Of a DNA stretch of 48,403 nt, positions 1-48,403 are shown in pieces. Position 1 is the first letter of the stretch, and every line of letters starts with the position of its first letter. Made by a program: the position numbers and the translations under genes. Source of the DNA: a virus (Duplodnaviria > Caudoviricetes); IMG/VR virus record IMGVR_UViG_3300021082_000035, positions 1 to 48,403 of that record. One strand, written 5' to 3'. The notes under the pieces are model-generated. The model had not been told where the DNA came from, did not search any database, and was given only the letters and a program-made list of their open reading frames with translations.

Positions 1-47
1 TGGCGTCGAGGCCATCGGACTGTGACCGCTTCTCGCGGTAGCCATAG
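1..47. repeat. Terminal overlap, near-identical to 48357-48403 (43/47)
   Basis: tggcgtcgaggccatcggactgtgaccgcttctcgcggtagccatag vs tggcgtcgaggccaccggactttgacggcttctggcggtagccatag; mismatches at positions 15, 22, 27 and 34. Confidence 0.95.
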
Positions 48-169
48 CCGTCGATGGGGGTGAAGTCCACGTCGTCTATCTGGCAGCCGTCGATAGGCGT
101 GTTGCCACCCTCGTTGACCGGGGTGTTCAACTCGAAGTTGCGGTATGTGACGGGCCTAGTGAGGTCCAT
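1..169 (-). CDS. N-terminal part of distal-tail (Dit-like) protein, continues across the circular junction into 48356..47593
   Basis: ATG at 169 (MDLTRPVTYRNFELN...GYREKRSQSDGLDA) joins in frame to SDVFLGGRTVRLAGTLYG once the 47-nt overlap is collapsed; about 310 aa in total. Confidence 0.85.
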   Translation of the reverse strand, partial: MDLTRPVTYRNFELNTPVNEGGNTPIDGCQIDDVDFTPIDGYGYREKRSQSDGLDA

Positions 170-172
170 GCG

Positions 173-811
173 CTAACTCGGCCTGCGCAATCGCCTCACT
201 CGGCTGCGAAGCGAGCGCCATTCATTGGCGTAAGTCGCCGCCATGCCAAGGAGTTGCGTTGCGCTCACATCGGTGTTGTTGGCGTCAGTCTGCCACTGCT
301 GGAACAGGGCACGCGACATGATGAGTCTCTGGAAGCAGGTGAACTGGGCGTACGAGCGGATGACGTACTCGCCATCGAGGTCGATGTCGGGCACCTCGGA
401 GTCGTCATACAGCGGGTCACGCTCTGCGTAGCCCCACACGGTGAGCGTGTCCTGATCGGTGTCGAAGAACAGGCCACGGGGCAGGATGAGCACCCCGTTG
501 AAGTAGTCCCAGCCCGACAGCATCTCGTCACCGTTGTGTCGAGGGAGCGTCTGGTAGGCGAAGTTGGGCCGCCACAGTTCGACACGGAAGATGTCGTCAA
601 TGAGGCCACTCATGGCGTAGGTGAATGTGTCAGCCACCAGCACCACGTCGGCCTTGCTCTCCTTCGGCACAAGCCGATTGAGTTCAGCGATGCCGCCGTT
701 GATGAGGTCGTTCACCTCTGTGGTGCTAAACGCCCTGTTCTCAGGGTCGTGCAGGTCACGACTGATCGAGGCCCGCAGCACCTCTTGCGTAGGTGGCGTG
801 TATGCCGTCAT
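173..811 (-). CDS. Head-tail adaptor/connector protein
   Basis: Directly downstream of the capsid gene; N-terminal 'LRASISRDLHDPENRAFSTTEVNDLINGGIAEL' is typical of adaptor proteins. Confidence 0.65.
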   Translation of the reverse strand: MTAYTPPTQEVLRASISRDLHDPENRAFSTTEVNDLINGGIAELNRLVPKESKADVVLVADTFTYAMSGLIDDIFRVELWRPNFAYQTLPRHNGDEMLSGWDYFNGVLILPRGLFFDTDQDTLTVWGYAERDPLYDDSEVPDIDLDGEYVIRSYAQFTCFQRLIMSRALFQQWQTDANNTDVSATQLLGMAATYANEWRSLRSRVRRLRRPS

Positions 812-826
812 CTCGCCCTCAGTAGT

Positions 827-860
827 AGGGGGCTGGCCCGCGAAGGAGAGCCAGCCCCCT
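827..860 (-). terminator. Strong hairpin after the capsid gene (terminator/attenuator, no U-tract)
   Basis: agggggctggc-N12-gccagccccct, 11-bp perfect stem. Confidence 0.55.
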
Positions 861-870
861 GTCGGCTAGT

Positions 871-1845
871 TTAGCCAGCCGCCGCTGCTGAGGAAACGGA
901 GTCGATGCCTCGGAACTTCGGTCCAACGCCTGAGATGTCGAGCACTTGGGAACCCCAAAAGCCCTTCCATCCCATGAGCATCTTCTGGGCCAGCGGGTCG
1001 GTGTGGTCACCGCCCGGTCGGACCATGTATGCCTCGATGGAGTCGAAGTCGCCGAAGGCGAAGTACCCCGGCCCGTAGATCAGGGTGCGGAAGATGTGAG
1101 CAGACGCCGCGCCACCGTTGCCGATGTACGTGCCGTTGTTCGTCTCGAAGAACTTGACACCGTGCATGGTGCCAATCTCTCCCGCCTTGATTTCCGTGGT
1201 GCCGGTGTACTTGTTGATGTCGAGCCACTGACCGGCAGTGCCCGACTCTTCCATCAGGTCGCGTGCGACGAACGGATGGATTTTGGCGTGGTACGTCCCA
1301 TCGGGGAACGTCGGCACATTGGCCGCACGCAGTTCTGTGACAGCGCGTCGAACCAGCGCCATCGTCAGGTACGTGCCCGACGCCTGAGTCAGAGTGGCGC
1401 GAGAGGCGAAGCCGCCCGCAAAGATGGTGGACGGGGCCGTGATGTAGTCACGGTTCGCCTCACCAATGGAGCGGTCGAGCGTCATTATCGCGTTGAACGC
1501 GAGACGTTCGGCTGCCACAGCAGCGAGGTTGTGCGGCGACTGCATCAGAGCGATGTCCGAGATGCCGACGAGTCGCCCGTACTGGGCACCGTAGAACTCG
1601 TCGTAGGCGATGGTCAGCGCGTCCTCAGCAGGCGGTGTCGCCTCTGATAGCGCCTGAGCGACGGTGGACAGGTCGCCATAGGCGATGTACCGGAGCATGT
1701 TGGTGCCCGGTACCTGCGTGGCCTGAAGCCACGAACCCTCGTCCAGCCAGTGCGCCCTCTTGCGCAGGTTCTCCGCAATGTTGCGGAGCACCAGCGTTGT
1801 GACCGTCTTATCGAAGTTGGTCGTCGTGGTGAGGGTGGTAGTCAC
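871..1845 (-). CDS. Major capsid protein (N4-gp56-like HK97 fold)
   Basis: 324 aa; motifs QYGRLVGISD, IHPFVARDL, GEIGTMHGVKFFET and DPLAQKMLMGWK; follows the scaffold gene; SD GAAAGGGA. Confidence 0.9.
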   Translation of the reverse strand: MTTTLTTTTNFDKTVTTLVLRNIAENLRKRAHWLDEGSWLQATQVPGTNMLRYIAYGDLSTVAQALSEATPPAEDALTIAYDEFYGAQYGRLVGISDIALMQSPHNLAAVAAERLAFNAIMTLDRSIGEANRDYITAPSTIFAGGFASRATLTQASGTYLTMALVRRAVTELRAANVPTFPDGTYHAKIHPFVARDLMEESGTAGQWLDINKYTGTTEIKAGEIGTMHGVKFFETNNGTYIGNGGAASAHIFRTLIYGPGYFAFGDFDSIEAYMVRPGGDHTDPLAQKMLMGWKGFWGSQVLDISGVGPKFRGIDSVSSAAAAG

Positions 1846-1863
1846 TTAAGTCCCTTTCAGGGG

Positions 1864-2484
1864 TTATGTGTCCCGTCGCATCCCCACGCCCATTGCCTCC
1901 ATCTCAGCCTTGAAAGCAGGTGCCTCTCGTTCGAGTTGCGCCAGCAACTCTGGGATGGTCTGCTCCTGCGGCGAAGTGGTGCCATTGCCGGTTCGTGCGA
2001 CAGAGTTCTTGTCGATCAGTGATGGTGGGACGTTTCCACCCAGACCAGCAGTCAACTTCGCTTCTAACGACGCCAGTTTGCCTTCGTCTGCGACCGCGAG
2101 GACGTTATCGTCCAACTCGGCGGAGACGTTGGGGAAGCGAGTCTTGCGCAGTTCCACCGTGTGGTTGCGCTGAGTCTCTTCCAACTGCCGCGTGAGCGAT
2201 GTGACCTGATCCTGCATACGCTGCTCGGCAGTCATGTTCTGCTGCCGCTGGACTTCCTCTGCCTTGCGTGCCTGTTCCTCGGTCGCTTGGTAGCGAGCGA
2301 GTTGGTCACGGAGGGCTTTGGCTTCCTCTGCGTGTGCCTTGTCCTTGCCGGAAATGCGAGCCTGATACTCGCGCTCGACTTCCTCGACCGTGCGGGGTGT
2401 CGTTGGCTCTACGACCGCTGTGCCCTCGGCGGGTTCAGTGGTGGCGGGCTGTTCCCCGGACGGAGTGGTTGTCTCGACTGTCAT
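1864..2484 (-). CDS. Capsid scaffolding protein
   Basis: Acidic coiled-coil protein of 206 aa immediately upstream of the capsid gene; SD AGGAG. Confidence 0.75.
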   Translation of the reverse strand: MTVETTTPSGEQPATTEPAEGTAVVEPTTPRTVEEVEREYQARISGKDKAHAEEAKALRDQLARYQATEEQARKAEEVQRQQNMTAEQRMQDQVTSLTRQLEETQRNHTVELRKTRFPNVSAELDDNVLAVADEGKLASLEAKLTAGLGGNVPPSLIDKNSVARTGNGTTSPQEQTIPELLAQLEREAPAFKAEMEAMGVGMRRDT

Positions 2485-2511
2485 CCAGCGTCTCCTAGTT
2501 TGCTACTCCTG

Positions 2512-2534
2512 TGACCCCAATGCAATAGGGGTCA
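2512..2534. promoter_or_regulatory. Inverted repeat upstream of scaffold/capsid
   Basis: tgacccc-N9-ggggtca in the 72-nt intergenic gap. Confidence 0.35.
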
Positions 2535-2556
2535 ATGAGCGTGAGGATACACCTCA

Positions 2557-5500
2557 CTAGGGCATCATCGGGGCCAATGTCTGCTCGGCATCGGCGAGGT
2601 CTTGGTCGGGCGGAGTAAGGCCATACGCTTCGAGCATGGCCCGCGCATTGCTCGACGTAGAAGGTTGGGGCGCTGCTGTCTCTTCGGCTGGTGCGTTGAT
2701 TTCGTTGCCGATCTGATTGAAGGTGTTGATGAAGTTCACCGCACCCAGTGCGTAGTTAGCCGTATCAGCCAACTCACCCAATGGGTTCACCTTCTTGGGC
2801 TTGATACCCAACCTCACACGGTCGGCGTTCTCGACCTGCTTGGCTGCGGTGTGGCGTATCCACGCAGGTGAGTTGACCGGGATGTCCCACGGCGTACCGG
2901 GCACCATCATCTGCAAGAAGCGGATGCCCTTCTCGTGCTTCTCCATGAAGTCACGCAGGTCCGGGTCGGTGTTCAGTTGCAGCAGGAGCGCCTGACTGAC
3001 GTGTGAGGACATCATGTAGCCCGCCATCGGTGCCTTGATACCGAACGGCTGCTTGACCAAGAACCTCAGCAGTTCAGGCACTACCTTGCCCCACATGTAC
3101 GACGCGGGGTAGTAGCCCAGATACGGGTGGTTGACGGAGCGTTCGAGGAAACTTCTTCCCCGTCGGAAGTAGTGACTCGTATGCGCCTGCTCTTCAGCCT
3201 CGGACATTAAGTAGCGAGCCATCGCCAAGATGCGGTACTCGTCGGGGTTGAAGGGCACCGCCGACAGGGTGTGGTTCTCCTGCCCGAACAACTGGTCGAA
3301 CAGCGCCTTGGCATCCGGGTGCGCCTCGGACAACTTCTTGACCTTGGTGTGCTCTTGGACCAACTTGCCCATGAAGTTGAAGGCCGACTGAAGCCGGGAG
3401 TTAATGACCTCACCAGTGGTCACATACCTGACGAACTGCTCGGCCAGCCACTCTTCCTGTCGGTCAGCGAGGACGCTCTTGCCATTGACCGTGCGCTTGT
3501 AGCGGCGCATTCCGGTGGCCGCCGAATAGGCGTCACTGATGGCCTCGATCATGGAGTCCTCGAAGTGCGGCACCATCTGGTGCAGCAACTCATGCGGGAT
3601 GGTGTCAGGCCCAACCTTGTTCATCAGGAAGATGCTGGCGTCTAGGTCAGAGTCGATCTTGGTTGCGCCACGTACACCCTTGGGCGACAACTGGTAGTGC
3701 CAGCCCCTAATGGGCGGCGGCAGGTTTACGTCTCTGGCTCGCCATTCCTCAACGAAGTCTCCGAGGTGCTGCCAGTAGGCGGTGTTTGCGTGCGCGAGCG
3801 CCTCACCACGGTACCGATTGCGCAGCGCCGTTGCGACGTGGGGGTACTTGTCGGCTGCCCTGATCCAAGGGTCGGCGATGGTGTCTGCTCGCCATCTGAG
3901 GCGGGTGTCCCACTCCCACTGGGAGTAGTTGCTCCTGCTGACGGTTCTTCCTGTGCCATCTACGAACTCTCCTGACTCTTCCATCAACTTCATAAACTCG
4001 GACGTTCGGTCGGCACCAATGTCCATCTGCTGGCGGAACATGTCAACCAGACCACGCTGGTCGGTCACGCCCATCGCCCGCAGTTCGAGGATGGCCGGGT
4101 CGTCAAGTGGCTTCAATGCGTTCAGCCCGTCCTCGGTGACGGAGCCTACTTCGTGGAACACCCTGATCGCCCGGTCACCGTTTGGCATCACTATGGACTG
4201 GCGCACGAGGTCGTCATCCATCCACAACTTGTCCACCATCTTGTTGACAAGGCTCTCGGACACGTCCTTGGGCACGATGAAGTCCGTCACCCAGTCCTGA
4301 TCCCACTCGTTCTTGACGTACTTGCCCGGAGTGGTGGCGTAGTCCACGTATGAGGCCACTACCTCACCGCGCTGGAAGGCAGAGCCAGTCGCAGCCACGG
4401 CGGCCTCGATGCTTTCGGGTGACCCAGTGATGACGATGCTCACCTGTGGCCCGTATGCCTGCCACTGCTCGTCGTCCACGCTGTTGTCCTTGATGAAGTC
4501 ATCAACGAACTCGTCCCATTCGTCGTTGGCAATCATCGTGTCGTAGGCGTCCTTGCCCACCATGCGCCGTGCCTCATCGGCGAAGTTGTTTATCTCCTGC
4601 TCGGTGGTCGGCCCCGCCAGAGGATGGCGCACGTTGACGTGGTGCTTGCCCTCGCCAACGGATACCTGCACTACGGACACGCCTGAGATTTCTCCCACGA
4701 CGCTGGCCCACCAGCGGCCTACGTCACCCTGCACCTTGGCCAAGCCTTCGTTCCATGCACGCACCTCTTCGGGATGCCACTGATGGCCCGCAGACTCCAA
4801 CGCAGAACGGTGCGGGAACGCCTCGTAGAAGTCAGTGCCGGGGTGTGGCTCCAACTCGAAGTTCATGGCCACGTACTGCTTGTTCATCAAGCCTTCAGCG
4901 CCATAGCCCTCACTCTTGTTGGCGAAAGCCTTGTAGCGAGCGATGTTGACGGCCTGCATATCGGCTGCCGTCCAGTCCGTGCGCCCTGCCCAAGCGTTTG
5001 CATTGGCCTCACCAGCCCACTGGCGGTAGTCCTTCTGCATCTTGGCGAACATGGCCGGGGTTATGCCCTGCTTTGTCGCCGACGGCGAGGGGTATGGCAG
5101 CGTCTCGCCCATCAGGGCTTGCAGCATCTCTTCCGGGTCAGTGGTCCCTTCTCGTATCACCCGGCTGGCAGGACCGGCGAGTTTACCGCCCCGCCTTGCG
5201 ATGATTTCGTCTGCCTCTTGCCAGCCCTTCCTTTCGGCTGCGCTCATCTCGTCCCAGCCATCCGGCTTGGGTGACTCGAAGTACCCGTGCGCTCGCGCCC
5301 CTTCCATCGAGGGGTTGATCGTGTCCAACTGACGTGAGTTGGGATGGATCAGTGACTCCAATGACGCACGCTGTCGCCAGTTGGGCATTATCTCGTCGCC
5401 ACCGATACGGGCGAAGTCCAACATCTGCTCGATGGCGAGGTGCGAGGCGGGCACAGCACGGGGATGCTTGCCTGATCCTGACTCTAGAACCGACTGGATT

Positions 5501-8500
5501 GTGCGAATGACCTCACTTGGGTCCATGTCCTCGCGGTGGACGAGGTGCGAGAAGCCAGCCAGTATCCGTGAGGCCAATGCCTGACGGGCCTCGGCCAGTG
5601 AGGCGTGGTCCTTCTTCTGAAGCCACGACTGTGCGGCCTTCGATCCGGGCAGGTCATACGAGCCACGGCCTGTGACATCGGCCCAGTTGAACGTGCCCTC
5701 TTGGTCTATGTACTCGACCAACTTGGAGTAGTAGCCCTGCCCGTGATGGGCTAGGTCTGTGCCGACCATGCCCACGTGCGGCTGCTGCACCATCGGGAAG
5801 CCCGACTGCGTGCCGCCATAGAGAGATGACTGGACGCTCCGTGGGGCCGGTGGCTGTGGCGTCCAAGGATGCGCCGCAAACGCATCGTCAACCGCACTGA
5901 TAACTCGGCTGTAATCCTCATCACTGAGGCCGGGGAAGCCAACCCTGCCGGGGTGTGGCGGCACGGGTAGCCCCTGCCCAATCGCGTCGTAGTAGTCCTC
6001 TGCCCGTGACGAAATGAGGTCACTTACATTGGATCGCTGATCCACCGGGAAACTTCGATACACCTCATCCATCGCATCTTCACGCCGAGTTGTGACATCC
6101 GTGCGGGCATCCACCGCTGCACGCCAGCGCGACATCTCGTCCTGCTGCATCTGGAAACGAGTCACTGGCACGCTGGGCGTGTTCAGCCCTTCGAGGTACT
6201 GGCGGCTCACGTCCACGCTCTGCACTGGACCACCGGGCGTCATCGGCGCACGAACGCCGCGCTCGATCAGGTCAAGGTTCTTGGTGATGTTGACCGTGGA
6301 CACCAAGTCGCCGTTCTCGTCATACCAACCGAAGTAGTGGCGCTCCGGCTCACCGGGCATCTGGTCAGCGACGACGTGTACGCCTGAGTTCGGAGCGGCC
6401 TTGGGCCGGTCCTTGGGCTTCATCTTCCTGATGATGCTTTTGATGGCCCCTGCGTTCATCGAGAAGTAGTCGCTGCCCGACCCCGGCGTCAGGTTCTCTG
6501 CGATGTACTGGCCTGCCGACGCTGCCGCACCCTGCATCGTTCCCCCACCGTACGTGCCGGTGATGGACCCTAGATCACTCTGGATTTCAAGAACACTCTT
6601 GCCCCGCAGTCGCTCCACGCGCAGGCGGTGTTCGTGTATGTCACCGGGCTGTGCGATGTGGTCCTGCGTGAAGCGCCACACCACGTCATCTGGCAACTGA
6701 TCGACCATCATGCCGAACAGCGAGGGGATGTTGCGGTTGCCCTCGACTATGCGGTTGATCTGGTCTGAACCAAGCAGAACTTCTGCCATCTCGGCAAGTG
6801 AGTCGTAATCCAGCCCCGGTCCTGCGATGTGTCTCAGGTCAGCGCCATTGCCATCAGAACTACCGTCAATGGCCGCACCTGTGATGCGCCTCGTCTCGCC
6901 GGTCGGTTCTGCGCTGACGCCCTTTGCGCCCACCGGCAGGTGATCCTTGGCTGTAGCGTCCCACTGCCAAGCGCGGGTGATCTGACTAGCCTCGATGGAC
7001 GACACCGCCTCTTCGTCAAGGCCAGCGACAGTGCGTGAGGTGGTCTTGTGCGTCTGCACGCTGGGGTCAATCTCAACGATGTACCCGCCACCCTTCGCGC
7101 CGTAGGCACCACCAGCCAAGCGGTCAGGGTCGTTGGTCACGTACAGGTCGTCGCCCAGCAACGGCTTGAACGTACCGGCTTCGATCCCAGCCTTGTACTC
7201 GGCCTCGCTCATGGCTCGGTAGTAGTGGCCTGTTTGCGGGACATGGGTTCCCTTGGCCTTCAGTTCATCCCACAGCCCACCACGCCAAGCGTTGAAGCCA
7301 ATCGTCGGGCCTGACGCCTCTTCGATGAGCCGCTGCATCTCGGCTTCGCTGCCGACCGGCGTACCAGAGATGGCTCTTGCGTCTCGGCTGATTGCCCTCA
7401 CTACCGGGTCGCTGCCCGGTCGCAGTTCGTGGCCGTAGAACTTCAGCGTGTTGTCCTTGTCCACCAACTGGTAGTGAGCACCACGCGGCACCTTCTTGTT
7501 CGAGTCGAGATGCTTCATCGGCTTCGACATGAAGCGTGAGATGTATTCCTCTTCGGTGTATCCCAGCACGTCGGCGAACTGACTCATGGTCCGTCTCATG
7601 GACGACATCACTGCGCTGGCCTCACGCTTGGCCTCACGGGTGTTGCCCCGCGCCATCGCGTAGGCATCACCACTCTTTTCCCAGAACTTCTTGGGACCGA
7701 TGTGTGAGGCCATTGCCCACGCTCTATCGGCGTAGACATCCTCGGCGATGTCCACCATGTTCTTGCGGAACTGCTCTTCGGTGTACTCACCAGAGCGCAC
7801 CGCAGCACGCAGCGAGTCGAAGTCGTTGAAGTTGTGGTGTCGGGCAAGGGCAAGCGGCATCTGCTTGGCGCTGGCACCCATCTCGCGCGGCAGGTTGGCG
7901 TCCATGAGCAACCGCTGCATATCGCGCAGTTCGGACTCCGGTGTGTTGAACGCCTTGTTCAGCCAGTACCAGTTGCCGACTCTGGTGGGATCGGTGCTGC
8001 CTGCGGCGCGTGTCCATTCAGCCCACAGGTTGGGGTTCAAGTCATCGACGTACGCCTTGAACGACTCGCCGAAACTCTTGGAGTGCTGACGCACATAGTT
8101 CAGTCGCTTCAGTTCGGCCAATGACCTCACCTTGCGGCCCTCGCCGATAAGCCTGTTGCTCCACTCCCGACCAATCTGGGTGCCTGCACCAGCAACGCGC
8201 CGCGCCTCGGTGGCCCCAAGCAGCGACAGCGCCGCCGGGGTGTACTCCCACTGGTCAGCCCACTCCCCAAGGAACCCGGCTCGACGCAGCGCCTCAAAGG
8301 ACTTCAGGTCCTCCTTGCTCCACCGCATACCCGGTCGAACGCCACGCAGGATGTTCCAGAAGAACGGCTCGGCTGCTTCCTGCATCAAGAAGATGGGGTT
8401 GTACTGGAAGCGGGCCAGTGGGTACAGGCGCTCAGACACCACGCCCAGCCAGTTGTTACCCGGTCCACGTGCGCTGCCCGTTTTCATCTTGCCGCTGATC

Positions 8501-11364
8501 TTCTGGGTGATACCGACCGTGAAGGTGTCGCCCTCGAACGCGCTGGCCACCAACCGTGCCATGCCGCGCGAGCCGAGACGCTGCTTGGTGGCGTCATTGA
8601 AGCCCATCTCCGACAGCAGGTCCTCCAACTCGGTGCCCATCAGGCCACGAGGCATGGTGTTGGCCTGCCCTGCTTTGCGCCTGATCGCACCGAACAGGCT
8701 ATTGGCCTCACTTCGTGAGAGTCCGTAGTCCTCGACAGCCCGCCGCCTGAAGTCACGGCGTGACTCTTCAAGGTGACGCTCGCCACGGATGGGACGGAAC
8801 AGTCGATCACGGATGCGGTTGAACGAGTTGACGCTGCGCACATCAGCCACGTCGGGCACAAGATCAGCCCATGCGTTAACGCCAATCAGGTCACCCTCTG
8901 GGTTACGCACCGCCCGCCACCGCTGGTCGGCCTCTGGCGAGATGCCCACTCGGTACTGCGCCTCGATGCCAGCCCGGTCGGCAAACGCCTTCTCGTTATC
9001 GAACCACTCGCGCAGTTCGGCAGGCAACTCATCACGCTTGACCAGCCGCGTCAGGCCACCCGACTTCTCCAACTCCTGAAGGAAGGTGTCGAGGTTGCGC
9101 ACCAACTCGTCATCGTCCAGACCCTTGGCCGCGAAGTTGTTGAACAGCACCTCGTACTGCTCCACCGCTTCACGTGCAGCGTTGATGTTGCCGCGTGCCA
9201 ACTGGCGACGGATGCGCTTGCTGTCTATGTCAGTGAGGTGTTTGGGACCCACTAGCGTAGCCCGACCCCACAGTTCCTCGGCCCCTTCGAGCGCGGTGAT
9301 CTTCTTGTTGATGCGCTCGATACGCACCGGGCTGGACATCGGCGTGCCGCCCTTGCCACCCGTTGCCAACTTGTTGCGTAGTTGCGCAAGTTTGTCGCTC
9401 TTCGCACCACGCGCCAGAGTGCGGGCACCGATGAACTTCTTGATGACCGGACCACCGAAGCGCATGTGCTCGATGAGCGCCAGCATCTCGTTGTCGGCAC
9501 CCTTCACGAGTGCGGCGATCTTGGCCTCATCAGCAGCCGGACCCAACATGTCCTCTAACTGCAAACGGGCCACTGCACGCTGCTTCTCCATTGTTTGTTC
9601 CGCTGCTTCCTTGCCGAACCTCGATGTCGGAAGGAACTGGGTCATCACTCGGCGCATGTAGCCCTCAACCTGAAGCGCCAGCCGGGAGTGATAGACCTCA
9701 CTTTGAGCACGGAGTATCTGGTCGGGCATGGCATAGGGCACGGTCTTGGCCTCGGTTGCCATCCGCGATAGACCATCCTTGCCGACCGCGACTTCGAGGT
9801 TGGCACCCATGCGCCCGAAGATTTCCTTCAACTGGTCGCTCACGCCGATGGACTCGAAGAGGTCCTGCACCCTCTGGATGCGCTGTGGTCCGTACGCTTG
9901 GAACATGCCCTCGACCGACGCACCCGATGAGAACTCGGCGATGCGCTGACCGTTCTTGAAGCCCTTGTTGGTGATGTGGCCCCAAAGATCGAAGGGCGAG
10001 TTCAGCACCCGCGAGACTTCAGCCGCACCTTGAATGAGTGGGTCCAATGCAACCATCGCCCTGCCGCGAGCGCCCATGCTCGCCAGCGCGTCCCGCTCGT
10101 ACTCCGGCTTGAACTTCTGAAGCCACTCGAACTCGTGCGCGGGCTTGACCAATCGCTGGGCATCGTCGGCACCCATCGGCATACCGCGCACGGCCCAGTC
10201 GTCCATGATCCTGCCAAGGGCAAAGGACTTCATCTCGCCCAGTTCAGCAACGTCCAACCCCCTGTGCGCGGCGGCGACGGCCCGGTTAATCATCGCCAGC
10301 CGACCTGATGTCGAGGCCGCCCTGAGCGCCAACCCGGACCCCATTGAGGCCAGCAGCAGTGGGTCGGTGACCATCTCCCACACCATGTTCTCGTAGATGT
10401 TGTTGTTGAACCCGAAGCCCGACAGGGTGATGGTGTCGTAGAACTCGGTGCGAGTGAGTTTGCCTTCCTCGAACTCGGTGCGGATGCGCTGAAGTTCAGG
10501 GTTCAGTGACTCCATTGGCGCGTTCAGGATCGCCCCTTCGGCGTTACGGCTGCTCGTCTCGGAGTAGGTACGCGACACCAATCGGCTGGGCAGGCCGAGT
10601 AACCCCAAGGTGCGCATCACTTGGTCACCAAGGTTGTTCGACGGCACGAAGTAGTCAGCCACCAAAGGACTCACACCCAGCCCGTGAGCAATCTCCGTCT
10701 CGTTGAACTGGAAGTATTGGCTCATGTAGAAGAGGGCGTTCATCGGGTCGCGCTTCATCGCGTCCTCGGCCTGCTTCTTCGCCTCGGTTTCGGGCAGGCT
10801 CTCAAAGAACTGCGCCTTGCCAGCGAACGGGTCGTGGCCGGGTGCGCCCGCCAACTGGGGCAGCGGTATCTGCGCTTGATTGCCGATGAACTCCAAGGGG
10901 ATGTCTAGCAGATTTGCCACCGTGCCAAGACCATTGGCCACGTGTGCCCGGATGTCGGCAGGCATGAAGCCACCAACCTGCTCGGTGATACCGCGCAGTA
11001 GGGCTTCGAGCGCACCCATCTGGGGCGGTGCCGGTGCGGCGTATGGGTCGATGCCTTCCTGCTGCATCCTCGTCAGTTCACCCGGCTGGGCGACACTCGA
11101 CGGCTGGCCGACCAGACTCATCTGGGTCTTGCCGATGTTCTCGTACAGGTCTGCTGCCGGTGGCTTGGGCTTGGCTGCGCTGGGCAAGGCCGACAGGCTC
11201 GGTGGCCCGTATGTCTGGGCATACGACATAGGCCGAATGAGAGCCTGTGCGGTCATTGGGTTCATCAGGTCGGCGGGCGTGTACCCATAAGGACGAGTTC
11301 CACCGAAGCCGGTTGGGTTACTGGGTGAGCCGTAGTTCCTGAACGGGTCGCTCACGAATACCAC
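2557..11364 (-). CDS. Giant internal virion/ejection 'polyvalent' protein (2935 aa) with ART-like, GNAT-like and zincin domains
   Basis: Lies between portal and scaffold; motifs YYRAMSEAEY..LYVT (ART-like), VGTDLAHHGQGYYSKLV (GNAT motif A) and TIPHELLH..EEWLAEQFVRY (zincin). Confidence 0.7.
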   Translation of the reverse strand: MVFVSDPFRNYGSPSNPTGFGGTRPYGYTPADLMNPMTAQALIRPMSYAQTYGPPSLSALPSAAKPKPPAADLYENIGKTQMSLVGQPSSVAQPGELTRMQQEGIDPYAAPAPPQMGALEALLRGITEQVGGFMPADIRAHVANGLGTVANLLDIPLEFIGNQAQIPLPQLAGAPGHDPFAGKAQFFESLPETEAKKQAEDAMKRDPMNALFYMSQYFQFNETEIAHGLGVSPLVADYFVPSNNLGDQVMRTLGLLGLPSRLVSRTYSETSSRNAEGAILNAPMESLNPELQRIRTEFEEGKLTRTEFYDTITLSGFGFNNNIYENMVWEMVTDPLLLASMGSGLALRAASTSGRLAMINRAVAAAHRGLDVAELGEMKSFALGRIMDDWAVRGMPMGADDAQRLVKPAHEFEWLQKFKPEYERDALASMGARGRAMVALDPLIQGAAEVSRVLNSPFDLWGHITNKGFKNGQRIAEFSSGASVEGMFQAYGPQRIQRVQDLFESIGVSDQLKEIFGRMGANLEVAVGKDGLSRMATEAKTVPYAMPDQILRAQSEVYHSRLALQVEGYMRRVMTQFLPTSRFGKEAAEQTMEKQRAVARLQLEDMLGPAADEAKIAALVKGADNEMLALIEHMRFGGPVIKKFIGARTLARGAKSDKLAQLRNKLATGGKGGTPMSSPVRIERINKKITALEGAEELWGRATLVGPKHLTDIDSKRIRRQLARGNINAAREAVEQYEVLFNNFAAKGLDDDELVRNLDTFLQELEKSGGLTRLVKRDELPAELREWFDNEKAFADRAGIEAQYRVGISPEADQRWRAVRNPEGDLIGVNAWADLVPDVADVRSVNSFNRIRDRLFRPIRGERHLEESRRDFRRRAVEDYGLSRSEANSLFGAIRRKAGQANTMPRGLMGTELEDLLSEMGFNDATKQRLGSRGMARLVASAFEGDTFTVGITQKISGKMKTGSARGPGNNWLGVVSERLYPLARFQYNPIFLMQEAAEPFFWNILRGVRPGMRWSKEDLKSFEALRRAGFLGEWADQWEYTPAALSLLGATEARRVAGAGTQIGREWSNRLIGEGRKVRSLAELKRLNYVRQHSKSFGESFKAYVDDLNPNLWAEWTRAAGSTDPTRVGNWYWLNKAFNTPESELRDMQRLLMDANLPREMGASAKQMPLALARHHNFNDFDSLRAAVRSGEYTEEQFRKNMVDIAEDVYADRAWAMASHIGPKKFWEKSGDAYAMARGNTREAKREASAVMSSMRRTMSQFADVLGYTEEEYISRFMSKPMKHLDSNKKVPRGAHYQLVDKDNTLKFYGHELRPGSDPVVRAISRDARAISGTPVGSEAEMQRLIEEASGPTIGFNAWRGGLWDELKAKGTHVPQTGHYYRAMSEAEYKAGIEAGTFKPLLGDDLYVTNDPDRLAGGAYGAKGGGYIVEIDPSVQTHKTTSRTVAGLDEEAVSSIEASQITRAWQWDATAKDHLPVGAKGVSAEPTGETRRITGAAIDGSSDGNGADLRHIAGPGLDYDSLAEMAEVLLGSDQINRIVEGNRNIPSLFGMMVDQLPDDVVWRFTQDHIAQPGDIHEHRLRVERLRGKSVLEIQSDLGSITGTYGGGTMQGAAASAGQYIAENLTPGSGSDYFSMNAGAIKSIIRKMKPKDRPKAAPNSGVHVVADQMPGEPERHYFGWYDENGDLVSTVNITKNLDLIERGVRAPMTPGGPVQSVDVSRQYLEGLNTPSVPVTRFQMQQDEMSRWRAAVDARTDVTTRREDAMDEVYRSFPVDQRSNVSDLISSRAEDYYDAIGQGLPVPPHPGRVGFPGLSDEDYSRVISAVDDAFAAHPWTPQPPAPRSVQSSLYGGTQSGFPMVQQPHVGMVGTDLAHHGQGYYSKLVEYIDQEGTFNWADVTGRGSYDLPGSKAAQSWLQKKDHASLAEARQALASRILAGFSHLVHREDMDPSEVIRTIQSVLESGSGKHPRAVPASHLAIEQMLDFARIGGDEIMPNWRQRASLESLIHPNSRQLDTINPSMEGARAHGYFESPKPDGWDEMSAAERKGWQEADEIIARRGGKLAGPASRVIREGTTDPEEMLQALMGETLPYPSPSATKQGITPAMFAKMQKDYRQWAGEANANAWAGRTDWTAADMQAVNIARYKAFANKSEGYGAEGLMNKQYVAMNFELEPHPGTDFYEAFPHRSALESAGHQWHPEEVRAWNEGLAKVQGDVGRWWASVVGEISGVSVVQVSVGEGKHHVNVRHPLAGPTTEQEINNFADEARRMVGKDAYDTMIANDEWDEFVDDFIKDNSVDDEQWQAYGPQVSIVITGSPESIEAAVAATGSAFQRGEVVASYVDYATTPGKYVKNEWDQDWVTDFIVPKDVSESLVNKMVDKLWMDDDLVRQSIVMPNGDRAIRVFHEVGSVTEDGLNALKPLDDPAILELRAMGVTDQRGLVDMFRQQMDIGADRTSEFMKLMEESGEFVDGTGRTVSRSNYSQWEWDTRLRWRADTIADPWIRAADKYPHVATALRNRYRGEALAHANTAYWQHLGDFVEEWRARDVNLPPPIRGWHYQLSPKGVRGATKIDSDLDASIFLMNKVGPDTIPHELLHQMVPHFEDSMIEAISDAYSAATGMRRYKRTVNGKSVLADRQEEWLAEQFVRYVTTGEVINSRLQSAFNFMGKLVQEHTKVKKLSEAHPDAKALFDQLFGQENHTLSAVPFNPDEYRILAMARYLMSEAEEQAHTSHYFRRGRSFLERSVNHPYLGYYPASYMWGKVVPELLRFLVKQPFGIKAPMAGYMMSSHVSQALLLQLNTDPDLRDFMEKHEKGIRFLQMMVPGTPWDIPVNSPAWIRHTAAKQVENADRVRLGIKPKKVNPLGELADTANYALGAVNFINTFNQIGNEINAPAEETAAPQPSTSSNARAMLEAYGLTPPDQDLADAEQTLAPMMP

Positions 11365-14213
11365 TTACCGCCCGGACCAAACGGGTCCCACTCATGCGGC
11401 AATCGCGGGCGCGGGCTGACACCCGGCAGTTGCGGAATGTTCGGGTTCGGCGCAGGCGGCAGCATGGGTGGCGTCAGGTCGGGGGCAGTCGGTGATGTGG
11501 GCGTACGCGGGTTGGGCATGTTGGGCGTTGGCATCAAGCCACCATCGCCCGACTTGCCTGCGTTGATCGGCGTGGGCGGCGCGGGCATCTTGATCTGCTG
11601 CGTGGGTACGTTGATCCGTGGTGTAACCGGGTCAGCCCCGCTCGGCGTACCGGAGAAGATGTTGGGGCTGAGGATGGTGTTGTTAATCAGCGTGTTGCGG
11701 ATCGGTGAGTTCGGGGCCGGGATGCCGTATGGACCGGGGTGAGTCGGACCACCCGCTGTAACTGGGATACCGAACGGGCCGGGACGTGACTCGCCCGGTG
11801 CTGCCGCTGCGCCGATGCCGCCCAAGACATTCGACAGGTCACGCCATGCCGGGTTGGCTGCGGTGCCTGCGGCAGTGCGCTCCGCGACCTCTGAGCCGAT
11901 CAACAGACCACGCTGCCTCTCGTTGATGGCGGTAGCCCAGATGTCACCTGCGTACAGGTCACCATTACGTGCCTTGTTGACCTCGCCGTAGAACGCTATC
12001 TCGCTGTTCAGACGTGCATTGGGGTCACTTGACTTGCTGGCCTGCACCGAAGCCCGGACTGCGCCGACATCCTGCCAGAACTCAGCCGTCTTGGCGGGGT
12101 TACCCCATTCGATAAAGGGGTCACCAGCAAAGGCCCGGAACGTCTCGTCAGCCGTCCATCCAGCCATCTCTTCGCGGCCAGTCTGGTTCCTCGCCATGTA
12201 GCCCAAGCCCGGAGAAAGGAACGAAGCGGGATTGCCGTCACGGCTGGCGAACGGGCTGATGACCGATTGGGTCTGGTAGCGCGTCTCGACCAGCCGGTCA
12301 TTCGGTCCAAGCGGCACCGATGTTGGCTGGGTAATCAGATGCTCGACGCCATTAGCGTCCGACCTCTGGATGTAGTTGATGCTTGTTTGTTCGGTCGGCA
12401 GCCCTGTCACGACCAGCGCCTCCTGCCCGCCTGCCAGTGCTGCGGTGCGTGACGTGGTAGTACCCGGTCCAAAGGGTGACTCGGCAGACCAGCGCAGTTC
12501 GCCACCATCGGTGTAGATGCCATACATCGGCACGGTGTTCTGGCCGTTGCCATCGGGCAGGTAGGCAACCATGCCTATCTGTGGGTCGTCGGCTGGGGTC
12601 ATGCCCTCACCCATCTCGCGTCCCGTGCGTGGGTCAACCTGTGGGGCACGCGCACGTGACAGGATGGGCATGACGCCGAAGGCCATGCCATACGAAGCAG
12701 TAATCGGTACGGCATCAGCCTTGGCCAGCAGGCCGTGGTCGGGATCAGCCTCACCACGCGGTGGCAAGATCGAGTTCGCCTGTCCTGCGGCGGGCGTCAG
12801 CAGCACGGTGCTCATCTTCTTCGGCACGACCACGAACTGACCGCCGAACTGGGCTGCCATCTCAGAGAACGTCAGCGCCTTCCACTGACCGTCAGCGTCC
12901 TTGCCCAAGAGATGCGTGCCCGCCGACACCTTCTCGATGATGTCGCGCATCTCGGTGTACTTATTGGCCATCAGTGCAGCCTCGCCATTGGCCGAACTGG
13001 TACCCGTCGGGCTGCCCGCAAACGGTGACTGCAATGCGCCTTCCCAGATGGTCTGCGCGAAGCCGCCCGGATTACCCAGTAGCGCCCTCTGCTCGCCCAG
13101 AAGTGACGAGGTGAAGAGTGGGTTCTGGTCACCCACCCGCTTCATCAGGGTTTCGTTCTGGTTGTAGTAGTCAGTGATGGCCTTCATCTGCGAAAACGGG
13201 TCACTTGCTGGATCGCCCAAGACATCATTCAGAAGTTTTCGGTTCTGGACGTAGATGTTGGCCTCGTCCATCGTGGCCATGAACTGCCACTTGGTCAGCG
13301 TGGTCTGCTTGGCTCCGTAGAGATTGGCCAACTCGCTCGATGGGGCCACATCGTTGAACCGCTTGGCCAGTTGAATGGCCTTGTCGTAGCCATCCATCGT
13401 GCGCTGGAACACGTTGTCGATGTCGGTCTGGTCAAAGGGCGCACTGATGTCCAGCCCTTCGCGTCGGGCCTGCGGGATGACCTGATCGTGCCAGTAGTCG
13501 TAGTAGCGCGAGCCGGGTGTGTTGATCGCAGCCAGCACTTCGTCCCACTGCTCGACATCACCGGCCACCGAGATGTTGCCCAACTGCTCGCCTTCAGGTG
13601 ACCCCATTGCAGTGCCTTCAGGGTTCATCTGCACTTGGTTCTGCGGCCCAGTGAGAATGCCGTAGCCCTGAAGTATCTGGGTCAGACCACCCATCGTGAT
13701 TTCAGATGGCCACAGGTAGTCCTTCTGCAACTGGTTGCGCTGCTGGACGTACGCCTTCTGCCGACGCTCCTGACTGGATGCGCGGCTCGACGCCTTGGCG
13801 GCGTCTAGGAACTTGGCAGCCTGCCCCATGACGGTGCGGTACATCTCGGAGTTCTTGACGTAGTTCTGGCCCTGCCCCTTGTACCAGTTGGCCACTTCCT
13901 TGGCCGACATCTTGTGCTGGGCATACGCCAGCCCGACCTTCGACTCTTCGATGGCGAACTTGTACTGGTCGTGCTGCTGGTCGTAGTAGTCCCACAGCGG
14001 GTCGTCCTTCTGGACGCTATCGCGGCGTTCCTTCCAGAACTCTAGAAGCCGCTCATCCGTGACCTGTTTGCCGTCAACCTCGCCACCCTCACGCCAAGAA
14101 CTCACCATGATGTTCTCTTGGGTGTTCCAGTATTCGCGCATCATCGCCACGATTGCGCCGGTCAGATCAGGTGCGCGGCGGGGGAGTCTCCCGAACCTAC
14201 CTCGTCTTGCCAT
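11352..14213 (-). CDS. Large virion/ejection protein (953 aa, Pro-rich C-terminus)
   Basis: Long ORF translationally coupled to the portal gene and upstream of the giant protein; function inferred from position. Confidence 0.55.
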   Translation of the reverse strand: MARRGRFGRLPRRAPDLTGAIVAMMREYWNTQENIMVSSWREGGEVDGKQVTDERLLEFWKERRDSVQKDDPLWDYYDQQHDQYKFAIEESKVGLAYAQHKMSAKEVANWYKGQGQNYVKNSEMYRTVMGQAAKFLDAAKASSRASSQERRQKAYVQQRNQLQKDYLWPSEITMGGLTQILQGYGILTGPQNQVQMNPEGTAMGSPEGEQLGNISVAGDVEQWDEVLAAINTPGSRYYDYWHDQVIPQARREGLDISAPFDQTDIDNVFQRTMDGYDKAIQLAKRFNDVAPSSELANLYGAKQTTLTKWQFMATMDEANIYVQNRKLLNDVLGDPASDPFSQMKAITDYYNQNETLMKRVGDQNPLFTSSLLGEQRALLGNPGGFAQTIWEGALQSPFAGSPTGTSSANGEAALMANKYTEMRDIIEKVSAGTHLLGKDADGQWKALTFSEMAAQFGGQFVVVPKKMSTVLLTPAAGQANSILPPRGEADPDHGLLAKADAVPITASYGMAFGVMPILSRARAPQVDPRTGREMGEGMTPADDPQIGMVAYLPDGNGQNTVPMYGIYTDGGELRWSAESPFGPGTTTSRTAALAGGQEALVVTGLPTEQTSINYIQRSDANGVEHLITQPTSVPLGPNDRLVETRYQTQSVISPFASRDGNPASFLSPGLGYMARNQTGREEMAGWTADETFRAFAGDPFIEWGNPAKTAEFWQDVGAVRASVQASKSSDPNARLNSEIAFYGEVNKARNGDLYAGDIWATAINERQRGLLIGSEVAERTAAGTAANPAWRDLSNVLGGIGAAAAPGESRPGPFGIPVTAGGPTHPGPYGIPAPNSPIRNTLINNTILSPNIFSGTPSGADPVTPRINVPTQQIKMPAPPTPINAGKSGDGGLMPTPNMPNPRTPTSPTAPDLTPPMLPPAPNPNIPQLPGVSPRPRLPHEWDPFGPGGKWYS

Positions 14214-16216
14214 CAGTAGCCACCGCCACCCTCTGTTTCAGGCTGGATGGGCGTCTGCAAGAGCAAGCGGTTATTGGCCTCACCGCCCTGCACCTGTGTC
14301 TGGGCCAAGAAGTTCTCGCCCGGTCCCGCTGGCGGCAGGCCACCCGCGTTGGACGGCAAGCCTTCAGGCGGCAGCACCGGCTGCTCTCCCTCGCCATTCA
14401 TCATGGGCATGCCTTCCTGCCCACCCATCGAGGCACGCTGGGCAGCCTGACCCTGAGCCGCCTGCTGCTGGGCCTGCTGCTGCTGCTGTTGCTGCTGCTG
14501 GACACCCAACTGCTGGGCCATAGCCATGAGGCTCATCTGGACCTGAACATCTGCCGGGAACATCGCCGCGTCGGTGCGCTCGCCCCGGATCAAGTCCTGC
14601 TCGGCCTCTGGGTCGTCCACGCCAGTGACATCCATTGCCCGCGCCTGCGACCACGCCTTGCCGTTCATCAAGTTCAAGGCCATCGTCGCTGTCTCTAGGT
14701 CGTCGCGTGGTGTGATTGACGGAGCATCGACCACCAAGCGCCCTGCGCTGGCGAAGATTTCGGCGATTTCACTCTTCTTCATGCCCCATACGCGCTGAAC
14801 GAGTGTCCATGTCTTGCGCCGCCAGCGGTAATACAGGTCACGCTTCATACGAATACGCGCTTCGTAGTTGGCGACGAGGGCGTTAATGGCTTTGGAAGAT
14901 GAGAGAACTTGCTGTGGGGCCAGTCCACGCAAGAGGTCATTGAGGCCACTTACATCCACGAGTTCTCTGTCCAAGCGATTTAGGTACTGCTCCAACTGGA
15001 ACTCAGGAAGGAACGGCTCGATCTTCTCGATCCAGTTGCCAGCACCGGGCGCAACCACAGTGTCGTCCTTGGGCTTCAGGCCCAATGGCACCACATCGGG
15101 GGCTTCAGCCCCACGCAACTGCCACTTCTGGCCCTTCACCGCAGAGCGGATCATCTGGCCGCCTTCTTGAAGGCGCTCTTCCTTCTCGGCAATGATCTGC
15201 TCTATGTCATAGAACTCACTCTTGCCGTCGGGCACACCGGGGATGTAGGTGTTGAAGAGTGGGACGTATGGCAGTTCGCCGCCGTACTCCTTGTGGGGCA
15301 TGTCCTTGACCAAGAAGTTGCCCACGAAGATGGCGTTCCACGTCTCCATCTTGGTCTTTTCGCCGGGTGTGATGCTGGCTCCCTCGGCGGGCTGGCGGTA
15401 CCAGTAATCGACGCACTCGACCATGTACTGCTCGTCGTGTATCCACTCGCGGGTCTGCATTGAGCGCGGCTGCTCTGTCAGAACATCACGGCTCCGCGCT
15501 CGGAGTGAGGGTACCCGTACTTTGTGGTCACCCTCTTCTAGTTCTGTCAGGTCATAGTCGATGCCGTACTGGGCAATAGCCTCACTGAGTGAGATGCGAT
15601 AGGAGTAGATCACCCAGTCAAGACGTTCGTAGTCCTCGGTCGCCCAGCCCAGCCACAGGTTGCGCGGCTGGTCCACCACCTGCACCCGTGGGCGCTCCAA
15701 GTCCTCGTCCCAGTACACCTTGGCGGCGGTGCGGCCATAGATGCCCTTGACGATGCACGCCTTGTGCGACTTCAACTCGAACTCTTCCTCGTCCTTCCAA
15801 GCGAAGTACACGCGCTCGACGGCTGCGGCTACTTGGCGGGAAGGCTCCGTCTCTTCGAGGGGTAGGACGTTCTCGATGGGTTCGACGGTCTGAAGCGAGG
15901 CCGGGATGTCCACGTATTCGGGGTACACGTTGAGGCTGATGGCCACACGCCCCGGCACCTTGCGCGTCTCGTGATTGGGGTTGTGATCCGCGCCACCCGT
16001 CTTGTTGATGTCGTTCGGGTAGTACAGGTTGTCATAGCGGTCACACAGGTCGCCGAAACGCGACATCTCCTGCATCTTCTCCAAGCGCCGGTTCTTGATT
16101 TCGGCAAGCAGGATGGACTCAGGCGCGTTGAAGGCGACGGATACGCGGTGGGCGCGTTCGAGAGTGAGGATGTGATCTGGTCGTACCGGCCTTTGGGGGA
16201 AGGCTACGATGGCCAT
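14213..16216 (-). CDS. Portal protein
   Basis: 667 aa directly after the terminase; podovirus-type portal features (LPYVPLF..GKSEFYDIEQI, VSGLND); Gln-rich C-terminal tail. Confidence 0.85.
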   Translation of the reverse strand: MAIVAFPQRPVRPDHILTLERAHRVSVAFNAPESILLAEIKNRRLEKMQEMSRFGDLCDRYDNLYYPNDINKTGGADHNPNHETRKVPGRVAISLNVYPEYVDIPASLQTVEPIENVLPLEETEPSRQVAAAVERVYFAWKDEEEFELKSHKACIVKGIYGRTAAKVYWDEDLERPRVQVVDQPRNLWLGWATEDYERLDWVIYSYRISLSEAIAQYGIDYDLTELEEGDHKVRVPSLRARSRDVLTEQPRSMQTREWIHDEQYMVECVDYWYRQPAEGASITPGEKTKMETWNAIFVGNFLVKDMPHKEYGGELPYVPLFNTYIPGVPDGKSEFYDIEQIIAEKEERLQEGGQMIRSAVKGQKWQLRGAEAPDVVPLGLKPKDDTVVAPGAGNWIEKIEPFLPEFQLEQYLNRLDRELVDVSGLNDLLRGLAPQQVLSSSKAINALVANYEARIRMKRDLYYRWRRKTWTLVQRVWGMKKSEIAEIFASAGRLVVDAPSITPRDDLETATMALNLMNGKAWSQARAMDVTGVDDPEAEQDLIRGERTDAAMFPADVQVQMSLMAMAQQLGVQQQQQQQQQAQQQAAQGQAAQRASMGGQEGMPMMNGEGEQPVLPPEGLPSNAGGLPPAGPGENFLAQTQVQGGEANNRLLLQTPIQPETEGGGGY

Positions 16217-17793
16217 TCGGTGTGGTCACCTATCTTCTGCCACACCCCTCGGCGTCGCAGGCGGTCCCAGTATTCTCCCTCGGCCTTCTTGCGAGGGGCG
16301 GGTGCCTCTGGCTCGAAGTACGAGAACGGAAGCGACGAGGACACCTTACCTTCAGGTGTTCTGGTCACCAGTCTCACGGCGATGGCGAGGGCCATGACCG
16401 CATCCTGCGACAGTTTACGATCTTGTAGGCGATATGCAAGCAGTTGACGACGCAACTCCAACCACAGGCCCGATCTGGGGAACTTGATCTGGCCTTTCTC
16501 GATCATCGACTTGACATCCATGAGCAGCCGGTGCTTGTTCTTAGGGCTGCCCCCGAACTCGACGCTCTTCAGGCCGGGGATACCGGACAGCATCTCGCGC
16601 ATGATCTTGCCGCCATAGCCCGTGACATCCACGCCGGTCGTTACGGTGGCCCCATTGGCAGCATACGCAGCGTGCTGGTCATGTGCGAGGCCGACAACGG
16701 TGATCGTCTGCTGTTTGCCCTGAAGTCGCTTTATATCCACGCCGACCACGTTGTTGCGGTCGGTGACATCGAGCGTGATGTCAAAGGTGTTGTCGTAGGT
16801 AAGCGCCGGGTCGAGGCCGTTGATGTAGCGGTGGTCCTTCTGGGCGATGACCTTGGCGGGCAGGGCTGCGAGGAAGGCTGCGTCTACCGCACTTGCGTTG
16901 AAGAACGACTTGGAGCCTTGGATGAACTCACCGTCGATGTTCTGTGGTATCAGGTCCGGGGGCATAGAGGCCACGAGTGAGTTGAATGTCTCGATGTCGA
17001 TGCCGTAGCCGACGTTCTGCCGGGTGCTCATCCTGACTGAGTAGTGACCGGGAACTTTTAGTGGGTTCTTTGGGTTGCCCTTCTCCCACTCGTCACTGAA
17101 GGCGGTAAAGCCCTCACTTGGCGTTGAGATGAGAAGCATCTGCCCACCAGTGGCGATACGTCTGAGGTGGAACACCTCATTGACGATGAACGGTAGGTTC
17201 TGCTCGAAGCCGCACTCGTCCATGCTCACGCCCTGCATGGACTTACCGAGTGTGCCGATGCCCTTCTCGGTGGTGCTGCGAAAGTGGATTTCGCTGCCCC
17301 CGATCATGGGGTTGAAGCGTATCCACTGGTACTCGCCGCGCTCCTTCTTGGAGTAGTCAACGATGTCGGGACCCAACTCAGTGGTAAGCGGGCAATCTCT
17401 TCCCTGCTGGGCTTCGTGGCGTGACTCGAATAACTTGGCCAACTGGACGAAGGCCAACTCGGCCACTTCCTGCTGGATGCCGAAGTGCCACCAGTCATAC
17501 GGCGCACGCATCCATGTCCTGACTGAACTTTCTGATTGCCAGTCGGGCGGCTGCATGTTCATCTTGTAGATGCACGAGTGGGCGATGGCCAACGCGAGGC
17601 CCAGCGTCTTACCGGCTTGGTTGCCTGACGTGCCGCAGATGGTCAGATACGCCGCACGCCAGCCGGTCATATCTCTGAGGACGATCTTCTCGAAGAGTTC
17701 GTTCTGGCCGGGGTGGGTCCTTACGCCAAAGAACCTCTCGGCAAAGAACGGGACATCCCATCTGCCCTTGGGCAGATCGTCCAATAGGCTCAC
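16204..17793 (-). CDS. terL: Terminase large subunit
   Basis: Walker A GNQAGKT, Walker B VSMDE, coupling motif ISTP, nuclease motifs GLDPA and QDAVMALA. Confidence 0.92.
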   Translation of the reverse strand: MSLLDDLPKGRWDVPFFAERFFGVRTHPGQNELFEKIVLRDMTGWRAAYLTICGTSGNQAGKTLGLALAIAHSCIYKMNMQPPDWQSESSVRTWMRAPYDWWHFGIQQEVAELAFVQLAKLFESRHEAQQGRDCPLTTELGPDIVDYSKKERGEYQWIRFNPMIGGSEIHFRSTTEKGIGTLGKSMQGVSMDECGFEQNLPFIVNEVFHLRRIATGGQMLLISTPSEGFTAFSDEWEKGNPKNPLKVPGHYSVRMSTRQNVGYGIDIETFNSLVASMPPDLIPQNIDGEFIQGSKSFFNASAVDAAFLAALPAKVIAQKDHRYINGLDPALTYDNTFDITLDVTDRNNVVGVDIKRLQGKQQTITVVGLAHDQHAAYAANGATVTTGVDVTGYGGKIMREMLSGIPGLKSVEFGGSPKNKHRLLMDVKSMIEKGQIKFPRSGLWLELRRQLLAYRLQDRKLSQDAVMALAIAVRLVTRTPEGKVSSSLPFSYFEPEAPAPRKKAEGEYWDRLRRRGVWQKIGDHTEWPS

Positions 17794-18416
17794 TGACCGT
17801 CTGTGAGTTGGGGCGGTTCTTCGACTACTTGGTACTCGCCCTCGGTGACATTGAGCATGGGCGGGGCTTCGCTGCCACGTGAAAGCAGTACGCCGAGTTG
17901 CGTAATCAACTCACGGTCCTTCTTCTTCTCTTCGCGGCGGTCCAAGAGGTTCTGGGCAGCGAGGCCATCTTGGGTGGTGATGCGTAACTCACCGGCCTTT
18001 AGTTTCTCGACCGCAGCGGCCCGGACTAGGACAGCCATGTCGTCGGTGTCGGGCAAGGGCATTGGGGCCACTTCGCGCCGTTTCACCTCAGTCTCAGGGT
18101 TTCCCTCAATCGCCTCACTTGGGGATGTGGGCGGAGAAACCTCTGGGCGTGCCCCCTGAGACTTCCCCGCCCCCCTCTTCTGTGACCAGCGGGCGCTGGC
18201 CAGTTCGGACGCTGCGCTGCTGCGGCGCTCCACCTCTGCGGCGATGCAGATGTTGACGTGCTTGCGTATCGTCTCGCGCTTGACGTTGAACCCACGCTGA
18301 CGGCTAAGAGTCTCTATGCGCGAGTGAGGCGTTTTCTTCGACAACTCGGTGTTGATCCAGATGCGCCTGTTCTCATCCCCGTGACATATCCCGCACCTGT
18401 GTGTCGTAAGCGTCAT
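17790..18416 (-). CDS. Probable terminase small subunit
   Basis: Overlaps the terL start (ATGA); N-terminal CxxC..H metal-binding/HTH region; no SD but TAGACT 7 nt upstream (possibly leaderless). Confidence 0.6.
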   Translation of the reverse strand: MTLTTHRCGICHGDENRRIWINTELSKKTPHSRIETLSRQRGFNVKRETIRKHVNICIAAEVERRSSAASELASARWSQKRGAGKSQGARPEVSPPTSPSEAIEGNPETEVKRREVAPMPLPDTDDMAVLVRAAAVEKLKAGELRITTQDGLAAQNLLDRREEKKKDRELITQLGVLLSRGSEAPPMLNVTEGEYQVVEEPPQLTDGQ

Positions 18417-18431
18417 GGGGGTCAGTCTACG

Positions 18432-18638
18432 CTACGCGACCTCTCGAACGGTGGGGTTGTAGTACGGGCCACTGGGCGGCTCAATGGGATCACCCCAGTC
18501 GATGACCCTCAACTTGGGATGAGCGCGTTGCACCAGCGCACTGAAGAGCGTCACGGACACGGCCACCCATGCCCTGCCTTCGGGTGAGTCGTTTGGCTCT
18601 GGCTCGACTACTTCAGTCACTTCAGTCAGTGGACTCAT
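18432..18638 (-). CDS. Hypothetical protein
   Basis: ATGA-coupled to the upstream gene. Confidence 0.6.
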   Translation of the reverse strand: MSPLTEVTEVVEPEPNDSPEGRAWVAVSVTLFSALVQRAHPKLRVIDWGDPIEPPSGPYYNPTVREVA

Positions 18639-19018
18639 AGCCAGCGTACCTCGGTGCGGATGCCATTGGCCTTGGCCATCTCGACCATGCCCAGTGTGCC
18701 CTTTGACTGGTTGTCGGGGAATGCCAGCACTAGGTCGGGCTTGTAGTCCAGCATCTCCATGTTGCGAGCCATGCCCGCACCCTTGTGGTTACCCAACGAG
18801 CGGTAGTGGTCCCATTCGGCGGGGAATGACCACACATTCACACCCAAGACCTCGGCAGCAGCGTGAGCCATAGCGTCTACGCCTCTGGCTCCCCCGTGAA
18901 TGATGGTCAAAGGCTCTTCGTTCTGGGCGCAGGCAATCGCCAACTCGGCAAGTGCGGCGTATATGACCCCACGCTTGTGATCGCCCGCTCTGCGTGAGCC
19001 TGTGACGAGGACTCTCAT
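18635..19018 (-). CDS. SLOG-family (YspA-like/DUF2493) nucleotide-binding protein
   Basis: MRVLVTGSR, IIHGGARGVD, AGMARNMEM, LAFP..SKGT; likely start at ATG 19018. Confidence 0.85.
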   Translation of the reverse strand: MRVLVTGSRRAGDHKRGVIYAALAELAIACAQNEEPLTIIHGGARGVDAMAHAAAEVLGVNVWSFPAEWDHYRSLGNHKGAGMARNMEMLDYKPDLVLAFPDNQSKGTLGMVEMAKANGIRTEVRWL

Positions 19019-19182
19019 ACGTCCAGTGGTCGCTCTAGAACGTGCTCGCCACTGCGACACTCATCACAGACAAAGACCTCACCACGCATGACTGCTTCGA
19101 CCTCTAGGTCTTTGGTCTTGGTGCACCAGCACATCTCTTCGTCGCAGATGCAGAACTGGGTGATGGTGTCATCGACGTTCAC
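19015..19182 (-). CDS. 55-aa Cys-rich putative zinc-binding protein (not in ORF track)
   Basis: GGAG SD + GTG; MNVDDTITQFCICDEEMCWC...FVCDECRSGEHVLERPLDV; stop overlaps the next ATG. Confidence 0.65.
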   Translation of the reverse strand: MNVDDTITQFCICDEEMCWCTKTKDLEVEAVMRGEVFVCDECRSGEHVLERPLDV

Positions 19183-19387
19183 GTGTCATCTCCGCGAGCG
19201 TGCTTCTCACTATGTCATTTCGTCGGGCGACAGCGTTGACGTAGACGCGGGAGATTGCATACCTATCCGCGAGCATACGAGACGCACGACTGACGACTTT
19301 GCGCTGACGCCGAGTCCAAGTCGGTCGCTCATCACCGAGGACCGCCTGATTGCGTCGGACGTAGCGCGGGAACTGGGGGGCGGTCAC
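19169..19387 (-). CDS. Small basic protein, possible HTH
   Basis: LADRYAISRVYVNAVAR; ATGA-coupled. Confidence 0.55.
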   Translation of the reverse strand: MTAPQFPRYVRRNQAVLGDERPTWTRRQRKVVSRASRMLADRYAISRVYVNAVARRNDIVRSTLAEMTRERR

Positions 19388-19584
19388 TGGTCGTCCATCC
19401 GAACACCGGGCTGGTTAGAAGGGAGTTCGTCGGGCCTGCGTGGGCAGTTGTGCTTCTTGCCGTCTATCTCGTAGGGACGCCATTCACCGGGCTGGTAGAT
19501 GTTCTCGCCCATGATGATGACTGCCTCACAGTTACGACAGGTGGTGTGGTAGTGAGGTGCAGTGACTTTCTTTTGATCGTCCAT
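19384..19584 (-). CDS. Small zinc-ribbon-like protein, first gene of the leftward unit
   Basis: CRNC...HNC; SD AGGAG. Confidence 0.65.
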   Translation of the reverse strand: MDDQKKVTAPHYHTTCRNCEAVIIMGENIYQPGEWRPYEIDGKKHNCPRRPDELPSNQPGVRMDDQ

Positions 19585-19594
19585 GTGACTCCTA

Positions 19595-19752
19595 TAACTA
19601 AGTAGGGGAATGAATGAACCACTGGATGACTACTAAGACTGTACTGAAGTCCTAGTAATGGATGACTACTACGAGAGATGAACCCAAGAACTGTATGACT
19701 GAACTGTAACCAAGAACCTGTGTGAACCCAAGTAACTAAGAACAGGTGAACG
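19595..19752. repeat. A-rich, strand-biased short-repeat tract
   Basis: TGGATGACTACTA x2, TGAACCCAAG x2, GAACTGTA x2, TAACTAAG x2; eight GAAC on the + strand. Confidence 0.75.
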
Positions 19753-19779
19753 AATACTGAGTATATACCCCTCTGTCAA
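19751..19779 (-). promoter_or_regulatory. Candidate leftward promoter
   Basis: TTGACA-N17-TATTCG on the minus strand; perfect -35, imperfect -10. Confidence 0.45.
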
Positions 19780-19805
19780 GTCTATCGCTTCTCTTCCTGC
19801 CCGTC

Positions 19806-19819
19806 AGAACACCAGTTCT
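19806..19819. promoter_or_regulatory. LexA/SOS box
   Basis: AGAACACCAGTTCT matches GAAC-N4-GTTC. Confidence 0.65.
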
Positions 19820-20155
19820 TTATGTGAGGTCATTAAGTCCACAGGTTGCATTCCCTCCGGCGACGAAATGGTGCAAAAAGCCACGGGGGGATGGGGGTAT
19901 CCGTCGCTTAGAGTTCCACGCTCCGGGCGGGCATAAGTCGAGGCCATGTGCGTATGTATACGCATCCACGTGTGGGTAGCATACCCATGACCTCGAACCG
20001 AAAGGGACATACCCCCCCTCACCGTAAGGGGTGAGCAATCACCTCACTACGAAGTCCAACCTTTGCACTCTCCCTGTGTCATGCCCACGCACAAAGTCCC
20101 TTCGGTACTTTGTGACCTGTATGCGTCCGCACAGGCGGCCTCAGTGACTGACATT

Positions 20156-20169
20156 AGAACGTCCGTTCA
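20156..20169. promoter_or_regulatory. LexA/SOS box
   Basis: AGAACGTCCGTTCA, with the GAAC core 3 nt after CTGACA. Confidence 0.6.
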
Positions 20170-20194
20170 CCCTGATCCAGCCTCGCGCCTCACA

Positions 20195-20499
20195 GTTAAC
20201 CACCGAAGGGGGTTAACCGCGCGACCCTTCCCTTCTCTCCGCTTAACCATCTAGATGGTTAAGTCATGTGCGCGAACCCCATTCCTCTGCCCGCCCCTGA
20301 AGGGTCCCTGTGCGCGGGCGGGATGGGGCTGGAACCCCAGAGTCGGTCTGGTGGGGTGATTGTGGTGGGAGTCCGGCAGATGACCGGCAAGTGCCCAAAG
20401 GGCAAGAAAGGGTCATAGAAAATGGCCAAGGTCGCTTCCAGTGTTAACCACGATGTGGTTAACAACGCACAGGCAGATGCTAACCACACCGTGGTTAGC
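20195..20499. promoter_or_regulatory. Four related palindromes TAACC-N7-9-GGTTA
   Basis: 20195-20217, 20242-20263 (perfect 22-mer), 20442-20464, 20479-20499. Confidence 0.75.
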
Positions 20500-20514
20500 G
20501 CAAAGGAGGTTCCG

Positions 20515-21027
20515 ATGAACAAGTCAAACAAGCCACTTGGACCAAGGGCGCTGGCGCAGTTCTGCGTTCCAGCGGGAGTGACCAAGAGAGTGGTTGACAG
20601 TCCAGCGAGGCTCATTGACGAACTGGCTCCGGGGAACCCGGAGTACACGGGAAAGAGGTTCGTCGCTGTCATCACCGCCATCTACGATGGCGACGAGTGC
20701 CATCCGCTAGTGGCTTTCAGCCACTACTCGAAGGAGACGGTCATCCAGTGGCTAGACAGTGCGCTGGCCTACGGTGACGCACTGCTGACCAAAGGTCAGC
20801 GAGCGCAGGACACCGTGAGCGAAGGCACGGTCTACAAGGTTTCGCGGCGGGTCCTAAAGGACCCGGAGTTTCACTGGATTTTGCAGGATGCTTACTACCA
20901 CGCTCCCCTCTTTAGAGGGGAGAACCCAGACATGTTCACCTTCGGTGAACCAGTTTGGGGAGAGACAGTGGTGGCATCGGTCGGCGAGATTGGCAAGCCA
21001 ATCTACGAGCGCAGGGCAGCACGCTAG
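20515..21027 (+). CDS. Hypothetical protein, first gene of the rightward unit
   Basis: Strong SD AAGGAGG before ATG 20515; the ORF-track start at 20422 is probably too long. Confidence 0.7.
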   Translation: MNKSNKPLGPRALAQFCVPAGVTKRVVDSPARLIDELAPGNPEYTGKRFVAVITAIYDGDECHPLVAFSHYSKETVIQWLDSALAYGDALLTKGQRAQDTVSEGTVYKVSRRVLKDPEFHWILQDAYYHAPLFRGENPDMFTFGEPVWGETVVASVGEIGKPIYERRAAR

Positions 21028-21048
21028 CACAAGGCCAACACCGGACAC

Positions 21049-21075
21049 CCTCTCTCCCCGAAGGGGGGAGAGAGG
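21049..21075 (+). terminator. Hairpin after the first rightward gene
   Basis: cctctctcccc-gaagg-ggggagagagg; weak U-tract. Confidence 0.45.
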
Positions 21076-21199
21076 TCATTGAAGTCACCGAAAGGAGTCA
21101 CGAAAGCGAACAAGGCCTCGCACGCCGTCGGCGCGTGAAACAGCGCGCGTTCTCCCTGCGGTTTGCGTAGGGACCAAAAGGACAACAGGGTGCCAAGAG

Positions 21200-21227
21200 T
21201 GATATGATACAAGTGTTCTTTAGAACA
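21200..21227 (+). promoter_or_regulatory. Extended -10 promoter candidate with downstream palindrome
   Basis: TG-A-TATGAT followed by TGTTCT-TT-AGAACA, upstream of the AAA gene. Confidence 0.45.
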
Positions 21228-21294
21228 GCCGGAGCAACAGCCGGTCTGACCCCAAGCGAAGTGGCCCCAAGGGGCCAAGAAAGGGATTGCCACC

Positions 21295-22890
21295 GTGGCT
21301 AAACTCGCCACCCCACATCTTAACGATGTGGTTCCCACACTTACAGGGCTTCGCCCTGTTGCTGATCGGCTCACTGAGGTCGCCACGGTTGGCGCACCGC
21401 TTTCAGCCGTTCGCATAACCGTCGCTTCCGAGCAGGGCGCGGTGCAAGCCGTTCTGCTGCTGTCGGTCGGCGACGACAATGGAACCCCCTACTTCACTGA
21501 CTTGTCAGTGGCAGTGGCAAAGGGTTGCCAGCCGGAAGTGACCTCTCGCGTGAACCGCCTTGTGGCCGGTTTCACCGTCCACCGCGCAGGGTTCACTGCC
21601 TCGTCAATCCGGCCCATCAAGGTCGGTATGAACTGGCGCACCAAGCGCGTGTCGGTTACAAGTAACCGACGTGCGTATGACCTGCCAGTTCTGGCCAAGG
21701 TCAATGTCGGAGTCGGTTCGGCTCACATCCTCACGCGGTGGACTGTTCAGTCCACTCCCGTGGCGATGGACACCAACATTTCAGCCGGTTTCGCTCCACT
21801 CTCGAAGAGCAGCGCCCCCAAGCGCAGAACTGCCCGCCCCCGGACAGGCTCTTCGGTGACCCCAACAATCCGGCAGCAAGTGGCCCCTACGGGGCCAGTA
21901 GCAGGGTCAAGTGGCCCGATTGCTGCTCCCCCTGTGACCCCAAAGGGGTCACCCACTGTTCAGACCGCCATTCCCACACCGAAGGCAAAGCCTTCGGTGC
22001 TCCCAGCAACCCATCCCGGCATCTTCGCCGAGTTGGCCTCTAAGCCGTACGCAGTCCACACGGACCCTTCGGTCCAACGCCGACTCGCTGCGGCTTACAA
22101 CGGGTTTGCCAAGGGCAAACTGACCATCGTTGCTCTTCGTGGCCCCTCTGGGGCCGGTAAGACTCTCGCTGCAATGGACCTCGCGGTGACGAAGGGCTTG
22201 CCCTTCGCCAAGTTCGAGACTCAGGGCATGAGGGATTTCGGTGACTGGTACGGGACCGTAGGACTCACAGAGTCCAACGGCGCGTCAGTCACAGGCTTCA
22301 ATCCTTCGGATTTGACGGTGGCTATCGACGCCAACGGCATCTACGGCGGCATCCCTCGCCTCATCTTGATAGATGAGGTCACACGGGCCGACACAGCCGG
22401 TGCGCTCAATGCCCTTCTAGCCTTGCTAGATGGGCACGGAACGGTCTACATCCCTGATGCTCGAAAGAGCATCACTGTTGACCCGATGGTCATGTTTGTC
22501 CTCACCGCGAACATAGGCACGGGGTTCAACGGAACCCTCCCGCTCGACCGAGCAGTGAGCAACAGGGTCAAGTCTTGGGTCATGGTGGATTACCCCTCAC
22601 CTACGGTGGAAGCCCAGATCATCGCCGAACAGGGTGGAGTCCCTGCGGCAACAGCCGCGAAAGTCGCTCAGGTTGCCACGCAACTCAGGGCAATGGCCAA
22701 CCGGGGTGACCTTCCAGTCGGCCCTAGCACACGGCAACTTGTTGCCGTCGGTGAGGCGATCAGCAATGGCCTCACGCCAGTCGAAGCCTACGAAGTAGGT
22801 TTCGTCTACGAAGGTGGCATGTCCACCGAAGGTGACGGTGACTCCGACATCGACAAGGCCATGCTCACCATCAACGCAGCCCTTCGCTAA
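21295..22890 (+). CDS. MoxR/CbbQ/CobS-type AAA+ ATPase with long N-terminal extension
   Basis: Walker A GPSGAGKT, Walker B ILIDE, sensor TAN, LDRAVSNR, STRQL; Pro/Thr-rich linker. Confidence 0.88.
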   Translation: MAKLATPHLNDVVPTLTGLRPVADRLTEVATVGAPLSAVRITVASEQGAVQAVLLLSVGDDNGTPYFTDLSVAVAKGCQPEVTSRVNRLVAGFTVHRAGFTASSIRPIKVGMNWRTKRVSVTSNRRAYDLPVLAKVNVGVGSAHILTRWTVQSTPVAMDTNISAGFAPLSKSSAPKRRTARPRTGSSVTPTIRQQVAPTGPVAGSSGPIAAPPVTPKGSPTVQTAIPTPKAKPSVLPATHPGIFAELASKPYAVHTDPSVQRRLAAAYNGFAKGKLTIVALRGPSGAGKTLAAMDLAVTKGLPFAKFETQGMRDFGDWYGTVGLTESNGASVTGFNPSDLTVAIDANGIYGGIPRLILIDEVTRADTAGALNALLALLDGHGTVYIPDARKSITVDPMVMFVLTANIGTGFNGTLPLDRAVSNRVKSWVMVDYPSPTVEAQIIAEQGGVPAATAAKVAQVATQLRAMANRGDLPVGPSTRQLVAVGEAISNGLTPVEAYEVGFVYEGGMSTEGDGDSDIDKAMLTINAALR

Positions 22891-22917
22891 AGCGAAGAGA
22901 AAGGCAGGTAACACGAA

Positions 22918-25374
22918 GTGTTAAACGCAAAAGGGGTCACGGACCTAGCGGCACCGGCAAAGCCGGATGCCGACCCCGTGCCTTGGCTCACAGATATGTG
23001 GCGCAAGTCCGGTTGTTTCACAACCGACTTTGCCGCTGAACTTGCTGCCCTTGGCAGCAAGCGCGAGATTGTGGCTAGTCAGTCTTGGGACGCCGATCAA
23101 GCCAAGCAGCGCGTGACTGCGGAGGCTGCCTTCGGCAGTTCTGCGAGCGCACTGGCTGCTGTGGTCAACTCGGTGACCTCATCGGTTCAGGCCCTTCACG
23201 CAGATCACGACACTTACAGTGTCGTGTTCTCGAAGATCAGCAGTGCCGGGACCGATCACGATCACAGAACTGTGCAGATCGGCACGAGCGTACTGCTGAA
23301 CCCCAACCTCACCGAAGGTGAAAGGGCTGCCGGTCTGGTCGGCATTGCTCTCCACGAAACAGGCCACATCAACCATTCACAGCCCTACGGCAAAGCCGTT
23401 AGGGACCACTGGAAGGGTTCGCCGCTCTTGCCGAAGGCTTACAGCCTTCACAACGTCGGTGACGACAATCGCATCGAGGCTCTGCAACTCGAAGAGTTCC
23501 CTGCGCTCACCGCTGCCTTGGAGTGCACGGCGTACCTCATGTTCCAACAGGTCGTAGACCAGTTGGAAGAGCAGGGCAAAGTGGCCCCATTCCAGCCCGA
23601 CATGAAGTCTGCCAAAGGCAGGGAGAACGCACTGAAAATGGGTACAAGGTACCCATCGACCGTCGATTGGACTGGTCACGATGAAAGCCTTGCTTTCATC
23701 CGTGGGTGGGCCGAGAGCATGTCAGCAGCACACACTCCGAAGGAGCATGTGTCGCTGATCGAGGAAGCCTTGGAGTGGATTGCCGATCTGCCAGAGGCAG
23801 AAGAAGAGCCGCAGCCCACCGAAGGTGGCGACGAGGGCGAAGAGTCCGATGAGCCGCCCACCGAAGGTGGCGAGAAGGGTGAACCCAAAGAGGGCAATCC
23901 CGGTGACGCCGAAGGCGACGACGAGGACGGCGACGGTGGTGACGCCGAAGGCGACGACGAAGAGTCGGGCGCTGACGGTGACACCGAAGGTGACACCGAG
24001 GGCGAGGGTGAGGGCGAAGGCGAGGACGCTGACTCCGAACCCACGGATGACGGCGAAGCCGGTGAGGGTGAGGGCGAAGAGTCCAACGACACCGACACCG
24101 AAGGTGAGCCGAATGAGTCCGAGTCCGAAGGTGGCAGTGAGACTGACGCCGAAGGCGACGACGACGACAGTGAGGGCAATGACCTTGACATGCCGAAGGG
24201 TGACGCCAAAGGCGACACCGACGGTGATGCCGAGTCTGACAACCCCACTGACGCTGACAGTCCCACCGAAGGTGAGACTGCGCAGAGTGGTGACGTTGGC
24301 TCGGATGAGGTCACCGATGGTGACCTTGAACTGACCAACGAAATCCCCGAAATCCCCGATGAGATAACCGATGCGGCTCACGACAGTGAGAACGACTCAC
24401 TTGCCGATGACCTCACGGAAGCCCACGCTCGCGGCAAGCGTGACGTGAAGCGTATGCGGCGCTATCCCGGTGCCACTGGTGGCACCGTGATTGTGCAGGA
24501 AGTGACCCTAAAGGAACTACCGAAGGTAGAGGACAAGTGGCTCGATGAAATGTCACTCGGTAACTCCGTTACCGAGGACGAGAACAACGTCCAGCAGGCT
24601 GCCCTAAGAGGGCAGCAGTTGGACGATTACGGTGAGTTCTCCTACGACTGGCGCACCGAGGACCGACCCACTGCTCACGCTGCTTTAGCAGCGGTGATTA
24701 TGTCGGCTCGCAAGGGTGCCGGTGCCCCTGAGACACACCAGCGCAGTGGGCGAGTGGACCGTAGCCGACTCTCACGAGTCGCTACGGGTGACTCGCGTGT
24801 GTTCGTGAAGAACACCAACCCTGCTCCGCAGAAAGTTCGGGTTCACATAGTGATCGACGCTAGTGGCTCGATGGGTGGTGGCAATGGCTTCGACCGCCGA
24901 AGCAACGCGGCCCAAGTGGGCCGTGACCTCGCTGGTGCGCTTGACCGGCTGCCTTGGGCTACGGCCCGTGTCTACGGCTTCGCCGAGGACGACATCAACT
25001 TTGTGGCCCGTATCTGGCAGTCCGGTGAGAAGCGTGACCGGATTGACGACTACCTGCGCATGCCAAGTGGTGGTACACCACTCGGCTACTGCGTGGCCTA
25101 TGTCGCGGATGATCTTCTCGATGAGAAGATGCCGAACGAGAAGGGTGTCGTCATCGTCATCAGCGACGGCAACGGGTCATACAGTGGCGGCAATCAACAC
25201 ACCAAGGGTGTCGTTGATTACTACCGCAAGCAAGGGCTGCGAGTCGTGAGCGTTGCAATGGCGTCACTCGGCGAGGCCCAGCGTCAGATGTTCGGCAGTG
25301 ATGCCATTGAGTACGAACCAGACATGCGGAAGTTCGCCCGCAATCTGGCCAAGGTGATCGGCTCGTCCCTTTAG
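22918..25374 (+). CDS. CobT-like protein: HExxH zincin + acidic linker + VWA domain
   Basis: LHETGH..DDNRIE; about 200-aa D/E/G-rich linker; MIDAS motifs IDASGSM, GGTPL and ISDG. Confidence 0.88.
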   Translation: MLNAKGVTDLAAPAKPDADPVPWLTDMWRKSGCFTTDFAAELAALGSKREIVASQSWDADQAKQRVTAEAAFGSSASALAAVVNSVTSSVQALHADHDTYSVVFSKISSAGTDHDHRTVQIGTSVLLNPNLTEGERAAGLVGIALHETGHINHSQPYGKAVRDHWKGSPLLPKAYSLHNVGDDNRIEALQLEEFPALTAALECTAYLMFQQVVDQLEEQGKVAPFQPDMKSAKGRENALKMGTRYPSTVDWTGHDESLAFIRGWAESMSAAHTPKEHVSLIEEALEWIADLPEAEEEPQPTEGGDEGEESDEPPTEGGEKGEPKEGNPGDAEGDDEDGDGGDAEGDDEESGADGDTEGDTEGEGEGEGEDADSEPTDDGEAGEGEGEESNDTDTEGEPNESESEGGSETDAEGDDDDSEGNDLDMPKGDAKGDTDGDAESDNPTDADSPTEGETAQSGDVGSDEVTDGDLELTNEIPEIPDEITDAAHDSENDSLADDLTEAHARGKRDVKRMRRYPGATGGTVIVQEVTLKELPKVEDKWLDEMSLGNSVTEDENNVQQAALRGQQLDDYGEFSYDWRTEDRPTAHAALAAVIMSARKGAGAPETHQRSGRVDRSRLSRVATGDSRVFVKNTNPAPQKVRVHIVIDASGSMGGGNGFDRRSNAAQVGRDLAGALDRLPWATARVYGFAEDDINFVARIWQSGEKRDRIDDYLRMPSGGTPLGYCVAYVADDLLDEKMPNEKGVVIVISDGNGSYSGGNQHTKGVVDYYRKQGLRVVSVAMASLGEAQRQMFGSDAIEYEPDMRKFARNLAKVIGSSL

Positions 25375-25398
25375 GGACGGCCCAGAAAGGTGGATGAA

Positions 25399-25500
25399 AT
25401 GGAACAACTCGTACCCGTAGTGATCGCACTCAGCGTGAGCCTCGCGTTTATCGCGCTTCGGCTTCGCATGTGGAGAGACGAGCGAAGGGACGAACTGTGA
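25399..25500 (+). CDS. 33-aa single-TM peptide (not in ORF track)
   Basis: SD AAAGGTGG; MEQLVPVVIALSVSLAFIALRLRMWRDERRDEL. Confidence 0.6.
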   Translation: MEQLVPVVIALSVSLAFIALRLRMWRDERRDEL

Positions 25501-25592
25501 AAGGCAAGCGGTGCCCCATGTGTGGACGCACGTTCGCCCGTAGGTCTTGGCTGATGAAACATCTAGCCAAGAACAATCACATCCGGGTGTAG
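25497..25592 (+). CDS. 31-aa C2H2 zinc-finger microprotein (not in ORF track)
   Basis: GTGA overlap with the upstream stop; MKGKRCPMCGRTFARRSWLMKHLAKNNHIRV = C-x2-C-x3-F-x5-L-x2-H-x5-H. Confidence 0.75.
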   Translation: MKGKRCPMCGRTFARRSWLMKHLAKNNHIRV

Positions 25593-25627
25593 CCTAAGCC
25601 CGTCTAGACGGGCATCTGGACACGTTG

Positions 25628-25667
25628 ACCCCACTGCTGACCAACCTCGGCAGTGGGGTTTTTCTTT
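25628..25667 (+). terminator. Intrinsic terminator
   Basis: accccactgctga-ccaacc-tcggcagtggggt followed by TTTTCTTT. Confidence 0.85.
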
Positions 25668-25700
25668 GCCCTCACTCGCGCGTGTGTGTATGCGCAGGGG

Positions 25701-25730
25701 GTTCTTCTTTGTGAATACCCAAAGAAGAAC
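25701..25730. promoter_or_regulatory. 11-bp inverted repeat just upstream of a -35 element
   Basis: gttcttctttg-tgaatacc-caaagaagaac. Confidence 0.55.
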
Positions 25731-25737
25731 GACCTAC

Positions 25738-25765
25738 TTGACATTCCGAACTGATGTTCTATTCT
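25738..25765 (+). promoter_or_regulatory. Housekeeping-sigma promoter with SOS box in the spacer
   Basis: TTGACA-ttc-CGAACTGATGTTC-TATTCT (16-nt spacer). Confidence 0.85.
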
Positions 25766-25822
25766 GGTTAGGCAACAGGGCAATCGCCACTGGCACCACA
25801 GTCTCGAAAGGAGACACACGAA

Positions 25823-26023
25823 ATGGCAACAGCAGCACCAGCCAAGAGCGTCAGCGAGGACATGGACACCGAGCGCGAGACAACGAACACGGTTCGCTTT
25901 GTCGGCGCAGATGGTGGCGTTCTCGCCAACGGCGACAAGCCCGCGACGATCTACGTCCCGAAGGCGGCGCTCGACGCCATCGGCAACCCGGAGCGCATTC
26001 GGGTCACCGTCGAGGCGCTGTAA
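25823..26023 (+). CDS. Hypothetical protein (66 aa)
   Basis: SD AAAGGAG; first gene after the promoter. Confidence 0.75.
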   Translation: MATAAPAKSVSEDMDTERETTNTVRFVGADGGVLANGDKPATIYVPKAALDAIGNPERIRVTVEAL

Positions 26024-26034
26024 CCCAGCGTGTC

Positions 26035-26131
26035 AGTGAGAGCGAGCAGCGTGACCTGCTCGCCTCTCACTAGGTGGGGCCACCCGTGGGAATGGTGGCG
26101 GTGGCCCTGCCTAGTGAGGGCATTCCCTCAC
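26035..26131 (+). ncRNA. Candidate structured intergenic RNA element
   Basis: Three tandem hairpins plus two alternative pairings fill the 127-nt gap. Confidence 0.4.
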
Positions 26132-26150
26132 GTAGCACAGGAGAGCGATC

Positions 26151-26339
26151 ATGCCTCAATGCGAATGGGTCGTGGACAACCACGGGCGGCACCGCCAGTG
26201 CCCCAAAAAGGGCACCGAGATTGTGTACGTCGCGTTCCACACGTTTCCCACTGCCCGCATGTGCAAGTACCACGCCAAGGCGAACGTCAAGCGTGAGGCA
26301 GAGCGAGCAGCGGCAGCCAAGCAACTCGGCGCAGCCTGA
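26151..26339 (+). CDS. Small Cys/His putative zinc-binding protein
   Basis: SD AGGAG; C..C..CKYH. Confidence 0.7.
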   Translation: MPQCEWVVDNHGRHRQCPKKGTEIVYVAFHTFPTARMCKYHAKANVKREAERAAAAKQLGAA

Positions 26340-26353
26340 AAGGGACCACTGAA

Positions 26354-26542
26354 ATGCGGGAGTACACAACGCCAGCAGCACTCATCATCGCGGTGCTGGT
26401 AATCGCCTTCTTCGCGGGCATGGTGTCCGTGGTGGGCCTTAGCAGTGCGTGTTTCTACGACGAGTTCGAGGACAACAGTGCTGTCATTCAGTGCCGCGAG
26501 TTCATCGTGGTGCGTGACGCAGAGACAGGAGAGTGGCGCTAA
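26354..26542 (+). CDS. Small membrane protein
   Basis: N-terminal hydrophobic helix; SD AAGGGA. Confidence 0.65.
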   Translation: MREYTTPAALIIAVLVIAFFAGMVSVVGLSSACFYDEFEDNSAVIQCREFIVVRDAETGEWR

Positions 26543-27057
26543 TGGCCGACGACAAGGACGCCGAGTCCAAGCCCTTCTACGACCCCAAGACCAAGCCGAT
26601 GGCCGAGGCAATAGTCAAGGCAATCGCCTCACTTGGCATCGACCTGTGGGAGAGTGAAGCGGAAACCGCGAGCGAGAAGGAAGGCAAGGCGGAGATAACT
26701 GCCGACCCGCACAAGGCCATGCTGATGGGCTATCTCGCGGGCTTCGAGGCTGCGCTGCACGTCGCTATCTGCGGCAGCGGCGGGCCTGACGTGGTGAAGA
26801 TGCTCGCCATGAGCATGGACCAAGACATACACGATGGGGCCACCCCGTTCCACGATCTGGCCGAGGACCTGCTGGCTGCGATCAAGCAGGCAATGCTGAT
26901 TACCGCAGTCAGTAGTGAGGACATTGACTTCGGAGTCAAGGGCTTCGTCATTGACGCCACTGGCAAGACGCCCGAAGAGGTCACCGAAGAGATACGCCTT
27001 CGGGCTACTGGTCTGGTCGCCAAGATGATGCCCAAGAAGGACAAGGACGATGCCTAG
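26542..27057 (+). CDS. Hypothetical protein
   Basis: TAATG coupling; SD AGGAG. Confidence 0.7.
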   Translation: MADDKDAESKPFYDPKTKPMAEAIVKAIASLGIDLWESEAETASEKEGKAEITADPHKAMLMGYLAGFEAALHVAICGSGGPDVVKMLAMSMDQDIHDGATPFHDLAEDLLAAIKQAMLITAVSSEDIDFGVKGFVIDATGKTPEEVTEEIRLRATGLVAKMMPKKDKDDA

Positions 27058-27718
27058 TGCGCACTACGACGACCTGATACGCATTGGGTTCACGCCTGAA
27101 ATGGCGCAGTTCACTGTGGATGCGGACGCCAAGGCGCAGGAGTTGCGTGAGGCAGACCCCTCGCTGCCCTTCATTACGGCTCACGTCATCGCCTCTGACC
27201 TGACCTCTGCCGACAGGTGGCACGAAAGGATTGTGTCGGGCGAGGTCGAGGCCGAGCGAGCAACCCACCTAGTGGGGTCATACGCACGGTTCCAGTTCGC
27301 CCTCGATCACATGCCCGCCGAGTGGGTGTACGAGAACATCGCTGACCTGTGGCGGGGCAGTGACCCCAATGACACCGAGGTTGCGTACCTAAAGGTGTGG
27401 CACGAGGCGAAGAGACATCACCGCAACCGCGTCATCACCGATGGCAAGCGTCTGCCCAAGGACAATCCCCTCACTGTCTATCGCGGTGAAACCACCGTCA
27501 ACACACCGACCGGCATTGCTTGGACTCTCGACTTGGAGATTGCCAAGAAGTTCGCACGGGGTGCGGGCATTCGGGTCGGCAACATCAAGGGTTACGTGCT
27601 CGAAGCACACGTCATGCGCAAGGACGTGCTCGGCTACCTCACCGAGAGAGGCGAGAGCGAAGTGGTGTGTGACCCCAATACCTTGTTCGGCAAGCGGATG
27701 AAAGGACTCTACGAATGA
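27050..27718 (+). CDS. Putative ADP-ribosyltransferase-fold protein
   Basis: LTVYRG..GIAWT.D..IAKKFA..GESEVV, an R-(S)-E ART pattern. Confidence 0.6.
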   Translation: MPSAHYDDLIRIGFTPEMAQFTVDADAKAQELREADPSLPFITAHVIASDLTSADRWHERIVSGEVEAERATHLVGSYARFQFALDHMPAEWVYENIADLWRGSDPNDTEVAYLKVWHEAKRHHRNRVITDGKRLPKDNPLTVYRGETTVNTPTGIAWTLDLEIAKKFARGAGIRVGNIKGYVLEAHVMRKDVLGYLTERGESEVVCDPNTLFGKRMKGLYE

Positions 27719-27933
27719 TCGACCTGCTATTCGGCGGACTCATCATCATCACGGCTGGCTTCATTGCCGCCGAGGTATACGCCCCACCATTCTGGCTGGT
27801 CGCACTCGTGTGGCTTGGGCTTGGACTTCGCATGTTTGCGAGAGGACTGCGTGACCGCGAGGACCGTCAGTTTGGGCGCACCATCGAGCAGTACCGTGAC
27901 TACAAGGCAGACCTGCGTGAGCGCAATGGGTGA
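27715..27933 (+). CDS. Small 2-TM membrane protein
   Basis: Two hydrophobic helices; ATGA overlap. Confidence 0.7.
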   Translation: MIDLLFGGLIIITAGFIAAEVYAPPFWLVALVWLGLGLRMFARGLRDREDRQFGRTIEQYRDYKADLRERNG

Positions 27934-28111
27934 CGTGAAGGGGGTGTCAATCAGTTGCGCCAAGGGCTGGCACCTGAACTGCCTTGGGCGAGTGAGTCCA
28001 TTGGACTACCCGCCTACCTGCGTGTGCTTCTGCCACGGCAAGAGCAACATCGCATCGCACGGCAAGAACGTGCCCAACATCGGAGAGGGACGGCGCAATG
28101 ACCGCACATAA
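27926..28111 (+). CDS. Small Cys-rich protein
   Basis: C..WH..C..CVCFCH; overlaps both neighbours. Confidence 0.55.
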   Translation: MGDVKGVSISCAKGWHLNCLGRVSPLDYPPTCVCFCHGKSNIASHGKNVPNIGEGRRNDRT

Positions 28112-28679
28112 GCATCAGCCCATCGTCGTGGGCGCAGCGCAAGAACTACTGCGGGCGGGCAAGATCGAGACATTCGATGCCGTCTACAAGTGGGTGTGCC
28201 CTGAGTGTGGGCTACCGCAGCGCACGACACGCCTAGCCGACACCATCTACACGCTGCGTCATGCGTACGGGTGGGAAATCAGCACGAACATTCCCGAAGC
28301 AGATCAACTGGCGGTCTACGTTCTCGTGAAGGCGGGTGACATGCCGGGTGATGAGTCAAAGGGGCCACATCCGAGGCAGTTAGTTCGCAATGGGGAGTCC
28401 GTGTCGGTGAGTCGGTTCAGTTCCGACCTTTCAGGCGTGTCGCTAGAGGGTTCAGTTCCCTCGCTCCCCACCAGCATCCACGACTACGACGGCAAGCCCA
28501 TTCCCGTCGAGGCAATCCCCTCACCAAGTCAATGGCGCTGCACCAACTGCGATCACGTGGTGTCAAAGCCCATCGGCCAGCCCGCCTTGGGTGGGTTCCG
28601 CCGAGCCAAGTGTCCCTCGTGTGGCGCAGCCAAGACCGGACCCGACAAGCACGGTCGCATCTTCGCGCCAGTGCGTTAG
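28098..28679 (+). CDS. Winged-HTH/zinc-ribbon protein
   Basis: RLADTIYTLRHAYGWEI (wHTH-like); CPEC, CTNC..CPSC. Confidence 0.6.
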   Translation: MTAHKHQPIVVGAAQELLRAGKIETFDAVYKWVCPECGLPQRTTRLADTIYTLRHAYGWEISTNIPEADQLAVYVLVKAGDMPGDESKGPHPRQLVRNGESVSVSRFSSDLSGVSLEGSVPSLPTSIHDYDGKPIPVEAIPSPSQWRCTNCDHVVSKPIGQPALGGFRRAKCPSCGAAKTGPDKHGRIFAPVR

Positions 28680-28699
28680 TGGGCGCATTGCTGAGGTAC

Positions 28700-28727
28700 T
28701 TGACAACCCGAACACATGTTCTATTCT
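28700..28727 (+). promoter_or_regulatory. Housekeeping-sigma promoter with SOS box in the spacer
   Basis: TTGACA-acc-CGAACACATGTTC-TATTCT (16-nt spacer). Confidence 0.88.
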
Positions 28728-28758
28728 GATGGTCAATGTTTCGCAAAGGAGAAAGAAA

Positions 28759-28911
28759 GTGGACAAGTGCAACCGATGTCAAAGCAATCGACCCATGCTG
28801 TACGAGCAGGGCAAGGTGCGAGTGTGCTCCGTATGCCTGAACGAAGAGCATTGGGACAAGATCGAGGGGCGCAGATCAGCACAGCAGAAGGCCAAGGTGA
28901 AGGACGAATGA
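28759..28911 (+). CDS. 50-aa zinc-finger protein
   Basis: SD AAAGGAG + GTG; CNRC..CSVC. Confidence 0.7.
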   Translation: MDKCNRCQSNRPMLYEQGKVRVCSVCLNEEHWDKIEGRRSAQQKAKVKDE

Positions 28912-29336
28912 CCCCGCAGGACCGCCTAGCGGCTGCAATCTACATAGACAACTACGAGTTCCACGACGCTCCGAGCGCGGAGTCAATCGCGCAGAGCGCC
29001 CTCGCCGCAGACCCCACCATCGCCGCCGATATGGAGCGCGGTGCCGAAGTCAACGCTGAGAAGCGGTTGCAGTTCCACCCGCTGACCGGCGACCCCGACT
29101 TCTCATACGCCTCACTATCCGACCGGCTCGACACGCTGGAACGGCACAACAAGAGCGCGGGTTTGCAGGGCTATCTTGCCGCGCTCAAAGAACACGCCGC
29201 CGATATGGAGTTGGGGCGACGGATACGGGACGCCAACGACCCGCTGCTGCGACAGACCATCTATCACCTGCTAGACGACGCCACCGTTGTCGAGATTGAC
29301 GAGTTCCGCGCCGCGCTGACCGAGGGCGAGAAGTGA
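28908..29336 (+). CDS. Hypothetical protein with internal AADMExG repeat
   Basis: ATGA coupling at 28908; cgccgccgatatggag occurs twice. Confidence 0.65.
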   Translation: MTPQDRLAAAIYIDNYEFHDAPSAESIAQSALAADPTIAADMERGAEVNAEKRLQFHPLTGDPDFSYASLSDRLDTLERHNKSAGLQGYLAALKEHAADMELGRRIRDANDPLLRQTIYHLLDDATVVEIDEFRAALTEGEK

Positions 29337-29725
29337 ACGACAAGCAACGCTCAATCAGAGGCGACGACAACGCAGCCCTAGACAACCTAATCGGTCCCGA
29401 AACCACCGAGCCAGCGACACAGGCAGGGCGGGCGCTGCTGGACGACATCGAACAGTGGCTCATGGGCAACCGCGACGAAGGCTTCAATATCACGCCGCGC
29501 ATCCGCGCCATCGAAGCCGAGGCGGTGAAGCCGTGGCGGGCGGCGCTTGCCGACGCCTACGGCATCATCATCGACCTTCGTAGCCAGCCGAACACGAAAG
29601 ACCCCATCGGCACGACTCGCATCCTTGCCGGTATACGCGCCCTGCTCGCCACGCCACCGGAGTCGGGCGAGAAGCCACAGCCAATCTTCAATCCCTTTGA
29701 GTTGGATGGACCGGACGGTGAATGA
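29333..29725 (+). CDS. Hypothetical protein (EPATQAGRALL family, copy 1)
   Basis: GTGA overlap; shares two blocks with the next gene. Confidence 0.65.
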   Translation: MNDKQRSIRGDDNAALDNLIGPETTEPATQAGRALLDDIEQWLMGNRDEGFNITPRIRAIEAEAVKPWRAALADAYGIIIDLRSQPNTKDPIGTTRILAGIRALLATPPESGEKPQPIFNPFELDGPDGE

Positions 29726-29954
29726 GCCAGCGACACAGGCAGGACGGGCGCTGCTATATATCCACGGCGAGGCGATGCGCGAACCCGTCCTCGCCATCGA
29801 AGCCGAGGCCGTGGCACCGTGGCGGGCGTTCGCAGACCACCGGCGCGGATGCTTATTCCCGATGGGCCTCAACGAACCTTGCAACTGCGGATACCTAGCC
29901 CTGAAGGGCGGCAACCAATCAAAGACCGCACAAGAGGTAGAACCAAGTGATTAG
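29718..29954 (+). CDS. Hypothetical protein (EPATQAGRALL family, copy 2)
   Basis: GTG start at 29718; H..C..CNCG C-terminus. Confidence 0.6.
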   Translation: MNEPATQAGRALLYIHGEAMREPVLAIEAEAVAPWRAFADHRRGCLFPMGLNEPCNCGYLALKGGNQSKTAQEVEPSD

Positions 29955-30294
29955 ATGGGTAGTCATTGCTCCCGATGGGAGCATGACCGTACGCGAGGAC
30001 GAGCCTACGCTGGAAGCACTGCAAGAGGCAGTGCAGGGTGATCTGGAAGCCCTGCCTGCTCCCTTCGGTGGTGTCAGTGTGTTCGTCAACGAAGAGAAGA
30101 AGAACCAGACCAGTGGCGAGCCGCTGCCGATGAACCCCAAAGCGACAGCGTTCATGGCCGGAAATCTATGGCCGGGTACTCGGCTAGTGGGGCCAATGGT
30201 GGTGGCCGGGGCACCGAACCCTGACGATGAGGCCGGGATGCTGACCTCACTCAGCGATGAGCAAGTGGCCTCATTGACTGGCAAGTTGGGCTGA
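29947..30294 (+). CDS. DUF3846-like protein
   Basis: LEALQEAVQGDLE, VNEE..LPMNPKAT, LVGPMVVAG. Confidence 0.7.
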   Translation: MIRWVVIAPDGSMTVREDEPTLEALQEAVQGDLEALPAPFGGVSVFVNEEKKNQTSGEPLPMNPKATAFMAGNLWPGTRLVGPMVVAGAPNPDDEAGMLTSLSDEQVASLTGKLG

Positions 30295-30295
30295 C

Positions 30296-30721
30296 ATGCC
30301 GAACATTCAAGTCGAAGTCAACGGAGTCCCTGTCCCGCAAGGTAGCAAGCGAGCGTTCCGTGCTGGCAACAGGCTGGTGGTGGTGGACCAGCAGGGCAAA
30401 GACCTGCGCACCTACCGTGAGGCCATTGCCTACGAGGTAGCCAAGCACATACGTGAACCACTGCGTGGTGCAGTGACCCTGCAACTGGACTTCCTGTTTG
30501 CCCGACCACGTGGGCACTACGGCAAGAAGGGGCTGCTGCCCTCAGCGCCAGAGTTCAAGACAACCAAGCCCGACCTCGACAAGTTGGTGCGCTCAGTAAT
30601 GGACGCACTCACAGGTGTGGCGTATCTCGATGACGCTCAGGTCAGACACGTGCAAGCACGTAAGGACTACATCACCGCTGGTGTGCCCGGAACCTATGTG
30701 CTGGTGGAGTGGGACGAATGA
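30296..30721 (+). CDS. rusA: RusA-family Holliday junction resolvase
   Basis: PVPQGSKR; KPDLDKLVRSVMDALTGVAYLDDAQV. Confidence 0.92.
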   Translation: MPNIQVEVNGVPVPQGSKRAFRAGNRLVVVDQQGKDLRTYREAIAYEVAKHIREPLRGAVTLQLDFLFARPRGHYGKKGLLPSAPEFKTTKPDLDKLVRSVMDALTGVAYLDDAQVRHVQARKDYITAGVPGTYVLVEWDE

Positions 30722-30981
30722 TTACCTTCCCTTCGGTGCATGGCTTCGACCGCATTCAGTTCGAGGACTACCGCATCCCTGCGTGGATATGGAAACGCCT
30801 CACCGTCTGCACTGACACGGGGTGCTGGGAATACAAGGGTGCCAATGGTGTCAGGCCGTGGAATGTGATGGCAATGCGCTTGCTCCACGTCGAGTGGCTG
30901 GCCATCCAGTCGGTAGTCCAGACCTGTGCCAACAAGGCGTGTGCCAATCCCGCTCACCTGTGCGTGGTCCTAAAGCCTTGA
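30718..30981 (+). CDS. Degenerate HNH/His-Me finger protein
   Basis: TGCWEYKG..QTCANKACANPAHL; Gln at the position of the usual catalytic His. Confidence 0.55.
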   Translation: MITFPSVHGFDRIQFEDYRIPAWIWKRLTVCTDTGCWEYKGANGVRPWNVMAMRLLHVEWLAIQSVVQTCANKACANPAHLCVVLKP

Positions 30982-31005
30982 CAAACTGAACGTACGTTCT
31001 AATAT
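30978..31005 (+). promoter_or_regulatory. Housekeeping-sigma promoter with SOS box in the spacer
   Basis: TTGACA-aac-TGAACGTACGTTC-TAATAT (16-nt spacer). Confidence 0.85.
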
Positions 31006-31034
31006 GTCCGTACTGTTTAGTAAAGGGGAAACAC

Positions 31035-31271
31035 ATGGCGACTACACCAGAGGAAGAGTTCGAGGGCCGCACTCACATAGGTGAGGAAGCCCGCCAGATC
31101 GTGGAGTCAGTGCGTGTCAGGGTGGCTGGCTCGCGTGACGCGAAAGCAGCATGGCCCATCGTGTTGGGCATCCTCGCTGCCGTCGTGGTTGTAGCCCCGT
31201 GGCCTGCCAACATCATTGGCGTGGCCCTATTGGTGGAACTGGCGTACATGCTGGGATGGAAACGTGTCTGA
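31035..31271 (+). CDS. Small membrane protein
   Basis: SD AAAGGGG; C-terminal hydrophobic hairpin. Confidence 0.7.
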   Translation: MATTPEEEFEGRTHIGEEARQIVESVRVRVAGSRDAKAAWPIVLGILAAVVVVAPWPANIIGVALLVELAYMLGWKRV

Positions 31272-31500
31272 GTTCGAGCCACGTGAGGACTGCAAGAACC
31301 TCAATGGCACCACCAAGTTCTCGTACGACACGGCAGCCAAGGCACGAAAGGCAGCACGTCGGACACGCAGGAACAACGGTGCGAACCACGGTGAGCGGGT
31401 AGTGAGGGCATACCGCTGCCCCAACTGTGGTTGGTATCACGTGGGGCACACGTACCCCGGAAGGCCGAAGAGAGACGATGGACTTAGTGACATACCGTGA
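31264..31500 (+). CDS. Small basic zinc-binding protein
   Basis: C..K..Y.T...A...A..AYRCPNCGWYHV, a common small phage protein pattern. Confidence 0.7.
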   Translation: MSEFEPREDCKNLNGTTKFSYDTAAKARKAARRTRRNNGANHGERVVRAYRCPNCGWYHVGHTYPGRPKRDDGLSDIP

Positions 31501-31855
31501 CGTTGAGGTACCTGACTCGGCGCTCATCGGCACAGCAACGGTCCTCATCGAAGAGAAGTTGCGCAAGTTGGTGGCTGACCCGTGGCAGGTGTGGGACGAA
31601 CGAGGCAACCGGCTGCTGGCCTATGGCCCGTGGCAGGTGGTCAGGTACGAACGCCTTGCGATCAAACAGGTGGGCTTGGTGAGGGTAATGCGCACCAACG
31701 TGAGGCGTTACAGCGGGGCGCTGGACAAGTACCCCTTTGGGAAGCCGTGGGACGAAGGAATGGGACCACCACCAAACCGTGACGAACACCCAACCGAGGC
31801 ATACAACGGACGTAGCGTTCAATCACCAGTGCTAATCAGGAGTCAAGCCGAATGA
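31478..31855 (+). CDS. Hypothetical protein
   Basis: ATG 31478; stop coupled to the next gene. Confidence 0.6.
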   Translation: MDLVTYRDVEVPDSALIGTATVLIEEKLRKLVADPWQVWDERGNRLLAYGPWQVVRYERLAIKQVGLVRVMRTNVRRYSGALDKYPFGKPWDEGMGPPPNRDEHPTEAYNGRSVQSPVLIRSQAE

Positions 31856-32070
31856 GCAGACAGAGGAAGGTGACAGAGGATGAGGTCTATGCCTATCTGA
31901 TGTACTTCATCGAGAAGCATGGGTTCTCCCCCACTGTGAGGGAAATCCAAGATGGCCTCGGCATATCGTCGCCGAGCCTCATCCAGAGCAGGCTGCGCGA
32001 ACTGCATGACAACGAGCGCATCACCCATATTCCGGGTAGCCCACGCACGATCAGGTTGGTGAGAAGGTAA
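31852..32070 (+). CDS. Stand-alone LexA-type DNA-binding domain (no peptidase domain)
   Basis: FIEKHGFSPTVREIQDGLGISSPS..L..L....I...PGSPRTIRL matches the LexA N-terminal wHTH. Confidence 0.85.
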   Translation: MSRQRKVTEDEVYAYLMYFIEKHGFSPTVREIQDGLGISSPSLIQSRLRELHDNERITHIPGSPRTIRLVRR

Positions 32071-32867
32071 TGGCAACGAAGGCAGCGGCAGGTCCACGCA
32101 ACGCCAAGACCGACGAGCGGTCAGGCATACGCACATACAAGTGGAAGGGCCGAGACTTGCCGTCAGTGACCTCATTGCGACGGTTGCTTGGTGTGCCCTT
32201 CCCCTTGGCGACATGGATGGTCGAGCAGGTAGTCAAGGCTGCGGTCAACAACTCGGTGGCGCTCGATGCTCAGGTGGCAGAGGAAGGCCCGGACGTAGCG
32301 GGCAAGTGGCTGCGCACTCTGGGCACAAGCGAGCGTGACGCGGCAGCCAATCGAGGCACCGCAGTACACGAGGCAGCAGCATCAGGACGTGCGGTCATGC
32401 ACGTGGAGCCTGAGTTGCAGGGTCCACTGTCTCAGTTCTACGACTTCATTACGGTCACGGGTGCCAAGATCATCCTGCAAGAGCAACAGGTCTGGAACCT
32501 GACGCTTGGGTACGCAGGGTCACTCGACATTGGCATCGAGATTGAGTGGGGTGGGGTGCTGCGCCGCCTAGTGGTCGATATAAAGACAGGCAAGGCTGTC
32601 TACGTTGACCACGTGCTGCAACTCATGGGCTACGGACTCGGCGAGTTCGTGGGCAAGGATGATGTCGAGGATGCAAAGGCCACCAAGTGGCTCCATTCAG
32701 CAGACGGGCTGGCCGTACTGCATCTCTCCGACACGGAGTGGGAGTTGATCGAAGTGAAGGTCAACCCCGAAATCTACGAGGTATTCAAGGCGATGGTGAC
32801 GTTTGCCCATTGGCAGATGGCCACGCCTACCATTGACACACTCATCAAGGGAAGGTGGACGAAGTGA
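32070..32867 (+). CDS. PD-(D/E)XK exonuclease
   Basis: LPSVTS, AANRGTAVH, YAGSLD, VDIKTG, LQLMGY. Confidence 0.85.
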   Translation: MATKAAAGPRNAKTDERSGIRTYKWKGRDLPSVTSLRRLLGVPFPLATWMVEQVVKAAVNNSVALDAQVAEEGPDVAGKWLRTLGTSERDAAANRGTAVHEAAASGRAVMHVEPELQGPLSQFYDFITVTGAKIILQEQQVWNLTLGYAGSLDIGIEIEWGGVLRRLVVDIKTGKAVYVDHVLQLMGYGLGEFVGKDDVEDAKATKWLHSADGLAVLHLSDTEWELIEVKVNPEIYEVFKAMVTFAHWQMATPTIDTLIKGRWTK

Positions 32868-33739
32868 CAACCGAGATAGACGACGAGACGATGGACGAAG
32901 AGCAGCAGCAGGAAGAAATCGACAACCCGCCGCCCCAGCCCAAGCCCTCAAAGGCACCACCCCCCAAGGCCACAGGCACCGTCATTCCGGGCACGAACAT
33001 CGCGCTCAGTGGTGTGGCACCGGCAGTGCTGGCTGACCTCGGACGTAAGACGCCAGTTGAGGAAATCAAGCAGCGCATGGCGATGAAGAAGAGTGGCCAG
33101 CCTGCCTACGGGCCGGATGGTGCGCCGCTCATGCTGTCCTACGTGGACGCTCGCTACGTGCAGGACGTGCTCGATGATGTGGTCGGGCCTGCCAACTGGC
33201 AGAGCGTGTTCCAGAACGTCGAGGGTGCAGGTGGCGAGGGTGTCCGTGCGGGCATTGGCATCAACGTCAACGGCGAGTGGGTCTGGAAGTTCGATGCCGG
33301 TGTGCCAAGCAACATCGAGCCGGTGAAGGGCGCACACAGTGATGCGTTCAAGCGGGCCGCTGTTCAGTGGGGCATTGCTCGTGACCTCTATGACAAGGCC
33401 GACGACGCAGCCGACGCACTGAATGCTGCGGTAGCAGCGGCACCAACGCAGACGGTGCAGCAGCAGGCGGGCACACGCTACGCAGGGCAGGCACCACAGG
33501 CTGCCGCTCCGCAGGGTGTGGTCACACAGGACGACACTCGCACTGCCGAGGAAGTCGAGCAGGATGCGATGGACCTTGGGCTGGTGTGGTCCTGCCCCCT
33601 GCACGGTGGCATCCCGCGCTACACCGCAGCCGGTGTCACCAAGAACCCACCACACCGCCCATACGCCGCACGTATCCGGTGCAGTGAGCGCAACTGCAAG
33701 GAGAACGGGCCGTTCGTGCCGGTTCCGGGTGACGTGTAA
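32864..33739 (+). CDS. Rad52/Sak-family ssDNA annealing protein
   Basis: SYVDARYVQDVLDDVVGPANWQ; KGAHSDAFKRAAVQWGIARDLY; C-terminal Cys/His cluster. Confidence 0.88.
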   Translation: MTTEIDDETMDEEQQQEEIDNPPPQPKPSKAPPPKATGTVIPGTNIALSGVAPAVLADLGRKTPVEEIKQRMAMKKSGQPAYGPDGAPLMLSYVDARYVQDVLDDVVGPANWQSVFQNVEGAGGEGVRAGIGINVNGEWVWKFDAGVPSNIEPVKGAHSDAFKRAAVQWGIARDLYDKADDAADALNAAVAAAPTQTVQQQAGTRYAGQAPQAAAPQGVVTQDDTRTAEEVEQDAMDLGLVWSCPLHGGIPRYTAAGVTKNPPHRPYAARIRCSERNCKENGPFVPVPGDV

Positions 33740-33864
33740 TGGACTGGCTCGAACTCGCACTCATGCTCTTCGTGATTGGTCAGGTGGTCGGCATCGCGCT
33801 GGCCATTCTGGCTATCATCGTCGGCATCATCTACGTGGTGGTGCAAACACTGCGGGGCCACTGA
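33739..33864 (+). CDS. 41-aa membrane peptide (not in ORF track)
   Basis: TAATG coupling; MDWLELALMLFVIGQVVGIALAILAIIVGIIYVVVQTLRGH. Confidence 0.6.
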   Translation: MDWLELALMLFVIGQVVGIALAILAIIVGIIYVVVQTLRGH

Positions 33865-33892
33865 ACTCACCCCGCTAGCAACAGGAATACCG

Positions 33893-34762
33893 ATGGACGC
33901 ACTCACCTACGCTGGGCTATGGCAACTAGCCGACCTCTTCTGCGCCACCTACGACGCATACGTCAAGGACAGCAGGGCGCACATCCCGCAACCCATTACG
34001 CCTGAGTTGCTAGAGCAGGCGTACCGTGAGCGGTGGGCCGTATCCGGGTACACCGCACGTCTGGACGGCGACAAGATGGTGACCCACATCGGGGCCATCG
34101 ACTTCGATCACGCTGACCCTGCTCAGTACGAGGCAGTGCGTGACACGCTGACAGGGCTGGGCATCCCGACCATCGAGGCTATGTCCAATCGTGGTGTCCA
34201 CCTGTGGGTGACAGCGCGTGAGGAAGGGCCAGCCAGCATCATGCACAAGGCGTTGGAGCAGGCCATACGCCTCACCGACAAGGACATCCTCGACACGTGT
34301 GAGGTATTCCCCAAGACCAGCACATCCCCGTGGGGAGTGGGGGCATTGAGGCTGCCGCTGATGACGCACCCCAAGACCCACGAGAGATTTCCAGTCATCG
34401 ACATGGACGGCAATCACCTCACTAAGTTGATCGACGTGTGCCTTGCCGTCCAGTACACGGAGTGGTCGGTGCTGCGATCACTGGCTGCTGATGCGCCGGT
34501 TGAGTACCCGCGTGACCTCGGCGTTTACCGCCAGCGCAAGGACTACGGCGACACGGGCAGCGCAGTGCAGTTGCTCGATGCTCTGGGGGTGCAGGCCGTA
34601 CCCGGCAGGTCGTGCAGGTGCCCCTTCCACGAGGACAGGAAGGCGTCACTGAGCGTGGCGCAGGACGATCAGCGGGTGTGGTGCAAGTCGCCTGAGTGTG
34701 AGGCGTACAACGGGGGGAGAGGCGTGGGAACACTGGCTCTGGCCAAGATGGTGCAGCGGTGA
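33893..34762 (+). CDS. AEP-family primase with C-terminal CHC2-like zinc finger
   Basis: AIDFD, SNRGVHLW, EVFPK, LRLPL; CPFHEDRKASL..WCKSPEC. Confidence 0.8.
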   Translation: MDALTYAGLWQLADLFCATYDAYVKDSRAHIPQPITPELLEQAYRERWAVSGYTARLDGDKMVTHIGAIDFDHADPAQYEAVRDTLTGLGIPTIEAMSNRGVHLWVTAREEGPASIMHKALEQAIRLTDKDILDTCEVFPKTSTSPWGVGALRLPLMTHPKTHERFPVIDMDGNHLTKLIDVCLAVQYTEWSVLRSLAADAPVEYPRDLGVYRQRKDYGDTGSAVQLLDALGVQAVPGRSCRCPFHEDRKASLSVAQDDQRVWCKSPECEAYNGGRGVGTLALAKMVQR

Positions 34763-36132
34763 CGCTGGATATGAACCTTGCCCGCACGGGCATGGGCTAC
34801 ATCTTCACGGTGGCTGACGATCAGACCGAACTGATGCGCTTCGAGGTTGGCCACATGGCAACCACCACGTGGGGCATACGGGGCAGGGTGACGGTGCGTA
34901 GCAGGATGAACGGCGCTCGCACGGTGCCGGGTATGTCGGGCTACATCACGACCGACGTGCTCGACTTCCTGTCGTCACGCTCACGCCAAGCCTTCGCCGA
35001 GCGATTGGGGTCACTGATACCAGCGCCACCCGGTGGTGCGGCCATTGACTGGGACATCGTGGTCGAGAAGTTGGTGGCCACGATCATGGACATGGAGAAC
35101 CGGCCACCCATAGTGGTGCCTATCGAGACAGTCACAGCCGTACCAGTCCAGCCCCACGTCATTCCCTATCTCCTGCCTGAGAACAAGGTCACCATCCTGT
35201 ACGGGGCAGGCGGCACAGGTAAGAGCAAGATCGCAGCGTCCATTGCCGCTGCTGTGCAGACCGGCAAGAAGTGGTTGGGCAACGTGACGAAGCAGTGCAA
35301 CGTGATGTACTGCGATTGGGAGACTGACGAGGGTGATGTCGCTCATCGCATAGCGGCAGCCAGCCGTGGCATTGGCCTCACTGACAGGGCACCAGTGAAG
35401 TACATGAACTTCGACATGCCACTCGACAACGAGATTGACTACATCGCTGCCGCCGTGGTGGAGAACGACATTGGCTTCCTCATCATCGACTCGGTGATGA
35501 TGAGCATGGCACCTACGGGTGCGGGCGCTGACCCTGCGTGGGCGGCGATCAGGTTCTTCCGTGCCCTGCGCATGCTCAACTGCACGGTGCTGTGTATCGA
35601 CCACATCAGTGGCGAGGACCAGAAGAAGGGGCGGGCAGGAGCGAGCAAGCCGTATGGCTCCGTCGCCAAGTACAACACGGTGCGTAACGCCTTCGAGTTG
35701 ATCGACACGACCGAGGCAATGGACGGCTCACAACTCACACTCAAACACCGCAAGGCGAACGTCGGCCCGAAGATACCGGGCGGCGAGGTAACCCTGACGA
35801 GTGAGTGGAATGACGTGACCGACACGCTCACCTTCCGGCGCATCGTCCTCTCTGAGCCTGACGTGTCACTCGGTGAGCGGGTAGTGGGGGCATTGGAGAC
35901 TGGGCCTGCGTCCTACAAGACGCTGCTCGAAGTGCTGAACAGCGATCAGCGTTTCGACTATGTAGATGAAGCCCAACTGCGTGGTGCCAGCAGAGCATTG
36001 CTAAGTGGCTCCATTGCAACCATCGACAGTAACGGTGTCTTACGCCTCACTAAGACTGAGGACGTAGAAGAGAGCAAAGACCCTGAGTCACTACCACTTG
36101 CACTTGAAGAGGAAGAGTCGATAGACTCTTAG
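34759..36132 (+). CDS. RecA-fold (AAA_25/RepA-like) replicative helicase
   Basis: GAGGTGKS, YCDWE, LIIDS, CIDH, PYGS; coupled to the primase gene. Confidence 0.85.
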   Translation: MTLDMNLARTGMGYIFTVADDQTELMRFEVGHMATTTWGIRGRVTVRSRMNGARTVPGMSGYITTDVLDFLSSRSRQAFAERLGSLIPAPPGGAAIDWDIVVEKLVATIMDMENRPPIVVPIETVTAVPVQPHVIPYLLPENKVTILYGAGGTGKSKIAASIAAAVQTGKKWLGNVTKQCNVMYCDWETDEGDVAHRIAAASRGIGLTDRAPVKYMNFDMPLDNEIDYIAAAVVENDIGFLIIDSVMMSMAPTGAGADPAWAAIRFFRALRMLNCTVLCIDHISGEDQKKGRAGASKPYGSVAKYNTVRNAFELIDTTEAMDGSQLTLKHRKANVGPKIPGGEVTLTSEWNDVTDTLTFRRIVLSEPDVSLGERVVGALETGPASYKTLLEVLNSDQRFDYVDEAQLRGASRALLSGSIATIDSNGVLRLTKTEDVEESKDPESLPLALEEEESIDS

Positions 36133-36172
36133 CGGCGAGTCCCTTGCTTGGGGATAAACCTGTTGCTCACTT

Positions 36173-36209
36173 AGCCCCGGTGAACGTCCATCCACCGGGG
36201 CTTTGTGTT
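36173..36209 (+). terminator. Terminator of the rightward unit
   Basis: agccccggtg-N10-caccggggct followed by TTGTGTT. Confidence 0.7.
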
Positions 36210-36213
36210 GGGC

Positions 36214-36249
36214 AAACAAAAAGAGGGCGGGGGTGCATCCGCCCTCTTT
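36214..36249 (-). terminator. Terminator of the leftward unit (possibly bidirectional)
   Basis: aaagagggcgg-N8-ccgccctcttt; U-rich tail on the minus strand. Confidence 0.8.
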
Positions 36250-36267
36250 CTGCTGCCGTCGGGTGGG

Positions 36268-36810
36268 CTACTTGGGGTTGGCTGCGGCCTTCTCGGCGTC
36301 AGCCTTGGCCTTCTCGTCGGCCTCGATCTTGGCATCCGCTGCCTTCATCGAGGTCACGACTTCGGCCTTGGTCTTGCCCTTGTCGTCCTGCTCCGCGCCA
36401 CTTGACGTGGTGTTGGGAGCACTCGCCCGCTTCTCGTTCTCGGCACGGACACGTGCGTCACGCGCTTCCTTCGACTCGTTGAAGCCAAAGGTGTTGGTCG
36501 AGGTCTGCGGGCTGTCAGCGGTGGCCTCGTTGACCAGACCCGCATCACGCGCCACGGCCCGTGTCGTCTCGGTTCGCGCTGGGCCAGCAGTGCTGGTCGT
36601 TACGCTGCGCTTGACGTTCGGGTCGAGATTGGGGTCACGTCGGCTCAGTCCTGCCTCTGGTGCCAGCACTGGCCCCGCTGCGGGGTTGGTGCCTTCCGAC
36701 TCGGCCAGTTCTGCTGACGTGAACTGCCGCTCGATGGGGGTATGAGCGTTCTCATACGCCTCTTGTTCGCGCTCGGCGGCTGACTTGAACTTGCTGGTTG
36801 ACTCCGACAT
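36268..36810 (-). CDS. Hydrophilic low-complexity hypothetical protein
   Basis: Likely start ATG 36810; A/E/T/K-rich. Confidence 0.65.
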   Translation of the reverse strand: MSESTSKFKSAAEREQEAYENAHTPIERQFTSAELAESEGTNPAAGPVLAPEAGLSRRDPNLDPNVKRSVTTSTAGPARTETTRAVARDAGLVNEATADSPQTSTNTFGFNESKEARDARVRAENEKRASAPNTTSSGAEQDDKGKTKAEVVTSMKAADAKIEADEKAKADAEKAAANPK

Positions 36811-37129
36811 CGTTCTCTTCGTCCTCATCATCCGCTTCCTCGTCAGTCAGAGGCTCATCCCCTTCGGGCGACTCTTCCTCTGGCTCCACGGCAAGTGGCG
36901 TCATTGCATTATCTACTACCTGTCCAGTGATGTCTGGGCATTCCGACAGGTAATGGAAGTGCAAGTCCTCACCATGCTTGCCGTGTGACGAGCGCACGTG
37001 CTGCGTCATACCGCCACGCTCAAAGCGCAGTAGGTCAGGCGACTGCTGGTCTGATAGGTCGGGCACCACGATCATGGCTGCGGTGCATACGCCACGCCAC
37101 CAGACGTGGACGATTTCTCCTGCGTACAT
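36752..37129 (-). CDS. Hypothetical protein with acidic tail
   Basis: Starts directly after the holin stop. Confidence 0.6.
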   Translation of the reverse strand: MYAGEIVHVWWRGVCTAAMIVVPDLSDQQSPDLLRFERGGMTQHVRSSHGKHGEDLHFHYLSECPDITGQVVDNAMTPLAVEPEEESPEGDEPLTDEEADDEDEENDVGVNQQVQVSRRARTRGV

Positions 37130-37447
37130 CTAGCCCTCGTTGCCTTCGTTGATCTTGTCCACGATGGGGTTGACGATGACCTTGTGGATGCCGATGGCGG
37201 CGGTCGCACACGTCAGCCACGCGATGAACACGACCAAGCCCTTGTCCAAAGAGTCCACCTTGGTGCTGATGGCAGCAAGCACGTAGAGGATGGCCGAGAA
37301 GGTGAACGCGAGGATCATCCCGTTCGGGTCCCACGTGGTGAACTTGTCGAACACCGTCTTTAGCAGCGACACGAAACTGGTCACCAGACCAGCCGCAATG
37401 CCCGCACCAGCAGCGGTCAAGAGCACTGCGAAGGTAATGTCGTCCAT
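37130..37447 (-). CDS. Putative holin (3 TM)
   Basis: 105 aa, three hydrophobic helices, late-operon end; SD AGGAG. Confidence 0.65.
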   Translation of the reverse strand: MDDITFAVLLTAAGAGIAAGLVTSFVSLLKTVFDKFTTWDPNGMILAFTFSAILYVLAAISTKVDSLDKGLVVFIAWLTCATAAIGIHKVIVNPIVDKINEGNEG

Positions 37448-37455
37448 TCCTACTC

Positions 37456-38175
37456 CTACTTGGGCAGCGCAGAGATAGACGCGATTGTGTTCAACCGCGC
37501 CTCTCGCTCCTGCAAGTTCAACCGCAATGCGGTCACATAGTCAGGCTCAGGTGGCAGAGGCTCTGGCTCAGGTTCAGGTTCCGGTGGCAGGGGTGGCTGC
37601 GGTGTCACCGGGTCCACGCGGAAGGTAATGTCCAAGAACTTGTGAACGTCTGTGTCCTTGACATCGAGCATGAAGAAAGCGAAGTCGTCCCACGGTGAGT
37701 CCTTTCCCGACATGGCCTCGGCCAGTGTGTCGGCATGGCACTCTTCGGGTCGGCCCTGATATATCTGACCGCGCCACTTGGTGGGGTGTTTGCCACTCTC
37801 ATTCCACATGAGGCTCATCAGTTCGCTCTTCTTGTCCAAGGACAGGGGCAGGATGTGGCTGAGTTCGTGGCGCACGATGTGACGTGCCCGCCACGGCTTG
37901 TCCTTGGCGACCTTGGCGTTGATCCAAAGCAGGCTGGAACCCTTGACGAAGCCCTCTGCGGCGATGCCGTTTGGTCGAGTGGCTGACTTCGAGCCGGGGA
38001 TGATGGCTCCGCCCTCGATCATCAGGTCGGGTGCCTTGAACTCGATGGTGTAGACCCTAGGAAGTACATCCTGCAATGGGGTCACCATGTTGACGCACTC
38101 ATCGAGGGCCAACTTCACCAAGGCAATCTGCACCTCGGTGCCTATGGCAATGACCTTACCGAACTGCTGCTGCAT
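37456..38175 (-). CDS. Zincin metallopeptidase in endolysin position
   Basis: RHELSH..EECHAD; Pro/Glu linker and C-terminal helix; start ATG 38175. Confidence 0.65.
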   Translation of the reverse strand: MQQQFGKVIAIGTEVQIALVKLALDECVNMVTPLQDVLPRVYTIEFKAPDLMIEGGAIIPGSKSATRPNGIAAEGFVKGSSLLWINAKVAKDKPWRARHIVRHELSHILPLSLDKKSELMSLMWNESGKHPTKWRGQIYQGRPEECHADTLAEAMSGKDSPWDDFAFFMLDVKDTDVHKFLDITFRVDPVTPQPPLPPEPEPEPEPLPPEPDYVTALRLNLQEREARLNTIASISALPK

Positions 38176-38518
38176 CACTCTTCCCTTCACGAATGCGTGT
38201 TCGCAATCGTAGCCCAAGGTAGATGCCAATGCCAGCACAGGATGTGAACGCCAGCATCAGCAGCCAACCCCCGACGACGCGCCCCCACAGTGGATCACGG
38301 CTAACCACGGCCACGGTGACACGGCCCACCCAGAAGAGGGCGAGCACCGAGTTGAACATGAAAGTGATGTGTATGACGTACCAGCCCACCGCACGCAGCG
38401 TGTGCGATGGCGCAAAGAACGAGGCCATCACCCCACCAATAAGACCACCAACGATGGTGACGAAAAGTGACTGGGCATCTGCTACTTGGACTACCCCGTT
38501 GACGAGTTCACTCAGCAT
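38156..38518 (-). CDS. Membrane protein (3 TM)
   Basis: Three hydrophobic segments. Confidence 0.7.
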   Translation of the reverse strand: MLSELVNGVVQVADAQSLFVTIVGGLIGGVMASFFAPSHTLRAVGWYVIHITFMFNSVLALFWVGRVTVAVVSRDPLWGRVVGGWLLMLAFTSCAGIGIYLGLRLRTRIREGKSDAAAVR

Positions 38519-38873
38519 GGTTGTTGTTCTCCGGGTTGATTAGGTGTCGTGGGATGTCCTTGCCTGCCGCACCATAGAGGTCACGCAGGTCGCCCTCTGC
38601 CAGTCGCAGCCTGCGATAGAGACGCTTGTTGTCAGTCAACGCCTCTTCGAGATTGCTCTTGCAGTCATTGAAATCACTGGCCAGTTCCTTGTACTGCTCC
38701 TGCGCAGCATCCAACTGGTCCTGCAAAGTCTTGACCAGCACGCCCATGCGTGACTCAATCTCGCGGTTGAGGTCAGGCAGTCCCTTCTTACGGGCCACAT
38801 AGACCGTGATGAGGCCAGTGATGGCTGTCGCAAGTACGCCGACAACCGGAACGAGAACCGGCAGCAGGTCCAT
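38508..38873 (-). CDS. TM + coiled-coil protein (lysis-cassette type)
   Basis: N-terminal TM helix followed by a heptad-rich region. Confidence 0.7.
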   Translation of the reverse strand: MDLLPVLVPVVGVLATAITGLITVYVARKKGLPDLNREIESRMGVLVKTLQDQLDAAQEQYKELASDFNDCKSNLEEALTDNKRLYRRLRLAEGDLRDLYGAAGKDIPRHLINPENNNHAE

Positions 38874-40124
38874 CTACGCCCCCAAGAACTCCATCGTCAA
38901 CTTAGCGGCCACGTTTCTGCTTGTGCCCGAAGTCTGGTTGTAGAACACCTCGACGTAATCGCCAGCGGTCAACCGCCCAGTCCACGCGAGGGCAATGCCG
39001 CCTGTGCCTGCACCCGTACCCGCGAGATGGCATGACGTAGACAGCAACTTCGCCTGCGTGGTGTCCACCGTACCGGCAGCGTTCTTGCACAGGTACGCCC
39101 TGCGAGCGCCCGCCGTGCTTGCATCCGCCTCGTGATTGGCTGTGGCTGTAACCGAGTACCGCCCGGTGAATGGAGCCACAACCCTCGAAGCGTTGCTGGC
39201 CGGGTCGTGGTAGGCATCGGTGTCAGTCGTGTCCGCATCGGTGAACGAGATGACTGGCGTAGTTCCGGTGGTCACCGCCTGCGTAGCACGGCTGACCTCG
39301 CAGCCTGATGCCACTGCCCACTGGATGTCAGTGCCATCGCTGACCAACTTGGTATTCGCAGCACCAAGCGCCTTGCGTACAGGGTTGCTGGCATCACGGG
39401 TAATGAGGTCACCACGGGTGGTGAGCAGGAGATTAAGTATCTGCTGGATGGTGGCCTCTTCGGGGTCGCCTGAGCCAGCGGTGATGCGAGCGAGGATGCG
39501 AGCAGTCGCGCTGATGTCCTGCATCCGGGCGTAAGTGACGCCATTGTTGGCGATGCCAATGGCTGGGCCGCCCGTGAACTCCAAGCCGTTGGTGACCGAC
39601 ACCTCTTCGGGGTCGCCAGTCGCCGCCGTGTCGCGTCCGATCAGCCGGTCGGTGGCGATGTTCTGCATCTTGGCGAAGGTGACGACATCGTTGTCCACGG
39701 TCAGCACCGTGCCTGTGCCTGACACGGTGATGTCGCCCTTGTCTCCGTCCGACAGGCCACCGCCTGAGCCGACCGCTACCTGCAAGACACCACTTGCATC
39801 AGTGACCCGTAAGCCCTCGTTGCTGAGTGTGCAGCGATAGCCCGCACCCAGTGTCACGGTGCCCGTGATCTGATTGGCAGCAGCCGTGCCGTTGGCGTAC
39901 AGCGTGAAGGTGCGTGACACCGAGTCGGTGTTGACCAGCGCGATGGTGCTGATAAGCGTCTCTTCGGTGGGGTTGAAGATGGACGCAACAGCACCGGCCA
40001 GTTGCCCTTGGGCAAGGATGCGATACGAGTTGGTGGTCTTTAGATAGCCGAAGATGGTGTACGTGATCTTCGACGCCGAAGAAGCCACACCGTGTAGTTC
40101 GTCAGATGCTTGGAGAGTAAACAT
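38874..40124 (-). CDS. Tail fibre/receptor-binding protein
   Basis: Two repeats VT(F/Y)A(K/R)MQ.I...R...R..A..GDPEE; C1q-like C-terminal head (APFTGRYSVTA, LTAGDYVEV). Confidence 0.7.
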   Translation of the reverse strand: MFTLQASDELHGVASSASKITYTIFGYLKTTNSYRILAQGQLAGAVASIFNPTEETLISTIALVNTDSVSRTFTLYANGTAAANQITGTVTLGAGYRCTLSNEGLRVTDASGVLQVAVGSGGGLSDGDKGDITVSGTGTVLTVDNDVVTFAKMQNIATDRLIGRDTAATGDPEEVSVTNGLEFTGGPAIGIANNGVTYARMQDISATARILARITAGSGDPEEATIQQILNLLLTTRGDLITRDASNPVRKALGAANTKLVSDGTDIQWAVASGCEVSRATQAVTTGTTPVISFTDADTTDTDAYHDPASNASRVVAPFTGRYSVTATANHEADASTAGARRAYLCKNAAGTVDTTQAKLLSTSCHLAGTGAGTGGIALAWTGRLTAGDYVEVFYNQTSGTSRNVAAKLTMEFLGA

Positions 40125-41428
40125 CAGTTCCCCACGAAGAAGGCGTAGGCGTAGTCCATGCTGCCACCACCGCCACCACCATGCACGATGTCATCGAGTG
40201 TAGCGGTGGCCCCATCGCTTGCGCGAGCGAACACGACAGCACCGTTCATGGCATCGAGGATGAGTCCGTAGTTATCCAGCACGCCCGCGTTGGACAACTG
40301 GCCTGCGTGCCACGGGCTGACGACCTTGCCCTCTTCCAACTGGAAGGCATCGACCCAGCCAATGTCGCCATTGCCCGCACCACCGTTGTCGTAACGAAAC
40401 ACTGGCCGCAGGGTGGTCTGCCCCGGCCCAGTGGAGTAGCGCAAGTGGAGCCTTTGCCAGCCCTCTGAGTAGGACGAGGTGTCTACCGTTGCGCCCGGTC
40501 CATCGTTGAGTGCGTCACCCGCCACCGTGCCTTGCGCGAGCAGCGTGGTAAAGCCACCACCTGCGTAGATTTCAAGGCGAGCCTCGCTGCCTGCGCCGAC
40601 AGGTCCATCGGTCTTGGTGTAACAGGACAGCACGTAGTCGGTGTTGGGCTGAACCTCGATGTCATCACCAGATGTCACCCTGTACGGATAGATAGTGCGG
40701 TCATTGACGTTCTCATCAACGATGTACTTGAAGCCCTTGGTGCCGTAGCGGTAGCCCGACGGGTCGAGCGCCCAGTCACCACTCGGAGCCGACACCCACT
40801 TCTCAGGCTGAGAAGCAGACGTGGTGTACGAGAAGGTCATGTTGGCCAGAGCAGGCTGCGTACCGGCCACGTCGGTCGAGAGCCGCACGAGGACGTTGAC
40901 GTAGTTGTTTGGGGTCACAGTGCTGATGTCGTTGCTGTACGTCCCGCCAGCCCCACCAGCACTGGCATTGCTCTTGAACAGGAAGGCGGAGTGGGTGTTG
41001 GCAGGCATAGCGGCAGAGCCGAAGGTCCAGCCCGACGATGATGCGCCACCCGGTACGGCGAACTCGTACTCAGCCTGCGCCCAGCACACCTTGAAGGCCG
41101 TGCGCGTGGACTCACCGCTGCTAGCACCACCAGCAGTGGCCTCAATGGTCCACCACCGCTCGTTGCTGGCCTGATCCTTGTTCTTCATCAAGTACGGCGT
41201 GTCGTAGTAGCCCGCCGACAGGGCAGCAGCCAAGGTGCCAGCCGTTAGCGTGTACGTTGCGTCGGCCACACCGCCCGCGCTGGCGGTGTAGATACGCAGG
41301 ATCACCGAGTCAATGGAGTCACCATCAGGATCGCTGACCGTGAACTCCAAGCGCGGCTTCGCATGAGCGCCACCAGCGGTCCACTTGGCGGCCTCATTGA
41401 GATTGTGGATGCGAGCAAAGGAAGCCAT
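40124..41428 (-). CDS. Minor tail protein with carbohydrate-binding-like domain
   Basis: VQPNTDYVLSCY, WQRL, VDAFQLEEG..SPW. Confidence 0.65.
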   Translation of the reverse strand: MASFARIHNLNEAAKWTAGGAHAKPRLEFTVSDPDGDSIDSVILRIYTASAGGVADATYTLTAGTLAAALSAGYYDTPYLMKNKDQASNERWWTIEATAGGASSGESTRTAFKVCWAQAEYEFAVPGGASSSGWTFGSAAMPANTHSAFLFKSNASAGGAGGTYSNDISTVTPNNYVNVLVRLSTDVAGTQPALANMTFSYTTSASQPEKWVSAPSGDWALDPSGYRYGTKGFKYIVDENVNDRTIYPYRVTSGDDIEVQPNTDYVLSCYTKTDGPVGAGSEARLEIYAGGGFTTLLAQGTVAGDALNDGPGATVDTSSYSEGWQRLHLRYSTGPGQTTLRPVFRYDNGGAGNGDIGWVDAFQLEEGKVVSPWHAGQLSNAGVLDNYGLILDAMNGAVVFARASDGATATLDDIVHGGGGGGSMDYAYAFFVGN

Positions 41429-42483
41429 TACGTCGGCCTCACCTTGGTGGTGATGGGTATGCGGTCAACCACGTAACTGAACACCGTGGACCAGCCACCC
41501 TTCGTGGGGCCATTGAAGTCGGTGACGGCGTACTGCCAGTAGTACGTGGTGCCACCCGTTTGGGGTGAGACAGTCCTTGTGGCTGACCAAGTGAACTGGC
41601 TGTTAGGTGTGAAGGACGCACTGTCTACGTCGTAGATGACGCCCGTGTCCAACTTGCCAGTGCCCGCCGCCACGTGGTTGGACGTGGCCACCACGATGTG
41701 CAGTGATGTCATTGAGTCAAAGTCAGGGTAGACATCATCGTCATCGGAGTACCTGCCAGTGAAGGACCGCGATGTGCCAGCCGGTACCCGGACGCCGCCG
41801 GTGGGAGTGCCCACGGTTTGAGCATCAGGTGGGGTGTTTGCAGCAGCAGTAACCACCACCATGTATGGCCCGTTGCCTCCGTCGAACAAGGGCACGCCAG
41901 TGCTATCAGACGACGTGAAGGCAACCTTGCGTGCGGTGATCTGCTCTTCGGCATTGCCCGCTGCGTTGCTGGGCCAGAAGGCGAGGCCGAACTTGTCAGT
42001 GCCACCAGCCTTGGCTGCCGCCCATGCCGTGAACAATGCGGTCACATCCTTGGACACGATGTCGTTCACAGCCCACCCGCCGCCGTCCCACAGCAGTTGG
42101 CCGGTCGATGTGGTCGTAGGCCCCGGCCACTCCGTAGCAGCCGCGCCTGCCCCGGACAGGGTGCATTCGCCACCCTGTGCGTTCTCGGTGACCACTTCGT
42201 CTGGATCACTGAAGCGCCGTATCAGCACCTTGGGCGTACCGCCCATCGAGAAGCAGCCTGCCGTGCCGCGCACCTTCTGGTAGATGGTGGCTGACACCAC
42301 TGTCTCGGCATAGTTGAAGCCCGCTGGCTCCTGATACGAGATGGCAAAGCGGTTCTCGTAATCATCGGTGCCCGTGTTCTTGCCTACCTGAAGGCGTGGC
42401 CCCAATCCGTTGCCCAGTTCGACCGATCCGTTCTGGCGTGAGTACCAACTGTCACGCCACACGTCCCAGTAGTAGGTCGCCAT
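41428..42483 (-). CDS. Minor tail protein (DNRLRE-like + Ig-like domain)
   Basis: LQVG..RFAISY..VVSAT..DVTALF..FTSSD..PYMVV; TYYWQY..W. Confidence 0.55.
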   Translation of the reverse strand: MATYYWDVWRDSWYSRQNGSVELGNGLGPRLQVGKNTGTDDYENRFAISYQEPAGFNYAETVVSATIYQKVRGTAGCFSMGGTPKVLIRRFSDPDEVVTENAQGGECTLSGAGAAATEWPGPTTTSTGQLLWDGGGWAVNDIVSKDVTALFTAWAAAKAGGTDKFGLAFWPSNAAGNAEEQITARKVAFTSSDSTGVPLFDGGNGPYMVVVTAAANTPPDAQTVGTPTGGVRVPAGTSRSFTGRYSDDDDVYPDFDSMTSLHIVVATSNHVAAGTGKLDTGVIYDVDSASFTPNSQFTWSATRTVSPQTGGTTYYWQYAVTDFNGPTKGGWSTVFSYVVDRIPITTKVRPT

Positions 42484-42484
42484 C

Positions 42485-45400
42485 TCAGTACGTCACGCTC
42501 GTCATCTTCAGGTCGCCAGTGGTGTCGTCAATGAGCACACTACCTGCCAGTTTGTCGTCCCAGTCACCCGTTACGTCCCACATCTTCGAGCCTGCGCCGA
42601 TGAAGTCGGCCAACTCGAAGGATGAGTTCGGGATGAGGTTGTGACCGCCGGGGATGTGGCCGATAAGCAGGCTGTTGGCGAGGATGCCGTCGGCGTTGAT
42701 GGCCGTAGTCCACGTGGCACCACCGTCGTTGCTGAACTCCAACACGCCATCGAGGAAGCGCATCCTGCGGTTGGTGTTGGTCGGGTCCTGCCAGTACATA
42801 CCCGTGCTGTCAATGCGCCCAATCTCTACGCCTGCACCGTTGTAGACCACGAACACAGGCGGGCTACCGGGTGGCAGCGGTGGCTCAGGCACGGCAGGCT
42901 CACCGATGGACATGTAGCCGGTGGTCATCACACCAGCGTCAATGCCCTCGGTGTCGATGTGCTCAGTGCTGATGCTGCCCAGCGCAATGACCCCACCCGT
43001 GACTTGATTGGGCGTGCCCACCACGGTTGGTCCGTAGGCCGAGCGGTTTTCCGAGAGGTCAACAGCCCTGACCTTCACGTCGTACTTGATGGTGCCTGCA
43101 TCGTTGGCCTGAAGCCCGGTGATAGAGATGAGTGTGGCCCCAGTCTGGATGGTCACAAACGGGTCACTTGTGCCATTGAGCCTGTAACTCACCTCGTAGA
43201 ACGCTAGGTCCGTAGCACCGACGGGTTCCCACGAGATGACAAGTGACCTGATTGCACCGCCCACGGAGAGTCCAGCGGGTACGGGCGGGATGGTGTTGTC
43301 GGTCGCGGCAGTAATGACAGTCGGATCACTGAACCCGGTGAAGTTGCCCATCGTGTCGTACGCACCGACACGCACGGCGTACTGCTCATCAGGCAGCATG
43401 TCCTCGAAGTCGATGGTGGCGTTGGGCGTGGTGGCCATGAGCGCGTGCTGAAAGTCAGCGTCATCTGGTTCCTCGTCCAGTTCCAGATCGACCCGCGCTA
43501 TCTGCACGGCGTAGAGGTCGAAGTTCTCTACGTCGAGAGGGTCCCACTGGGCGGTGACGACTGCGGCCACCGTCCCGTCGTCGCGCAGTACCGTGGCTGA
43601 GGTCAGCATCAGGTTCTCGCCGACCGTCTCCGTCCACTCACCAGCGTTGGAAACGGGGTGTGAGGGGATTAGGTCAGGGTCGGGTGCGGTCGAGTCCTCG
43701 CGTGGCTTGATTGCCAGCGTGAGTTCGTCGTGACCATCCGGTTCAAGGCGGTACTCGACACCCTGAATGGTCCAATACCCAGAGCCGTAGCGCGTTGTGT
43801 CAACAGCACCACGCTGGATTTCCACAGGCACGTTGTCGAGTAGGTTCCAGCCATCGAACACCTCTATGCCTGAGACGCGCAGCCCAAGGGCCACGCTCTT
43901 GCCGAACTTGCCCATCTCCAAGGCCAACTGCTTGACTCGGCGCTGAAGGTCGTTCTCGTCAATGAGGTCATTCCACACCGCAGGCTGGGCCACGTTGCCC
44001 CAGATGCCGGTGTCGATACCCGGTGCGTTGGCCATCTTGAAGCGCGGCTTGACCTCGTTGGTGATACGCCCCACTCCGTAGACCCTTGCCGCCCAGTCGC
44101 CGAGCAAGACCACGCGAAAGCCCTGCACCAGTTCGCCGTAGCGCAGGCGCAGGTTGTCGCGCTCAGTGCCCGCGTTGTTCTTGTAGCGCCACTGGTACGT
44201 GCCATCAGCGGTGCGCTCAGGCCACAGCCGTGACCTCAATCCGGTGCCCTGCTTGGCCGACTGGATCAGCCCAAGGATGAAGCCCAGTCGCTCTCTGAAG
44301 GCGGCGTTGATCGTCACCTTCGAGGGGATCGACTCCATGAGCACGTGGTCAGCAGTAGCCTCGACTTCGATGAAGCCGATGGTGCTGTCCTCTAGGTCGT
44401 GACCTCTTTGCAGTTGGTCCTTGATGACATAGGAAATCGTCTTGTCTATGTACTTCGAGCCGCCGCTGTCGATGCTCTTCTCTGGCTGGTCGGTGGTGAA
44501 GAACGCTGTCTCCACGTTCTTGGACAGCAGGCCCATGTAGTCAAGGCCGTAGAACACCACCTCGTCCTCGTCGGCGTCCATGTCCATGATTACGCCCTCG
44601 AACAAGGGCTTCCAGATGCCGCCGCGATAGAACTCCAAGGCGTAGTGGCGTTGAAGTGGCTCGATTTCCGACGCCTGCGGGTGCATGGTCGGGACAGTGA
44701 AATAGAACTCGCCGACATCATTGGCCACAGTCGAGGCACCGATGTGCTGGGCGTCGTAGATGATGGCTTTGACCTCACCCGGCCCACGGTTGGCGTCCAT
44801 GTCGAAGATGCGGATGCGCACCTTGGACTGCTGGCGGTACTGCGACAGGTAGTCGATGGCCCCGGAGTCGGGCTGGTATGGGTCGGTCAGGGTGACAGTG
44901 GCGTAGTCCCACGCTGACCACGCACCAAGGCTGTCCTGCACCTGTACGCGGTAGGTGTAGGTGCCTGCCTCTAGGCGCTGGCCTCGGTACAACCGGCGAA
45001 CCCGCAGGTTCTCGTGCTCGCTGCTGTTAAGGGCCACTTCACCCGTGTCCCACAGGGTGCCAATATCGTTCGCCCAAGCCGGGTTGCCTTCCGCTTCGGG
45101 CCTGAGTTGAGTTCGCTGCCCGACAACCCTGAGTTGCTGGGGCACAGGAGTGCCGGGCAGGTCCCTCGGTAGGGATGCAAACACCGCACGGACATCAGAG
45201 TTGATGGTCGTGGCGTACTTCCAGAAGGACACACCACCCTTCTGTTCGAGTGCTCTCTCAGCGAAGTAGCGTCTAGTGGGGGCATTGGCCCCACTTCCAT
45301 AAGCACTCATCACCGGGATGTAGGGGAGCGTCAAACCCATGTTGTTGTACTGGTTGAACGCTTGGTTCATCGAGGTGGTCATACCGGCCACCGTGTTCTC

Positions 45401-47602
45401 GGCCTTGGTGTCGGAGTAAATCTGGCCAAGGAACAGGTCGAAGTGGTCGTCCAGCAGCGGGTAGTTCATGTCGGTGTGGAAGTTCACCGTGCCGTATGAC
45501 GAGTAGGCCAGTGGCTTGCCACTCATCACGGCCCGCATCCCAGTCTCGAAGGCGACTAGGTTGGCTTCGGCTGTGACCGGGTGGTCTGATTGGTAGGTTT
45601 TCCACGCCTCTTCGATGTCAACGACAACGCCGCCCCACTTGCCGTTGCCGTCAGCCCAAGCGCCCAGTGCGAGGGTCAGTTCGGCGCTGTCCAACTGCTT
45701 CAGCCACACACCCAGATAGGGAGTGATGCCATTGGCGATGAGGATGTCTAACTTGTCCTCAACGTCGGCGGGCAGTTCGTAGTACGGGCTGTTCCAATCG
45801 AGGCCCATCAAGATCGCGCCGCGCATGTTCATCTCGACCATCAGGTTCACGGCGCTCGTGAAGGCCGGGATGCCCAGTCCCTTCCAGTAGGCCATCCACA
45901 TGGACATCCGTGCGAAGCCTGCGGGGGTGCTCATGCTGTCCGCTATGGCTGGGGTGGCTGGACCTGTGAATGGGCCGCCGAAGTAAACGCCGTCGAGTGT
46001 TTGCTTGGACCCCAGCGAAGTCGCCGACACCGTGGGGGCTGTGTTCGTTATTGAGAAGGCGAGCCAATCGGTCCACTCGCTTTGCTTGCCCGACCTCTTC
46101 GACCGGACTCTGAACCTCCACTCGTAGCCCACTCCGACCACCCATGCGGGTGCCCCCTGAGCCGAGGATGCGGTCGAGAAGATGCCAAGGCTTTCCTCGT
46201 TCGCCGTAGCGAGACGTTCTGCGGGGGTCCATACGTTGCTTCCTCCTGCCCGCTTGACCTGTATCTCAACCTTGCCCAGCACGTCCTCGCCGATGGGCAG
46301 GTTGTACTCGCCCTCGAAGTGGAAGATGTTGGTGTTGATTTCACCGGCAGGGCCAATGGCCTCACCTACCGGGTTGGAACTCTTGGGTGTGTACTCGATG
46401 CGAAGCCGGGGCTGGTAGGCAGTGGTGCCATTCTCACCCGAACCGAACTCCGTTGCCCCGTCGATCTTGTCCGTCCGGGCCATCGTCAGCAGTTGGCCGT
46501 GGTTCGGGTTGCCCTTGCCCTCGCCCAATCCGGCCACTGCCACTCGTGACGGTGCCCACTGCCTCACGTGAGCCATCACGTCGAAGGCCATCCGTGTGCC
46601 AGTCACCTTGGAGCCGACGGCACCAAGCGCGGCGACGTTGGATGAGACTGATGGATTGACCCAATCGCTGCTGTCCCATTCGCCTTCCTCGTTATTGCCC
46701 TCTGCCCAGTCCTGAAGCACGCGCTGCGCACGCAACACAGACTTGTCACCACTGCCAATGAGGTGCGTCGTGCCACCCGGTGCGCCGATCACGGTCAACT
46801 CCAAGTTGGCCGTGTTGATCGTCTCGATGTCGTCGGGGAAGTCCGCGTCGAACTTCAGGAGTGCGTCGTATATCCAGTTGACGACACCGCCAGCGGGGCC
46901 ATACGGGATGCGACCCATCGGCAGGTGTTCATCACGGCCCGACCCCTGCTTGCTCGTACCATCGGGCTTCTTGCGTCGTGACAGGTCCTTGGCGGGCAGC
47001 CACACAGTGACCGGCAGCGAGCCGTCATCGTCATCGTCGTGGTCGTCACCATCCGAGTCGGTGAATGTGTCGATGAGCGCCTTGGCTGCGGCAGAGTCAT
47101 TGAATGAGCGCCGGTAGAACTCATTGCTACCCGTGAGGATGTTGCCCCACGATCCACCACCACCCATGTATAGGTGAGCGAACTCGTGCGCAAAGACCTC
47201 ACTTGCCATCCACTCATACGCTCCCTCGCGCCAGTTGTCATAGCGACCATCTGGCTTCATCAGGGCCATGAGTTGCTGCTTCTCGTTAGAGCCAAGTCGG
47301 TCGGCATCCAACTGGTGGCCCGACTCGTGGGCGATTGTGTAGCGACGGCGGTTGATGTTCTTAGTGGCGTCATTGTCGATGTGCTTCTTGACCATGAGCA
47401 GTCGGCCCGCCCGCCGCTGGCCCCAGATGGGTCGTCCACCGAGTGACCCCAAGTCGCGCACGAAGCGCACGAACATGTCGCCCTTGAAGTCGTCGTAGTC
47501 GTAGGTGAAGTTGTCTACGACATGCTGAACATCAGCCTGCTGGTCGGCGGTCCACCGATAGTTCGCCTCGTCCTTGAAGCGACCAATCTGGGTCAAGCCC
47601 AC
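42485..47602 (-). CDS. Multidomain tail/baseplate protein (zincin, DNRLRE-like, Ig, TIM-barrel glycosidase-like, Tal-like hub, FN3)
   Basis: HESGH..EVFAHE; VVVDIE; hub region ~43690-44830; C-terminal FN3 repeats; downstream of the Dit-like gene. Confidence 0.7.
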   Translation of the reverse strand: MGLTQIGRFKDEANYRWTADQQADVQHVVDNFTYDYDDFKGDMFVRFVRDLGSLGGRPIWGQRRAGRLLMVKKHIDNDATKNINRRRYTIAHESGHQLDADRLGSNEKQQLMALMKPDGRYDNWREGAYEWMASEVFAHEFAHLYMGGGGSWGNILTGSNEFYRRSFNDSAAAKALIDTFTDSDGDDHDDDDDGSLPVTVWLPAKDLSRRKKPDGTSKQGSGRDEHLPMGRIPYGPAGGVVNWIYDALLKFDADFPDDIETINTANLELTVIGAPGGTTHLIGSGDKSVLRAQRVLQDWAEGNNEEGEWDSSDWVNPSVSSNVAALGAVGSKVTGTRMAFDVMAHVRQWAPSRVAVAGLGEGKGNPNHGQLLTMARTDKIDGATEFGSGENGTTAYQPRLRIEYTPKSSNPVGEAIGPAGEINTNIFHFEGEYNLPIGEDVLGKVEIQVKRAGGSNVWTPAERLATANEESLGIFSTASSAQGAPAWVVGVGYEWRFRVRSKRSGKQSEWTDWLAFSITNTAPTVSATSLGSKQTLDGVYFGGPFTGPATPAIADSMSTPAGFARMSMWMAYWKGLGIPAFTSAVNLMVEMNMRGAILMGLDWNSPYYELPADVEDKLDILIANGITPYLGVWLKQLDSAELTLALGAWADGNGKWGGVVVDIEEAWKTYQSDHPVTAEANLVAFETGMRAVMSGKPLAYSSYGTVNFHTDMNYPLLDDHFDLFLGQIYSDTKAENTVAGMTTSMNQAFNQYNNMGLTLPYIPVMSAYGSGANAPTRRYFAERALEQKGGVSFWKYATTINSDVRAVFASLPRDLPGTPVPQQLRVVGQRTQLRPEAEGNPAWANDIGTLWDTGEVALNSSEHENLRVRRLYRGQRLEAGTYTYRVQVQDSLGAWSAWDYATVTLTDPYQPDSGAIDYLSQYRQQSKVRIRIFDMDANRGPGEVKAIIYDAQHIGASTVANDVGEFYFTVPTMHPQASEIEPLQRHYALEFYRGGIWKPLFEGVIMDMDADEDEVVFYGLDYMGLLSKNVETAFFTTDQPEKSIDSGGSKYIDKTISYVIKDQLQRGHDLEDSTIGFIEVEATADHVLMESIPSKVTINAAFRERLGFILGLIQSAKQGTGLRSRLWPERTADGTYQWRYKNNAGTERDNLRLRYGELVQGFRVVLLGDWAARVYGVGRITNEVKPRFKMANAPGIDTGIWGNVAQPAVWNDLIDENDLQRRVKQLALEMGKFGKSVALGLRVSGIEVFDGWNLLDNVPVEIQRGAVDTTRYGSGYWTIQGVEYRLEPDGHDELTLAIKPREDSTAPDPDLIPSHPVSNAGEWTETVGENLMLTSATVLRDDGTVAAVVTAQWDPLDVENFDLYAVQIARVDLELDEEPDDADFQHALMATTPNATIDFEDMLPDEQYAVRVGAYDTMGNFTGFSDPTVITAATDNTIPPVPAGLSVGGAIRSLVISWEPVGATDLAFYEVSYRLNGTSDPFVTIQTGATLISITGLQANDAGTIKYDVKVRAVDLSENRSAYGPTVVGTPNQVTGGVIALGSISTEHIDTEGIDAGVMTTGYMSIGEPAVPEPPLPPGSPPVFVVYNGAGVEIGRIDSTGMYWQDPTNTNRRMRFLDGVLEFSNDGGATWTTAINADGILANSLLIGHIPGGHNLIPNSSFELADFIGAGSKMWDVTGDWDDKLAGSVLIDDTTGDLKMTSVTY

Positions 47603-48403
47603 GCCTCCCAGAAGAAGAAGCGCGACTGGCTATTGACCAACTTGGTTACGCCTGCGATGTCCTTGCTGGTCCACGAGAATGAGGACTGACCGGCTGGCAC
47701 GAGTGGATGCTGAAGCCCCGAAGGGAACTCCAACAGGTCCATACGCAGCACTTCGACGCCTTCCTCTTCGAGCACAGCCCACTTCTCCACGCCGTCGTAG
47801 CGCAGCACTCGGTCGGTTCCCGATGGACCGGGCACCGTGAGTTTGACCACGGAGCCGAACGCGGTGAGTTCAATGACCCGATCCGCTGATCCTGAGCCGA
47901 CGAACATCTCGACCTTCAGCGGTGCGGGATAGGCACCACGGTTGATGACCGTGCCAGAGCCAGCGTTGGTGTTGCCAGTGGCGTCAAAGAACACCTCGAC
48001 GGGCGACTGGGCGTAGATGCGTGGGTCACGGGCTTCCATCATCACGTCCCACGAGATGCTGAAGCCGAAGTTGCTGACGCCGCCCACCTTGTCGCGGGAG
48101 ATGTGCGTTCGAGGTGTGCCAAGTGGCCTCATTCGCATCATCTTCTCGATGAAGCCTTCGGGGTAGTTGGTTAGATCAAGAGTGGCGTCCTCGAAGTTCA
48201 GCGGCAGGTAGCCCAAGTCTCCCGGCCCCTCGGCGAAGGCTGCCGTCGGGCTAAGGGCAGCGCGGAACTCAGCGAGTGTGTCAAAGAGGTCACCGCGAGT
48301 CTTGCCGTACAGCGTGCCAGCCAATCTGACTGTGCGCCCACCGAGAAAGACATCACTGGCGTCGAGGCCACCGGACTTTGACGGCTTCTGGCGGTAGCCA
48401 TAG
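47593..48403 (-). CDS. Distal-tail (Dit-like) protein, C-terminal part
   Basis: RTVRLAG, MEARDPRIY, VINRGAYPAP; open to the window end and continues into 169..1. Confidence 0.7.
   Translation of the reverse strand, partial: YGYRQKPSKSGGLDASDVFLGGRTVRLAGTLYGKTRGDLFDTLAEFRAALSPTAAFAEGPGDLGYLPLNFEDATLDLTNYPEGFIEKMMRMRPLGTPRTHISRDKVGGVSNFGFSISWDVMMEARDPRIYAQSPVEVFFDATGNTNAGSGTVINRGAYPAPLKVEMFVGSGSADRVIELTAFGSVVKLTVPGPSGTDRVLRYDGVEKWAVLEEEGVEVLRMDLLEFPSGLQHPLVPAGQSSFSWTSKDIAGVTKLVNSQSRFFFWEAWA
48357..48403. repeat. Terminal overlap with 1-47
   Basis: 43/47 identity. Confidence 0.95.

Follow-up and report, generated by a model that had tools for sequence, protein, structure and literature searches.

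The closest described system is GIL01, a tectivirus of Bacillus thuringiensis in which, according to its published account (PMC6182141), host LexA together with the phage protein gp7 represses the promoters P1 and P3, and gp6, a truncated LexA homologue, activates the late promoter P3. Published accounts describe a second group, coliphage 186 (with Tum), N15, SPC32H, CTXphi and phi11, in which LexA-controlled antirepression or co-repression lets host LexA tie phage development to DNA damage, and they report that phi11 keeps its own repressor. Coliphage 186, N15, SPC32H and CTXphi also keep their own repressors. Lytic deferment involves other host regulators, with CtrA sites in alphaproteobacterial phages and Spo0A in phi29 (PMC9437464), and chromosomal LexA regulons that use GAAC-N4-GTTC are described for B. 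subtilis and M. tuberculosis (PMC3323433, PMC3381160). In the openly accessible literature we found GIL01 and the antirepressor systems, but no tailed phage in which host LexA is the only repressor.

The window analysed here, the whole stretch of 48,403 nucleotides, is a complete 48 kb tailed-phage genome from sediment. As in GIL01, no dedicated phage repressor and no integration are evident, Gram-positive-type LexA boxes lie at the promoters of early replication genes, and a protein made up solely of LexA's DNA-binding domain (mini-LexA) is encoded beside the replication genes. GIL01 has a linear genome of 15 kb and no tail, whereas the phage described here is tailed, has a genome of 48 kb and encodes terminase, portal and primase-helicase; three of its promoters have their box entirely within the -35/-10 spacer, family matches of the window proteins identify no gp7 homologue, its likely host belongs to Chloroflexota, its circuit is a prediction from sequence, and its candidate late promoter is common to relatives without mini-LexA. 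The tailless virion, terminal-protein-primed polymerase and linear genome of about 15 kb that characterise Tectiviridae are all lacking, and the terminase, the portal, the N4-gp56-type capsid and the genome size of 48 kb rule that family out. Unlike in lambdoid temperate phages, neither an S24-bearing CI nor an integrase was detected. LexA controls an accessory gene in 186, N15, SPC32H, CTXphi and phi11, but here it would act directly on replication promoters. CtrA and Spo0A deferment likewise places host transcription-factor sites in promoters of phages that lack a classic lysogeny module, although the regulator and the signal are different and the sites in this phage would gate the core replication block. 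The box core is the same as in chromosomal LexA regulons, and the promoter position and the 16-nt register are those of Chloroflexota SOS promoters; the targets, however, are phage replication genes, and the flanks follow the Chloroflexota pattern rather than the TCGAAC-N4-GTTCGA consensus given for mycobacteria.

Each of the three promoters, all on the plus strand, has TTGACA as its -35, a 16-nt spacer and a LexA-type box that abuts the -10. P1 (25738..25765) has its -35 at 25738-43, its box at 25748-59 and the -10 TATTCT at 25760-65; in P2 (28700..28727) these lie at 28700-05, 28710-21 and 28722-27, again with TATTCT, and in P3 (30978..31005) at 30978-83, 30988-99 and 31000-05, with TAATAT as the -10. 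SD-led ORFs begin downstream at 25823, 28759 and 31035. The preliminary description had reported promoters at 25738, 28700 and 30978 with the same box position, a 16-nt spacer and SD-led genes, and had stated that the copies differ at the N positions; direct reading of the sequence bears out both points. A simple duplication of one promoter is rejected because spacers and flanks differ. The alphaproteobacterial direct-repeat box is also rejected, with one GAAC-N7-GAAC and one GTTC-N7-GTTC present, both within genes. P1-P3 are the top three sigma-70 matches within 18-37 kb, no other promoter in the window combines a TAnnnT -10 with agreement at 9 or more of the 12 consensus positions, and every consensus sigma-70 promoter of the genome (3/3) holds the box at the same position, where the chance of a box at one fixed position is about 1e-5 from base composition. 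The excess of boxes that had been claimed from intergenic copies holds for the whole genome: an exhaustive scan of the window finds exactly five GAAC-N4-GTTC (at 19807, at 20157 and at the P1, P2 and P3 sites), against a mean of 0.74 and a maximum of 4 in 100 dinucleotide shuffles, none of which reached five. None of the five lies inside a gene with a family match, and the box at 19807 overlaps short unannotated ORFs only. In a weak comparison with a strain variant, none of the listed changes falls inside P2.

The minus-strand virion block (173..18416) has genes for a small terminase (presumed), the large terminase and the portal, for two very large proteins presumed to act in ejection, and for a scaffold, an N4-gp56-type capsid and an SU10-type adaptor, and runs over the window ends into a minus-strand tail/lysis block (36268-48324). 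On the plus strand, a unit at 21179..25374, presumed to be the first expressed, comprises a box-free candidate promoter (21179-21208) and a CbbQ/MoxR AAA and vWA pair. A hairpin with a T run, resembling an intrinsic terminator (25627..25670, plus strand), lies upstream of P1 and is predicted to insulate P1-P3 from this unit. Small genes of unassigned family occur in the next two plus-strand units: that of P1 (25823..28679) also contains a phrog_4776 protein (27050-27718) and a winged-helix HTH_39/zinc-ribbon protein with a weak match (28098-28679), and that of P2 (28759..30981) contains DUF3846 (29947-30294) and a RusA resolvase (30296-30721). Downstream of P3, on the same strand, mini-LexA (31852..32070) is followed by a replication/recombination block assigned by profile matches (32070..36132), with an exonuclease (32070-32867), an Erf/Rad52 annealase (32855-33739), an AEP primase with a weak match (about 33893-34762) and an AAA_25 helicase-type ATPase (34759-36132), in agreement with the gene series originally listed for P3. 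No terminator-like site is predicted on the plus strand from P1 to 36229, and the early block closes with a terminator-like hairpin (36229..36246, plus strand) at the convergence of the two strands.

The phage boxes share the layout of real Chloroflexota SOS promoters. We searched for the exact pattern TTGACA-N4-box-TA, with the reversed pattern as control, and obtained 14 matches in 13 of 301 Chloroflexota genomes and none for the reversed control; in the Acidobacteriota control the exact pattern occurs in 1 of 151 genomes. A TAnnnT -10 is present in 13 of the 14 matches, and six precede DNA-damage-type genes: RecA/ImuA-like (two), Rv2578c-like radical SAM (two), UDG-linked radical SAM (one) and Pol IV/ImuB (one match, with a -10 identical to that of P1 and P2). 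In M. tuberculosis, ChIP gives a LexA peak at Rv2578c (PMC3381160). In the high-GC Chloroflexota class of genome G282, which was picked for holding the pattern, 61 of 201 genomes contain it, with 67 matches altogether against 0 for the control, and 65 of the matches are in the phage's 16-nt register; with four unpublished genomes left out, there are 62 matches in 57 of 197, of which 60 are in that register. The host matches are largely orthologous loci and are therefore not independent. Hrq1-like genes also lie downstream of matches in the class, 22 of 28 examined host matches precede no gene with a Pfam match, and a second box is common to 25 of the 28 host loci examined. The lexA promoters of the class carry the box as well (5/5 lexA genes tested), as would fit a full-length host LexA that regulates its own gene through this box. 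Among 119 matches read in viral contigs, the 17-nt register occurs 82 times and the 16-nt register once. The LexA-matrix scan that had been proposed as a check supports the assignment, as four of the five phage boxes (P1 18.3, P2 20.5 and P3 19.1 among them) fall within the host range of 15.8-24.6, on a host matrix whose source sites had been chosen beforehand for the core and, in most cases, for the TA flank too. A study of Dehalococcoides reportedly describes a LexA regulon with the GAAC-N4-GTTC box; our literature search found no primary paper on the Chloroflexi LexA motif or on LexA base-contact residues.

The host is likely a high-GC Chloroflexota bacterium, and host prediction, also proposed at the outset, was narrowed to this class by promoter register and capsid matches. 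The call is supported because chromosomal satellite-like elements in the class encode the phage family's capsid: the gene is found in 3 of 301 class genomes (E about 1e-60), two of the three elements sit at tRNA genes and adjoin an integrase, and in a quick tree all three chromosomal capsids group with the phage family (SH-aLRT 97), with the capsids of cultured Streptomyces and Bacillus phages falling apart from that group. A phylum-wide capsid search of low power (231 genomes) gave one strong match, again in this class, and one marginal match. In the 301 class genomes we found no integrated prophage of the phage family and no close terminase homolog; there are two weak terminase matches, both on phage-like contigs binned into genomes, and the search for CRISPR spacers and prophage DNA gave short partial-identity matches only, with no spacer-like exact match.

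We consider it probable that P1-P3 are bound and repressed by host LexA, and that the recombination and replication genes are switched on only after DNA damage leads to LexA cleavage. LexA of a high-GC Chloroflexota host would occupy the region between -35 and -10 and block RNA polymerase, and the whole 25.8-36.1 kb unit may form one SOS regulon because the terminator before P1 would shield it from read-through. DNA damage would trigger LexA cleavage through RecA and derepress P1-P3. Under repression, the genome would remain extrachromosomal, whether kept in a carrier state by leaky replication, the mode proposed for GIL01, or as a lytic infection that is deferred, and after derepression mini-LexA, being unable to cleave itself, may become a second-tier regulator at another, putative site. 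A fuller scenario is put forward more tentatively: a tailed, short-tail-type Chloroflexota phage may have dropped its own repressor, wired its replication block into the host SOS response and come to wait extrachromosomally, with a LexA and mini-LexA circuit convergent with that of GIL01, in a family that swaps spacer operators and has its capsid in common with chromosomal satellites. The preliminary description had proposed that replication is gated by host DNA damage in a phage with no recognisable CI or integrase. The second part stands, since PF00717 (S24), PF01381 (HTH_3), PF00589 (integrase) and PF00239 (resolvase) are all absent in a six-frame search of the window, a profile search beyond whose reach remote regulators may lie. 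The gating itself gains from the host SOS layout and the boxes at host lexA, but it loses from three candidate phage-encoded binders that had been left unweighed, from relatives without boxes and from one relative with a different operator in the same spacer. The window also gives no match to PF13614 (ParA), and no plasmid maintenance genes were recognised in it.

It is possible, though we think it the less likely course, that host LexA binds and that the phage is strictly lytic, having no lasting silent state and tripping SOS itself via its first-expressed genes or its incoming DNA, with loss of LexA as a timer from immediate-early to delayed-early expression. This explanation shares its binder with the preferred one and differs in lifestyle, and our confidence in the two overlaps. 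It draws on the failure to detect integrase, resolvase or ParA genes either here or in four relatives, on the missing close terminase homologs in the host class, on the box-free AAA/vWA unit ahead of the gated block, and on the proposal of lytic deferment by host regulators for other phages (PMC9437464). However, the box-free unit shows no gene recognisable as a known SOS inducer or anti-LexA factor, and GIL01 is proposed to keep lysogeny by low-level expression from the same LexA-repressed promoter; the missing maintenance genes are therefore compatible with a carrier state.

Host SOS control would be incidental if the boxes were mainly operators of mini-LexA or of another phage binder, used to shut off the early promoters by negative feedback in an ordinary lytic cycle or for superinfection immunity, which we judge unlikely. 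The three candidate phage DNA binders are mini-LexA, the HTH_39 protein at 28098-28679 (weak) and the 66-aa product of the first gene after P1; a reading of the last as an AbrB-like regulator, which it resembles, gained no support, with unnamed viral clusters as its only Atlas matches and a poor AlphaFold model (pTM 0.29). Mini-LexA (72 aa; PF01726, E 3.6e-11; matching TIGR00498 positions 9-69) lacks an S24 domain, as does the entire genome. It sits under P3, an autoregulatory position, and the boxes and mini-LexA occur together in the window and are both absent from most relatives. Seven GAAC half-sites cluster at about 19660-19770, more densely than anywhere else in the window, an arrangement that might fit a protein lacking a dimerisation domain. 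Nevertheless, mini-LexA shares only 27-31% identity with the N-termini of three host-class LexA proteins, its recognition helix departs from that of host LexA at five positions, and GIL01 gp6, the one studied analogue (28% identical, 72 aa vs 66 aa), binds a different palindrome. Moreover, P1-P3 copy the register, flanks and -10 of host SOS promoters, and host LexA binding is therefore expected anyway.

The relatives of the phage, which an alignment-based scan of viral contigs found although a single-protein capsid scan did not, bear on the same question. The closest, on contigs of 16-49 kb, reach a capsid identity of 76-91%, and those with 40-57% capsid identity have neither boxes nor mini-LexA. 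Each of 32 related viral records holds at most two boxes, a level like that of the control, among 16 records only the window itself matches PF01726, and a box beside an early promoter occurs only in the near-identical pair G013/G011. In relative G001, the motif GTTGGCA is present in three early promoter spacers, and its palindrome is found in 0 of 121 host-class genomes, which suggests that the phage family also uses phage-coded operators. A phage-encoded binder is kept as a rival because of these relatives without boxes or mini-LexA and the one with another operator there, but a search of 67 small early ORFs from four relatives turned up no regulator family. That the boxes merely came along with strong promoters taken from host SOS genes, or arose by chance, and have no selected role, is very improbable: it fits the box-free relatives and the frequency of single SOS-type promoters in viral contigs (about 910 stretches, an estimate from 9 of 64 parts scanned), but the box is in 3/3 promoters and at five sites overall, it is kept while spacer bases and flanks differ between copies, and the 26 viral loci that show the exact pattern each lie on a different contig.

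If repression by host LexA is correct, then direct host-LexA repression of phage replication arose in tailed phages too, beyond tectiviruses, and phages called lytic by marker-gene tools (no integrase, no CI) could be damage-inducible residents of bacteria that grow slowly in soil and sediment. The register of the promoters provides a host-prediction signal for a phage family without a close cultured member, and the circuit is accessible without the host because the promoters are of sigma-70 consensus type and a host-class LexA can be expressed.

The fourth box (19807..19818) lies 27 nt upstream of the minus-strand TTGACA of the late operon and is the weakest host-matrix match, at 15.1 slightly below the host range. 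The candidate late-promoter element TTGACA-N8-TATACT (19760..19779, minus strand), upstream of the terminase/virion operon, is common to relatives G003 and G006; a role of mini-LexA as the family's obligatory late activator is weakened by the presence of this element in relatives without mini-LexA. The fifth box (20157..20168) has a host-matrix score of 18.7; on the plus strand it is preceded by CTGACA-N3, as in host lexA promoters, and on the minus strand it abuts TAATGT.

The three LexA-box promoters described in the preliminary description are all present on the plus strand, with their TTGACA -35 elements at 25738 (P1), 28700 (P2) and 30978 (P3), a GAAC-N4-GTTC box in each 16-nt spacer, and N positions that differ among them, as had been claimed. 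The window contains exactly five such boxes, the others being at 19807 and 20157, against a mean of 0.74 in shuffled windows, and none of 100 shuffles contained at least five, so the proposed excess stands. P1-P3 are the best-scoring sigma-70 matches within 18-37 kb, and no other promoter in the whole window both has a TAnnnT -10 and matches 9 or more of 12 consensus positions. The gene content assigned to P3 was also recovered, with mini-LexA (a 72-aa protein matching PF01726, 31852..32070, plus strand), an exonuclease, an annealase, a primase and a helicase-type ATPase downstream; a RusA gene follows P2. A strain variant covering P2 has 8 substitutions; of the 6 that are listed, some fall immediately 5' of the -35 and none within the promoter.

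The same layout occurs in chromosomes. A search of 301 Chloroflexota genomes for the exact pattern TTGACA-N4-box-TA gave 14 matches, spread over 13 genomes, against none for the reversed control. A TAnnnT -10 is present at 13 of the 14 loci, and the genes behind the 14 are of DNA-damage type in six cases, an SLT gene in one and without family match in seven. For Rv2578c, one target family of these promoters, LexA ChIP in M. tuberculosis is reported to show a peak (PMC3381160). The Acidobacteriota comparison gave 1/151. In the high-GC Chloroflexota class of genome G282, a pattern allowing N3-N5 was searched in 201 genomes and matched 67 times, in 61 of them; 65 matches are in the N4 register of the phage, and the control gave none (62 matches in 57 of 197 genomes, 60 of them N4, when four unpublished genomes are left out). 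Among 28 class loci examined, a RecA/ImuA-like gene lies behind three and an Hrq1-like helicase behind three, while 22 have no Pfam-matched gene and mostly carry a conserved short ORF; because this ORF recurs and 25 of the 28 have a second box, many of these loci are orthologues. In many genomes of the class (L426-L452) the unannotated ORF behind the tandem-box SOS promoter is conserved at ~70-80 aa. Every lexA gene tested in the class (5 of 5) has a box in its promoter. Among viral contigs the 17-nt register prevails (82 of 119 matches read, low GC), with the 16-nt register found once in 119.

A scan with a Chloroflexi LexA matrix, as proposed earlier, placed P2 (20.5), P3 (19.1), the box at 20157 (18.7) and P1 (18.3) inside the host range of 15.8-24.6; the box at 19807 scored 15.1 and the next-best window site 11.1, on a matrix of 51 host sites whose selection biases it toward the core and TA flank. 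Judged by sequence, P1-P3 are real promoters whose layout copies that of the SOS promoters in the chromosomes of one Chloroflexota class. Elsewhere, one Chloroflexi genome (G033:C117) has LexA-box promoters at 1338 and 2672 (L267), the second directly 5' of a terminase-like gene, and SOS promoters on three viral contigs (L008, L019 and L023) precede similar unannotated proteins of ~85 aa.

We consider it likely that host LexA directly represses the early and replication genes of the phage, and we infer both binding and induction. The main rival, that mini-LexA itself binds the boxes, is improbable. Mini-LexA is a DNA-binding domain alone, a form frequent in viruses at 70 residues, with 27-31% identity to three host-class LexA N-termini, and its recognition helix (SSPSLIQSRL) is unlike that of host-class LexA proteins (ASxSAVHHHL). 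Under repression by host LexA, the protein would sit in the P1-P3 spacer and block polymerase, RecA-driven cleavage would open the three promoters together, recombination-replication proteins and mini-LexA would then accumulate, and expression of the late genes would follow, driven by a non-canonical promoter that has a weaker box 5' of it. The repressed genome may persist stably as a carrier, or its lytic infection may only be deferred.

The proposed working resembles that of GIL01, the Bacillus thuringiensis tectivirus directly repressed by host LexA, although our phage is not a tectivirus and its regulation is deduced from sequence; its circuit would vary the GIL01 strategy in a new way. 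Phage use of LexA is already established, mostly via antirepressors (PMC9437464, PMC13492144), and prophages have been classified by their LexA boxes (PMC12527982). In the literature covered, with most subscription papers outside its scope, we found no tailed phage for which host LexA is reported as the sole repressor, and no study of SOS control in Chloroflexota phages.

In GIL01, the truncated LexA homologue gp6 recognises a palindrome of its own and acts as activator of the late promoter (PMC6182141); mini-LexA is 28% identical to gp6. Upstream of the late operon (19760-19779, minus strand) lies a candidate late element, TTGACA-N8-TA(T/G)A(C/A)T, whose non-canonical spacing suggests an activator-dependent promoter. 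A gp6-like role for mini-LexA is possible but unsupported, since the related records G003 and G006 conserve the element and have no mini-LexA. Within the late leader, at 19660-19770, GAAC half-sites are denser than anywhere else in the genome, with seven in 100 nt, and short direct repeats accompany them; repeats of a similar kind lie close to the late element of G006.

Relatives at 40-57% capsid identity are syntenic with the window, yet none of 32 records showed box enrichment (at most 2 boxes each), and among 16 records the window is the sole carrier of PF01726. G001, the closest relative fetched, has a different motif, GTTGGCA, inside three early promoter spacers (G001:C1 42229, 33875 and 33248, minus strand), one directly 5' of the exonuclease. 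The full palindrome of this motif, TGCCAACGTTGGCA, occurs once there, and a search of 121 class genomes gave no match to it; other relatives have further palindromes. The SOS wiring is therefore, on these comparisons, lineage-specific. In G013 and G011 a single box precedes an early -35 by 3 nt, and G013:C1 27882-29744 (L238) appears to hold a different primase-polymerase gene between late and early regions, in place of the primase-helicase pair of the window.

We take the host to belong to the class of G282, presumably Limnocylindria. The capsid gene of the phage family (E about 1e-60) occurs in 3 of 301 class genomes, at G046:C1 about 171-180 kb (L286), G575:C3 about 337-344 kb (L291/L464) and G563:C22 (L294); a fourth genome has a contig-end fragment. 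The copies in G046 and G575 each belong to a small element that sits at a tRNA gene and also encodes an integrase and a primase or helicase; tblastn detected no terminase or portal homolog in these two. All three elements look like capsid-forming satellites. A quick tree of 53 capsids, with long branches here, groups the three with the family of the window (SH-aLRT 97) and separates them from Streptomyces phage Abafar and Bacillus phage Pony. When 231 genomes from across the phylum were searched, only G046 came up again, with one marginal match besides, and no spacer-like match to the window was found in class genomes. Two phage contigs binned in class genomes, G689:C9 (46 kb) and G282:C132, are remotely similar to the window in terminase, portal or large proteins, and boxed promoters are absent from both.

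The window is the entire virus record (CheckV completeness 100%), and its two best-matching sequencing runs are freshwater sediment DNA, one of them perhaps the run from which it came. Since other assemblies with the same capsid cluster measure 48,643 and 48,844 bases, the window can lack no more than a few hundred bases; the window ends, inside the virion block, have 43 of 47 bases in common. A short-tailed virion is suggested by the minus-strand virion genes, which encode two very large proteins besides terminase, portal, N4-gp56-type capsid and an SU10-type adaptor whose match falls slightly below the Pfam cut-off. The early genes occupy 20422 to 36132 on the plus strand, with terminator-like hairpins before P1 and closing the block and none predicted between. 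Six-frame searches of the window found no tyrosine integrase, S24 peptidase or HTH_3, in agreement with the reported lack of a recognisable CI or integrase, which sets the phage apart from CI/integrase phages; with four relatives included, these three, resolvase and ParA were each found in 0 of 5. A second hairpin, its arms containing GTTC and GAAC, lies directly 5' of the P1 -35 (25700-25731). The inverted arrangement GTTC-N4-GAAC occurs at three sites, one of them (21215-21226), which may be chance, just 3' of a candidate AAA/vWA promoter. Contigs of sequencing run X2 break at 19820-19991, beside short palindromes, and this is possibly a physical genome end or packaging site.
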